Notes under the pieces: generated by a model
Databases searched by the model: none
Seen by the model: only the letters and a program-made list of their open reading frames with translations
What the model was told of the DNA's origin: nothing
Shown here: one piece after another, positions 1 through 64,000 of the stretch
Position numbering within the stretch: the stretch's first letter is position 1
Layout: every line of letters begins with the position of its first letter
Source: Nemertoderma westbladi
Lineage: Eukaryota; Animalia; Xenacoelomorpha
Length of the DNA stretch: 64,000 nucleotides
Direction: 5' to 3'
NCBI GenBank assembly: GCA_032718475.1
Contig: JAUCBJ010008056.1
Span: 62,001 to 126,000 of the forward strand
Translations under genes and position numbers: made by a program

Positions 1-3000
1 TTTTTTTCACTCTTACAAGTCTTGTTTAATTACAGAATATTAAAAACTTTCAAAAATGCACACATAAAACAACACCAATCACCTATTTACATTGAACAAA
101 CAATTAAGATGGAGCGGGAAATTTAAAAAGTTTAAAGTTTAAGTATTTAACAGTCTGAACCCGCTACCTACCAACTACACTGATACCTCCCCGGCCCCTC
201 AACCTACACTGACACCTCCAAGTCCGCATTAGCGAGGGGAATTGAAGTGTCGGCGACCTGGTGTACTGGCCGGTTGCGCGCCGAACGCGATCCACGGAGG
301 CACATGAGGCTGGCCCGTAGGAGCGCGAAGCTAACCTGCCGTCTCACCCAGTTGCAGCACTCAGCGTACCGGATGTCGCGTTTCTCGGCCAGCCTCAAAC
401 TTAAGTGTTTGAAGAACTGCCTGGTAGTAGGCGACATCCCACCGAACGCGGAGAAAATCAGAGGAGTGAAGGTTGCGAGCTCCACCTCGCGAACCCGTTC
501 CTCGTACTTGTTCCGCTTCCTCGTCTCGTGGAACGAGTGCGCACCCTCCAGCGACATTGCGGCATTGGTCACCGCTAGGTGGTTGAACACAGACACGTCT
601 ATGAAGGTCTTCTGGAACCGGTTACCCCAGAAGCCAGAAGCTGATACGTCCAGACGTGCCTGCTGGTCGATGGAAGTGGATCGGCGGTCGAATATCTCAC
701 CCGTAATTGGCTGCAGGTGCGGTTCCACGGTGACGTTGTGGGCAACCTCAGTCAGCGTATCGGCCACAAAATCCCTGATCTCGATGTGACGGATTGATGG
801 GAATCCACCTGTAGGATACGACAGAATATGTTGAACTGAAAATCGTGTCCCACAGGCACAACGAGCTGGAAGAGACTGGGGTTGCCAACCATACAGACAG
901 CGTCGCGGAACTCCTCCTTATTGAGGTGGGTACTGTGGAGGGTTATCGGTCGCGAGTTGATCCACGTCGACGCTCCCTTCTCGGACACTAACTCGTTCAA
1001 CTTCCGCTGCGGGTCGCTGAGTTTGGCGCGGGTTTCCTCCACCTTCTCCTTCAATGTCGAGGTGGATTGAGACTTTATCCGGCTGGCGATGAGTTTCTGC
1101 GCCTCCCACACCTCGGACATATTGTCGCTGGCGTTGAACGGGTTGCAGATCTCCCTCGAGTTCTCGTACTGCGACTGCAAGTCGTCAGGCAGTGGGATAC
1201 CGAGGCCCCCGAACCTAACCGGGAGCGAAAGTACCTCGCGTTCGACATCAGCCATTGAGGTGCGTTCCGGTAGAGTCTCGAGGAAATGTCGAACCGAAAC
1301 TTCCAGCGGGTCGAAGTGATCCATCGCCCCAGGGACCACTCTGGCGATGTACCGCCATCGGCCAACTAGTCCGAATGCCAGACCGGCGTAGGCGCAGTGG
1401 GGGTCTGTGCGGGCAATCTCCTCGAGGCGCTGAACCTGTTGGACGAACTCCTCGACTCTGGCTTGGATAAACTCCAGCCGGAATTCATCATCCCCGATAA
1501 TTCCACCAAGGAGTTTGTTTCCCCGTGTGCTGAATGTAAAGCAATCCTCCGGGAATATCCGCTTCGCCTCGTCCAGCAGCCCCAGTTTAACCAGCAAGTG
1601 GCACTTCGTTGGGTGGTATCCATAGAGAGTACCGCGACACACTACGACATCTCACATCTTCCGCAGCTCCAACAACGTACCCGCGCCATTACCGTCATCA
1701 GCGTACCACTTCTGCACCACATCAGAAACGTCATCCACCTCGCCAACCAGGGGGAGCACACCCGCGGCGTACATTGGCATCGCGACGGGGTCGCCCTGGG
1801 TCGATCCTTCCTCCGATAAGAGAAACTCTCCACCGATGAACAGCTTGGTCGGAGTGGAGTAACAATTGGTGACCATGGTATGTAGGGCCGGACAAATATG
1901 TTGGATATTGTGCACGGCTGCGGCGCGGTTGAGCGAATTGAATGCATTGTTCGCATCTATCTGGAGGATGGCCTCGCACTCATCCTCAGCGAAAGCGTCA
2001 TTGAGCGCGTGGATCGCGTGTTCGATCCCTGCCTTCTGTCCCACACACAACTGCGCCGTCCCGCAAACAGCCTGGAGATCCGCCGAGATGCAGTCTATCG
2101 TCGCCTTCCCAATAACCCGTCGGAGCATTTCGCCGATTCCTATCGGACGGACGCCTGGACATTTATCCAGTGCAATTAATCGCTCTGCCAATAGCGATGA
2201 GAGGCTACCTGGCGATACAATGGACTGCGCAATCTTCTTCGCTAAATTAGCAATGCTGTTGCACAGGTCCACCGATGAGTTGCGGAACTTGGTGGCGAGG
2301 TGTTTCCACCCTTGGGCATCCAGCCCTGACGGTCCGGCAGCATTACCGCGTATTCGCAGTAAACAGTTGAGAACGAGTTGCGCATCTATACTCTCAAAGA
2401 TGACACCATGGAACTCAGGTGCTCCTGGAAACCAATCGAGTAGAATCGAGGGGTCGGGTGGCGATGCGGCTGGGTGCTTATCCAGCAATGCTTCCCGAAC
2501 CGACTTGGTTACTCCGCGCTTATCCGTCACCATCTCATCTAAACTAAGAACACGACTTCTGGCGAGCTCGTTCAAACATCGCATTGCTGCCGCTACGTTT
2601 CCAGTAAGCATATGCTTACAAAACGCCTTCTCTGCTGATTCGTTCCGCTGTTTAAAGGCTCGCGATGTTGACTTCGGTAGGTGGGCTTGGATCACCCTCA
2701 CCTCAACCAGTAATTCGTCGAACCGGGCCAACTTCCAGGAAGTTAAACGCCGTTCCAGAACATTCCTATGTGTTGCAGCGTTCGAAGAACGGCTCGGCTT
2801 CTGCAGTAACAACGCGGGGAGAATCATTAACGCTGTAATCACAACTTCCTCCATTAATGAACCCGAAATAAACAAATTCATGAGGCGGGACAGCTCATCC
2901 ACTAACTGGCGCCCAATTGCACCGGGTGGGAGCAGGAACAATTGGGGCGCCAGTGAATTACGTCATACACTTTATTAATCTTGTTAGATAATTCCAAAAC

Positions 3001-3159
3001 AGGAACAATGTTTGCAAACCATTTGACTGACGTAGTAGCTGCGGTTGATTGAGCCAACGTGGCATTCGGGGTTCCAGTCAGTGTAGTTCCACCACCAGAC
3101 ACTGTGGGTGCCCGGGGGACAATACCAGGCAGCGCGGGGGCCTGACACCAGACTCTGTG

Positions 3160-3845
3160 GTGACGTCCTGGGTCGAGGGGACAGATACACCATCATCCGG
3201 GACCAAGTGGACAGAAACACCATCATCCGGGGCCGAGGGGACAGATACACCGTCATTATGGGCTGAGGGGACAGATGCACCGTCATCCTGGGCTGAGCGG
3301 ACAGATACACCGTCATCCTGGGCTGAGGGGAAAGATACACCAACGTCCGGGACCGAGGGGACAGATATACCGTCATTCTGGACTGAGGGGACAGATACAC
3401 CAACAACCACGGCTGAGGGGACAGATACACCAACGTCTGGGACAAAGGGGACAGATACACCGACATCTGGGATCGAGGGGACAGACACAACGACATCCTG
3501 GGCTGACAGGACAGATACACCAACGTCCTGGGTCGAGGGGACAGATACACCGTCATCCTGGGCTGAGGGGACAGAAACACCGTCATCCGGGGCCAAGGGG
3601 ACAGATACACCAACGTCCGGGACCGAGGGGACAGATACACCATCATTCTGGGCTGAGAAGACAGATACACCGAACACCGGGACGTCATCCTGGGCTGAGG
3701 GGACAGATACTCCAACGTCCGGGACAAGGGGGACAGATACACCGTCATCCGGGGCCGAGGGGACAGATACACCGACATCCTGGGCTGAGGGGACAGAAAC
3801 ACCGTCATCCGGGGCTGAGGGGACAGATACACCAACGTCCGGGAC
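3160..3845. repeat. 30-bp coding minisatellite (consensus near GGGACAGATACACCGTCATCCTGGGCTGAG)
   Basis: More than 20 visible tandem units; encodes DDGVSVPSAQ on the - strand. Confidence 0.95.
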
Positions 3846-4460
3846 TGTACCAACCCCAGACAGACAGGGACCTACTCCAGACGGCTCGAGACCATCTTCA
3901 GACTGACTCGTACCAACATCAGACAACCCTGTACCAACCGATGACAACCCTGGGCCAAAACCAGACTGACTAGTACCAACCCCAGACTGACCGGGACCTA
4001 CTCCAGACAGCTCGGGACCATTAGCAGACTGACTCATACCAACTCCAGACAACTCTGGGCCAACACCAGACTGACCAGAACAAGCACCAGACAGCTCGGA
4101 ACCAACACCAGACTGATCAGTACCAACCTCTGGACCAACACCAGACAGACCAGTATCAACCCCAGACAACCCTGGGCCAACACCGGGCTGACAAGTACCA
4201 ACCACAGACAGGCCAGGACCTATTCCAGACATCTCAAGACCATCACCAGACTGACTTGTGCCATCCCGAAACAACCCTGGGCCAACACCAGACTGACAAG
4301 TACCAACCCCAGACAAACAGGGAACTACTCCAGACAGCTCGAGACCATCACCAGACTGACTCGTACCAACCCCAGACAACCCTGGGCCAACACCAGACTG
4401 ACCAGTACAAGCACCAGGCAGCTCGGGACCAACACCAGACAGCTCGGGACCAGCACCGGT
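3846..4460. repeat. 21-bp-based coding minisatellite (SGVGPEL / SGVGTSQ)
   Basis: Recurring CCAGAC...CCAAC units; 7-aa periodicity in ORF 3078..4784. Confidence 0.85.
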
Positions 4461-4967
4461 GTGACTAGGAATTGCCCCAGACTTAACGCCAACAGATGAG
4501 GATGAGAGAGATAATAACGTTCCATCATTGTCCAACAAGGTTTCAACAGCCGACGGAGAACATGTATCTAATGGCTGAGAAAGGAACGTCCGTGTTAACT
4601 GAACAGCACTGCCCCGGTCCGGCAGTGGCTGGGAAGATGATGGCTGAACTAACGACGTACCGACGTTTTCACAATTCCCGTTCTTCCTCGCGGCGCAACT
4701 GATACTACAGTTTCTATGTGCTTTCGCGCAGACGCACTTCCTGCACCGACCAGTCTTCCCGTTGCAGCCACAACAGGCTGCCATCTAAGAACAACTAGGC
4801 AACGCGTGTGGCGATTAGCTGCCGATTTCCGTCCAAAAGCGTCAAGCAGTCTGGCAGTCAGATTACAGTAGGCCTTTTAGTATTGGTTGTATATGGTTAT
4901 TTATCCACCAGTTTATATACTAGTACCGGTTATACATACTATGTTCAACCTAGAATGGTAATAATAC

Positions 4968-4995
4968 CTACTACTACTACTACTACTACTACTAC
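4968..4995. repeat. (TAC)n microsatellite, left flank of BEL-1
   Basis: Direct reading; the last 5 nt (ACTAC) are the TSD. Confidence 0.95.
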
Positions 4996-6228
4996 TGTTC
5001 GCGCTTTCAGACCTTTGGCAGTTTAACCCGCCAAATTAGAATGTCTTCTAGATAATAAATCGCTTTTTAGTCTATGACAAGTATTTGATTCACTACACTA
5101 GTCGAAACCAATCCGTGCGCGACCATTCACCCTTCTGGATATTCCCGGGAGATTGGGTTCGGCGGTTTAATTTTTATTGCTATGTAAGCCTAATGTATTA
5201 TTCGACTGACAGTATTATATAATCTCTGACAATATTATTCACCTTCGGTAATATTAACAGTTCCTTTAGGACGTGGCGCTTTATCTATATAAACAGAGTT
5301 ATGACTTAAACTACTCACAACGATATGGCTTAATTATAATCCACATATATGACGCATTCTTTAGGAATTGCTTCTTTAACAGACTCACTCATACACTATG
5401 CTGCACAATACTGCACACTAATCTGCCAGTCTTCACTGATTTTAGTCACATATAAAAGGAACACAGGCTGACTCATGTAGGGTCTATCAAATAACATTAG
5501 ATTCACTTCAAACCACTTTAACATAAGTCACAATCGTTATTGGTAACCTTTCTCTCTTACCTTCGGTATATCAAGAATATTGGGTTGCGGGGTTATTTAT
5601 CGTTATTCCAAATATAATAATTCATCAACCATATTATGAAGAACTGACAGTAAATAGCAGTATCAAACAACAACTGAACAGTTAGGTAGATCGGTACATC
5701 AGTACCGGTATGTCAGCAGTGAGATATTTACAGTGAGATATTCAAGCAGTTAAAGGATATATGCCCTTTATAATTAAACCTACTAGTGTACGACTAAAAA
5801 GCAGTACAGCACAAAATACTTCCAAGCCGTTCTTTCTTTGGCTCAAGACTGAATGTAAACACTGCACATAGGCATTGCGTCATTTCTCGGAAATTTTCTG
5901 TACAAGGAGCCACAAAAACGCTCTCATTGGCTGACTGAACTGAGAGACGCCGTAGAACAAAGGAAATCAACACGTATGAATGTCAGCTGTTAACCGTAGT
6001 CATAGTAACTACTGTTCAAGAGTAGCTATCACCCTTTTGCGTCACGAATTGCCATAGAATCATAAAATATGCCTTTCACAGTACACATACGGAGGAAATA
6101 GGTCTTAGATCCTCTAAAAACACAGATACAGCAATAATACGGTCTCTTACACTTATTAAATCAACTACAGAGTATTTTAATGTAAAAGATAATAAAAATA
6201 ACGGGGCAATTCAGCAAAGGCTTTTACA
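4996..6228 (-). repeat. BEL-1 3' LTR (1233 bp)
   Basis: Matches 16360-17578 except for a few substitutions and a short duplication near 5717-5745. Confidence 0.95.
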
Positions 6229-6236
6229 CCGCTCCC
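6229..6236 (-). promoter_or_regulatory. BEL-1 polypurine tract (GGGAGCGG)
   Basis: Abuts TGTAAAAG, the start of the 3' LTR in element orientation; the same GGAGCGG occurs in BEL-2. Confidence 0.75.
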
Positions 6237-9200
6237 AGAAAATGGGATTTTCAGTCTATAAAATATAAAAATCACAGTTTCTAAAACCTAAAGATACTCT
6301 AAACAGTTAGTCTTTCTCGCGCGGACGGCGTTTACGCAGTTTTTTAAAGCTAGCAAGAGTCCTTTTCTCTTTGGGGGGAACCACTTTACTAGGAGGGCCA
6401 TAACTCCTGGGTGAAGGGTGCAATATGATTGCATTAGAAGGTTTGGGTTTACTGTCGGTGTCTCGTCCATTTCGATATGCTTCTCCTCGAGCTGATTTTC
6501 CTCCGCTTGTCATGGGATATGTTCGTCCAAAACTCTCGCAGAGAATAGGGTTTTCTAAGCTTGATATCTTCTTAGAGATTCGAGATTTCCCAATCGAACC
6601 GAGATAAGGCCAATTCGTTTATCGATTGGACTTACTGTTATAACTTACGTTTATCTGAACAAACGCAGGTTTCCTTTTGATCTTTATAGAATAGCGTTTA
6701 ACTCGTTTCGTACAACGCTCTCCTTCACTTTGATGAAGGGTTGTATCGCGTTAAATGGGACGACCATACGGTTGGATAAGGATATTAGGTGTCTGCGTCA
6801 TAATCCAGCTAGGTAAGATGGGCGGCTAGCTAGAAATCACTGTCGGAGTGTTACCGATTAATTGTTAGGGTAGCACTAGATCTTTGAACAGTGAATACAG
6901 TCCGCGAGGATCCGCGACACCACCAAGATCGCAGGTCTGAGGTCCAACTAAGGAATGAGGAGGTTTGACCGAGTATTCCGGGACTCTGATCGTAGGTTTA
7001 CTCCAGGATCGTTCGAGCCGAGTGAGCATAGGTGATACGTCAACAAGTTTCGGTTTACGTGGATGTTTATGTCTTTCCGTTTATTAGTTGGGTCTAGGGC
7101 ATTTATCGTAATAATACCAAAGACGCACGTCTGGTAGGGTAAACGCGGGTGATATTTATTTGTTGTTACAATGCTTCTATCAAGAATTCCAAATATACGT
7201 TGGAGTTACCGCGTCCATTTGTTTCTTAAGTGTCTTTTCTTTCGAGTCGATTTCGAATAGAATTTTCGCATTCGAATTTCCGTTTATGGTTCCGACTCCG
7301 CTGGGCAGGATATATAGTCGACATAGTCCGTATTGTGTAAATCGATAGGATGACCAGTAGTTAAGAAGACCATATACGTACCATTACGCTGCGTATATCG
7401 AGCAGCGAATTTTCTATAGTCCAACTCGCGCGAGAGCTGCACTTGGGACATTGTCGGTTCGATATAACGACCATCGTCCTCCGCAGCAGTTGGACTAACG
7501 TCGCCGCGTATTAAGCTATCAACAAACGCTTGCAAAAGTAGAGTATATCGCTCCCCGATACCAAGAACATCTGCTATCAACTCCATCATGTCTGCTATAT
7601 ATGAGTTTATCCACAGTATAAGGAGTTTATATTCAGGCTAGCGAGCGTCGCTGCCTACTCCAATTAACCCCCGGACAGTACGAGATCCTCAGCGCCGATG
7701 TGTCGTCGCCGCTGTACTTTCGCCAACGACGTAGCCGCACAATGACAACGACAACCGGCACAAGTCACTCAACTGTCCGTCCCAAAGGCTTAGATGTACT
7801 TCAGGTTTCCTTGGAGAGTTAGGATACTTTTACGATTGCGACTAGCTACTGTAAACACACCTTAGCAGTAACATTCACCTATAAACTCACAAATACCACA
7901 CACACAACTTGTCACAAATTACACACACTCGGGTCACTTGTCCGTTAGTCAATGCCTTCCAGAATGTCACTGTATTATTATGTATCCTTGGATACTATCA
8001 GTGCGCGATTTATTCCCTATGTTATTCAATGGGACAAGCTTTCTATTGTTAGTTTAACTCAATTCTAATTCTAGCGTGGTTGTTGCTATGGTGACATTAT
8101 GCAAAGCTAGCGGTAGAGTTAGGGTGATTCCAATGCATACAGATCTGGGATGTTATTTAATAGGAATTCTTTAATAGTCAATGTCCTGTTTATACATGAC
8201 TTTAAGAATTTTATCGGCTATTAACTATGTTTGGGAGACTTTCACACTCTCATACGCATGATAAGATAAATCTCCGCTCCCTTGATCTATTAATTAATGG
8301 AATTTTGGGAACTTTATAAATTGCGTAAAATGGCAATTTATTAAATTCATTAAAAGGCATGAATTTAAATTTATTCCCTGAAATTTTATTATTTGATAAT
8401 TAAATGGACATATTTTGATTCTAGAACATGTCTAGGGACACAAGATCCTTAATTCTAAGAAATTGTCTCTTTAAGAATATCGGTAAATGCTACGATATCT
8501 TAATTGACTAGAATTGTTGAAGGATCTGAATTTTACAGATTTTGAATTATTTGATTTGTAAATATTAACTAATTAATATTTGAGATGGGCACCGATTTAT
8601 TCCAGAACTTGTCTGGGGACGTTAACCACTGATTCTAGAATTTGTCTTTCAAGTATATCGGTGGGTGCCGCGATAGCTTAATCGACTAGAATTACAGATG
8701 GTCAAAGGGTTTAACAGATTTATTTTGCGTTATACGCTACTGTTAAAGGGACATCACGCTACTATATGTATTATTTAATATACGGTATGAGAGCAATATC
8801 GCACGAAGCAATGTCAGTGTGAAGAGGCAAGTCGTTTCCAAGGTCTACCCAGAGCTTGGTTTAGCCGAGACACGAGGATCTGAACTTTGCATTCCTAATA
8901 CTCTGCCTACCAATAATACTAAATATAGTAGTGGCTTTATTGTACTTTAATAAGTACAGACATTTCATCTTACTGTAGTTACGTATTTATAGTATAATAC
9001 GGACAGTAAGGAAAGAGAAAAAATAATTATCTCTTCGCCGTCGCACTAAATATAATATAAGTAATGACGTACGTAATAAACACGAATATATTGCACTATT
9101 CTACAAAATAATCGCTAAATAATATTCTACTAAATTAAATAAAACGATTATAATAAAATTACATAGTAATACATACATAAATATAAAAATAATAATAATA

Positions 9201-9239
9201 ATATAAAATAATAGAGTCACACGCCTACTCCGAACGATA

Positions 9240-12200
9240 TTAAGTTGGGGAGTCCCTAGATGTCGGTTGGATTAGGGAGGTGGTCGTGGGAAGAGAATCT
9301 TGCCTTCCACAGTTTCCGGAGAGTCCTCCATTCCCTTCCGATAAACACAAACGACCGACTGGGTGATTGAGTCGCTGCATCCTGAATACAATTCCAGGTT
9401 TCCTCTTCGTCCTGGAATAGTGACGATAGAAACATCGCTCAAAGTATATGACGGCGTCACAAAGCCGATTCCAGGAGCTATAGTGGTCCGTCGCTCTCTG
9501 CAGGAGAGGTGAGAGTCCCTGCGAGACGTCTGATGTTCCAGAGCTCCAATCGCTCTCTCTGATCTTCATGAAGGATCCACTCGCGGAGGGGAGGCCCAGA
9601 TCTACGGCGTCGTCCCTGGCAACATGTAATACCGACAGATCTATCCCGGGTTCAAATAACTCCGATCCACACGTCCGGGTTTCAGGTTCGACTTTCTCCG
9701 CTCCCTTGGCTGGTATAATCTCAGTCGGAGTAAGATGGGGAGGCCATTCATTCTCCTTACTCAGGAAGTCGGGTTCACCTAATCGGTCTGTAGTATCTGT
9801 CAGTTCTTGAGGAGTTGCTCCTCTGGAAGCGATGTCAATTGGATTAAACTTCTTGAGGCAATATCTCCATTGATCTACATTGGAGCTAAGATTGTCATTA
9901 TCTGAGGAGTGTGGTGTTCTCTCAGTTGGGTCGTCTCCCTCACTAGTATCATCTTCCCATTCACTCACCTGGCAGACGCGATCTTGAAGCAGTCTTTCCC
10001 TGAGCGTTCTACGGGAAGGTCCAGTAAGGTACCAACCTACTCTAGTTCTTACCGCATAGGTCTGTAGTGGCTGCGGTTGAGCAGGTCGTTTCTCTAATGT
10101 CTCCAGCGCCTCATGCGCGTTTTGGCCGATGAGTATTTGCACTCTAGGGTAATCAGTCTGGAATCGAGGTATGTTAAGATGTTGGATGCTCTCATCCTCG
10201 TCCCAATTATAAAGGTCTGCTTGAGTAGTAGCGAAGTTCTTTATAGCCACCATTTTCACTGACCTTATGCTATGTTCTCCTAGTTCGTCTTGTGGGGTGG
10301 ACAACGCGCCTACATAATAATCAGCTGTTATTGTAGATTTCCAAACTTGCATAATGCCTGACATGTTGAGCTTAGTTTGGAACTTGGGTTGTCCAGCAAA
10401 TATATCTTCGGCTAGCTCTTTATCGATGAATGTTCCTGTGCTGCCGGAGTCCAGGAGGGCGTTCACTACATAACTCCGTTTAGGTCCGTGCACCCTTACC
10501 TGCACCACAGGAAACTCTCGGATTCCTATATTGGAAGTTGGCGCTTTCCAAGATGGTTGTTGATCGGAAGTAGTTAAGGTAAGGTCGCTGTCTGTGTCTT
10601 TCTCATGTACGAGTGCTCGATACACTGCGGTGGTGTTTATTAGGTAACAGGATTCGTTTTGGTCGGAGAACTCGTCCGTATAGAATCCTTCCATCTCAGA
10701 TTGATCAGTGTCGTTCACATCACTGAATTGGACATGTAGTTCGGACTCACTTACCGGACTCGGGCTGTTTCGTTCGAATTCCGTGTGCAACAAGATATGA
10801 TGATTTGCGCCGCACTTTGCACACCTTGCGTCGGAGTTACAGGTTCGCCGTTGGTGTCCTCGTCTGAGGCAATTATAACACAACCGCTTATCCCTCATGA
10901 CTTCACGTCTATCCTCGAGTGATTTCCTCAGGAATTTATCACACGCATTTAAACGGTGGGGCCCGTCGCACAGCACACATTTCGGCTTGATGTTACTTAC
11001 TTTAACCTGTGCTATGTGGTGCACACTTGTTCTTTCCTCGGGCTTTCTCACCTGAATTCCTTTAGGAGACGTAGGAGGGGTTTTTTGTACCGGTTCCCTT
11101 CTGTCATTGGGTCGAGACTTGGATTTACTTACCTGTTCTTTAGGCATTTTATTGACATAATAAGGCCTGTCAGTGTCTTTCCCGCTGTCCTCTCCTTGAG
11201 AGGTTTGGCTTTCACCGTCGTCGGTATAACATACTGGTGTTACCCTTCTCCTAGAAACGGGTTTCTCACTTACCTTGTTTTCCAATGTCTTCTCTCTGGA
11301 CTGCCTTAGGAGCTGTAATTTCACTTCTCTATCTAAGAATGACATGAGATCAGTCATGGTAGGGTCTCGTCGTTGTTGTTCCATCATATATAACACCTTC
11401 TTATCCCAGCGTGTACCTACTCCACCCTTCGGTAAAGCAGAAGCCACTGCTCTAATAACCATAGCACTCTGATACTCATGAGACTTACCTAGCCAATCTA
11501 ATTGTCTGCAGATCTCCTGAATTTCATCGGAAAACTCTATAATCCCGCTGCTAATAAACTTTCGGGGCGCTACCAACTTTGCATACAAATACCCAGCTAT
11601 GTTATTCCTATTACCATACCTGATGTTTAGTGTATCCCAAACTTGTCTTAATCCGTCTGGATGTCCAATAAACCTTAACGCCATTAACTTGGGAGATCCT
11701 TCCAAGCACTCGATGAGGTATCTAAGTTTTTCTCCATTAGATAGTACGGAGTTCTGTATGTTATCTTTGTAATATTCATTAAAAGGTAACCATTTCATCT
11801 CATCTCCATTGAACTTGACGATCTGTCCCACCTTTACCGCTTGCCGGGCTTCGGTTCTAGCCATTTGACGCGTAAAACTTTCTTGGGCCATCGTGTTATT
11901 TAATATCGAGTTATCGGTATATAAATTTCTCGGATTATGATCAGTTCTATAGGGAATGTCATTATCAACAGGTCTATAATTACCCTTAATAGGGTTCACT
12001 ATAGGAGTTTCTACTTCGCTAGCAGTATATATGCGTGTAGGCTCCACACCTTGCGCATGCGATACTTCAGACCTAACGGGTTGACACATTGTTACAGGGG
12101 GTGGTGGTATACCCTTTTGTAAATTTACTAATTTATCGCGCTCTAGCGCGATACTTTGCTGCACTTCTTGCAACTCTAGCCTACTTTCCCTTACTGTGCC

Positions 12201-14192
12201 CTTGAACTGCTGGACAGTCTCCTGCATCTGTCCGAGCAGGATATCCATCCCCCGCCGTCTCTCGTCCACCCATTCGACCGCCGAAGCGGGAGTCGCCAAC
12301 GTTGTAGCGGGCGGACGAGGGACAACGGGCGACAAATTGTGAATATTTCGCTCGGGGTCCAGGACCTGAACTGTCTCTTGGGCAGTTCTGCGGGGCACAG
12401 GTAGCTTAGTGCTATGCAGAGGGAATTTAGAGGTAGTTTCAGGGAGCACATGTGTGTCTATCACCGAAGGGGTGATTTCAAGAACAGGCCTAATTATTTC
12501 AGGCTCATCTACTATAGTAGGGAGTCTTTCTATTTTAATTATTTGGTCTGTGGGCTCTGTACTACCTAAGTTGGTGTTATTTAGTTGCCTTCTAACAGCT
12601 GGAGGCAAATCAGGCAATTTCTGACGGTGGAATGTTCTTTTACGTCTACTTGGACGAGATCTATTTCCCTTGCCTTCAGTATCGGTGGTATCGCCTTCCT
12701 CAGATGATGTATACCCCTGTCTTTTGGGAGTAGATCGCCTCATCATCTGCATATTACTAGCTGTTAACTGTTTATTGAAGTTGTCTTGCCTCTCTTGAAG
12801 GTTTTCCAACTCTAGTTGGGTTGCCTCTTCAGATGCCCTCCGTTCTGCTTCTGCCACTGCCTCTGCTGTTTTTCTTTCGGCTTCTGCCGCTGCCACTGCT
12901 GCTGCCGCTTTCCTTTCCGCTTCGGCCTCTGCCAATGCTGCCTTTCTTTCCGCTTCTGCCTCTGCCACTGCTGCTGCTGCCTTTCTTTCCGCTTCTGCAG
13001 CTACTACTGCTGCTTTCTTTCTGTCTTCTATACGTTTTTTCTTTACTTGTTCTTCCCTTTCTCTAGCGATGCGGAGTTGTTCATCGAATTTAGCTTGGTT
13101 CGCCGCTAACCTATCCACATCAATCGCATCTAACACAAGTTTGGCTCCTTCGCTATTAGGGCTAAGTCCCTCTAGCCTTCTCCTCAACTCTTTATCTCCC
13201 ACAAAACGCTGATAGTCTGACAGATAGATATCAATGGCATCCTTCTTATGCGGTTTCTCTGCCGTCGCTTCACTTTCCACTTGGGAAAAAGTAGCGTCTG
13301 TTGATTCTCCATGGGTTGATCGCTCCTCTAGCTGAGCTTTCCACTGAGCAGTTCCTCGAACCTGGAGATTCACTCTTTGAAACCAAGTCTTTACGGCAAC
13401 TTGCAACGACGTGTCTTGTCTTCTTTTAGAAGCCTCCTCAAAGGCGGATAAGATTAGCCTAATCCGCAGAACTCTTTCTCTAACTTGATAAAGCAGCGAT
13501 CCCTGCTCTTGAGGTCCTTGAGGTTGTTGAAACAGTTGTCTCTCTACTCGCTCCATAGAGCTGAAGAATCCCTGTGCGTATCAGGCTGCGGACCTCTTCC
13601 ATACAGCTGGATCGATGGTTTCCTTGGCTACTCCCATCCTGTGTATGTCTTCCCAGGCAGCTTCTGATAAATCAAACGGGAGTCCGGGTCCGGGGAAGTT
13701 CCATTGCGACTCGACAATAGACTTCAGTTCTTCACTAGTGTAGCCCGCGTAGCTATCTCTAGTTGACCGTTGACTTCTCGCCCAATCGATCTGGTGTTCT
13801 TCTACCGCGATCAATAACCCAGCGAGCACGGCTGCAGGAAGGATGAGAAGGGGATCCGTATAAACCGCATCCGTCATCTCTGCTCCGCTCTCGGGTGTCA
13901 GCTCTACAGTATCCTCACTACTGGAGCTGCTGGGCCGCTGAGGAATAAGTTCTTGACTAGCGGGTTGTTGCTGTTCCGCTGCTTGTTGGTCCCGCTTGAC
14001 CTGAGCTCGAGTGCCTATGATAGACCTACGATGTTGGACTAGCCTAGGTTCTGTTATTACTACTGGAGGGATGACCTTCCTCACAGTGGGAGGTGAACTG
14101 GATTTACGACCAGACGTTTGTACGTCTCTATCTGAGTCGCAGATAGTGACATCTAATAAACTGTCTGACAGGTTCTGCTTAGTATCAGACAT
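9240..14192 (-). pseudogene. BEL-1 gag-protease polyprotein with short RNase H and integrase remnants; one in-frame TGA at 13581-13583
   Basis: ORFs 14192-13581 and 13556-9240 are in the same frame. Motifs: CYNCLRRGHQRRTC, CAKCGANHHILLH, ALLDSGS, WRYC...NPIDIASRG, HPVGRLC. Confidence 0.88.
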
Positions 14193-15539
14193 GACTATGT
14201 ATACCGTTGAATGTCTACTGCTGTATTACAGTCTGAGTAAGTCTAGTAACTCAGTATTACCTGCTAGCCTAGTAATTAATTACCGGTACTGCTACTCAGT
14301 GTAGCGTGATATATATATAATATATTAGAATACCGGTATACTTATAGTATATATAACTATATAAGTATTATTGCAGACTAGGTTTATCACAGAATACCGG
14401 TATAATTTTAGCACAAATATATATAAATATATAATAGGCCTATCGGAATACCGGTATACAGCTTACAGTTTGTAGGATATATAATTCTGAAATAGAATTA
14501 ATTATAAGTACCGGTATAATTTCAGCCTAGATTTATAGAAATAAAGATAATAGGCCTATCGTAAATACCGGTATATCAATTATTTCAAATAATTGAATTT
14601 CTGTTACTTTAGGGTTACTTTGTTACTTTACTTACTTTATTACCGTTATTTGAGCAGTAATCCAACTGATATTGAGACCTGATGGTTGTATGGTAGGCCT
14701 ACGATTTATAAATCGTTAGATTTGATTTATAATATATATATACCCGTTTTAATGGGTTTTGTCAATGTTTGAAATAAATGTTATTATTTCTGGGGAGTAA
14801 TCACTACACAAAGCGGTGCGCTTTCAGTGAAGTGTTACGTACAGGACACTAAAACAAATAATACTAATTTACCTAAGTTACTTAATACTACAAATTACGT
14901 ACAATTCGGGTGAGATTACAATCTCTAAATAAACACAAAATTTTACAAAAACACAAATACGAATTTTTTAGGGTAATTTTACAAGAAGTCTACAAACCAG
15001 CCTAACAAAGGGTTAGAAAACTGATTATTACAGCGGACAGGGTACTACGGTATTTGAAATAATAAGTAGTAGTAAATACACTGCGTTGTCTAGATAGGAA
15101 AATACCACCGCCTGACGACCTATAGCCGTATCGCTATAGGTTCTACGTTATGTATCACGGAGTGTTCCTACCTAGAAGTTAATAGAGCTAATCGAATGTG
15201 CCTATCAACCACTTTACAACACAAATATAATGCCTACAATAATTACTTCGGAAAGTACTATACACTAAACCCTAAATTAGGTACGAGTACTTGTATAACA
15301 AATAATCAGTAGTTAAATATACTTGAACAGCTAAAAGAACCACGGCATCTGCTGGAGTGACCGATGCACAAAATCACCAGTCTTTACCTACGCCAAGCAG
15401 CCCGTGTAGTACCGAGGTTAATTTAACTATAGCGGTATGTATAACAAACACAATTACTGTAGGAACAAACTTAGGGAATGAATGTTGCGGATAATCGCAT
15501 AAACTCTGAATAATAAATATTACGCTACGCGTACAAACT

Positions 15540-16080
15540 ACTCAAATAAAATACAGACCGAACACTGACAGACTACTATCAAGCCTAAACAAACTACGGT
15601 ATATGCAGACTCCGAAATGATTAGGGAGTATGCGCTCTAACCCAGTAGTGCGACTTATTCTTTAGTTGGGGGTTTACCTTACAGCGTTCGCTGCCCCTAC
15701 TGCCTAATCGTACTTAATCGGACAGATGATCTACACACGCGGCAATCCGTTCAGACCTAATAACAGCCAGACAACTATCCAGCCTACAAATTATCTAAAT
15801 AAAATTATACGCTACCCGTACAGACTTACACAAACAAAGTACAGACTAAACGATGGCAGACTACTCTCAAGCCTAAATAAATTACAGGACATGCAGACTC
15901 CGAAATGATTAGGGAGTATGCGCTCTAACTCAGTAGTGCGACTTATTCTTTAGTTGGGGGTTTACCTTACAGCGTTGCTGCCCCTACTTCCTAACCGTAC
16001 TTAATCGGACAAGTGCTCTACACACACTGCAATTCGTTCGGACTTAACAGCAATCAGACAACAGCTCAGCCTACAAATTG
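15540..16080. repeat. Two ~290-bp direct repeats in the BEL-1 5' leader
   Basis: GCAGACTCCGAAATGATTAGGGAGTATGCG...TTAATCGGAC occurs at about 15605 and 15892. Confidence 0.9.
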
Positions 16081-16347
16081 TCTGTACAATCTGATCAGGT
16101 TTACACGCCTTCTGTTCAATACTGGCCTACAAACAAATAAAACTGACAGAAATAGGCCTAAGTAAAATCCCAATAAACCAGGCGTCCCCGATTAATTATT
16201 AAGACCTACCGGCATATATAATCAAATCGAATAATACTGCTGTACTTATACGGAAGTAGGTACCGGTCCGGATGATCAGGCAGTCAGGCCTACTGGTTAC
16301 CGGTCGACCGATACTTTCGACTTTATTGCTTACTGCAATAAAGAAGC

Positions 16348-16359
16348 TATATCCTTTAA
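16348..16359 (-). promoter_or_regulatory. BEL-1 non-tRNA primer-binding position (TTAAAGGATATA)
   Basis: Directly follows the 5' LTR, has no TGG, and is complementary to LTR segment 17100-17111. Confidence 0.65.
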
Positions 16360-17578
16360 TGTTCGCGCTTTCAGACCTTTGGCAGTTTAACCCGCCAAAT
16401 TAGAATGTCTTCTAGATAATAAATCGCTTTTTAGTCTATGACAAGTATTTGATTCACTACACTAGTCGAAACCAATCCGTGCGCGACCATTCACCCGCTG
16501 GATATTCCCGGGAGATTGGGTTCGACGGTTTAATTTTTATTGCTATGTAAGCCTAATGTATTATTCGACTGACAGTATTATATAATCTCTGACAATATTA
16601 TTCACCTTCGGTAATATTAACAGTTCCTTTAGGACGTGGCGCTTTATCTATATAAACAGAGTTATGACTTAAACTACTCACAACGATATGGCTTAATTAT
16701 AATCCACATATATGACGCATTCTTTAGGAATTGCTTCTTTAACAGACTCACTCATACACTATGCTGCACAATACTGCACACTAATCTGCCAGTCTTCACT
16801 GATTTTAGTCACATATAAAAGGAACACAGGCTGACTCATGTAGGGTCTATCAAATAACATTAGATTCACTTCAAACCACTTTAACATAAGTCACAATCGT
16901 TATTGGTAACCTTTCTCTCTTACCTTCGGTATATCAAGAATATTGGGTTGCGGGGTTATTTATCGTTATTCCAAATATAATAATTCATCAACCATATTAT
17001 GAAGAACTGACAGTAAATAGCAGTATCAAACAACAACTGAACAGTTAGGTAGATCGGTACATCAGTACCGGTATGTCAGCAGTGAGATATTTCAAGCAGT
17101 TAAAGGATATATGCCCTTTATAATTAAACCTACTAGTGTACGACTAAAAAGCAGTACAGCACAAAATACTTCCAAGCCGTTCTTTCTTTGGCTCAAGACT
17201 GAATGTAAACACTGCACATAGGCATTGCGTCATTTCTCGGAAATTTTCTGTACAAGGAGCCACAAAAACGCTCTCATTGGCTGACTGAACTGAGAGACGC
17301 CGTAGAACAAAGGAAATCAACACGTATGAATGTCAGCTGTTAACCGTAGTCATAGTAACTACTGTTCAAGAGTAGCTATCACCCTTTTGCGTCACGAATT
17401 GCCATAGAATCATAAAATATGCCTTTCACAGTACACATACGGAGGAAATAGGTCTTAGATCCTCTAAAAACACAGATACAGCAATAATACGGTCTCTTAC
17501 ACTTATTAAATCAACTACAGAGTATTTTAATGTAAAAGATAATAAAAATAACGGGGCAATTCAGCAAAGGCTTTTACA
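16360..17578 (-). repeat. BEL-1 5' LTR (1219 bp)
   Basis: Direct repeat of 4996-6228; CCAAT near 17280 and TATAAA near 17120 on the - strand. Confidence 0.95.

Positions 17579-17637
<59 letters not shown>
17579..17637. repeat. (TAC)n microsatellite
   Basis: Direct reading. Confidence 0.98.
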
Positions 17638-17639
<2 letters not shown>

Positions 17640-17769
17640 TTTTTTTTTTTTTTTTTTTACTTTTTTTTTTTTTTAGTATAATATATTTAGTTAAACTATA
17701 TCTATAGCTAATAAATATAACAAATTCACATAGTTGAAAATTATTACGAGATCAAAAATTATATATAGA
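17638..17769 (-). mobile_element. Extremely 5'-truncated poly(A) retrocopy (3' UTR plus A tail) inside the microsatellite
   Basis: About 37-nt T run followed by ~95 bp of AT-rich sequence, with (TAC)n on both sides. Confidence 0.6.
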
Positions 17770-17827
<58 letters not shown>

Positions 17828-17832
17828 GCTAC
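17770..17832. repeat. (TAC)n microsatellite with one TGC variant
   Basis: Direct reading; ACTACTACTGCTAC (17819-17832) recurs at 35906-35919. Confidence 0.97.
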
Positions 17833-18109
17833 CAGAACTCAAGTTGTTTGCCCTGTCTCCGCAAATGGGGGGCCTGGGGTTGCGGAACCCAGTTAACGAG
17901 GTCGATACCAACTTTGCTGTATCAGAACTTGGGACACAGTCGCTGGTGAACGCGATCGCCGGGAAGGAGCCATTCTCCTTAGCCACCCACCTGAAGTGCA
18001 TGGAGGGAGCGCGCATGACATCTCGGAAAGAGAGGCAGGGTATGGAGAAAGCCCAGCAGGAGCAAGTGTTGGAAGGAATGGCGGAGCACCAGCGTGTCGC
18101 TGTCCAACG

Positions 18110-20038
18110 TATAGAATTATATTCCCTAAATGCCGTGGATTTTCAAAATTTTTATTTTATTCGAATTAACTTTGTAAAAGATTACTTTGAGTCCTCATTT
18201 GTATTTGTTATATCATTTATACACCCATTGGTCAAGTGGTTCAGTAGCTCAGTCGGTAGAGCGTTGGAAATTATATGTGTAGTAGGTATTGAGTTCGAAT
18301 CCTAGTAAGTGCGAATTATTTTTTGTGCAGAATTTCAACTCATTTAAATTGACCGCTACAAATTAATTGCATTTATCTGTACCAATGAGACTGTAGTTAT
18401 TTGATTGTAACCAATGTCGTGCAAGTTATATATTAGCTGGACCAATAGCTATCTTTAAAAACCTGTTAGAACCTATAGAACAATCGAGAATTTTCTCGAT
18501 TGATTGCAGCACAAATTTGGTATATAAAGGTGCGATTCGTTCATTAGTTATCAATCTTATCGTATCTTCAGTTCATATTATATTCGTATCTCTGATTTAT
18601 CTGATATTTGTTTATTCTGTCATTAGTTTCTCAGATTACATTTTGTATTATTATCTGCAATAAATTCAGAAATACCGCTATCTGCTTTTCTTTCACCATG
18701 ATTCACTACGGTGAACAAACCTAAGGGACAGGATGGCCGGCTAGAGATCGGGCCGCAGCAATGAACGGGAACATCACGGGAATGTAGACGAGAGACAACC
18801 CGCAATACCACCTTAGTTATTCGCCCATCGCCTGAAAGGTTAGACAGCGTTCGACACCTCGCTACCTAAGCGTAAGACCAAAGATCAAAAGGGTAGAAGT
18901 AGTGACACGCTGTGAGCCTAAAATTACATCTTAGGGACTGTACTGTCTTGATTCAGAAAAAACCACAGTAGACCTTCATATTCCTACGGGGGGAGAGCGC
19001 AGGCAGATACTAGTACGCAGATAGGACGTAGGCACACCGGTACGAAGCATACAAATTGGTAGGGTGCAGCAAACTGTACGCCTAACTCTTGCTAAGTACA
19101 GGTGCGTGTGCGACTATTTGCAGTACAACGTGTCCATTGCATTAGAACTTGTAGGCTAGGAGGGTTGTTGTGTTTTCACCTGAATTAGGATTGTACCGTT
19201 CAGGCGGTAGGGCAGTTTACAGCTAGGCGCAAATAAATTGAGGCTATTAGGGATATACTAACATCTACCATGTCCCCGCCAACGCCCTAATAGGAAGTTA
19301 CCCGGACTACCTGGGTGACTAAAATTCTAGATAGGACGCCAGGATAGCTATTAGTAACTGTACGCCTACAGTAGTAAACTAACACATCTCTTCTTAGTAT
19401 CAGGGACCTGGTACATAAAATTGCCGAATTCTGGGCGTAGTATTAACCCTATGTCTGAATTTGAGTCCTGGAAATACGCAAGAGGGGAAGGAACCTTATC
19501 ATTCGTGAGTATTGGACCTACAAGTTACAAAATTAGAATATTCGTAAAATGCACACCGTACCCAGTAATTATATATGTGAAGGAGCAAAACTGTTTTTGA
19601 CCGTTCAGAATTAACACACGCGCGTTAGAAATTATTTACACCTCAAAATATATAAAATTAACTTTTGTCCTTACTGTGCTTTGCCCGCTAGTTAGACATC
19701 TCCAAATCTGCCTCTGTACCTAGCTAGCGTCTCTTCGCCCAACCATATAAATCACACCGCGGCAAAGTATACGAGCCCCTTAGTCCGTCAGTGAGTCAGC
19801 CTGATTTTAGGATTCGCTGCGCGGGATTTTGTTTTATCGAAGTTTGTCTGCTCGTAGACTGTTTTCTGCCTCACCGGTTATAAGAGATCGATACTGCAAT
19901 ATATTCGCTTACTTAGAGTTTACTGTTTTGGTGAGAAGGTCGGATTTATGATTTGATTTACAAACTTTACAGTAAGATATTGCAGGTATTGTTACCGTCT
20001 CTTCCATATTAGTAGGAATAGGCGTATCTCTTCAATTA
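18110..20038 (+). repeat. BEL-2 5' LTR (TATAG...AATTA)
   Basis: Direct repeat of 32977-34905; CCAAT motifs at about 18380-18450, TATATAAAG near 18521, AATAAA at 18659 and 19232. Confidence 0.95.
18238..18324 (+). ncRNA. tRNA-derived Pol III-like cassette in the 5' LTR
   Basis: A box TAGCTCAGTCGG with D-arm GCTC...GAGC, B box GAGTTCGAATCC, then a T run. Acceptor and anticodon stems are not intact. Confidence 0.6.
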
Positions 20039-20049
20039 GTAGGAATATG
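20039..20049 (+). promoter_or_regulatory. BEL-2 non-tRNA primer-binding position (GTAGGAATATG)
   Basis: Directly follows the 5' LTR, has no TGG, and is complementary to CATATTCCTAC at 18977-18987. Confidence 0.65.
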
Positions 20050-20847
20050 TTTTACTGAACTACGGTTCGGTAGGACTAAAGTTATTTGAAAATTTTGTAT
20101 TTTGAGGTAAAAATTTGTATTTGATTAGCTAAGTGCTAATTTTGAAACAAAATTTGATTTGAACCGCGTGTAAAATATTTTTGGAATTGAATACCGGTGT
20201 TTAAAAGGGTTTAAATACCATATTGTACCGGTACAAAATTTTTCGTAAAAGTAAAACCTAACTCTTTTGTTTTTTCAGGATTCAGAACTCATTTCTAGGC
20301 TGTAACGGGAGCAAGACCGTGTTTAGCAAGTTTGGGAGATAGATAACTCAACAACTTTGGTTGGGAAAATCGCGCTTCGTCCGCAACGCTGGAAACGGAA
20401 AGGTTCACGTTCGGTTTGTATCTGGGGATCTGTTTTTCTGGAGAATTATTGGAGTGGGTGAGTTCGAAAAGTTGCATAAATAAGTTAGGCATTACCGTAT
20501 TAGTTAAAATTATTGTGGGTTCCACTGTCTCAAGTATTTATGCATTCCGTATGATTTCTTTGTTCATTGCTGAATTAGTCCGTATTATTGTATTTAATTT
20601 ACCTTTTGATAACGCATATTGTTATCCGATTTATTTGTTATAAAATTGGCCGCTAGGCTAATTTTATTATATACTTATTCCGTGACATTTATTTGCTGTA
20701 AAATTGGCCGTTTAGGCTAATTTTATCCATCTGCTATAAAATCGGCCGGTAGGCTAATTTTATATGACTGTAATTAGTACCGTTTAGATATAAATACGGT
20801 AAACTTGGTACTTTGACACTCACTTTACTTGACTTACAACTACCGAA

Positions 20848-23800
20848 ATGAGTGACAAACAAGACTATACGAAGAATACACAAACCGACTATGACTCATG
20901 CGACGGAGATAAGTCAGCAGCGGAAGAACAACAGGGGAAGACTCGCGAGCCTACCGAACCTACACCGTGTGCGTCACCAGTACATCCAATGGGAGTACCG
21001 GATGCCGTAGTACGAGGCGACAGCAGGACCGAGGACTTTCTAACTGTTCCGCAACCTAGATACAGGGAAACGGAAATGGTAAGTTCAGCAGGAAGCACAG
21101 AAAGTGTGGTTAGAAGCGTCGGAGGTTACATGGCGCATATAACCAGGAGTATTGGAGAAGGCCAACGCATATTAGACGAGTTGACCGCTCCGATGTCTCG
21201 ATTCGAGTTCTACACCCTCCAGGTTAGAGTACAGAGTAAAGTATATAAGTCCGTAGATAATCTAATTGGTCTACAAGATCTAGCTAGACAGAGACAGGAC
21301 ATGGATACTCAACTTAGAATCCTCGAGAAACTAATGATCGCTAGAGAGAAACTGATTCAGTTTAAGTCGACGATTAGACAGATACAACAGGAACAAGCGG
21401 ACCAGTTGTTAGGTGAGTCAGTTTCGGACGAATTATTACAACCCGAGGAAGAACAGGAACTGTACCGACTGGATGGACAATTGAAACATCTGACGGACCA
21501 CTTACGTATGTGCGGCGAGGATGTCGGAGATTGGGAAACCGTGCCGGAATATACAAGGGAAACTTCACCCGTACGAATCGAATCGGCACCGGGAATACTG
21601 AATCAATCACTGGTGAGTATTCGCAGCGAGATTAACGAGGTAAGCATGGTCACGTCAGAAGTTGCTCGACAACAGCAACAGTTCTACAGACAGCAACACG
21701 AGATGGAAGAACAAACTCAACTACTAATGATACAAACAGCGGTAGAGGAAGAGAAAATACGTGTTGCGAATGTAGCTAGAATCTCTCATCTGCAGGAACA
21801 AGCCGAACTCGAAGCGGCCGAAATGGAAAGGTTAGAGTTGGACATTGCCCAACAAGCGGCAGCGGCCGAGTTAGCGCAACGAGCGGCAACAGCCGAGTTA
21901 GAGCGACAAACGGCAGCGGCAGCGGCCGAGTTAGAGCGACAAACGGCAGCGGCAGAGTTAGAGCGACAAACGGAAGCGGCAGAGTTAGAAAGAAAAAGGT
22001 TAGTTTCAGAAGCCAGAGTCGAGATGAAGACACGGCAAATAAAAGCCCAACAAGCGATACGACAAGCAGAGTTCGAGGCGCAACAACAACAAACGGAACA
22101 ACGAGAAAAGGAAGTTAAACTTCGTTTCGAACTTGAGAAAAGGGCGAGAGAATTAGCCGAAACCAAAGAAAATCTGGATCTTCTAGCCCGTGATCGATCG
22201 ATGAGATCTCGTGACGGACATGATTTGGACCAGATAGAGGTAAGGCATCGCCAAATCCAGGAACGACTAAAGGAAGGTTCGATAGGAGCACCTGGATGGG
22301 AACGACAATTAGTAAAGGACTTATGTCAAAGATTCCCTCAAGTAACCCCTATGTTCGCACCAGTTACAACTAAGGAACCTGTTTCGATTGCGGGCAGTAG
22401 TGATATTTCTCCTATCCATGGTGCGACGGAACACAGGTTTGTTATTCCGGACAAGTTTACACCGCCAAGAGCAACGTCGTCGCCTATTCCGAAAGTCAAG
22501 GTAAGTAACCCACCGATTACAGATCGTAGTAGTTTGTTGACTGGACCTGCACTACTGACGACTAAACAGGTGAGTCCACCGTCGACACCTAAACCCGTTA
22601 CACACTACGCTTACCCAATGACGTTTAGGCCTACAAAGCCTTTGGATTCAAACGCTGTCGTCCGACCACCGGTTCAGTTTACATCGCAATCTACGACTTC
22701 GAGGAAGACTTGTGAGCCTACCGAACAACGGAGAACAGTGGATACGCGACCGTTCAATCAGTTTACATCGCAATCTACGACTTCGAGGAAGACTTGTGAG
22801 CCTACCGAACAACGGAGAACAGTGGATACGTGACCGTTCAATCAGTTTACATCGCAATCTACGACTTCGAGGAAGACTTGTGAGCCTCCCGAACAATGGA
22901 GACCAGTGGATACGCGACCGTTCAATCAGCGTACATCGCAATCTACGACTTCGAGGAAGACTTGTGAGCCTACCGAACAACGGAGAACAGTGGACGATGT
23001 TCCGAAACGGAACGTTAGAATTCGTACGACGCAACGAACGCGAGCACGTCGACCACCATATCCAGATGATAGTAGTACTTCGAGCGAATCGGATTACCCG
23101 AAATGCGAGGTATTTAGAACAGGGGCGACCGACGAATATAAACGCGAGCGTTCAGACAACTCCTTTGTAGACAATCCTCCACAGAATACACCAACACAGA
23201 AGGCGTTACAACCAACGAACGCAATCAGTACTCAACAATTTGCTGACATTCTGAGACCAGTTGTTAACAAGTTGGCTCAGATCGAGGAGCGTCTGGAGGA
23301 AGTTCAAACCGATAGTTCGAGGAACACCGAATTCGAACACAATAGACACCCGAAGGAACCACAAAGACCGGTACCTTCAAAACACACATCGTATCAGGGA
23401 AAAGCGCCAAGAAGGGATATCAACCAGTGTACCAACCAAGGACGCGAAACTCTGAACGTTGCCGAGGAGATAGCGAAATTCGCAGCCAGACAGGGATTGC
23501 CGGTACAACAACCACCGAAGTTTTCCGGTAGCTCAAAACACTGGCACACTTTCGTAGACTATATCGAATCCCAGATCGCCGTGTGCGCCTTTACATCACG
23601 GGAGAAGTTTAATTACCTGCTTCAAACGTTGTCAGGAGAACCTAAACGTTTGGCGGAGACTTTCGTCGGTGTACCGGACGCCTTTGAATTAGCGTACGAT
23701 CGTTTGACCTCGATCTACGGAGGTACAGTTAGTATGGCCAGGTCAGTAATAGAGGAACTCTGTAAGGGAGGGGCTATCACTAAACCCGTCGACTTATTAA

Positions 23801-26800
23801 AACTGGCCGACGAGATAAAGAACGCTATCACTACTTTAAGATCCATTGGACAACTCGACTACGGGAATACCCCTACAGTCCTATTAAAGATCATAGGACG
23901 ACTCCACCATCGACTTCGTCGGGAGTGGAGAAAGATCGAATACCAGCGGGAAGAGCGGGGTGGATTCTTAAAACTAGAGGATGTGTACCTTTTGATATCC
24001 AGGGAAGCAGTTGTAGAAACACGATCCAACTACACTGACCAGCACATCGTAGCAGAAGGAATCACCTTGCCATCCTCCAACCGACAAAAACCCCAGACAA
24101 CATCCACCAAGATGGCCACTTACGCCACATCGACGGAAACCCGACAATTCTCGGACGGTAGTAGAGTATCTGCGCCCATTGGGACAAAACAGACGAGACA
24201 ACAACTCAGTACCGACTTTAGCGGCTGCCAATACTGCGAGCATTTAGGCAAGCGGTATATCGGTCACAAGTTGCGAGGTTGTCGACAGTTTCGCGAGTTG
24301 AACTCGGAAGAACGACGGCTGCAGATACGGCCATTGGACTCGTGTTGGCGGTGTACGCGACACGGACACGTCCGTAAAGATTGCCAAAATACCGACACTT
24401 GTCCATCCTGTGGACGCAACCACGACGGTCTGCTCCACACAGACAGCCACACACCGACAAAACGCTTCGCCAGGGAACACCCGGAAGCAGCAGCGAGATG
24501 TGATGCGGCCTACAGAAAACGAGAATCGAAAACGACTCCGACCTTCGTGACCCATATTGAGGATTGCTTCTCAGAACAACCCGGATCGTCGGACGAAGAG
24601 TCAGAAGACGACGACGTATATTCGGATGGAGATGAACAGCCATCGATCGCGCTTCTGACCACTGACCAACTAAAGGGATTTAGTGTAATTCCGATTAAGA
24701 TTACTGGCACAAAGGGGAGTAAGAGAATCTGCGCTATTCTAGATTCAGCCTCATCTCACAGTTACGTGGATGAAAAGATAGCTGACGTCGTGACGGATCT
24801 CAGACAAGGTAAGCGTGTCAGTTATACCGTAAGTAGTATGCACGGACAGCGTGCTATACCAGTGACACGAGTCAAGTTAAACTTAGACTCTCTTCTTCCG
24901 AAATCGCAACACAGCGAGAGGGAGAGGTCTTTGTTACCCTTCAAGGATTTGACCTTTGCGGCCACCAAAGACTTTAGTAACCTACTAGGTCCGGTCCCAG
25001 AACAATCCTTGGAGGACCGTAAGTATTTCAGACACCTTGGTGTACCTGAATGTCCTGTCAATTATAGATCGGTAGCCATGCTGATCGGGACGGACCAATT
25101 CAACCTACATCAGGTGTGGGAAACCAGACCATCGGCAGTCGTAGCGGGAAACGCATACGCCTGTAGAACGCCGATAGGCTGGTATACTCGAGCGCCTGTG
25201 CGCACACTAGACGTAAGTGACGAGGAAGACGATGTACAAAGTACATGTAGTTTATTAACTACAAATTCAATTCATTCCTTTTCACGCGACGTGGACCATA
25301 CTACACTGCAGTCGACAAAACATAACAGACGTGTAACTAGTATGATAAGTCACAAGGAGCAGCTAACCCGCCAGGTGAATTTAGAACTTGGGGAGAAGAC
25401 GAGTCAACTAGAGATTCCATCGACGACAGATGATAACGCCGGAAGGCTTGCGAGTCTACCTACCCCAACGACATCAACGAGGCCCGTCGATATCGATGAT
25501 GACGCGTTGAGAAATCATCAAATGGAACAAGCTGCACTGGACAAAGAATTAATGGAGAAGACTATCAGGTGGTTAGAACAAGATACAGCTGAACCTGGTA
25601 GCTACGAACCTTGTATGTCGGAACAGGAGAAACAATCTCTGAAGATCATGGAAGATACTATCCGACAGACGGAGGACGGACATTATGAGGTAGGGATGTT
25701 ATGGCGTAGCCAAAGTCCTAAACTCATAAATAACTATCCACTGGCTTTAAGACGTCTACACTCAATACGGCAACGTCTATTAAAGGACGAGAAAGCCCAT
25801 CTGCAGTATAACACTCAGATGGAGACGTATTTGACTAAGGGATACGCTATCCGAATGACTAACCCGGAGCGAGTGACTGACCAGACGTACTACTTGCCAC
25901 ATCACTACGTGAGACACCCCGACAAACCAGACAAAGTACGTGTAGTCAATGACTGTGCGGCTCTGTTTGAGGGAATGTCCCTCAATAGTGAGTTAATGGA
26001 TGGACCAAACATGAATAATTATCTTATGGGGGTGATTATGCGCTTCCGTCAGCATCAAGTAGCTTTTACTTGCGACGTTGAAGCGATGTTTCACCAAGTG
26101 AGAGCGTTAGAGCAAGACAGAGACAGTTTGAGGTTCCTCTGGTATCCGGAAGGAGACTTAAGTCTACCACCGGCGACTTACCAAATGCAAGTTCGCGTTT
26201 TCGGTGCCAGAGACAGCCCAAATTGTACCATGTATGCCCTAAAGCAGGCCGCTAGGGATCAGAAACATTTGTATGACCCAGAGATAATTAGGATTGTGGA
26301 GCGTGACTTTTACGTTGACGACGGATTACAGAGTTGCGACACAGTAGAACGTGCTACAACAGTAGCACATCAATTACGAGACTGTTTAGCGGGCGGAGGT
26401 TTTAACCTCACCAAATTCGCCTCAAACAGTGCCGAATTAGTAGACTCATTCGGAACGACTGAGCGTGGAGGTGGTGACATGGACCTAGAGTTCGAACCAC
26501 TACCGACGACCAAGGTGTTGGGGCTTTTTTGGGACCCAAACACAGACAAGTTTCGAGTGAGAGTGAGACTGGACAGTCAAGAAAACACACTGACAAAGAG
26601 ATCATGCTTGTCAAAATTGAGCCGATTGTTCGATCCATTAGGATTCATCAGTCCGATAATACTACAAGCCCGCATTTATATGCGCAGTATTTGGAAGGAT
26701 GGACTGACATGGGACGAGCCGATCTCATCAGACCAAGTGGACTTATGGAAAACCTGGGAGGCAGAATTATCTTCGCTAGAGGATTATTCCATACCCAGAG

Positions 26801-29775
26801 TTTACTTTCCATTACAAACAACATTCACTGACAACTTGGAATTACATTGTTTTTCTGACGCCAGTGACAACGGCTTTGGTGTGGCAGCGTACTTGCGCAG
26901 ACAAGTAGACTCAGAAAAATTCGATGTTTCGCTCATTACTTCTAAGGCAAAAACAATGCCTACTAAGTATATGACGACACCACGAGCTGAGCTACAAGCC
27001 GCAACCCTGTCAACCACCATCGTGAACCTCATACAGACAGAACTACAGTCAAGTTTACAGATATTTTATTGGACTGACGCGACGTTGGTTTTATTTTACA
27101 TAAACAACGACACACTTGAATTCAAGACATTCGTAGCTAACCGTCGCGCAGAAATTCTAGACCGTTCAATAAAAGAGGATTGGCGACATTGTCCCGGACC
27201 ACAAAACCCAGCTGATATTGCGTCGCGAGGAATGATGCCTGAGGAATTCTGTAAACCGGAAAACAAAGAATTTTGGCAACACGGACCACAATTCTTACAA
27301 GGTTCAACACTACATTGGCCGCCGTTATACGACAACAAGTCTAACACCATCCCTAAGGACGCCGAAATCAAGAAACCAAAAAGGGGGAAGGCAAAGAAAA
27401 GGACGACGGCGGCGAAACTCAAGAAAAAACCGAAGGCGAAATGGAAAGATATAACTTCAAAGGTCAAGAGAGGAAGACTTGCGAGCCTTTCTACACCAGA
27501 CATATCGCCAGACATATCGCCAGACATATCGCCAGACACGTTACTAGACGGTCAACCAGACGTTTTGCCAGACACGTCACTAGATATTTCGCCGGATGTT
27601 CCGCGAAACATTTTACCAGACATGTCACAAAATGTTCTACCAGACACTAGTAACACATTGACAAATAATAAAGCCGCAGTTCCCCTATTGGAGCGGCCTT
27701 CTATTGACAAACAACCAGATACGTTACCAGACGTATCGCCAGACACATTACTAGACAGTCGACTAGACATTTTGTCAGAAACATCACAAAATGTTCTACC
27801 GGACATTAGTAATGTATCGACTAACAGTAAAGCCGCAGTTTCCCTATTGGAGCGGCCTTGTATTGACAAATTACCAATTTTGACACACTTGAGCAACCAT
27901 AAGCACGGTGAAACCTCATGTATTACAGATGTGGGTAGTACCTACGCTAATGTAAATACAGGTGTTACTTTGCGCTCAAGAGACATACCGAACTTGCAAC
28001 CTATGGTGAGACCTGGGATTAATGTCGGCAGAAAAATAAGTTTACCGAAACCTGCTGACCCCATAGAGTTCAAACCACCATTAACGATCGACTTACAAAG
28101 TACTGACAATCGAGGTAAGAAGACGAAGAAGGACAAATTACTTGTAGACCCGGACGGATCAACAGTCAACAAGGGAATACTTACCGGCGGACCCGTGGGC
28201 CCTTCTAGTAAATCAAAACCTTCCAAGTTCTCCATTGACTTACCTGATGACGTCACAAATACTTATGTCGACCGTATTGTAAACCTAACAGACTCTTGGA
28301 CAAGCGCTTGCCGAAAATTAGCGTGGATTGTACGTTTTGTACAATACGTTAAAGGCAAACGCGACTTTACACGTCGACTTACATTGGCTGAGATTGACAG
28401 GTGTGAGATTAAATTAATTCGCCATTACCAACTGCGATATTTCGCACGCGAATTCACATCCATAAATCAAGGTCAACCAATCAAGTCGTCACCAATACTG
28501 AGTTGGAGTCCGATTATTTATAATGGCTTAATTTGTCATAAATCTCGGCTTCAAAACATTGACTTTAACACGAACTTTAGGTACCCAATAATAATACCGC
28601 AACACCACGAACTACAACGTGCAATGATACTGGACGCACATTTACATCTGAAACACGCTGGAAGACACCACTGTCTTTCCTACTTACGTACAAGATTTGT
28701 ATTAATTAGACCCAGTAAAGCGTTAAGTTCAGTGACACGTACGTGTATTATTTGTAAAAAGGTACATTCTAGAATAGGTACCCAAGAAATGAGTGAACTA
28801 CCACAAGCACGACTTCAAGCATTCAGACCACCTTTTACAGAGACTGGAATTGATTGCTTTGGTCCCATACATACGAAACGTGGACGTATACTAGTAAAAC
28901 GCTGGGGACTGATTTTCACATGTATGTCCAGTAGGGCAGTTCATATCGAACGTGTGATGGATCTTTCCACCAACGCGTTTATACTAGCATTGCGGCGATT
29001 TATCGCTAGACGCGGACTAGTAAAATGCTTGTACTCAGACCAAGGGACAAACTTTGTTGGTGCTCGAAATGAGATTGCTAGAGCTTTTAAGAAATTAGAT
29101 CATGATCAAATCTCGAACGAACTACAACCTCACAAGATTGTTTGGAAGTTTAATCCTCCAGATAGTCCATGGAGAGGCGGAGTCTGGGAGAGATTGATTA
29201 GATCTATAAAGACAGCCATGGCAAAGGTCATTCCAGTAAACCACATATTGACAGACGACCAACTGACAACATTGTTTGTTGAAATCGAGGCAATACTAAA
29301 TACTAGACCAATAGTATTAGTACCCGATGACAAACAATCTCAGTTTGCTTTGACACCGGCACACCTGCTAATGCAGGCACCGACAACTTTGACGCCTATT
29401 TCTATTCCAATAGAAAGCGACAGCTACGGTAGAAAAGCGTGGAAAATCACGCAACTACTGGCTAACAAATTCTGGGAAATATGGCAAAACCATTATTTGC
29501 CCTCTATTTCTGCCAGAACAACATGGTACAATAACACCCGGGCATTAAAGCCGGGAGATCACGTGCTGTTAGCGGAAGTGAATCTAAAAAGACGCTTCTG
29601 GATAACAGGTGTAATTTTAGCCACACATCCATCTATGGATGGAGTGACAAGAACTGTGACGGTACGGACAATTGACGGTCGTACAGTAGACAGACCGACT
29701 CAACGTCTCGTACTTCTTGAAGAGACTCGTAACGAGTCTGGAGACTACAAATCTCCACCTAATACTAGTAAATAA
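20848..29775 (+). pseudogene. BEL-2 gag-pol polyprotein interrupted by a single CGA>TGA at 22831-22833
   Basis: ORFs 20848-22833 and 22906-29775 are in frame. Motifs: CWRCTRHGHVRKDC, ILDSAS protease, FYVDD RT, CFSDAS RNase H, HHCC and DCFGP/SDQGTNF/WERLIR integrase. Confidence 0.93.
22675..22995. repeat. 84-bp tandem repeat, four units, within gag
   Basis: QFTSQSTTSRKTCEPTEQRRTVDTRPFN units; GGAAG landmark at 22703, 22787, 22871 and 22955. Confidence 0.95.
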
Positions 29776-30437
29776 TTAGGAGTTTACAAATAGATTTCCA
29801 CGTACCTGTACACCGTAGTAAGGACAGCGGTAGAATTCCATTGTCTTTATATGTGAACATTGAGGGTAGTACCCTTATGTGTCACATAGGAGCGGGATTT
29901 GTAGGTATAAGAAATGGAATTCTACTTGGAACTCACAATATTGAGACATTTTCGAAATTTTAGACAATCCATTTGGATTTGAAAAAATTTTAAAATTTTC
30001 TCCAGTGAATAGATTTCAGGGTACAGTCGGGTGGAACTTAAAATTAGAGAAACAAGAGAGGAAGACTTGCGAGCCTTTCTTAAAATTTTAATTAAATTTT
30101 ACACGGTCTTGTTTCAATAAGTTACGTCAATAAATAGACTCCCCTATATTTATTACTAATTCTTGACTGCTTATTTTCTGATAATAGTTTGGGATCAAAA
30201 GGTGAGTATTTTAGACTCACAGCCAATTTAGCCCAAATTCGTTTTTATTTCGGCAAAAAATTTTAGATAAGAAGCAGCGTGTCATTAAAGAAACCCTAGA
30301 TCTTAGGCTATGGGTAGGAGGTTAGAGCGTTGTCGAAGCCCAAAAGGCAGACGAAACTCTCACATCTCCTCACAACTAACCACAAACTCTGTTGTATTCC
30401 CTCTAGTAGTAATGATTATGTAACTACACCTCTAATT

Positions 30438-30773
30438 ATGGAGAAGGAGATACATAGAGAGCCGAGATGGGGATATGATATCCAAGAGGAAGCGGCAGCT
30501 TCATTCGAACGATTTGGAGCAAAGGACTACACTATATTTGGTATAAAGGAATTATCAGAAAGTACAGCGAAGCTCGCAAAGACAGCAATGCCTTTACTCG
30601 AGCAGGATTTAGCATATTTCGAGACGTGTATCTTCGCTGTGCGGGATCTCTTATCGAAAGACCATCTATGTTTACATTGTTACCCTATGAAGGAGAACGT
30701 ATCGTGGAGATTACGGATGAATCACGGCAGACGCGCGCGCCTATCGGTCACCTTGGTGATGATTTCGAAGTAA
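30438..30773 (+). CDS. Small ORF overlapping the start of ORF3; possibly its N-terminal part
   Basis: First ATG (MEKEIHREPRWG) at 30438; overlaps 30626..32140 in another frame; no recognised motif. Confidence 0.35.
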   Translation: MEKEIHREPRWGYDIQEEAAASFERFGAKDYTIFGIKELSESTAKLAKTAMPLLEQDLAYFETCIFAVRDLLSKDHLCLHCYPMKENVSWRLRMNHGRRARLSVTLVMISK

Positions 30774-32140
30774 CTACTACGATCGCCGACGATCCTTTAG
30801 AAGAACTTCTTGAGATAGAAAGGAACCTCCCGAAGAAATCTCAGACGGAGATTCGACAACTTGAAGCAACGGATGCTATAGTTTGTATACAACCTTCAGA
30901 AACCTACCAACCCATAGACCCAGATGATTACGATTATAGTATGGGAGGAAGCGCTCGACCGATTGGAGATCTTATATACGAACGAGTGTGGTACCCTGCC
31001 AATACGATGTGTAGTAAATGTGGCGTCGCTGGACATCATATGACAAAGTGCAGTGGAAAGCACATTACTACGACTCAGCTAATCTGTGGATGGTGTGGGG
31101 ATCAAGGGTCTCATACCTTTTATACTTGCTGGAGATTTATGGCTCAATGTACTTATTGCAATATAAAGGGACATCGAGCATCTGAATGCCAACTAAGAGA
31201 CATACCTTATGAACACGAATCTGTAAAACTCGTGAGAAAATTATTTGATGAGTGGGAAGATTTAGCCGACGAACATGTATCGGCACAAAGAAGACGATTT
31301 CCGATGAGAGCGCATCTCGGATTTTGGGCGGTAAATCCTCAAACGATGATGTCGGAAGGATATATCTCCGCTATGCCCCAATATGACGAACTTATCGAGG
31401 TAGTCGATATTTTGCCCCACGACAGTGGATTTCGAGTAGTGCGCGAGTATCTACTACAAATTCACCCGGATAACAAAAACACGTGGAACTTTCAGAAAGT
31501 CGTTAATCGCATTACGTATGGTGAATTCGATCGTTTCCGAACTGAAAAGCGGAATAAAGGAGCTTGGTTAACCATCGCATGGGCGTACCGAGCCGCGTTT
31601 TACCACAAACGTATACGAGCGAGCGTATTCGAGGAAGAAGAGGTCCTAGAGGCGACGAATATACCAGCCACTCCGGTTGCGCCGTCTGCACGTCACCCTC
31701 GGGAGGACGGACAGGGTAGGATCATACGGGTCCAGAAAGTGGGCCAACAATTAAAGAAAATTATTAATATAGAAGAACGCAAGGGAGCTGAGCCGACCAT
31801 TCGAGTTACTCGGGATACGGTATCGCTTCCAAGAGAACCAGTAGGAGGATCGGGACATACACCAGCTGATCAACAGGGGGCGCAAGCTACTCTTGGGTCT
31901 GCGTCGTCCACTCCTCGCGCGTTCCCAGACGTTCTACCAACTGTAGTGACAACTGATCGGTCACGAGGAATCGGTCGAGGTTTTGGGATGCCAAATAGAC
32001 GAATTTGCGAGGAAATAGTCGCACCGTCTCTCAACGTCCCAAGTAAACCAGTGACTCGTCCCATTAGTCCCATATCGCGAGCAAAGTCACCTGTGCGCAG
32101 TTTTCGAGGACGCGGCAGGGCTCGATCAACTAAGCGATAA
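30626..32140 (+). CDS. BEL-2 additional ORF3: three CCHC-type zinc knuckles and a Pro/Arg-rich tail
   Basis: 504 open codons between pol and the 3' LTR; CSKCGVAGHHMTKC, CGWCGDQGSHTFYTC, CTYCNIKGHRASEC; ends RSFRGRGRARSTKR. Start codon uncertain. Confidence 0.8.
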   Translation: MYLRCAGSLIERPSMFTLLPYEGERIVEITDESRQTRAPIGHLGDDFEVTTTIADDPLEELLEIERNLPKKSQTEIRQLEATDAIVCIQPSETYQPIDPDDYDYSMGGSARPIGDLIYERVWYPANTMCSKCGVAGHHMTKCSGKHITTTQLICGWCGDQGSHTFYTCWRFMAQCTYCNIKGHRASECQLRDIPYEHESVKLVRKLFDEWEDLADEHVSAQRRRFPMRAHLGFWAVNPQTMMSEGYISAMPQYDELIEVVDILPHDSGFRVVREYLLQIHPDNKNTWNFQKVVNRITYGEFDRFRTEKRNKGAWLTIAWAYRAAFYHKRIRASVFEEEEVLEATNIPATPVAPSARHPREDGQGRIIRVQKVGQQLKKIINIEERKGAEPTIRVTRDTVSLPREPVGGSGHTPADQQGAQATLGSASSTPRAFPDVLPTVVTTDRSRGIGRGFGMPNRRICEEIVAPSLNVPSKPVTRPISPISRAKSPVRSFRGRGRARSTKR

Positions 32141-32159
32141 AAGGGAGGGCAAGGGTGGA

Positions 32160-32780
32160 CGGAAGACTCGTGAGCCTTTCTTGTGAATTTGTGATTTATT
32201 TGAATTTATATTTATATTTGTGTTTATTCCGAACTTAAGCAATTTGTATTGTTCCGAATTTATGAAATTTAGAAATAAGAACTCATATTTAGTAAGAATT
32301 ATATTTAGTAAGAATTATATTTAGTAAGAATTATATTTGTAAGAATTTATATTTTATATTTGTAATTATTCCGAACTTATGCAATTTATATTGTTCCGAA
32401 TATTATGCAATTTATATTTTATAAGCAGTATTTGTATTTACAGTGAAACAGAAAGTAAGAGTAGATGGAAGACTCGTGGGCCTTTCTTATAGTTTCATTT
32501 GTAAAGTGTTATATTTTGTATTTAGAAAGTTTTATAGTTAGACAGTTTGTGTTTAGAAAGACTCATTTTGTAATTATTCCGAACTTATGCAATCTACATT
32601 TAGGTACGAAAGTATTTGTAATTACTTGAATTTATGCAATATTTGAGATGCAATAGTAGATGGAAGACTCGCGAGCCTTTCTTATTGTTTTCATTTATTT
32701 GTATTTGTAATTGTTTGAATTTATGCAATATTGAGATGCAATAGATTTATATTGGTGAATTTAATTTAGATTTATATTGT
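32160..32780. repeat. AT-rich degenerate repeats in the BEL-2 3' UTR
   Basis: TTCCGAAYTTATGCAAT and ATATTTAGTAAGAATT recur several times. Confidence 0.8.
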
Positions 32781-32969
32781 ACTTACTTAGTAAAGCCTTA
32801 AATACGTAAAGTTTGAAGTTGTAATTATTTTGTATCGAATCATTACGTAGAAAGGAAGTATTATTTGAAATTTAATTGTAAATATGTAAGTACGCCCTAA
32901 GTATTCTATAGTTTGATTGATTATTGGTGAAAACCGTATATTTTATGCACGATAATATCCTGTTTTCAT

Positions 32970-32976
32970 GGAGCGG
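32970..32976 (+). promoter_or_regulatory. BEL-2 polypurine tract (GGAGCGG)
   Basis: Abuts the 3' LTR; identical to the end of the BEL-1 PPT. Confidence 0.75.
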
Positions 32977-34905
32977 TATAGAATTATATTCCCTAAATGC
33001 CGTGGATTTTCAAAATTTTTATTTTATTCGAATTAACTTTGTAAAAGATTACTTTGAGTCCTCATTTGTATTTGTTATATCATTTATACACCCATTGGTC
33101 AAGTGGTTCAGTAGCTCAGTCGGTAGAGCGTTGGAAATTATATGTGTAGTAGGTATTGAGTTCGAATCCTAGTAAGTGCGAATTATTTTTTGTGCAGAAT
33201 TTCAACTCATTTAAATTGACCGCTACAAATTAATTGCATTTATCTGTACCAATGAGACTGTAGTTATTTGATTGTAACCAATGTCGTGCAAGTTATATAT
33301 TAGCTGGACCAATAGCTATCTTTAAAAACCTGTTAGAACCTATAGAACAATCGAGAATTTTCTCGATTGATTGCAGCACAAATTTGGTATATAAAGGTGC
33401 GATTCGTTCATTCGTTATCAATCTTATCGTATCTTCAGTTCATATTATATTCGTATCTCTGATTTATCTGATATTTGTTTATTCTGTCATTAGTTTCTCA
33501 GATTACATTTTGTATTATTATCTGCAATAAATTCAGAAATACCGCTATCTGCTTTTCTTTCACCATGATTCACTACGGTGAACAAACCTAAGGGACAGGA
33601 TGGCCGGCTAGAGATCGGGCCGCAGCAATGAACGGGAACATCACGGGAATGTAGACGAGAGACAACCCGCAATACCACCTTAGTTATTCGCCCATCGCCT
33701 GAAAAGTTAGACAGCGTTCGACACCTCGCTACCTAAGCGTAAGACCAAAGATCAAAAGGGTAGAAGTAGTGACACGCTGTGAGCCTAAAATTACATCTTA
33801 GGGACTGTACTGTCTTGATTCAGAAAAAACCACAGTAGACCTTCATATTCCTACGGGGGGAGAGCGCAGGCAGATACTAGTACGCAGATAGGACGTAGGC
33901 ACACCGGTACGAAGCATACAAATTGGTAGGGTGCAGCAAACTGTACGCCTAACTCTTGCTAAGTACAGGTGCGTGTGCGACTATTTGCAGTACAACGTGT
34001 CCATTGCATTAGAACTTGTAGGCTAGGAGGGTTGTTGTGTTTTCACCTGAATTAGGATTGTACCGTTCAGGCGGTAGGGCAGTTTACAGCTAGGCGCAAA
34101 TAAATTGAGGCTATTAGGGATATACTAACATCTACCATGTCCCCGCCAACGCCCTAATAGGAAGTTACCCGGACTACCTGGGTGACTAAAATTCTAGATA
34201 GGACGCCAGGATAGCTATTAGTAACTGTACGCCTACAGTAGTAAACTAACACATCTCTTCTTAGTATCAGGGACCTGGTACATAAAATTGCCGAATTCTG
34301 GGCGTAGTATTAACCCTATGTCTGAATTTGAGTCCTGGAAATACGCAAGAGGGGAAGGAACCTTATCATTCGTGAGTATTGGACCTACAAGTTACAAAAT
34401 TAGAATATTCGTAAAATGCACACCGTACCCAGTAATTATATATGTGAAGGAGCAAAACTGTTTTTGACCGTTCAGAATTAACACACGCGCGTTAGAAATT
34501 ATTTACACCTCAAAATATATAAAATTAACTTTCGTCCTTACTGTGCTTTGCCCGCTAGTTAGACATCTCCAAATCTGCCTCTGTACCTAGCTAGCGTCTC
34601 TTCGCCCAACCATATAAATCACACCGCGGCAAAGTATACGAGCCCCTTAGTCCGTCAGTGAGTCAGCCTGATTTTAGGATTCGCTGCGCGGGATTTTGTT
34701 TTATCGAAGTTTGTCTGCTCGTAGACTGTTTTCTGCCTCACCGGTTATAAGAGATCGATACTGCAATATATTCGCTTACTTAGAGTTTACTGTTTTGGTA
34801 AGAAGGTCGGATTTATGATTTGATTTACAAACTTTACAGTAAGATATTGCAGGTATTGTTACCGTCTCTTCCATATTAGTAGGAATAGGCGTATCTCTTC
34901 AATTA
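32977..34905 (+). repeat. BEL-2 3' LTR
   Basis: Direct repeat of 18110-20038. Confidence 0.95.
33105..33191 (+). ncRNA. tRNA-derived Pol III-like cassette, 3' LTR copy
   Basis: Same sequence as 18238-18324. Confidence 0.6.
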
Positions 34906-35905
34906 CAACGGGCAGCGGAGTTCAGGACCGGCGGCTGGCTATCCTCTCTTCCGGTAGCCGAACACCAGTTCGACCTCTCACCCCGGGAGTTTAGGGATGC
35001 TGTGGCTGTCCGGTATGGTATACCCCTCGTAGTTGTCCCGTGCAGATGCGACGGTTGTGGCGCTGGGTTTGATCTCAACCACGGGTTGAACTGTAAGAAG
35101 GGTGGTTTAGTGATTCAGCGCCACAACGAGCTCCGCGACGCAGTCGGTGACCTCACGGCCATGGCATTCGGACCGCGAAACGTTATGCTCGAGCCAGTGG
35201 TCCGCAAGCAGCACGAGGATGGCGATGGGGCTGGTCTGCGATGCGATGTCGGCATTAGGGGAGCGTTCAGTACCCAGACACAGGCGTTGATTGACATACG
35301 TACAATTAACCTTGACGCCGTGTCTTATGCTGGGCGCTCCGTGAGGTCGGTAATGGAGTCAGCGGAAGAGGAGAAGAAACGCTTATATACAGCCGCAGTT
35401 TCCGCCCGGCGAGGTGATTTCTCCCCTTTCGTCGCCTCATGCGACGGCATACTGGCACCGCAGGCCAACAAGCTGTTGCAAATCATCGCAGACCACCTAC
35501 ACACCAACTGGGGGAAACCATACAGTTCGGTAATGGGGTGGGTGCGCGCATGCATATCGTTTGCGATAATTCGCAGCACCTCCCATTGCCTGCGAGGGTC
35601 GCGGGTGAGATGGAGAAGTGGTTTGGGGCTCGAGGATGGCGCCGGGATACCAGGGGGCTTTGCGTAGATATTTGATCTATATGTCGTAAAATATAATATT
35701 TATAAATCAACATATTTTTTCTCTATGGTGTAATTGATTAGTGAACTCTAGTGAACTCTATTGTGTAATCTATTGTGTAATCGATTGGTGTATTCTATTG
35801 TGCAATTGATTCATATATTAATTACCACATACACTTACTGGTACGTACGTACACTTACTGGTAAGTACGTACACTTACTGAGTCCCGCAAAGAAAATACA
35901 CAACA

Positions 35906-36029
<124 letters not shown>

Positions 36030-36100
36030 AATAATAATGAAATGCATTTCTATAGCGCCAAATTTACAGCATAGAGAAGTACGCTAAGGCGCATTAAGTT
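36030..36100 (-). mobile_element. 3' tail of an L2-clade LINE or SINE
   Basis: The - strand reads GCGCCTTAGCG...GGCGCTATAGAAATGCATTTCATTATTATT, the GCGCC...GGCGC stem plus (ATT)n tail typical of L2 ends. Confidence 0.55.
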
Positions 36101-36609
36101 AAGATAGTGACGCATTTGTTGTGAGGCTACTCGTTTAAACGTATTTGGAGGGGCATGTTGTAGATATAGTAGTGTCCATTTCATCAAGCTTATGTCTGAT
36201 AATTTGTATTTTTGCTCATATCTCAGCTATTTCCCAACCAAATTCAAATGTTTTTACATATTTAAAATCCTTGCATGGCCAGCTTTCCACTAGTACCAAC
36301 AAATCACTATATAGTATATATTTATAATTTATTATTCCACCTACTGCCCTAACTGTCTGACAGTTGTTATAACTGCCACAAAACTACTATAATTTTGAAG
36401 GATTCTTAGAAGTTCTAAAAGCTAAACATGAGAATGCAGCGCACCCCACCGCGCCGCTTAACACGCAGTCGGGGCCCTGCGCCAACACCCAATGACGCCC
36501 CAACCAGGATACCCCGACCACTGAATGCTAGTCGCGGTTCAAGAATCTCCCCCGGCAACGGACGCGCTGCATCTATCTGCTCCAAGGTCCGTCACAGTCC
36601 ACCAACCTC

Positions 36610-38144
36610 TACCGATATCAGACGCGTTTCACCGATCCCTACAGAGGTCGGACGCGTTTCACTGATCCATACAGAAGTTGAAGCGGTTCACCGATCCCTA
36701 CAGAGGCCGGACGCGTTTCACTGATCCATACCGAGGTCGGACGCGGTTCACCGATCCCTTCAGAGGCCGGACTCGTTTCATCAATCCCTACAGAGGTTGG
36801 ACGCGTTCCAACGATCCCTACAGACACCGGACATGGTTCACCGATCCCTACCGAGGTCGGACGCAGTTCACCGACCCCTACAGATGCCGGACGCGGTTCA
36901 CCGATCCCAACAGAGGTCGGACGCGGTCCACTGATCCCCACAGTGGTTGGACGCGGTTCAGCGATCCCTACCAAGGTCGGACCCGGTTCACCGATCCCTA
37001 CAGAGGTAGGACTCGTTTCACCGATCCCTACAGAGGTCGAACGCGTTTCACCGATCCCTACTGATGACGGATGCAGTTCACTGATCCCTACAGAGGCCGG
37101 ATGCGTTTCACCGATCCCTACAGAGGTCGGACGCGTTTCACTGATCCCTACAGAAGTCGGAAGCGGTTCACCGATCCCTACAGAGGCCGGACGCGTTTCA
37201 CTGATCCCTACCGAGGTCGGACGCGGTTCACCGACCCCTACAGATGCCGGACGCAGTTCACCGATCCCAACAGAGGTCGGACGCGGTCCACTGATCCCCA
37301 CAGAGGTCGGACACGGTTCAGCGATCCCTACCAAGGTTGGACCCGGTTCACCGATCCCTACAGAGGTAGGACTCGTTTCACCGATCCCTACAGAGGTCGA
37401 ACGCGTTTCACCGATCCCTACTGATGATGGATGCGGTTCACCGATCCCTACAGAAGCCGGACGCGCACCTCTGATCCCTACCGAGGTAGGACGCGGTTCA
37501 CCAATCCCTACAGAGGCCGGACGCATTTCATCGATCCCTACAGAGGTCGGACACGTTTCACCGATCCCTACTGAGGTCGGACGCGTTTCAACGATCCCTA
37601 CAGATGCCGGACGCAGTTCACTGATCCCTATAGAGGCCGGGCGTGGTTCACCGATCCCTACAGATGCTGGACATGGCTCACCGATCCCTACTGAGATCGG
37701 ACGCGGTTCACCGACCCCTACTGATGCCAGACGCGGTCCACCGATCCCTGCAGAGGTCGGACGAGGTCCACTGATCCCCACAGAGGTCGGGCGCGGTCCA
37801 GCGATCACTACAGAGGTCGGATGCGCTTCACCGATCCCTACAGATGTCAAACGTGGTTCACCGATCCCTGCAGAGGTCAGACGCGGTCCACTGATCCCCA
37901 CAGTGGTTGGACGCGGTTCAGCGATCCCTACCAAGGTCGGACCCGGTTCACCGATCCCTACAGAGGTAGGACTCGTTTCACCGATCCCTACAGAGGTAGG
38001 ACTCGTTTCACCGATCCCTACAGAGGTCGAACGCGTTTCATCGATCCCTACTGATGACGGATGCGGTTCACCGATCCCTACAGAGGCCGGACGCGCACCT
38101 CTGATCCCTACCGAGGTAGGACGCGGTTCACCGATCCCTACAGA
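36610..38144. repeat. 30-bp minisatellite block 1 (CCGATCCCTACAGAGGTCGGACGCGGTTCA)
   Basis: About 50 tandem units with higher-order variants. Confidence 0.98.
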
Positions 38145-38952
38145 GCTGCTTCTAGTGTTGATCTTTTTATTAACTCCAGAAAGACCAAAATTCTGACAGT
38201 TAACTTTGAAAGTCCTCAGCAAGTCTCTGATCGGATGAGCATAAGCTCAAAGGATGGTATGCTTGAGCATGTGGACGACTTCTGTTACCTGGGATCATGG
38301 ATCCGGAAGTCATGTGAGGACCTTCGAATACGTAAGGGAAAGGCATGGGCAGCCTTGAATAGGCTTTCCAGGATTTGGAAGTCGCAGATAATTAATCGGA
38401 AACTTACGGTCCGATGATTTAGAGCAGCAGTAGTTCCAGTACTCCTCTATGGGAGTCCATGCTGGGCTCTAACTGCTGAGGACACCAAATCTTTGGATGG
38501 CACATTCACAAGAATGCTACGCCGGGTTCATTGTGTCAAGTACAATGCACACATCTCCAATCATACACTATAAACATTGGAGATGTCTCATTGGTTCCCC
38601 CCAGCTTGACACTAGAACAAAGTAGCCTCCACTTTGCAGGACATTGCTTTCGCCGTGAGGACCAGCCAGTGCATGATCTTGTACTTTGGCAGCCTCAAGG
38701 AGTGAATAAGCATGGTGGACAGCCCATGACTTTGTCTACAGTGTAATAGGAGGTATAGGCCTTCGCGCAGCACGAGGCTCAGTTATGCAAAAGCAAATTC
38801 TAGCTAAAATTAGTGATTTTACTGTATCACAAACTCGGTATCTAAGAAATTTTTCCAAACACCAGTAAATCAAAGAGAGGAAAAAGCCGGCACAGCATTC
38901 TTAAAAATGCAACTGCAATGCAGCATGCCGATCCTAGTAGTAGTAGTAGTAG
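38145..38952 (+). mobile_element. 5'-truncated RTE-clade LINE fragment with (TAG)n tail, copy 1
   Basis: LFINSRKTK..VDDFCYLGSWI..RKGKAW..IWKS..LLYG; ends GCCGATCC(TAG)n. Confidence 0.85.
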
Positions 38953-40093
38953 AGGCCAGACGCGTTTCACCGATCCCTACAGAGGTCGGACGCGTTTCAC
39001 TGATCCCTACAGAAGTCGGAAGCGGTTCACCGATCCCTACAGAGGCCGGACGCGTTTCACTGATCCCTACCGAGGTCGGACGCGGTTCACCGACCCCTAC
39101 AGATGCCGGACGCAGTTCACCGATCCCAACAGAGGTCGGACGCGGTCCACTGATCCCCACAGAGGTCGGACACGGTTCAGCGATCCCTACCAAGGTTGGA
39201 CCCGGTTCACCGATCCCTACAGAGGTAGGACTCGTTTCACCGATCCCTACAGAGGTCGAACGCGTTTCACCGATCCCTACTGATGATGGATGCGGTTCAC
39301 CGATCCCTACAGAGGCCGGACGCGCACCTCTGATCCCTACCGAGGTAGGACGTGGTTCACCAATCCCTACAGAGGCCGGACGCGTTTCATCGATCCCTAC
39401 AGAGGTCGGACACGTTTCACCGATCCCTACTGCGGTCGGACGCGTTTCAACGATCCCTACAGATGCCGGACGCTGTTCACTGATCTTTATAGAGGCCGGG
39501 CGTGGTTCACCGATCCCTACAGATGCTGGACATGGCTCACCGATCCCTACTGAGATCGGACGCGGTTCACCGACCCCTACTGATGCCAGACGCGGTCCAC
39601 CGATCCCTGCAGAGGTCGGACGAGGTCCACTGATCCCCACAGAGGTCGGGCGCGGTCCAGCGATCACTACAGAGGTCGGATGCGTTTCACCGATCCCTAC
39701 AGATGTCAGACGTGGTTCACCGATCCCTGCAGAGGTCAGACGCGGTCCACTGATCCCCACAGTGGTTGGACGCAGTTCAGCGATCATTACAGAGGTCGGA
39801 TGCGCTTCACCGATCCCTACAGATGTCAGACGTGGTTCACCGATCCCTGCAGAGGTCAGACGCGGTCCACTGATCCCCACAGTGGTTGGACGCAGTTCAG
39901 CGATCCCTACCAAGGTCGGACCCGGTTCACCGATCCCTACAGAGGTAGGACTCGTTTCACCGATCCCTACAGAGGTCGAACGCGTTTCATCGATCCCTAC
40001 TGATGACGGATGCGGTTCACCGATCCCTACAGAGGCTGGACGCGCACCTCTGATCCCTACCGAGGTAGGACGCGGTTCACCGATCCCTACAGA
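38953..40093. repeat. 30-bp minisatellite block 2, a tandem duplicate of ~37092-38144
   Basis: Same order of variant units as block 1. Confidence 0.95.
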
Positions 40094-40812
40094 GCTGCTT
40101 CTAGTGTTGGTCTTTTTATTAACTCCAGAAAGACCAAAATTCTGACAGTTAACTTTGAAAGTCCTCAGCAAGTCTCTGATCGGATGAGCATAAGCTCAAA
40201 GGATGGTATGCTTGAGCATGTGGACGACTTCTGTTACCTGGGACCATGGATCCGGAAGTCAGGTGAGGACATTCGAATACGTAAGGGAAAGGCATGGGCA
40301 GCCTTGAATAGGCTTTCCAGGATTTGGAAGTCGCAGATAATTAATCGGAAACTTACGGTCCGATGATTTAGAGCAGCAGTAGTTCCAGTACTCCTCTATG
40401 GGAGTCCATGCTGGGCTCTAACTGCTGAGGACACCAAATCTTTGGATGGCACATTCACAAGAATGCTACGCCGTGTTCATTGTGTCAAGTACAATGCACA
40501 CATCTCCAACCAGACACTATATAACATTTGAGGTGTCTCATTGGTTCCCCCCAGCTTGACACTAGAACAAAGTAGCCTCCACTTTGCAGGACATTGCTTT
40601 CGCCGTGAGGACCAGCCAGTGCATAATCTTGTACTTTGGCAGCCTCATGGAGTGAATAAGCATGGTGGACAGCCCATGACTTTGTCTACAGTGTAATAGG
40701 AGGTATAGGCCTTCGCGCAGCACGAGGCTCAGTTATGCAAAAGCAAATTCTAGCTAAAATTAGCGATTTTACTGTATCACAAACTCGGTATCTAAGAAAT
40801 TTATCCAAACAC

Positions 40813-40881
40813 TGGTGTGAATGGTTTAATATCTCATTCATCCTACACACTGACGAATGAGATATTAAACCATTCACACCA
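40813..40881. repeat. Perfect 27-bp inverted repeat made from the LTR U5 end
   Basis: TGGTGTGAATGGTTTAATATCTCATTC (40813-40839) pairs with GAATGAGATATTAAACCATTCACACCA (40855-40881). Confidence 0.97.
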
Positions 40882-40892
40882 TGGCGCAGTCG
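40882..40892 (+). promoter_or_regulatory. Primer-binding site TGGCGCAGTCG, probably tRNA-Ser
   Basis: TGG directly after the CA end; complementary to a CGACUGCGCCA tRNA 3' end. Confidence 0.8.
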
Positions 40893-40983
40893 TGTTCGGC
40901 TCGCGGCGTCCGCGAGTCGGAACCTAACACCTACCGGTAAAGGCACTGTATTCTGATCGTACATAGGCCTATCGCCACTGAGA

Positions 40984-43900
40984 ATGGCCGCTAAACCAAA
41001 TTCGGACGATACGTTTGAACTTACTGGCGAGGAAGTGGACGACATGGATAGGGCGTCCCTACGACTGCATTGCGACAATGCAGGCCTACTAACGAATCCT
41101 AAGGATTCCACCGCCTCTCTAAGGCGGAAACTCCATCGCTATATTGCGGGCGACGAGACACCCGCCGTGCCGACCCAGGCAGCGCCGACGATGGACATCG
41201 CCCAACTTCTTGATAGAATCGAGCAGCAGCGTCGGGCGGATGAAGTAAACCGTGCGACATACGAGGAGGAGCGCGCGAGGCGGGAAGAGGAACGCCGACG
41301 TGCAGATCGAGAGGAACTTCTGCACCTCCTCTTGCAACGCCGCGAAACGCCGGATACACAGATACCCGACAGGCGCCCCCACCACGACGCACCAATAGTC
41401 AAACTTCAAGTTCGCACGCCCGAGAAACTAGAACGGAATACGAAACTCTCAGGATTCCAACATTGGCGGGCGGCATGGGCTAACTACCAGACCATAACTC
41501 GCCTGTCAGACAAACCACGCGAGGAGCAGGTGGCGACTTTTTTCGCCTACTGCAGCACCGAATTGCTGACTGACCTGCACCATTTAATGGGGATTCCCGC
41601 GGACACCGACCTACAAGTCGAGGAAATCTTGGTGCGTATCCACGATCACATACGCGCCCAGCATAACATTATGGTGGACCGGTACCAATTATTAAAAAAC
41701 CGACAGGCGGAGCGACAGACATTCAACGAATACTGGGTGCGACTCCAAGAAGCCTTCGACGACGCCCAAGTCACCGATATGACGCTGGACGACTGGAAGT
41801 TGACCCTCCTGGTATGCGGACTCACCGATGAAAAAACAAGGGAGGAGGTCTTCGCCAAAAAACCTAGACTTGACCTGGCAGACACAGTGGAATTCTGTCA
41901 GGCTCGGGAAGTCGCCGTCAAGGAAACACAGCGACTACAGCGCAGCGTACACGCAATTAGTCAAAACGACCAACCGCAGCAACGCAGCCGCCCCCAATAC
42001 CGATCAAAGAGTAAATCTCGATACCAACGGAATAAATCGGGGCACAGCACCGGACGTGGGCCTTCCGTAAACCGCGACGTCTATAGACGCGCAAAGGAAG
42101 AGGAACGCGAGACGGGACGGTGCATGAAATGCGGGGAAAAACTGCCGCATTCCGGCGATTGCAAGGCAACTGACACACGGTGCCACGTCTGCGGTAAAAA
42201 GGGGCACTTTAAACGCCACTGTCTCGCAACCAGGGCGACTAAAGAACCGAAAAATAGCGGAGCGATAAACATCGATCAACCCTATAATAGCATCGCGTAT
42301 ATGGAACCAGCGCTCGGTTGCGCCCAGCGACGCCCTCTCGTACTGGTCGACTTCTACGTACCCCCCCATAGGAAGGGAGAGTCTCGTGAATTTCTAAGAA
42401 ATGTCGCATGCGTGGCGGATACCAGCGCACAAGTAACTCTCGCGAGTACAGAAATCAAAGAAGAATGGGATTTTCCCCCCGAGGCGAAATTTCGAGACCC
42501 GGACTATCCCCTCACAGGCGCAAATGGGACAACAATTTTCTGCGACAGCTGCATCGATCTGCAGCTGACTACGGGTGGTAAAACCCACACAGAAACTGTC
42601 TACTTATGTCGCGATTTGGGATTTAATACAATTTTCCTTTCGCTGAATGCCTGTGTCGGACTAGGAATAGTACACCCGGAGTTCCCTCGACCCCTACACC
42701 TGGTGGCATCCATAAACGGAAGCACCGACAACGAGCGCGAGGCGCAGCCTTCCCAGTCCACATTAGGGAGTGAAAAAACTTCCCTCCTGGAAGAATACAA
42801 GGATGTGTTCGACTGTAAGGGGACATTAAAGCCCATGGTTGGGCCCCCAATGAAAATCGAGCTGGTAGACGGCGCAGTCCCGTTCTGTCTAAACGCGCCG
42901 CGTTCCATCCCCATCCCCTACCGCGAAAAAGCGAAGGCGGAAATCGAACAGATGTTAAGGAAGGGGGTTATTGAGCGTATTGGGGACAGGCCCGTGGAAT
43001 GGAGCCATCCCATTGTGGTTACTAATAAACCGGGGAGACCTGGGGAAATTAGAATGACTGTTGACCTCACAAAACTCAATAGCCAGGTCAAGCGAACAAT
43101 CCACACTGCGCCGCCCCCCAACAGCCTTGTTTTCGACCGCACCCCGGGAGCCAATGTGTTCACCGTTCTCGACGCAAAATCGGGATATTGGCAAATCGAA
43201 CTCGCGGAAGAATCGCGCGATCTGACGACGTTTATCACTCCGTGGGGCCGATATCGGTACTGCCGGGCGCCTATGGGCTTCATCAGCTCAGGGGATAGTT
43301 TTAACTACCGCGGCGATCTTGCGCTGAACGGGCTGCCCCAGGTAAAGAAAATCGTAGACGATATTCTGGTGGAGGATACAAACATCGACGAACATCGCGC
43401 GCGTGTTAAACAGGTCCTCGACCGTTGCCGTGACAACGGTATCACGCTAAATCCGGAAAAACTCCAATATGCGCAGCCAAGCGTTCGCTTCGCCGGGTAC
43501 ATATTGAACGGCGAAGGGGTAGCGGCGGACCCAAACAAAGTCAGAGCAATCGGCGAGTACCCGACCCCGTTAAATATCACAGACTTGCGAAGTTTTATGG
43601 GGCTGGTCAACCAGCTGGGGTACTTCTCAAGCGAGATTTCAACTACGGCATCACCCCTGCGAGACCTACTACGTGTACGTAACGCATTTGTATGGACTCG
43701 AAACCACGAAGATGCTTTTAACGCCACTAAGGCGGCTCTCGTGAGCCCTCCTGTGCTGGCGTCATTCGACGCCAGTTTACCGACCCCCCTTGAGACAGAC
43801 GCGAGTCGCCTCCACGGTCTCGGGTACGATCTACTCCAACGCCATAACGACGACTGGCGACTTGTCGCATGCGGGAGTAGATTCCTAACGGACCCGGAGA

Positions 43901-45636
43901 CGCGTTACGCCACCATCGAGTTGGAGTGCATAGCGATACAATACGGGATAAAAAAATGCCGTATCTACTTGGCCGGATTACCGACGTTCACCGTCGTGAC
44001 AGATCACCGACCACTCCTTGCAATTTTTAACTCATATAACCTCGACCAAGTCGAGAACAGGAAAATTCAGAAAATGAAAGCGGAATTACAATCCTGTTAT
44101 ACTTTCACCGTCGCCTGGCAGAAGGGGAAGATTCACCGGATCGCCGACGCGTTGAGCCGGGCTCCCGTAGACCCCGCCCCAGACGACCCCGAGGACGAAA
44201 CTCCACCCATTGTGGCAGCGATTGCGGCAAAACTCCAACATGAGGAAACTTTGCATTCCTCGGAAGTGGTTAATAAACCCGCTCAAAGTGCACCACTCGC
44301 GCCGGACTCACACGATGAACTCGTGGAGGAACTGCGGGCAGCAGCGCGCGAGGATCCGGAGTACCGTGAACTCGTGGAGTGCATACGAACCGGCAGCCGT
44401 AATGTTCGCACAACGCCGGCAGTGCAGCAATACCGTTCAATTATCGACAATCTGTCGATATACTTCGACCTCGTGTTATACGGCGATAGGCTGGTGATAC
44501 CCACCGCCAGTCGAGACGAGATCCTGCGGAAACTCCACGCTCCCCATCTCGGAATTACCCGAACTAAACAGCGGGCTCGTACTACAGTCTACTGGCCCGG
44601 AATCAATGCGGACATCGAACGCGCCGTGGGCCAGTGCGACGCGTGCCAAGGGCACCTGCCCAGTCTTCCCAAGGAGACCCTGATGGCAGACGCCACCCCC
44701 ACGCGTCCCTTCGAGTCAGCTTCCTCAGATCTATTCACCCTCGCGGGTAAACATTTTATTGTATACGCCGACAGACTGTCTGGCTACCCCGTCGTACTAG
44801 AGTGGCGGAATGACCCCACTGCACAGCAGTGCATCGACGCCATACGGCGTTTCTTTGTAGACCTCGGGGTCCCCAACGTTTTGCGTACGGACGGCGGCCC
44901 ATAATATGCTGCCGACGTATTCCAGCGCTTCCTCAAAGCGTGGGGTGTGCGCTGGGAGGCGAGCACGCCACACTTCCCTAGCAGCAATGGCCATGCGGAG
45001 GCCAGCGTCAAACAGATCAAAACGCTGCTTAGGAAGGTGCAACACCCTGACATACGCTCTGAAGAGTTCCAACGCGGGCTGTTGGAACTGAGAAACACAC
45101 CACGCGCGAACGGGCGATCGCCCAATGAAACGGTGTTTGGACGACGCCTGCGAACTACAATCCCCGCCCACCACAACCATTATAAACAACAGTGGCAAGC
45201 GGAAGCGGACACGGCGGATAAACGCGCGGAAACACAGCGCGGTAGGGCCATGGAGTTCTATAACCGGTCCGCACATGACCTCCCGCCCATTGCCATAGGC
45301 GACACGGTCCGCATACAGGACCCCCGGTCCAAAAGGTGGACGCGCATAGGACTGGTAGTGGAGGCTGGCCGGCGACGCGACTATCGCGTGAAACTCAATT
45401 CTGGCCGGACATGGTGGCGAAACCGCCGCTTCATCCGACGATATCACTCCACACCACAAGGGGGCGCTTCAGAACCTCCAACCAAACCACCACAATCAGA
45501 TGAACCGGACATACCAAACAATTTCGAAACTGAAAGTAAATCGGCCCTCAGGAAGGCCTATCCCAGGCGTCCCAGTACACTGGCCCAGCGTAAGACAGTG
45601 CATTGGGACATCAACGACCAAAACGCCATGCCATAA
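40984..45636 (+). pseudogene. Gypsy gag-pol with one premature stop (CAA>TAA at 44902-44904)
   Basis: CCHC gag, ADTSAQ protease site, LDAKSGYWQ/IVDD RT, TDAS RNase H, HHCC and DDE integrase; sibling copies have Gln at the stop. Confidence 0.93.
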
Positions 45637-45650
45637 TGCGTTTCGATCGC

Positions 45651-45664
45651 GGAGGAAAAGGGGG
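45651..45664 (+). promoter_or_regulatory. Gypsy polypurine tract GGAGGAAAAGGGGG
   Basis: Pure purine run directly before TGTGG. Confidence 0.9.
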
Positions 45665-45961
45665 TGTGGTATCCAGCTTTGGACTGGGGCCTCAATAACT
45701 GGGGTATACGGCCTACCCGAATGACATATAATAATATACTGCTGTACTGCTTGTGTGTGGCAGCAGCTTCAGAGTCTGTATAATACTGTACACCGCAGCA
45801 CCGGTACATTGGTACTAAACGGCCGCTGCGGCCCTTACATAATGGTGGTGGACCTGGCATATTAATTATAATTCTAATTTGTAATTCTTAACATATATAT
45901 TTGTGTTGCTTAATATAATGCAGTAAGGAAGGACGAATGAGATATTAAACCATTCACACCA
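45665..45961 (+). repeat. Gypsy-A 3' LTR (297 bp, TG...CA)
   Basis: Bounded by the PPT and TSD; inverted copies at 56416-56712 and 60576-60872. Confidence 0.93.
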
Positions 45962-46063
45962 AACACCAGTAAATCAAAGAGAGGAAAAGGCCGGCACAGC
46001 ATTCTTAAAAATGCAGCTGCAATGCAGCATGCCGATCCTAGTAGTAGTAGTAGTAGTAGTAGT

Positions 46064-47110
46064 GACCAGACGCGTTTCACCGATCCCTACAGAGGTCGGA
46101 CGAGGTCCACTGATCCCCACAGAGGTCGGGCGCGGTCCAGCGATCACTACAGAGGTCGGATGCGCTTCACCGATCCCTACAGATGTCAGACGTGGTTCAC
46201 CGATCCCTGCAGAGGTCAGACGCGGTTCACCTATCCCTACAGAGGCCGAACTCGTTTCACCGATCCTTACAGAGGTCGGATGTGGTTCACCGATCCTTAC
46301 AGAGGTCGGACGCGGTTCACCGATCCCTACCGAGGCCGGATGCGGTTCACCGATCCCTACAGAGCCCGGATGCGTTTCATCAATCCCTACAGAGGTCGGA
46401 CGCGTTTCACCGATCCCTACAGAGGTCAGACGCGTTTAAACGACCCCTGCAGAGGCCGGACGCGGTTCACCAATCCCTACAGAGGCCGGACGCGGTTCAC
46501 CGATCCCTACAGACACCGGACGTGGTTTACCGATCCCTACAGAGGCCGGATGCGGTTCACCGATCCCTACAGAGGCTGGGCGTGGTTCACCGTTCCCTAC
46601 AGATGCCGGACGTGGTTCACCAATCCCTACAGAGGCCGGACGCGGTTCACCGATCCCTACAGACACCGGACGTGGTTTACCGATCCCTATAGAGGCCGGA
46701 CGCGGTTCACCAATCCCTACAGAGGCCGGACGCGGTTCACCGATCCCTACAGACACCGGACGTGGTTTACCGATCCCTACAGAGGCCGGATGCGGTTCAC
46801 CGATCCCTACCGAGGTCGGACGTGGTTCACTGATCCCTACCGAGGTCGGACATGGTTCACATATCCCCACCGAGGTCGGACGTGTCTCAGCGATCCCTAC
46901 CGAGGTCGAACGCAGTTCACCAATCCCTACAGATGCCGGACGTGGTTCACCGATCCATACAGAGGACGGACGCGGTTCAGCGATCCCTACAGACGTCGCA
47001 TGCGGTTCACTGATCCCTACAGAGGCCGGACGCGGTTCACCGATCCCGACAGACGCTGGACGCAGTTCACCGATCACGACAGAGGCCGGACGCGGTTCAT
47101 CATTACCCCC
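46064..47110. repeat. 30-bp minisatellite block 3
   Basis: Same unit, decaying at the right end. Confidence 0.97.
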
Positions 47111-47714
47111 CGAGGTCCATCGTGGCTCAAGAATCAGAACAAAGCCAGGTCATGGTGCTAGTATCAGAACCAAGATTGGACAAGTTTCAGACTCTGTACC
47201 AATGGTGGATGCTAATCCCACCAACAATGTTGCCCACGCCCACACAATTTCCAAAACTAAAACTCCTATTGTATTTGATATAACAATTAATAACCCCCCG
47301 GACCAATCACACACCCCCATAACGATAGCCACATGCACACCTGCCAATATAGACATTGTGAATCAACCTCACTGGGACGGTTGTGAGCGGCAAGGTAATT
47401 CGACAGTGGGTGACTGTTCATATCTTCCACATTCTCCTACACTAGCTGCACAGAACACAGTTGTTGTTGAGGAGATCAGCGAAGAAGACAACAATGTCAC
47501 ATTCATTAGGACAGTAAGCAGTAACGTTGGCCCAGCTACCAACTTCTATCCAGACATTATTGAGGGAATCAATGATGAGACAGTGATACTTGCAGCAACA
47601 ACGCGACCAATTGCCAAAGGACTGGTTCTTCTACGAGACAACGACCCCGACTGGCGTTATTTTAACCTACGAGAGGAGCTCTCCACAGATATTGTAGACT
47701 CTTTTCTGTCAATA

Positions 47715-49300
47715 TTATCTGTTTAAAATACTGGTAATGGCTGTAGTAAGTTGACAGGTGTTGGCATTGATAATGTGCTCTACTGTTAGACTCCTGCTGT
47801 CTGGTGATTTACCTATTTTCAAGAGTTTTATTGCGTTGATCACAGTGACATTGGATATTGTGGGCACATGTTTGTCATTGCAGAGATTATCCAATTTCGT
47901 CTGCAAGGTTTGTTTGTCGGCGGCGTTGGTATTGTTCAATGATCTTTGCGAATCAGTTAATCCATACGTGTGTAGACTTCTCCTCGATTACTATGGACGG
48001 AGCATTATCTACCTAAAATTCGGCTCTAGAGTGGACAGAGAGAGCACATGCAAGGGGAACGGGGTGAAACAGGGTTCCCTGATATCTCCTCTTCTCTTTA
48101 ACTTCTTTACAAAGAACGCATTCTCCATTATGAATACCATTGGAATGGGGCACAAAGTCCATACCACAAACATGGGGTGCTCTTCTTTTGCTGACGACAT
48201 ACTACTGATGGGAGGATCCGCAGCTTCCATACAACACTTGGCTAATGTCATATGCGACGAGCTAAAGAAAATCAATCTCTCAATTGACCCCAAAAATATA
48301 TTCTGGATTGCATGCCATGAACATAATTCCAAAAATATACCAAACTTCCTCCACATCAACAATGTCATATACAGCCAATCTAAACACATCACCTATCTTG
48401 GAGTCGCCATCAACAAGGAGCCATCCCACCTCTCAGACATCATTCAAACAATCAACAAATATTCAGGTATCTTCCATAGTAAAGGCTGGACAACGCACCA
48501 TTTCCCGTTGGAAATAGTCGCTGGAAAACTCTGGCTCTTCCAGCAATCATATATCGGATCGTGTATTCGATTGGAAGCTTTAGTGAAACTAAACTGGATC
48601 GCATCGAAACGGCGTATAGAGTCAGCCTTAGGAGTATTCTACACGTGGGATGCTACATCAGCAACGACACGCTTTATTATGCTATGGGTCTGAGGCCCTT
48701 AATTTTAGATGCATACAGGGAATGTACCAGCAAGCTGTTTCGTATTGCGCAGATACCGCACCCGAAACTCGCATGCTCCCTAAAAATAGCATTACTCAGG
48801 AATTACATTCGTGGGAACAAGTACAGTGGCCTTGGACACCTTTACGAGTCTGCTAGATCACACTACAGCCTCCCGGAACTACCATCCTTACTGTTTCATC
48901 GATACTCTACCAAGAGCATTCTATCTAGACTGGTGCGCTTGACCCCATCCCGTCAAAGTATCCTGGATGCAAACTTCCTACACGAGTGCTACGGTACCTG
49001 GGGTCGTACATTCAGCCAAAAGCACAATACTATTTTAAACTACTTCTCTATCGAACCCGACTTGCCTCATTTCACGGCGAACTGACCCAGCCACTACTGC
49101 CTACACAGTTCACATTATAATCTGTTGTATATTACAAATATTCGACATGTGTTGTTTTCTTTTCGTGCCTTGTACATAACTATATTATTACTCGATATTT
49201 TGCACGATTTTATTCAGGTACTCGTTCAACCTTTTACTTGTGAAGTGCAATCTTATCATTTTAGTGTAATATCATTTTATATGATTAATTAATAATAATG
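47715..49300 (+). mobile_element. Truncated LINE (CR1/L2-group-like RT) with an inverted 5' segment
   Basis: + strand GVKQGSLISPLLF, FADDILL, ITYLGV; - strand 47939-47715 AIKLLKIGKSPD..LTVEH, the pre-RT region. Short (TAA)n end near 49290. Confidence 0.75.
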
Positions 49301-49579
49301 AACAATGAAGAATAACTGGAGTGTAACTGGTGAAATATCACCGGAGACACCTTTTTTAAACGCTTATAGCTAAAGAATGAAAGTGAAAATAAAAATTCTG
49401 GCTCACCCAGCAAGGAGGAGGGAGGTGAAACTGACTCTGTTTCAAATTTTATGAAATCTCATTAAGAATTCAAAAGGTGACAACTATATGATCAATCACT
49501 AAAAATTAATTTTTTTATTATTAGCTTTCGATAGCTCTCTCTACTTTTTCAAATAAGCAATTTAATTTAATAAGGATTT

Positions 49580-52374
49580 GTCATGAAGACACTGCCATGA
49601 AGTACAATGACATTGGAAATGGATGGACGTTAGTAACAAGCTCAGCAGTAAGAAACTCGGCCAATGCATCAATTGGTGGAGTAGGAATTCTGCTAAGCCC
49701 ATTTGCACTTAAGACCCTAAACAACATCGAATCTATAAATTCCAGGGTTATGATCGCAACATTTGATGGGAATCCCAAGACAACAGTTATATGTTGCTAC
49801 AGTCCAACCAATGCATCAGAGCCAGAACAAGCAGTCAAGTTTTATGAAGAACTGACTGGATTTATTAAGGACATCCCGAAACACAATGTTAAAGTCATTG
49901 CTGGTGACCTGAATGCGCAAATTGGCCCAGAAGACATCAAGGGTTACACCTATAACACCAGTTCTAACAGAAATGGGTACTTACTTTTAGACCTAATGGA
50001 AGAATGTGAATTGATACCAACAAACAACACATTCGAAAAGAGTAAGGGGAAGCTATGGACCTATCAATACCCTAATGGAACCAAAGCACAACTGGATTAC
50101 ATCCTTATAAACAAAAAGTGGAGAAATAGCATCAACTGCGAGGCATACAGCTCGTTCAACCTAATTGGTTCGGACCTCAGAATTGTGACTGCAGAGATCA
50201 GACTCAGTTTGAGAGCCAGCAAACCCAGGACAAGCAAGCAAATCAACTATGACTGGGAGAAACTCAGAACTGACAATGCTGAAAAGGATGCTTATACAGT
50301 AGAAGTTCAAAACCGCTTTGAAGCACTTCAGTCAATGGATGAAGACCAATCCACCGATTCAATATACCAGAATATAATAACAGCCCACAAGGAATCAGCT
50401 AAGAAGCATATCCCCCAGAAACCTAAACAAAAACAGTATGTGCCATGGCAAAACTCTGAGGTTACTTGTAAGAGAGAAGATCTTAAGATAGCCTACAAAG
50501 TTAAAACCGAACAACCAACAACCGAAAACATTAACAAGGTTGAGAAAGCTAAGGACGATCTTAAATTGGCCTACAACATCAGCCAGGAAAAGTACATACA
50601 GGATAAAACTGAAGCAATTACAACTGCTCACATACAGTAACAATCAAGACTTACCTGGCAAACTGTAAATGAGGTATCTGGTCGGAAAAATTGTGTAAAG
50701 GGGCGCCTCAAAGCCGATAGTCCTGAAGAACGTGTTGGGAAGTGGAAAAATCACTTCAGCAACTTGCTTGGGCAGCCACCAAACATCGAGGTCAGCCCTA
50801 CAAGGAAAATATATGACAAGACACTACCTATAGAAACAGGGGACTTCACACCTGCCGAACTCCAAAGAAGCATTAAAAGCATGTCCAATAATAAAGCGAG
50901 TGGATTAGATGATATCCCAGCGGAGGTATGGAAAACCGGAGTGCTAAATAGACCATTATTGAATGTTTGCAACCGGATGTTAAAAGGGGAAAAGCCACCA
51001 CCAATTTGGACAAAAGGTCAACTAAAGCCTCTCCCCAAGAAAGGAGACCTCGGCATACCAACAAACTATCGTGGGTTCTGTCTGCTTGTGGTAGCTGCCA
51101 AAATGTACAATAAAATGATTCTATATAGGATTAGGCCTCACATAGAGAAACTACTGCGTAAGAGCCAAAACGGATTTCGACCAAGTAGATCAACAATAGC
51201 TCAGATACTTGCACTACGGAGACTGATTGAAGGAATTAAGTCAAAGAATCTCCCCGCAGTCATGACTTTTGTGGACTTCAAGAAGGCATTCGACATAGAG
51301 GCAAATGCTTGAAATCCTAAGAGCTTATGGAATACCAGAAGTAATTGTTGCTGGCATTGGATTGTTATATTGTGACACAGAAGCGCAGGTACTCTCACTA
51401 GATGGTGAAACTGAGTTTTTCTCAATCCTGGCTGGCATACTGCAAGGTGACACATTAGCACCATTACTATTTGTAATTGTGCTGGATTACGCAATGAGGA
51501 CGGCCACAAAGGGTGAAGATCTGGGATTCACACTTCAAGAACGCAGAAGTAGTAGATATCCGGCAACTACAGTCACAGACACCGACTTTGCGGATGAAAT
51601 CGCCCTGCTCTCTAATGCGCTAGCAGATGCACAGCTTCTACTAAATAAAGTGGAGAGGGCTGCTAAGGAGGTTGGATTGCATATAAATGCTACCAAGACC
51701 GAATTCATGACCTTTAATATTGATGGAAACTTGACAACCATTGATAATAATCAACTAAGGAAGGTCGATGACTTCCAGTACCTTGGATCATGGATAGAGA
51801 GTAGCAAAAAGGACATAGAAGTTAGGAAAGCAAAGGCTTGGGTAGCTCTATCAAAAATGGATACCATCTGGAAATCAGATCTCTCCAGGCACCTGAAGAC
51901 CAAGTTCTTTCGAGCCACAGTGGAAAGTGTATTTTTACACGGGGGTGAGACCTGGACACTGACTAAATCACTTGAACAACGAATTGATGGTTGCTACACA
52001 AGACTACTAAGGGCAGCCCTAAACATCAGCTGGAGACAACACATGACAAACGCCGAGCTTTATGGTACAATACCACCTGTATCAACCACCCTCCGTGAAC
52101 GCAGATGGCTCTTAATTCGCAGATTCTTAAAACGCAGATGGATCTTAATTCAGTGGGCACTGCTGGCGAAGTAAAGACGAGGTCATACCAGATCTACTTC
52201 TCTGGCAACCAACTCATGGAACGCGTAGTCGTGGACGACCTGCCATAACATATATAGATCGACTTGAAAGGGATACTGAACTTGGGAGAAACGAAATTGC
52301 GACAACTATGGAGAATCGGGAAGCCTGGAAGGATCTCATTTCCACTGTCCGAGTTCGCTCGACCTAGTAGTAGT
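49580..52374 (+). mobile_element. RTE-clade LINE, 5'-truncated, APE + RT pseudogene
   Basis: GGVGILL, CYSPTN, AGDLNAQIG, QLDYIL (APE); NYRG, QNGFRP, DFKKAFD, GILQGDTLAP, DFADE (RT); stop at 50638, frameshift near 51300, (TAG)3 tail. Confidence 0.9.
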
Positions 52375-52412
52375 AATATTCTAGAATTATTGCACTACAA
52401 ATCAAAAAAATA

Positions 52413-52524
52413 ATTACGGCCCATTACGAGTCTTTATCAAATACAGAATTGCTCTCACTCACATCAGCACCAGTTTCATCATCAACATTTCAGTATTTGA
52501 TAAAGACCCGTAATGGGCCGCAAT
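52413..52524. mobile_element. Short foldback / MITE with 32-bp inverted repeats
   Basis: ATTACGGCCCATTACGAGTCTTTATCAAATAC versus GTATTTGATAAAGACCCGTAATGGGCCGCAAT, 2 mismatches. Confidence 0.7.
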
Positions 52525-52593
52525 ATAATATAGCTTTCTTTAGTTGACAGTTGTTATTCGCAGTGGCGGTTCCTTTGGCTACATATATATATA

Positions 52594-52968
52594 CACCATG
52601 TCCCGTAATATAGTGTCATATTGTGTATTTATTAAATAGAATAAATGGCCTGCAGTGAACAATAATTCTTGCAATCTTTGAGTGCGTATTTCTCAGCTGT
52701 TTCTCAACGAAATTCAGACATTGTTACATATTGAAGAATGGCCACGATACGGAGGGTGCGAAAATACACTTTTTTAAAACGCTTATGAATAAAATTTAAA
52801 GGTGAAATCGAAAATTCCGGCTTCATGGTAACAACCACGGTAAATGGAACTAGTTGTGTTTCAAATTTCAAGCAATATGATAAAGATTTGTAGAACAATT
52901 TGGGGGGGGGGGGGGGGGGGGGGGGGTCCGTGTCATGAGAATATGACACGATATTACGGGTCATGGTG
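52594..52968. mobile_element. Tc1/mariner-type MITE, 29-bp TIRs, TA flanks
   Basis: TA|CACCATGTCCCGTAATATAGTGTCATATT ... AATATGACACGATATTACGGGTCATGGTG|TA. Confidence 0.8.
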
Positions 52969-53291
52969 TATATTATGTACAGTATATATGAGTAGCTAGT
53001 TAATACTGCGGCGTTGTTGACCATCATGAGATTAAAAGCCAACATAATTAAAATTTGGAAATCAAAGTGTGTTAAGTAAATGTTTTTGTAAGTGTTTAGA
53101 TTAATTTAATTTAGATTTGCTTTGAGCGGAAATTTAGTAGTATTCCAATTGATAATGAAAACAATTTACATAAATTCATTTTTAATAGTGAAACTTCACC
53201 CTTCGTATCGTCCGCGCCATTCACATTTTCCGCAATTTTTTAATGGTAATTATGTAATAATTTTCTAATATTAATAGTCTATATGTTACAG

Positions 53292-53513
53292 GTGCGTGTA
53301 ACATCTAACCTATATAATCAGGATCCACCAGATGAAGAGATCTGCGCCACAATAGCCGACAACCATAAAGACCCCAACAACGATCTACACTACATATTGG
53401 AATGCCCTGATGCTGGGTTAAGTGGAACCCACATTATCCTTGGACATACCATAGACTTTGATTTGTGTGAGGTGAAAGCATGGGGGAACATGGTCGCGGT
53501 GGTTGCGGGATGA
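53292..53513 (+). CDS. Probable terminal exon of a host gene: C-terminal half of an F-type lectin (fucolectin)-like domain
   Basis: TTACAG acceptor, then VRV...C...C...G.HI.L...LCEVKAWG, resembling the LCEVEV ending of F-type lectin domains. Confidence 0.55.
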   Translation: MRVTSNLYNQDPPDEEICATIADNHKDPNNDLHYILECPDAGLSGTHIILGHTIDFDLCEVKAWGNMVAVVAG

Positions 53514-55454
53514 GCTAGAACTCTACTAAATAACTTAATTATGGACTTAAAATCATTGTGGTGGGAAGTCGTCTTTAATAATCATAGGAAACTGTCGTTG
53601 CACTCTGGGGACAGACCCCCCCCCCCCCCCCCCCCCCTTCACTAAACAAACCCATAATTCAGATTCAAGTTCATGTCTCTCTCAAGGTAATAAATGTACT
53701 ATGTGCATAATGTAATATAACAGTACATTAGTAAGGCTAAAAATAGAGAAATTAAACGAAGAAATGTATGATAATAATAGGATACTAATGTTATTTAGTT
53801 TGAACATATCACGGAATACTGAATATACATGGAAGGACAATTGTATAATACGCAATAAATCATACCTAATAATGTATAATATGCAATAAATCATACCTAA
53901 TAATGTATAATACGCAATAAATTGTACGCGGATTCAATTCCCTACACTACCCACCGAAAATGGGACTAGTGGCATTTACCAATTATAGATGGCGAGGTGA
54001 TATTACCAATAATAATGTCACCTCACAACCAACTAAGTTGATACACGCCGCCAGCCACAGGGGAAGTTGATAGGTCAAACCATCTTAGAGCGACAAAGGC
54101 TAGCACGTGGGGATAGTGGCAACAGGGAGTGGCGAGGTGACAATTAATCAGGTTAAGCCAATGATGGGTGGGGAAAACACATTGGAAGTGATTAGAGCGC
54201 ATCTACTGGACAGGCCACTCAGTAGAGTAGAGGTGATTAATATGTGTTAATAATATAACCGTTGCACTTATTGATTCTGCTTCAGTTGGATTCTATACAG
54301 TTGTGAGACCGGAACAGTTTTTAACCGTCGTCATTACCGTGCTATTATATTCTGACTGTGATATTATTATGTTCTGTGATCACAACAACTGACAGTAAAA
54401 ACTCAGTTATTTCAACGGCCTACAGCTTTACCTACGGACGCGGCGACGCGTATAACACACACCAGTCGGGATCTATACTGCCAACTCCTACAGTTAAACA
54501 ACAGTTAAAAACTACCAACATCCAACTGAAGATAAACTGTTACGACACACGACACCAACATGAGCAAACAACGAACGCCCCAGGGCTCAGAAAGGGGTGC
54601 AAGTCTGCCGCAAACCCTGAGCGATAGAGACGAAACGATTCGGGAAGCAGCGACGAGGCGGTACCAGCCCGCCAAACCGGATCCGCCAACGAGGGACACT
54701 CTGGACGTTGAGGAGGATGGCGTGCGAGTACGAGGAGGAGAGGAGAGCGAACGAGGTACCGAAGTCGCCGGTCAACCAGTTGGCCGAGGGCGGCGAACAG
54801 CCCACTGGTGGGGCTGATGGTACGGCGCCGGATGAGGAGGGAAGGCCAAGTCCAGGAGGAAGATCGGCTACGACGAGGGTACAACACCACCAAGAAGTTG
54901 TTGAAGGACACTAGAGAGGGAAGAAAAGGTAGACCAGCCCAAGTTGTACCGGAAGCTAGGTGAGTGCAACTAACATTTTCGCTACCTAGTTCGATTTGGG
55001 AAGGGGGAACTAGCAAGTGAGAGGGCAAGGGTGGTCGCCACTGAACTGTTCGAATTGTGGCAATCCGAGGTGGTGGAGGATAGTGTGGTGTACATAGGCC
55101 CTATCTAGTAGATGCGAGGGGGATTAAGTTAGTGGGATGGGCAGACCCGCATGACACCAAACCCGAGGTTAACCCCGAAGATTCGGTGTCGTCGGTTAGC
55201 AGGAACGCTAGTAGGAATGGGAAAATTAGTAGGACGAGCAGGCGACGGGAGTCCGTCGCAACCGAAAAGTCCACTACATCCCCCGCAAAAGCAAGAAGGG
55301 TGTTGTGAGATAAATCTGGCGTGTCAACTAGACATTGTCAGGCTGGATCAAAAGAAACTAGAGAGACAGCTGGATGAGGGGACTGCGCTACTATAAAGGG
55401 AAAGGGAGCTAGCGAGAGAGTGTAAAGAGAGGGCCGATAGGGTGGCAAGAAACT

Positions 55455-55673
55455 ATAGAGAGCGGGAGGAGAGAGAAATGAGTGAGCACAAAGAGCGAGA
55501 GACGAGGGAAGAGAACGAGCGCAAAGAGCGAGAGGCAAGGGAAGAGAACGAGCGCAGAGAGCAGGGAGCGCGGAAAGCTGAGAGGATTGAGAGAGAAGAG
55601 GACGAGCGCAGAGAGCAGGATGCGAGGAAAGCTGAGAGGATTGAGAGAGAAGAGAACGTGCGCAAAGAGCGGG
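55455..55673. repeat. GA-rich degenerate minisatellite (copy at 59615-59833)
   Basis: GAAGAGAACGAGCGCARAGAGC units. Confidence 0.85.
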
Positions 55674-56415
55674 ACTACTAGGATCGGCATGCTGCATTGC
55701 AGCTGCATTTTTAAGAATGCTGTGCCGGCTTATCGACAAAATTGCACCACCAGAACTCCCTATCACCCATGACATTTACTAGATCATCCGCATATTCAAG
55801 GCCAGTGTCCTTTAAGATGCGTCTCAAGAAAGTCATGGGCTGTCCACCATGCTTATTCACTCCATGAGGCTGCCAAAGTACAAGATTATGCACTGGCTGG
55901 TCCTCATGGCAAAAGCAATGTCCTGCAAAGCAGAGGCGATTTTGTTCTAGTGTCAAGCTGGGGGGAACCAATGAGACACCTCCAATGTTATATAGTGTCC
56001 GGTTGGAGATGTGTGCATTGTACTTGACACAATGAACCCGGCGTAGCATTCTTGTGAATGTGCCATCCAGAGATTTGGTGTCCTCAGCAGTTAGAGCCCA
56101 GCATGGACTCCCATAGAGGAGTACTGGAACTACTGCTGCTCTAAATAATCGGACCTTAAGTTTCCGATTAATTCTCAGTGACTTCCAAATCCTGGAAAGC
56201 CTATTCAAGGCTGCCCATGCATTTCCCTTACGTATTCGAAGGTCCTCACTTGACTTCAGGATCCATGATCCCAGGTAAGAGAAGTCATCTACATGCTCAA
56301 TCATACCATCTTTTGAGCTTAGGCTCACCCGATCAGAGACTTGCTGAGGACTTTCAAAGTTAACTGTCAAAATTTTGGTCTTTCTGGAGTTAATAAAAAG
56401 ACCAACACTAGAAGC
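55674..56415 (-). mobile_element. RTE fragment copy 3 with an intact C-terminus
   Basis: ORF 56370-55711 is the open version of copies 1 and 2; ends GCCGATCCTAGTAGT. Confidence 0.88.
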
Positions 56416-59400
56416 TGGTGTGAATGGTTTAATATCTCATTCGTCCTTCCTTACTGCATTATATTAAGCAACACAAATATATATGTTAAGAATTACAAAT
56501 TAGAATTATAATTAATATGCCAGGTCCACCACCATTATGTAAGGGCCGCAGCGGCCGTTTAGTACCAATGTACCGGTGCTGCGGTGTACAGTATTATACA
56601 GACTCTGAAGCTGCTGCCACACACAAGCAGTACAGCAGTATATTATTATATGTCATTCGGGTAGGCCGTATACCCCAGTTATTGAGGCCCCAGTCCAAAG
56701 CTGGATACCACACCCCCTTTTCCTCCGCGATCGAAACGCATTATGGCATGGCGTTTTGGTCGTTGATGTCCCAATGCACTGTCTTACGCTGGGCCAGTGT
56801 ACTGGGACGCCTGGGATAGGCCTTCCTGAGGGCCGATTTACTTTCAGTTTCGAAATTGTTTGGTATGTCCGGTTCATCTGATTGTGGTGGTTTGGTTGGA
56901 GGTTCTGAAGCGCCCCCTTGTGGTGTGGAGTGATATCGTCGGATGAAGCGGCGGTTTCGCCACCATGTCCGGCCAGAATTGAGTTTCACGCGATAGTCGC
57001 GTCGCCGGCCAGCCTCCACTACCAGTCCTATGCGCGTCCACCTTTTGGACCGGGGGTCCTGTATGCGGACCGTGTCGCCTATGGCAATGGGCGGGAGGTC
57101 ATGTGCGGACCGGTTATAGAACTCCATGGCCCTACCGCGCTGTGTTTCCGCGCGTTTATCCGCCGTGTCCGCTTCCGCTTGCCACTGTTGTTTATAATGG
57201 TTGTGGTGGGCGGGGATTGTAGTTCGCAGGCGTCGTCCAAACACCGTTTCATTGGGCGATCGCCCGTTCACGCGTGGTGTGTTTCTCAGTTCCAACAGCC
57301 CGCGTTGGAACTCTTCAGAGCGTATGTCAGGGTGTTGCACCTTCCTAAGCAGCGTTTTGATCTGTTTGACGCTGGCCTCCGCATGGCCATTGCTGCTAGG
57401 GAAGTGTGGCGTGCTCGCCTCCCAGCGCACACCCCACGCTTTGAGGAAGCGCTGGAATACGTCGGCAGCATATTGTGGGCCGCCGTCCGTACGCAAAACG
57501 TTGGGGACCCCGAGGTCTACAAAGAAACGCCGTATGGCGTCGACGCACTGCTGTGCAGTGGGGTCATTCCGCCACTCTAGTACGACGGGGTAGCCAGACA
57601 GTCTGTCGGCGTATACAATAAAATGTTTACCCGCGAGGGTGAATAGATCTGAGGAAGCTGACTCGAAGGGACGCGTGGGGGTGGCGTCTGCCATCAGGGT
57701 CTCCTTGGGAAGACTGGGCAGGTGCCCTTGGCACGCGTCGCACTGGCCCACGGCGCGTTCGATGTCCGCATTGATTCCGGGCCAGTAGACTGTAGTACGA
57801 GCCCGCTGTTTAGTTCGGGTAATTCCGAGATGGGGAGCGTGGAGTTTCCGCAGGATCTCGTCTCGACTGGCGGTGGGTATCACCAGCCTATCGCCGTATA
57901 ACACGAGGTCGAAGTATATCGACAGATTGTCGATAATTGAACGGTATTGCTGCACTGCCGGCGTTGTGCGAACATTACGGTTGCCGGTTCGTATGCACTC
58001 CACGAGTTCACGGTACTCCGGATCCTCGCGCGCTGCTGCCCGCAGTTCCTCCACGAGTTCATCGTGTGAGTCCGGCGCGAGTGGTGCACTTTGAGCGGGT
58101 TTATTAACCACTTCCGAGGAATGCAAAGTTTCCTCATGTTGGAGTTTTGCCGCAATCGCTGCCACAATGGGTGGAGTTTCGTCCTCGGGGTCGTCTGGGG
58201 CGGGGTCTACGGGAGCCCGGCTCAACGCGTCGGCGATCCGGTGAATCTTCCCCTTCTGCCAGGCGACGGTGAAAGTATAACAGGATTGTAATTCCGCTTT
58301 CATTTTCTGAATTTTCCTGTTCTCGACTTGGTCGAGGTTATATGAGTTAAAAATTGCAAGGAGTGGTCGGTGATCTGTCACGACGGTGAACGTCGGTAAT
58401 CCGGCCAAGTAGATACGGCATTTTTTTATCGCGTATTGTATCGCTATGCACTCCAACTCGATGGTGGCGTAACGCGTCTCCGGGTCCGTTAGGAATCTAC
58501 TCCCGCATGCGACAAGTCGCCAGTCGTCGTTATGGCGTTGGAGTAGATCGTACCCGAGACCGTGGAGGCGACTCGCGTCTGTCTCAAGGCGGGTCGGTAA
58601 ACTGGCGTCGAATGACGCCAGCACAGGAGGGCTCACGAGAGCCGCCTTAGTGGCGTTAAAAGCATCTTCGTGGTTTCGAGTCCATACAAATGCGTTACGT
58701 ACACGTAGTAGGTCTCGCAGGGGTGATGCCGTAGTTGAAATCTCGCTTGAGAAGTACCCCAGCTGGTTGACCAGCCCCATAAAACTTCGCAAGTCTGTGA
58801 TATTTAACGGGGTCGGGTACTCGCCGATTGCTCTGACTTTGTTTGGGTCCGCCGCTACCCCTTCGCCGTTCAATATGTACCCGGCGAAGCGAACGCTTGG
58901 CTGCGCATATTGGAGTTTTTCCGGATTTAGCGTGATACCGTTGTCACGGCAACGGTCGAGGACCTGTTTAACACGCGCGCGATGTTCGTCGATGTTTGTA
59001 TCCTCCACCAGAATATCGTCTACGATTTTCTTTACCTGGGGCAGCCCGTTCAGCGCAAGATCGCCGCGGTAGTTAAAACTATCCCCTGAGCTGATGAAGC
59101 CCATAGGCGCCCGGCAGTACCGATATCGGCCCCACGGAGTGATAAACGTCGTCAGATCGCGCGATTCTTCCGCGAGTTCGATTTGCCAATATCCCGATTT
59201 GGCGTCGAGAACGGTGAACACATTGGCTCCCGGGGTGCGGTCGAAAACAAGGCTGTTGGGGGGCGGCGCAGTGTGGATTGTTCGCTTGACCTGGCTATTG
59301 AGTTTTGTGAGGTCAACAGTCATTCTAATTTCCCCAGGTCTCCCCGGTTTATTAGTAACCACAATGGGATGGCTCCATTCCACGGACCTGTCCCCAATAC

Positions 59401-59496
59401 GCTCAATAACCCCCTTCCTTAACATCTGTTCGATTTCCGCCTTCGCTTTTTCGCGGTAGGGGATGGGGATGGAACGCGGCGCGTTTAGACAGAATG
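56416..59496 (-). mobile_element. Gypsy copy B' (3' LTR 56416-56712 plus RT-RH-IN), truncated at the duplication junction
   Basis: ORF 59425-56741 is nearly identical to Gypsy-A. Confidence 0.93.
56741..59425 (-). CDS. Gypsy pol fragment (RT, RNase H, integrase)
   Basis: 894 open codons with all motifs. Confidence 0.85.
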   Translation of the reverse strand: MLRKGVIERIGDRSVEWSHPIVVTNKPGRPGEIRMTVDLTKLNSQVKRTIHTAPPPNSLVFDRTPGANVFTVLDAKSGYWQIELAEESRDLTTFITPWGRYRYCRAPMGFISSGDSFNYRGDLALNGLPQVKKIVDDILVEDTNIDEHRARVKQVLDRCRDNGITLNPEKLQYAQPSVRFAGYILNGEGVAADPNKVRAIGEYPTPLNITDLRSFMGLVNQLGYFSSEISTTASPLRDLLRVRNAFVWTRNHEDAFNATKAALVSPPVLASFDASLPTRLETDASRLHGLGYDLLQRHNDDWRLVACGSRFLTDPETRYATIELECIAIQYAIKKCRIYLAGLPTFTVVTDHRPLLAIFNSYNLDQVENRKIQKMKAELQSCYTFTVAWQKGKIHRIADALSRAPVDPAPDDPEDETPPIVAAIAAKLQHEETLHSSEVVNKPAQSAPLAPDSHDELVEELRAAAREDPEYRELVECIRTGNRNVRTTPAVQQYRSIIDNLSIYFDLVLYGDRLVIPTASRDEILRKLHAPHLGITRTKQRARTTVYWPGINADIERAVGQCDACQGHLPSLPKETLMADATPTRPFESASSDLFTLAGKHFIVYADRLSGYPVVLEWRNDPTAQQCVDAIRRFFVDLGVPNVLRTDGGPQYAADVFQRFLKAWGVRWEASTPHFPSSNGHAEASVKQIKTLLRKVQHPDIRSEEFQRGLLELRNTPRVNGRSPNETVFGRRLRTTIPAHHNHYKQQWQAEADTADKRAETQRGRAMEFYNRSAHDLPPIAIGDTVRIQDPRSKRWTRIGLVVEAGRRRDYRVKLNSGRTWWRNRRFIRRYHSTPQGGASEPPTKPPQSDEPDIPNNFETESKSALRKAYPRRPSTLAQRKTVHWDINDQNAMP

Positions 59497-59833
59497 GTCA
59501 GGCTGGATCAAAAGAAACTAGAGAGACAGCTGGATGAGGGGACTGCGCTACTATAAAGGGAAAGGGAGCTAGCGAGAGAGTGTAAAGAGAGGGCCGATAG
59601 GGTGGCAAGAAACTATAGAGAGCGGGAGGAGAGAGAAATGAGTGAGCACAAAGAGCGAGAGACGAGGGAAGAGAACGAGCGCAAAGAGCGAGAGGCAAGG
59701 GAAGAGAACGAGCGCAGAGAGCAGGGAGCGCGGAAAGCTGAGAGGATTGAGAGAGAAGAGGACGAGCGCAGAGAGCAGGATGCGAGGAAAGCTGAGAGGA
59801 TTGAGAGAGAAGAGAACGTGCGCAAAGAGCGGG

Positions 59834-60575
59834 ACTACTAGGATCGGCATGCTGCATTGCAGCTGCATTTTTAAGAATGCTGTGCCGGCTTATCGACAAA
59901 ATTGCACCACCAGAACTCCCTATCACCCATGACATTTACTAGATCATCCGCATATTCAAGGCCAGTGTCCTTTAAGATGCGTCTCAAGAAAGTCATGGGC
60001 TGTCCACCATGCTTATTCACTCCATGAGGCTGCCAAAGTACAAGATTATGCACTGGCTGGTCCTCATGGCAAAAGCAATGTCCTGCAAAGCAGAGGCGAT
60101 TTTGTTCTAGTGTCAAGCTGGGGGGAACCAATGAGACACCTCCAATGTTATATAGTGTCCGGTTGGAGATGTGTGCATTGTACTTGACACAATGAACCCG
60201 GCGTAGCATTCTTGTGAATGTGCCATCCAGAGATTTGGTGTCCTCAGCAGTTAGAGCCCAGCATGGACTCCCATAGAGGAGTACTGGAACTACTGCTGCT
60301 CTAAATAATCGGACCTTAAGTTTCCGATTAATTCTCAGTGACTTCCAAATCCTGGAAAGCCTATTCAAGGCTGCCCATGCATTTCCCTTACGTATTCGAA
60401 GGTCCTCACTTGACTTCAGGATCCATGATCCCAGGTAAGAGAAGTCATCTACATGCTCAATCATACCATCTTTTGAGCTTAGGCTCACCCGATCAGAGAC
60501 TTGCTGAGGACTTTCAAAGTTAACTGTCAAAATTTTGGTCTTTCTGGAGTTAATAAAAAGACCAACACTAGAAGC
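59834..60575 (-). mobile_element. RTE fragment copy 4
   Basis: Duplicate of 55674-56415. Confidence 0.88.
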
Positions 60576-63500
60576 TGGTGTGAATGGTTTAATATCTCAT
60601 TCGTCCTTCCTTACTGCATTATATTAAGCAACACAAATATATATGTTAAGAATTACAAATTAGAATTATAATTAATATGCCAGGTCCACCACCATTATGT
60701 AAGGGCCGCAGCGGCCGTTTAGTACCAATGTACCGGTGCTGCGGTGTACAGTATTATACAGACTCTGAAGCTGCTGCCACACACAAGCAGTACAGCAGTA
60801 TATTATTATATGTCATTCGGGTAGGCCGTATACCCCAGTTATTGAGGCCCCAGTCCAAAGCTGGATACCACACCCCCTTTTCCTCCGCGATCGAAACGCA
60901 TTATGGCATGGCGTTTTGGTCGTTGATGTCCCAATGCACTGTCTTACGCTGGGCCAGTGTACTGGGACGCCTGGGATAGGCCTTCCTGAGGGCCGATTTA
61001 CTTTCAGTTTCGAAATTGTTTGGTATGTCCGGTTCATCTGATTGTGGTGGTTTGGTTGGAGGTTCTGAAGCGCCCCCTTGTGGTGTGGAGTGATATCGTC
61101 GGATGAAGCGGCGGTTTCGCCACCATGTCCGGCCAGAATTGAGTTTCACGCGATAGTCGCGTCGCCGGCCAGCCTCCACTACCAGTCCTATGCGCGTCCA
61201 CCTTTTGGACCGGGGGTCCTGTATGCGGACCGTGTCGCCTATGGCAATGGGCGGGAGGTCATGTGCGGACCGGTTATAGAACTCCATGGCCCTACCGCGC
61301 TGTGTTTCCGCGCGTTTATCCGCCGTGTCCGCTTCCGCTTGCCACTGTTGTTTATAATGGTTGTGGTGGGCGGGGATTGTAGTTCGCAGGCGTCGTCCAA
61401 ACACCGTTTCATTGGGCGATCGCCCGTTCACGCGTGGTGTGTTTCTCAGTTCCAACAGCCCGCGTTGGAACTCTTCAGAGCGTATGTCAGGGTGTTGCAC
61501 CTTCCTAAGCAGCGTTTTGATCTGTTTGACGCTGGCCTCCGCATGGCCATTGCTGCTAGGGAAGTGTGGCGTGCTCGCCTCCCAGCGCACACCCCACGCT
61601 TTGAGGAAGCGCTGGAATACGTCGGCAGCATATTGTGGGCCGCCGTCCGTACGCAAAACGTTGGGGACCCCGAGGTCTACAAAGAAACGCCGTATGGCGT
61701 CGACGCACTGCTGTGCAGTGGGGTCATTCCGCCACTCTAGTACGACGGGGTAGCCAGACAGTCTGTCGGCGTATACAATAAAATGTTTACCCGCGAGGGT
61801 GAATAGATCTGAGGAAGCTGACTCGAAGGGACGCGTGGGGGTGGCGTCTGCCATCAGGGTCTCCTTGGGAAGACTGGGCAGGTGCCCTTGGCACGCGTCG
61901 CACTGGCCCACGGCGCGTTCGATGTCCGCATTGATTCCGGGCCAGTAGACTGTAGTACGAGCCCGCTGTTTAGTTCGGGTAATTCCGAGATGGGGAGCGT
62001 GGAGTTTCCGCAGGATCTCGTCTCGACTGGCGGTGGGTATCACCAGCCTATCGCCGTATAACACGAGGTCGAAGTATATCGACAGATTGTCGATAATTGA
62101 ACGGTATTGCTGCACTGCCGGCGTTGTGCGAACATTACGGTTGCCGGTTCGTATGCACTCCACGAGTTCACGGTACTCCGGATCCTCGCGCGCTGCTGCC
62201 CGCAGTTCCTCCACGAGTTCATCGTGTGAGTCCGGCGCGAGTGGTGCACTTTGAGCGGGTTTATTAACCACTTCCGAGGAATGCAAAGTTTCCTCATGTT
62301 GGAGTTTTGCCGCAATCGCTGCCACAATGGGTGGAGTTTCGTCCTCGGGGTCGTCTGGGGCGGGGTCTACGGGAGCCCGGCTCAACGCGTCGGCGATCCG
62401 GTGAATCTTCCCCTTCTGCCAGGCGACGGTGAAAGTATAACAGGATTGTAATTCCGCTTTCATTTTCTGAATTTTCCTGTTCTCGACTTGGTCGAGGTTA
62501 TATGAGTTAAAAATTGCAAGGAGTGGTCGGTGATCTGTCACGACGGTGAACGTCGGTAATCCGGCCAAGTAGATACGGCATTTTTTTATCGCGTATTGTA
62601 TCGCTATGCACTCCAACTCGATGGTGGCGTAACGCGTCTCCGGGTCCGTTAGGAATCTACTCCCGCATGCGACAAGTCGCCAGTCGTCGTTATGGCGTTG
62701 GAGTAGATCGTACCCGAGACCGTGGAGGCGACTCGCGTCTGTCTCAAGGCGGGTCGGTAAACTGGCGTCGAATGACGCCAGCACAGGAGGGCTCACGAGA
62801 GCCGCCTTAGTGGCGTTAAAAGCATCTTCGTGGTTTCGAGTCCATACAAATGCGTTACGTACACGTAGTAGGTCTCGCAGGGGTGATGCCGTAGTTGAAA
62901 TCTCGCTTGAGAAGTACCCCAGCTGGTTGACCAGCCCCATAAAACTTCGCAAGTCTGTGATATTTAACGGGGTCGGGTACTCGCCGATTGCTCTGACTTT
63001 GTTTGGGTCCGCCGCTACCCCTTCGCCGTTCAATATGTACCCGGCGAAGCGAACGCTTGGCTGCGCATATTGGAGTTTTTCCGGATTTAGCGTGATACCG
63101 TTGTCACGGCAACGGTCGAGGACCTGTTTAACACGCGCGCGATGTTCGTCGATGTTTGTATCCTCCACCAGAATATCGTCTACGATTTTCTTTACCTGGG
63201 GCAGCCCGTTCAGCGCAAGATCGCCGCGGTAGTTAAAACTATCCCCTGAGCTGATGAAGCCCATAGGCGCCCGGCAGTACCGATATCGGCCCCACGGAGT
63301 GATAAACGTCGTCAGATCGCGCGATTCTTCCGCGAGTTCGATTTGCCAATATCCCGATTTGGCGTCGAGAACGGTGAACACATTGGCTCCCGGGGTGCGG
63401 TCGAAAACAAGGCTGTTGGGGGGCGGCGCAGTGTGGATTGTTCGCTTGACCTGGCTATTGAGTTTTGTGAGGTCAACAGTCATTCTAATTTCCCCAGGTC

Positions 63501-64000
63501 TCCCCGGTTTATTAGTAACCACAATGGGATGGCTCCATTCCACGGACCTGTCCCCAATACGCTCAATAACCCCCTTCCTTAACATCTGTTCGATTTCCGC
63601 CTTCGCTTTTTCGCGGTAGGGGATGGGGATGGAACGCGGCGCGTTTAGACAGAATGGGACTGCGCCGTCTACCAGCTCGATTTTCATTGGGGGCCCAACC
63701 ATGGGCTTTAATGTCCCCTTACAGTCGAACACATCCTTGTATTCTTCCAGGAGGGAAGTTTTTTCACTCCCTAATGTGGACTGGGAAGGCTGCGCCTCGC
63801 GCTCGTTGTCGGTGCTTCCGTTTATGGATGCCACCAGGTGTAGGGGTCGAGGGAACTCCGGGTGTACTATTCCTAGTCCGACACAGGCATTCTGCGAAAG
63901 GAAAATTGTATTAAATCCCAAATCGCGACATAAGTAGACAGTTTCTGTGTGGGTTTTACCACCCGTAGTCAGCTGCACATCGATGCAGCTGTCGCAGAAA
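60576..64000 (-). mobile_element. Gypsy copy B (3' LTR 60576-60872), running off the window
   Basis: Same family as Gypsy-A with a handful of substitutions. Confidence 0.95.
60901..64000 (-). CDS. Gypsy gag-pol, 3' part (end of protease, RT, RNase H, integrase), uninterrupted in this window
   Basis: 1025+ open codons; the start lies beyond the window. Confidence 0.9.
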   Translation of the reverse strand, partial: FCDSCIDVQLTTGGKTHTETVYLCRDLGFNTIFLSQNACVGLGIVHPEFPRPLHLVASINGSTDNEREAQPSQSTLGSEKTSLLEEYKDVFDCKGTLKPMVGPPMKIELVDGAVPFCLNAPRSIPIPYREKAKAEIEQMLRKGVIERIGDRSVEWSHPIVVTNKPGRPGEIRMTVDLTKLNSQVKRTIHTAPPPNSLVFDRTPGANVFTVLDAKSGYWQIELAEESRDLTTFITPWGRYRYCRAPMGFISSGDSFNYRGDLALNGLPQVKKIVDDILVEDTNIDEHRARVKQVLDRCRDNGITLNPEKLQYAQPSVRFAGYILNGEGVAADPNKVRAIGEYPTPLNITDLRSFMGLVNQLGYFSSEISTTASPLRDLLRVRNAFVWTRNHEDAFNATKAALVSPPVLASFDASLPTRLETDASRLHGLGYDLLQRHNDDWRLVACGSRFLTDPETRYATIELECIAIQYAIKKCRIYLAGLPTFTVVTDHRPLLAIFNSYNLDQVENRKIQKMKAELQSCYTFTVAWQKGKIHRIADALSRAPVDPAPDDPEDETPPIVAAIAAKLQHEETLHSSEVVNKPAQSAPLAPDSHDELVEELRAAAREDPEYRELVECIRTGNRNVRTTPAVQQYRSIIDNLSIYFDLVLYGDRLVIPTASRDEILRKLHAPHLGITRTKQRARTTVYWPGINADIERAVGQCDACQGHLPSLPKETLMADATPTRPFESASSDLFTLAGKHFIVYADRLSGYPVVLEWRNDPTAQQCVDAIRRFFVDLGVPNVLRTDGGPQYAADVFQRFLKAWGVRWEASTPHFPSSNGHAEASVKQIKTLLRKVQHPDIRSEEFQRGLLELRNTPRVNGRSPNETVFGRRLRTTIPAHHNHYKQQWQAEADTADKRAETQRGRAMEFYNRSAHDLPPIAIGDTVRIQDPRSKRWTRIGLVVEAGRRRDYRVKLNSGRTWWRNRRFIRRYHSTPQGGASEPPTKPPQSDEPDIPNNFETESKSALRKAYPRRPSTLAQRKTVHWDINDQNAMP

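Follow-up and report, generated by a model that had tools for sequence, protein, structure and literature searches.

Tf1 and Tf2 of Schizosaccharomyces pombe, Tj1 and the Tf1/sushi group of Ty3/gypsy chromoviruses are the nearest known parallel to the elements described here, and priming by tRNA halves is the copia type of Osser and Bianca. To our knowledge, Tf1-type gypsy elements are the only ones in which self-priming has been shown, and for some copia elements it has been predicted. In the passages cited here, Tf1-type elements do without a tRNA site: the bases directly past the 5' LTR are complementary to 11 nt of the LTR, and RNase H cleavage after base 11 releases the primer (PMC7175516, PMC4600332). 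A three-duplex 'pretzel' structure is described for Tf1 in the cited part of a preprint (bioRxiv 2022.12.06.519325). For plant elements, the self-primer criterion in the section cited is a match of at least 10 bp whose first base lies 0-5 bp past the LTR; the predicted self-primers there are Tcn1 chromoviruses and the TAR (Houba, Osr-1) group of Ty1/copia, so that self-priming has been proposed in more than one superfamily (PMC6317226). These are plant and fungal gypsy and copia elements, not BEL/Pao, and a splice-built primer is not mentioned in that section (PMC6317226). The ICTV profile describes the BEL/Pao elements (Belpaoviridae, Semotivirus) as primed by a host tRNA, either tRNA-Arg or tRNA-Gly, whose 3' end is complementary to a primer site of 18 nt, with LTRs of 0.2-1.2 kb, genomes of 4.2-10 kb and a poorly understood replication (PMC8742986). 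Our literature searches found no description of self-priming in BEL/Pao.

The window analysed here, a 64,000-nt stretch of DNA from Nemertoderma westbladi, contains two LTR retrotransposons, E1 on the minus strand and E2 on the plus strand (BEL-1 and BEL-2, respectively, of an earlier note). By Gag/Pol homology both are members of the BEL/Pao superfamily, E2 also by its domain order, LTRs, polypurine tract and target site duplication. The LTRs of E2 (18110-20038 and 32977-34905) are 1929 nt long with non-canonical TA..TA ends, flanked by the duplication CAACG (18105-18109 and 34906-34910), and a polypurine tract precedes the 3' copy (32970-32976). Its gag-pol frame (20833-29775) encodes DUF1759, CCHC knuckles, protease, reverse transcriptase (RT), RNase H, integrase and DUF5641, and has a single in-frame stop (22831-22833) that lies inside an 84-bp tandem repeat; the protease, RT, RNase H and integrase motifs are retained in order at 24739-29176. 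All three BEL/Pao families (DUF1759, Peptidase_A17 and DUF5641) were found in E2, and 2687 homologues carry the same families, with best identities of 39-44%. An extra 3' open reading frame (30479-32140, 553 aa) encodes zinc-knuckle-like repeats, matching zf-CCHC at E=0.005, below the Pfam cut-off.

The 5' and 3' LTRs of E1 (16360-17578, 1219 nt with TG..CA ends, and 4996-6228, 1233 nt) are flanked by a 5-bp duplication within a (GTA)n run. Its gag-protease frame (9240-14225, minus strand) has an in-frame stop at 13583-13581 and supplies the BEL/Pao evidence for this element (DUF1759, knuckles and protease), the domain order stopping after the protease. RT, most of RNase H and integrase are deleted, which makes E1 non-autonomous. 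The LTR pairs differ by 2 substitutions, a 13-nt indel and a 1-nt indel in E1 and by 4 substitutions in 1929 nt in E2, one of them at the -1 base of a splice donor; judged by this divergence, both elements are young. The elements resemble the Belpaoviridae in Gag-protease-RT-RNase H-integrase order, LTRs, polypurine tract and BEL/Pao Pfam families; however, they have no tRNA site and exceed the ICTV size ranges (LTR/element of 1.22/12.6 kb for E1 and 1.93/16.8 kb for E2), and E2 further differs in the length and TA..TA ends of its LTRs and in its extra 3' frame. They are like Tf1, Tf2 and Tj1 in lacking a tRNA site and in the complementarity of an LTR segment to the first bases past the 5' LTR, but their proteins are BEL/Pao without a chromodomain match, and they are not members of the Tf1/sushi group.

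The sequences of both elements and of their relatives suggest, with a probability of roughly 0.7, that E1 and E2 begin minus-strand synthesis with their own RNA and not with a tRNA. The earlier note had proposed such self-priming, and all six sequence strings on which it relied were found in place. In E2 the first 11 bases past the 5' LTR (20039-20049) are the exact complement of an LTR segment at 18977-18987 (3' LTR copy, 33844-33854), the candidate 3' end of a self-primer, hereafter the partner; in E1 the first 12 bases (16348-16359, minus strand) are the exact complement of 17111-17100 (3' LTR copy, 5761-5750). Neither site has a TGG. The match begins at the first post-LTR base, and shifting it one base earlier leaves only 4 nt in E2 and 6 nt in E1; at offset 0, both elements show the kind of match by which the Tcn1 and TAR self-primers were predicted in the cited section (PMC6317226). 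Among all 35-nt LTR windows, the partner forms the best duplex with the first 26 internal bases (-21.6 versus -17.7 kcal/mol for the next-best window in E2; -20.3 versus -15.8 in E1). The LTR and leader regions of E1 and E2 share only chance-level matches of 11-30 nt (E >= 0.33), so the pairing has been observed twice separately. No GT..AG pair tried in E1 or E2 gave a splice-built partner of 11 nt, and no variant fell on the partner or primer site among 40 of the 187 rows for the E2 family. ARAGORN found no tRNA gene in the window, and an Rfam search (E<=1) over 15000-21000 returned one weak, irrelevant match only. A tRNA-like stretch with A and B boxes in the E2 LTR was considered as a self-encoded primer and rejected: it has no complementarity to the primer site, 105 of 200 shuffles fold equally well, and relaxed ARAGORN settings made four other calls in the region.

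Complementarity could also arise by chance in A+T-rich sequence, and equal match lengths are reached at 10 of 12,898 internal positions in E2 and 2 of 10,091 in E1, the observed sites included; that is, 9 further positions in E2 and 1 in E1 have matches of 11-13 nt. Dinucleotide shuffles of the LTR, however, contained the complement in 2 of 5000 cases for E2 and 3 of 5000 for E1, about 5e-4 for each of two unrelated LTRs at the single relevant position. Chance is very improbable when related loci are added, and a cross-family control refutes it, since just 2 of 146 pairs reached 10 nt.

The related loci comprised 23 testable loci from metagenomes, near-copies included (about 16 families by tree); none came from the viral-contig or genome-contig collections. 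An exact 10-15-nt complement of the element's own LTR lies 0-6 nt past the LTR in 21 of the 23. Twenty of these matches form only across a GT..AG intron within the LTR, predicted from motifs with filters relaxed after the data had been seen (7/11 in the strict version). Where two copies fixed the LTR end (set A, 11 loci), no locus had TGG after the LTR and 9 had an exact junction match of at least 10 nt; L027 has 12 bp with one G-U, and L079 has 10 nt from the 5' copy and no match from the 3' LTR. Where the whole 5' LTR was available (set B), all 12 loci matched, 11 at a junction and 1 contiguously, versus 2/12 reversed controls. Random 40-mers from the same element matched in 0-3 of 300 draws per locus. 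E1, E2, L050 and L017 have an unsplit form.

Primer site and partner covary: among 20 rows there are 17 different 11-mers, each matching its own LTR, and in a quick RT tree (from which L048 and L061 were excluded, and which includes no named reference elements of the clades BEL, Pao, Tas, Sinbad, Suzu, Dan and Flow) these 11-mers are scattered across the main branches. This supports the proposal of a self-priming BEL/Pao lineage, although not its Tf1-like start at the partner, discussed below, and the relatives' partners do not preserve the CATAT that those of E1 and E2 have in common. On the tree, E2 falls outside these relatives on a long branch (1.7), and common ancestry of the trait therefore does not follow. 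A tRNA T-loop origin of the GTTCGAA-type sites in some relatives was rejected, as unrelated letters match the own LTR equally well. The pairing might instead be a structural or regulatory switch in splicing, packaging or dimer formation, with priming by a host RNA, for example half of a tRNA. Alternative hairpins compete with extension of the duplex in both E1 and E2, and according to the section cited there are copia lineages in which half a tRNA primes at a site that lacks TGG (PMC6317226); yet a single host RNA cannot fit 17 different primer sites, and the duplex always reaches to within 0-6 nt of the LTR end, towards which the 3' end of the partner faces, and this is the geometry of a primer. 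We consider this switch unlikely, if less so than chance.

A TATA-like box in E2 (18521-18528) predicts a main start near 18550, and an intron with GT..AG ends, a branch-like CTAAC at 20258 and a pyrimidine tract extends over 1440 nt from 18839 to 20278; its acceptor is the only one in 2.9 kb that passes the filter. In the RNA-like run X4, labelled 'DNA?' by the tool and, like the other runs, consisting of assembled contigs, one contig (depth 249.8) joins 18838 to 20279 at GT..AG, the shorter side of the joint being 22 letters; the joint was absent from runs X1, X3 and X5. An X4 contig piece stops at 20457, directly before an inferred second donor (20458-20463, score 7/9), and the next piece starts 30 nt earlier. 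By this joint, some E2 RNA begins 140 nt or more before the partner, consistent with the TATA box at 18521. This splice takes out both the partner and the primer site.

Transcription of E2 thus begins upstream of the partner, and the Tf1-like start sites at 18978 and 17112 found no support. A strict Tf1 geometry would call for a second start at the partner, so that the genomic RNA would open with these 11-12 nt, while the upstream promoter would yield spliced mRNA only. Tf2 has alternative starts, only one of which gives primer-bearing RNA in the passage cited (PMC5341516), a start at 18977 would avoid an AATAAA at 18659-18664, and in the relative L009 a TATA box 36 nt before the donor would leave a very short exon 1. 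However, as the earlier note had itself cautioned, neither partner has a TATA box some 30 nt before it, and one X4 contig continues from 18920 through 18977. Moreover, in the relatives no more than 4-10 nt of exon 1 take part in the pairing, their TATA-like boxes (found in 3/18) lie at -36, -92 and -111/-144, and an upstream exon is required because their partner spans the predicted exon joint. We regard a strict Tf1 geometry as improbable. The elements also differ from Tf1 in the loops of 0.75 and 1.05 kb between partner and primer site, and the E2 partner lies downstream of already transcribed RNA; the pretzel is not conserved in the group, and in the relatives a predicted intron divides the partner. 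As primer, a longer 5' fragment acting with its 3' end is more likely than the first 11 nt used by Tf1.

For E1, a motif scan predicts an intron at 15002-16923 on the minus strand (donor 16923, acceptor before 15001) that would take out the primer site. No E1 splice joint was present among the listed ends of the run contigs over the stretch compared, which ended at 15800, short of the predicted acceptor, and runs X7 and X8 had no matches on E1. In related contigs from X4 and X6, the match to E1 ends directly past the partner, at 17099/17098. A TATA-like box at 17122 would place a start just downstream of the E1 partner.

In the self-priming model that we prefer, unspliced genomic RNA would fold back on itself and bring the partner into pairing with the primer site. 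Cleavage immediately 3' of the partner, for which RNase H of the element is the probable agent by analogy with Tf1, would free a 3'-OH on a capped 5' fragment longer than its paired part. RT would copy the LTR back to the cut and then jump to the 3' repeat, a step for which poly(A) must be added downstream of the partner. An AATAAA at 19232-19237 in E2 agrees with this, tandem AATAAA/ATTAAA signals lie downstream of the partner in E1 (16529-16541, minus strand), and of 8 relatives, 6 have poly(A) hexamers beyond the predicted cut and none upstream of it. The AATAAA at 18659 would be a problem if used, because strong-stop DNA from the cut template would then lack R. That conflict disappears if an element-derived primer acts in trans, cut from a second packaged RNA, from a small RNA or from the E2 intron after its excision: the template would then stay intact, and strong-stop DNA would reach a short R near 18550-18680. 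The E2 intron does contain both partner and primer site, and whole-leader partition-function folds, with a duplex probability of 0.0 in 4/4, do not favour long-range pairing in cis; the position of the relatives' hexamers is nevertheless what the cis model needs, and a trans primer seems marginally less probable to us than a strict Tf1 geometry.

Under cis self-priming, the spliced RNA of E2 would serve only as mRNA, and in most relatives the primer would be built by splicing. There the LTR intron would persist through replication, since its position is 5' of the cut and the 3' LTR serves as its template. E1 would depend on RT supplied in trans; as E1 and E2 are young, a primer is needed, and the non-autonomous E1 still keeps the pairing. 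We give somewhat better than even odds to the broader proposal that a large animal branch of BEL/Pao self-primes under spliceosome control, with intron removal building the primer end at the exon joint in most families, a different intron of E2 removing primer and site and so sorting mRNA from replicating genome, and with a primer that is no 11-mer but a long, capped 5' fragment.

The sequence comparisons support tRNA-independent self-priming in BEL/Pao, against the ICTV family description. If true, a third LTR superfamily self-primes, in animals, and its splice-dependent form couples transposition to the spliceosome and would explain the persistence of an intron within the LTR. Such elements would probably be freed from host tRNA supply and from tRNA-fragment defence at the primer site, and tRNA-based annotation would be expected to find no primer site in them. 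The model predicts exactly where splice joints and cuts should fall and which RNA should be attached to strong-stop DNA.

Folding around the primer site gave a Tf1-like flanking (U5-end) duplex that shuffles matched in 216 of 300 cases for E1 and, borderline, 21 of 300 for E2; among the relatives 1 of 18 stood out (at 1/300), and the duplex was rejected as a family-wide feature. A hairpin after the site was likewise rejected as family-wide (3/18 relatives at no more than 4 of 100). In the two elements themselves, E2 has a 12-bp hairpin directly 3' of its primer site (20049-20076) and E1 a 9-bp hairpin 3' of its own (16321-16343, minus strand), and 0 of 200 shuffles fold as well in either case. 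On the 3' side of the primer site, both elements thus have a local hairpin in place of a pretzel duplex.

Directly after their 5' LTRs, the two BEL/Pao LTR retrotransposons of the window, E1 (- strand) and E2 (+ strand), carry an exact complement of a segment of their own LTR. The earlier note had described this pairing, and all of the strings that it cited were found at their places in the window. The complement is 11 nt in E2 (primer site 20039-20049, LTR partner 18977-18987) and 12 nt in E1 (16359-16348 and 17111-17100), from the first internal base onward; one base earlier, the match length falls to 4 and 6 nt, respectively. Such complements arose in 2/5000 (E2) and 3/5000 (E1) LTR shuffles, and 10 of 12,898 internal positions in E2 and 2 of 10,091 in E1 matched the LTR equally well. 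The similarity between the LTR and leader of E1 and those of E2 was no better than chance-level matches. Thirteen nucleotides comprising the E2 LTR end and most of its primer site (20035-20047) are directly repeated 27 nt upstream (20008-20020), where they offer the partner an alternative 9-10-nt register. Strong hairpins lie directly 3' of both primer sites (0/200 shuffles were as good); as a family feature, this was rejected after testing relatives.

Relatives were retrieved from metagenome contigs using an RT-RNase H alignment, which gave 79 loci from the best 80 of 534 confirmed stretches. From their repeat table we hand-picked 23 loci with a complete LTR: 11 with the LTR end fixed by two copies (set A) and 12 with a whole 5' LTR and a fixed start (set B). 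L023 and L025, which repeat L027 and L026, were excluded; the other loci had no complete LTR under these definitions. The 23 loci contain near-copies and represent approximately 16 families. None of the 11 set A loci had TGG in the first 9 nt after the LTR, and contiguous matches in this set reached just 6-8 nt. When a predicted GT..AG intron was removed from the LTR, 9 of the 11 showed an exact 10-15-nt complement located 0-4 nt after the LTR. This count and that of set B below follow a loosening of the filters after a first look (pyrimidine tract from 9 to 7 of 14, intron <=500 nt, offset <=6); under the strict filters set A gave 7/11, and an intermediate automatic run gave 8/12. L027 forms 12 bp with one G-U across the predicted joint, and L079 has no complement from its 3' LTR and one of 10 nt from its 5' copy. 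All 12 set B loci had 10-15 nt, 11 of them across the joint and L050 contiguously.

Reversed controls of set B gave such a complement in 2/12 cases, cross-family pairings reached at least 10 nt in 2/146, and random 40-mers from the same element did so in 0-3/300. A blind scan recovered the same pairing in L004, L005, L010, L015, L021 and L043, and a contiguous 11-nt form was found in L017. Covariation of primer site and LTR, which the earlier note had proposed as a check, was seen across the relatives: the representatives of 18 loci, together with E1 and E2, carry 17 different 11-mers, and off-diagonal matches of at least 10 nt (20/380) all fall within five loci having one common core. The pairing is a real, non-chance feature. 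A quick RT tree with 78 rows shows it distributed across the main branches; the relationship of E2 to these relatives is unsure because E2 forms a long branch (1.7) outside theirs. The contiguous partners of L017 (122-283) and L050 (101-295) have tree neighbours (L013 and L024) with the split form, which suggests switches between the two forms.

Nine sequencing runs, viewed as contigs, were examined; none is recorded as RNA, and X4 is labelled 'DNA?'. X4 alone showed a GT..AG joint, 18838 to 20279, in a single contig of depth 249.8, with 22 letters on the shorter side. It also has a contig break at a putative second donor (20457/20458), and A>G changes are clustered in one of its contigs (45 places with A>G vs 25 in X1 and 23 in X3). 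X4 behaves like RNA because of the joint, the break and the cluster; the last is dense at 19575-19652, as ADAR editing of LTR RNA would produce. Within 2.9 kb, no acceptor other than the one before 20279 passed the filter, and this one has a branch-like CTAAC. The four differences between the E2 LTRs include the -1 base of the splice donor (18838 G in the 5' LTR vs 33705 A in the 3' LTR). Given the joint, an E2-family RNA covers sequence upstream of the partner (18815-18838 at least), and its spliced form lacks both partner and primer site. The joint speaks against this transcript starting at the partner, where the earlier note had proposed a start, with the limit that contigs cannot show starts. 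The TATA box at 18521, noted as placing the start elsewhere, fits the upstream RNA; a second start at the partner is possible.

For E1, an intron is predicted on the - strand from a donor at 16923 to an acceptor before 15001. In both X4 and X6, related contigs align with E1 through the partner and cease directly after it (17099/17098), a weak hint of constraint. A loose end in X6 at 16357 may belong to a related family whose leader follows the same LTR end with another primer site, or may be mere flank.

On sequence grounds, the best reading is self-priming via the element's own RNA, with its cleavage and priming steps inferred. The parts of the mechanism seen in this analysis are the geometry, the covariation, the lack of TGG and the E2 splice. 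Unspliced RNA would fold back and be cut 3' of the partner, a cut made by RNase H in Tf1 according to the available text of PMC7175516. The capped 5' fragment would then serve as primer and be extended, with strand transfer via R located downstream of the cut. An intron located 5' of the cut would persist, being copied from the 3' LTR. For the model to work, the RNA must be polyadenylated downstream of the partner. Poly(A) hexamers occur downstream of the predicted cut in 6/8 relatives and upstream in 0/8, and E1 has one downstream of its partner (16541). E2 has hexamers on both sides (18659 and 19232), and the upstream one is the main problem for the model; priming in trans or template switching would resolve it. 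Also counting against the model are whole-leader folds (duplex probability 0.0 in 4/4 cases), the flanking duplex of Tf1, which is not conserved here, and a TATA-like box in E1 (17122) that would put the start downstream of the partner.

The ICTV profile of BEL/Pao describes an 18-nt site for tRNA-Arg or tRNA-Gly, primed by host tRNA (PMC8742986), a description that the E1 and E2 primer sites do not fit. Self-priming is described for Tf1/sushi, Tcn1 and copia TAR, and BEL/Pao is not named as a self-primer, in the available portions of PMC6317226, PMC4600332, PMC7175516, PMC5341516, PMC3601003 and bioRxiv 2022.12.06.519325. The accessible text of PMC3118150 and PMC554778 does not contain the words PBS or tRNA, and that of PMC3286476 and PMC8220671 has nothing on BEL self-priming. 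We found no report of BEL/Pao self-priming or a splice-built primer in the accessible literature. E1 and E2 would work like Tf1 but are not Tf1/sushi members, and they probably differ from it in primer length and in the tie to splicing.

Both elements are BEL/Pao by their proteins; self-comparison and inspection of the ends showed that they are inserted back to back. The E2 LTRs (18110-20038 and 32977-34905) differ by 4 substitutions, with the TSD CAACG, and have TA at both ends (18110 and 20038) instead of TG..CA. Their end is CA plus four further bases, resembling the CA-plus-spacer preceding the primer site in relatives; the LTR of L054 has TG..TA ends. The E1 LTRs (17578-16360 and 6228-4996) have TG..CA ends and are sited in a (GTA)n run. 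In BEL/Pao order, E2 encodes a Gag with DUF1759, three CCHC knuckles, and motifs of protease, RT, RNase H and integrase. Its frame has one in-frame stop, a TGA at 22831-22833 within an 84-bp tandem repeat, and E1 likewise has a single in-frame TGA (13583-13581); both lie in the N-terminal region of gag and may reflect either mutation or read-through. The ORF after pol in E2 (30479-32140, 553 aa) has three zinc-knuckle-like motifs and a basic C-terminus and is not env-like by Pfam. E1 keeps Gag and protease and is non-autonomous, because a deletion beyond them spares only the end of RNase H. The closest protein relatives share merely 39-44% identity; those named are from molluscs, cnidarians, echinoderms and a brachiopod.

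On the U3 side of the E2 LTRs (18245-18301 and 33112-33168), a tRNA-like A-box and B-box precede a run of T, perhaps the head of a captured SINE or a Pol III promoter; the stretch had no Rfam tRNA match and no cloverleaf better than shuffles. The E1 leader contains a 290-bp tandem duplication (15505-16083, 85%). Elsewhere, Ty3/gypsy-type pol frames (40957-44904, +; 56741-59497, -) lie within 36559-47129 and 55334-64000, next to three arrays whose 30-bp unit stays open as repeats of 10 aa. These regions also hold a 4164-bp tandem duplication (55334-63657, 99.98%) and an inverted copy of 42537-45961, which may reflect nesting or an assembly artefact. Broken LINE-type elements with RT and endonuclease occur at 750-4784 (-) and 47755-52174 (+), the former with an ORF1 that has a cysteine-rich start and 21- and 30-bp repeats.
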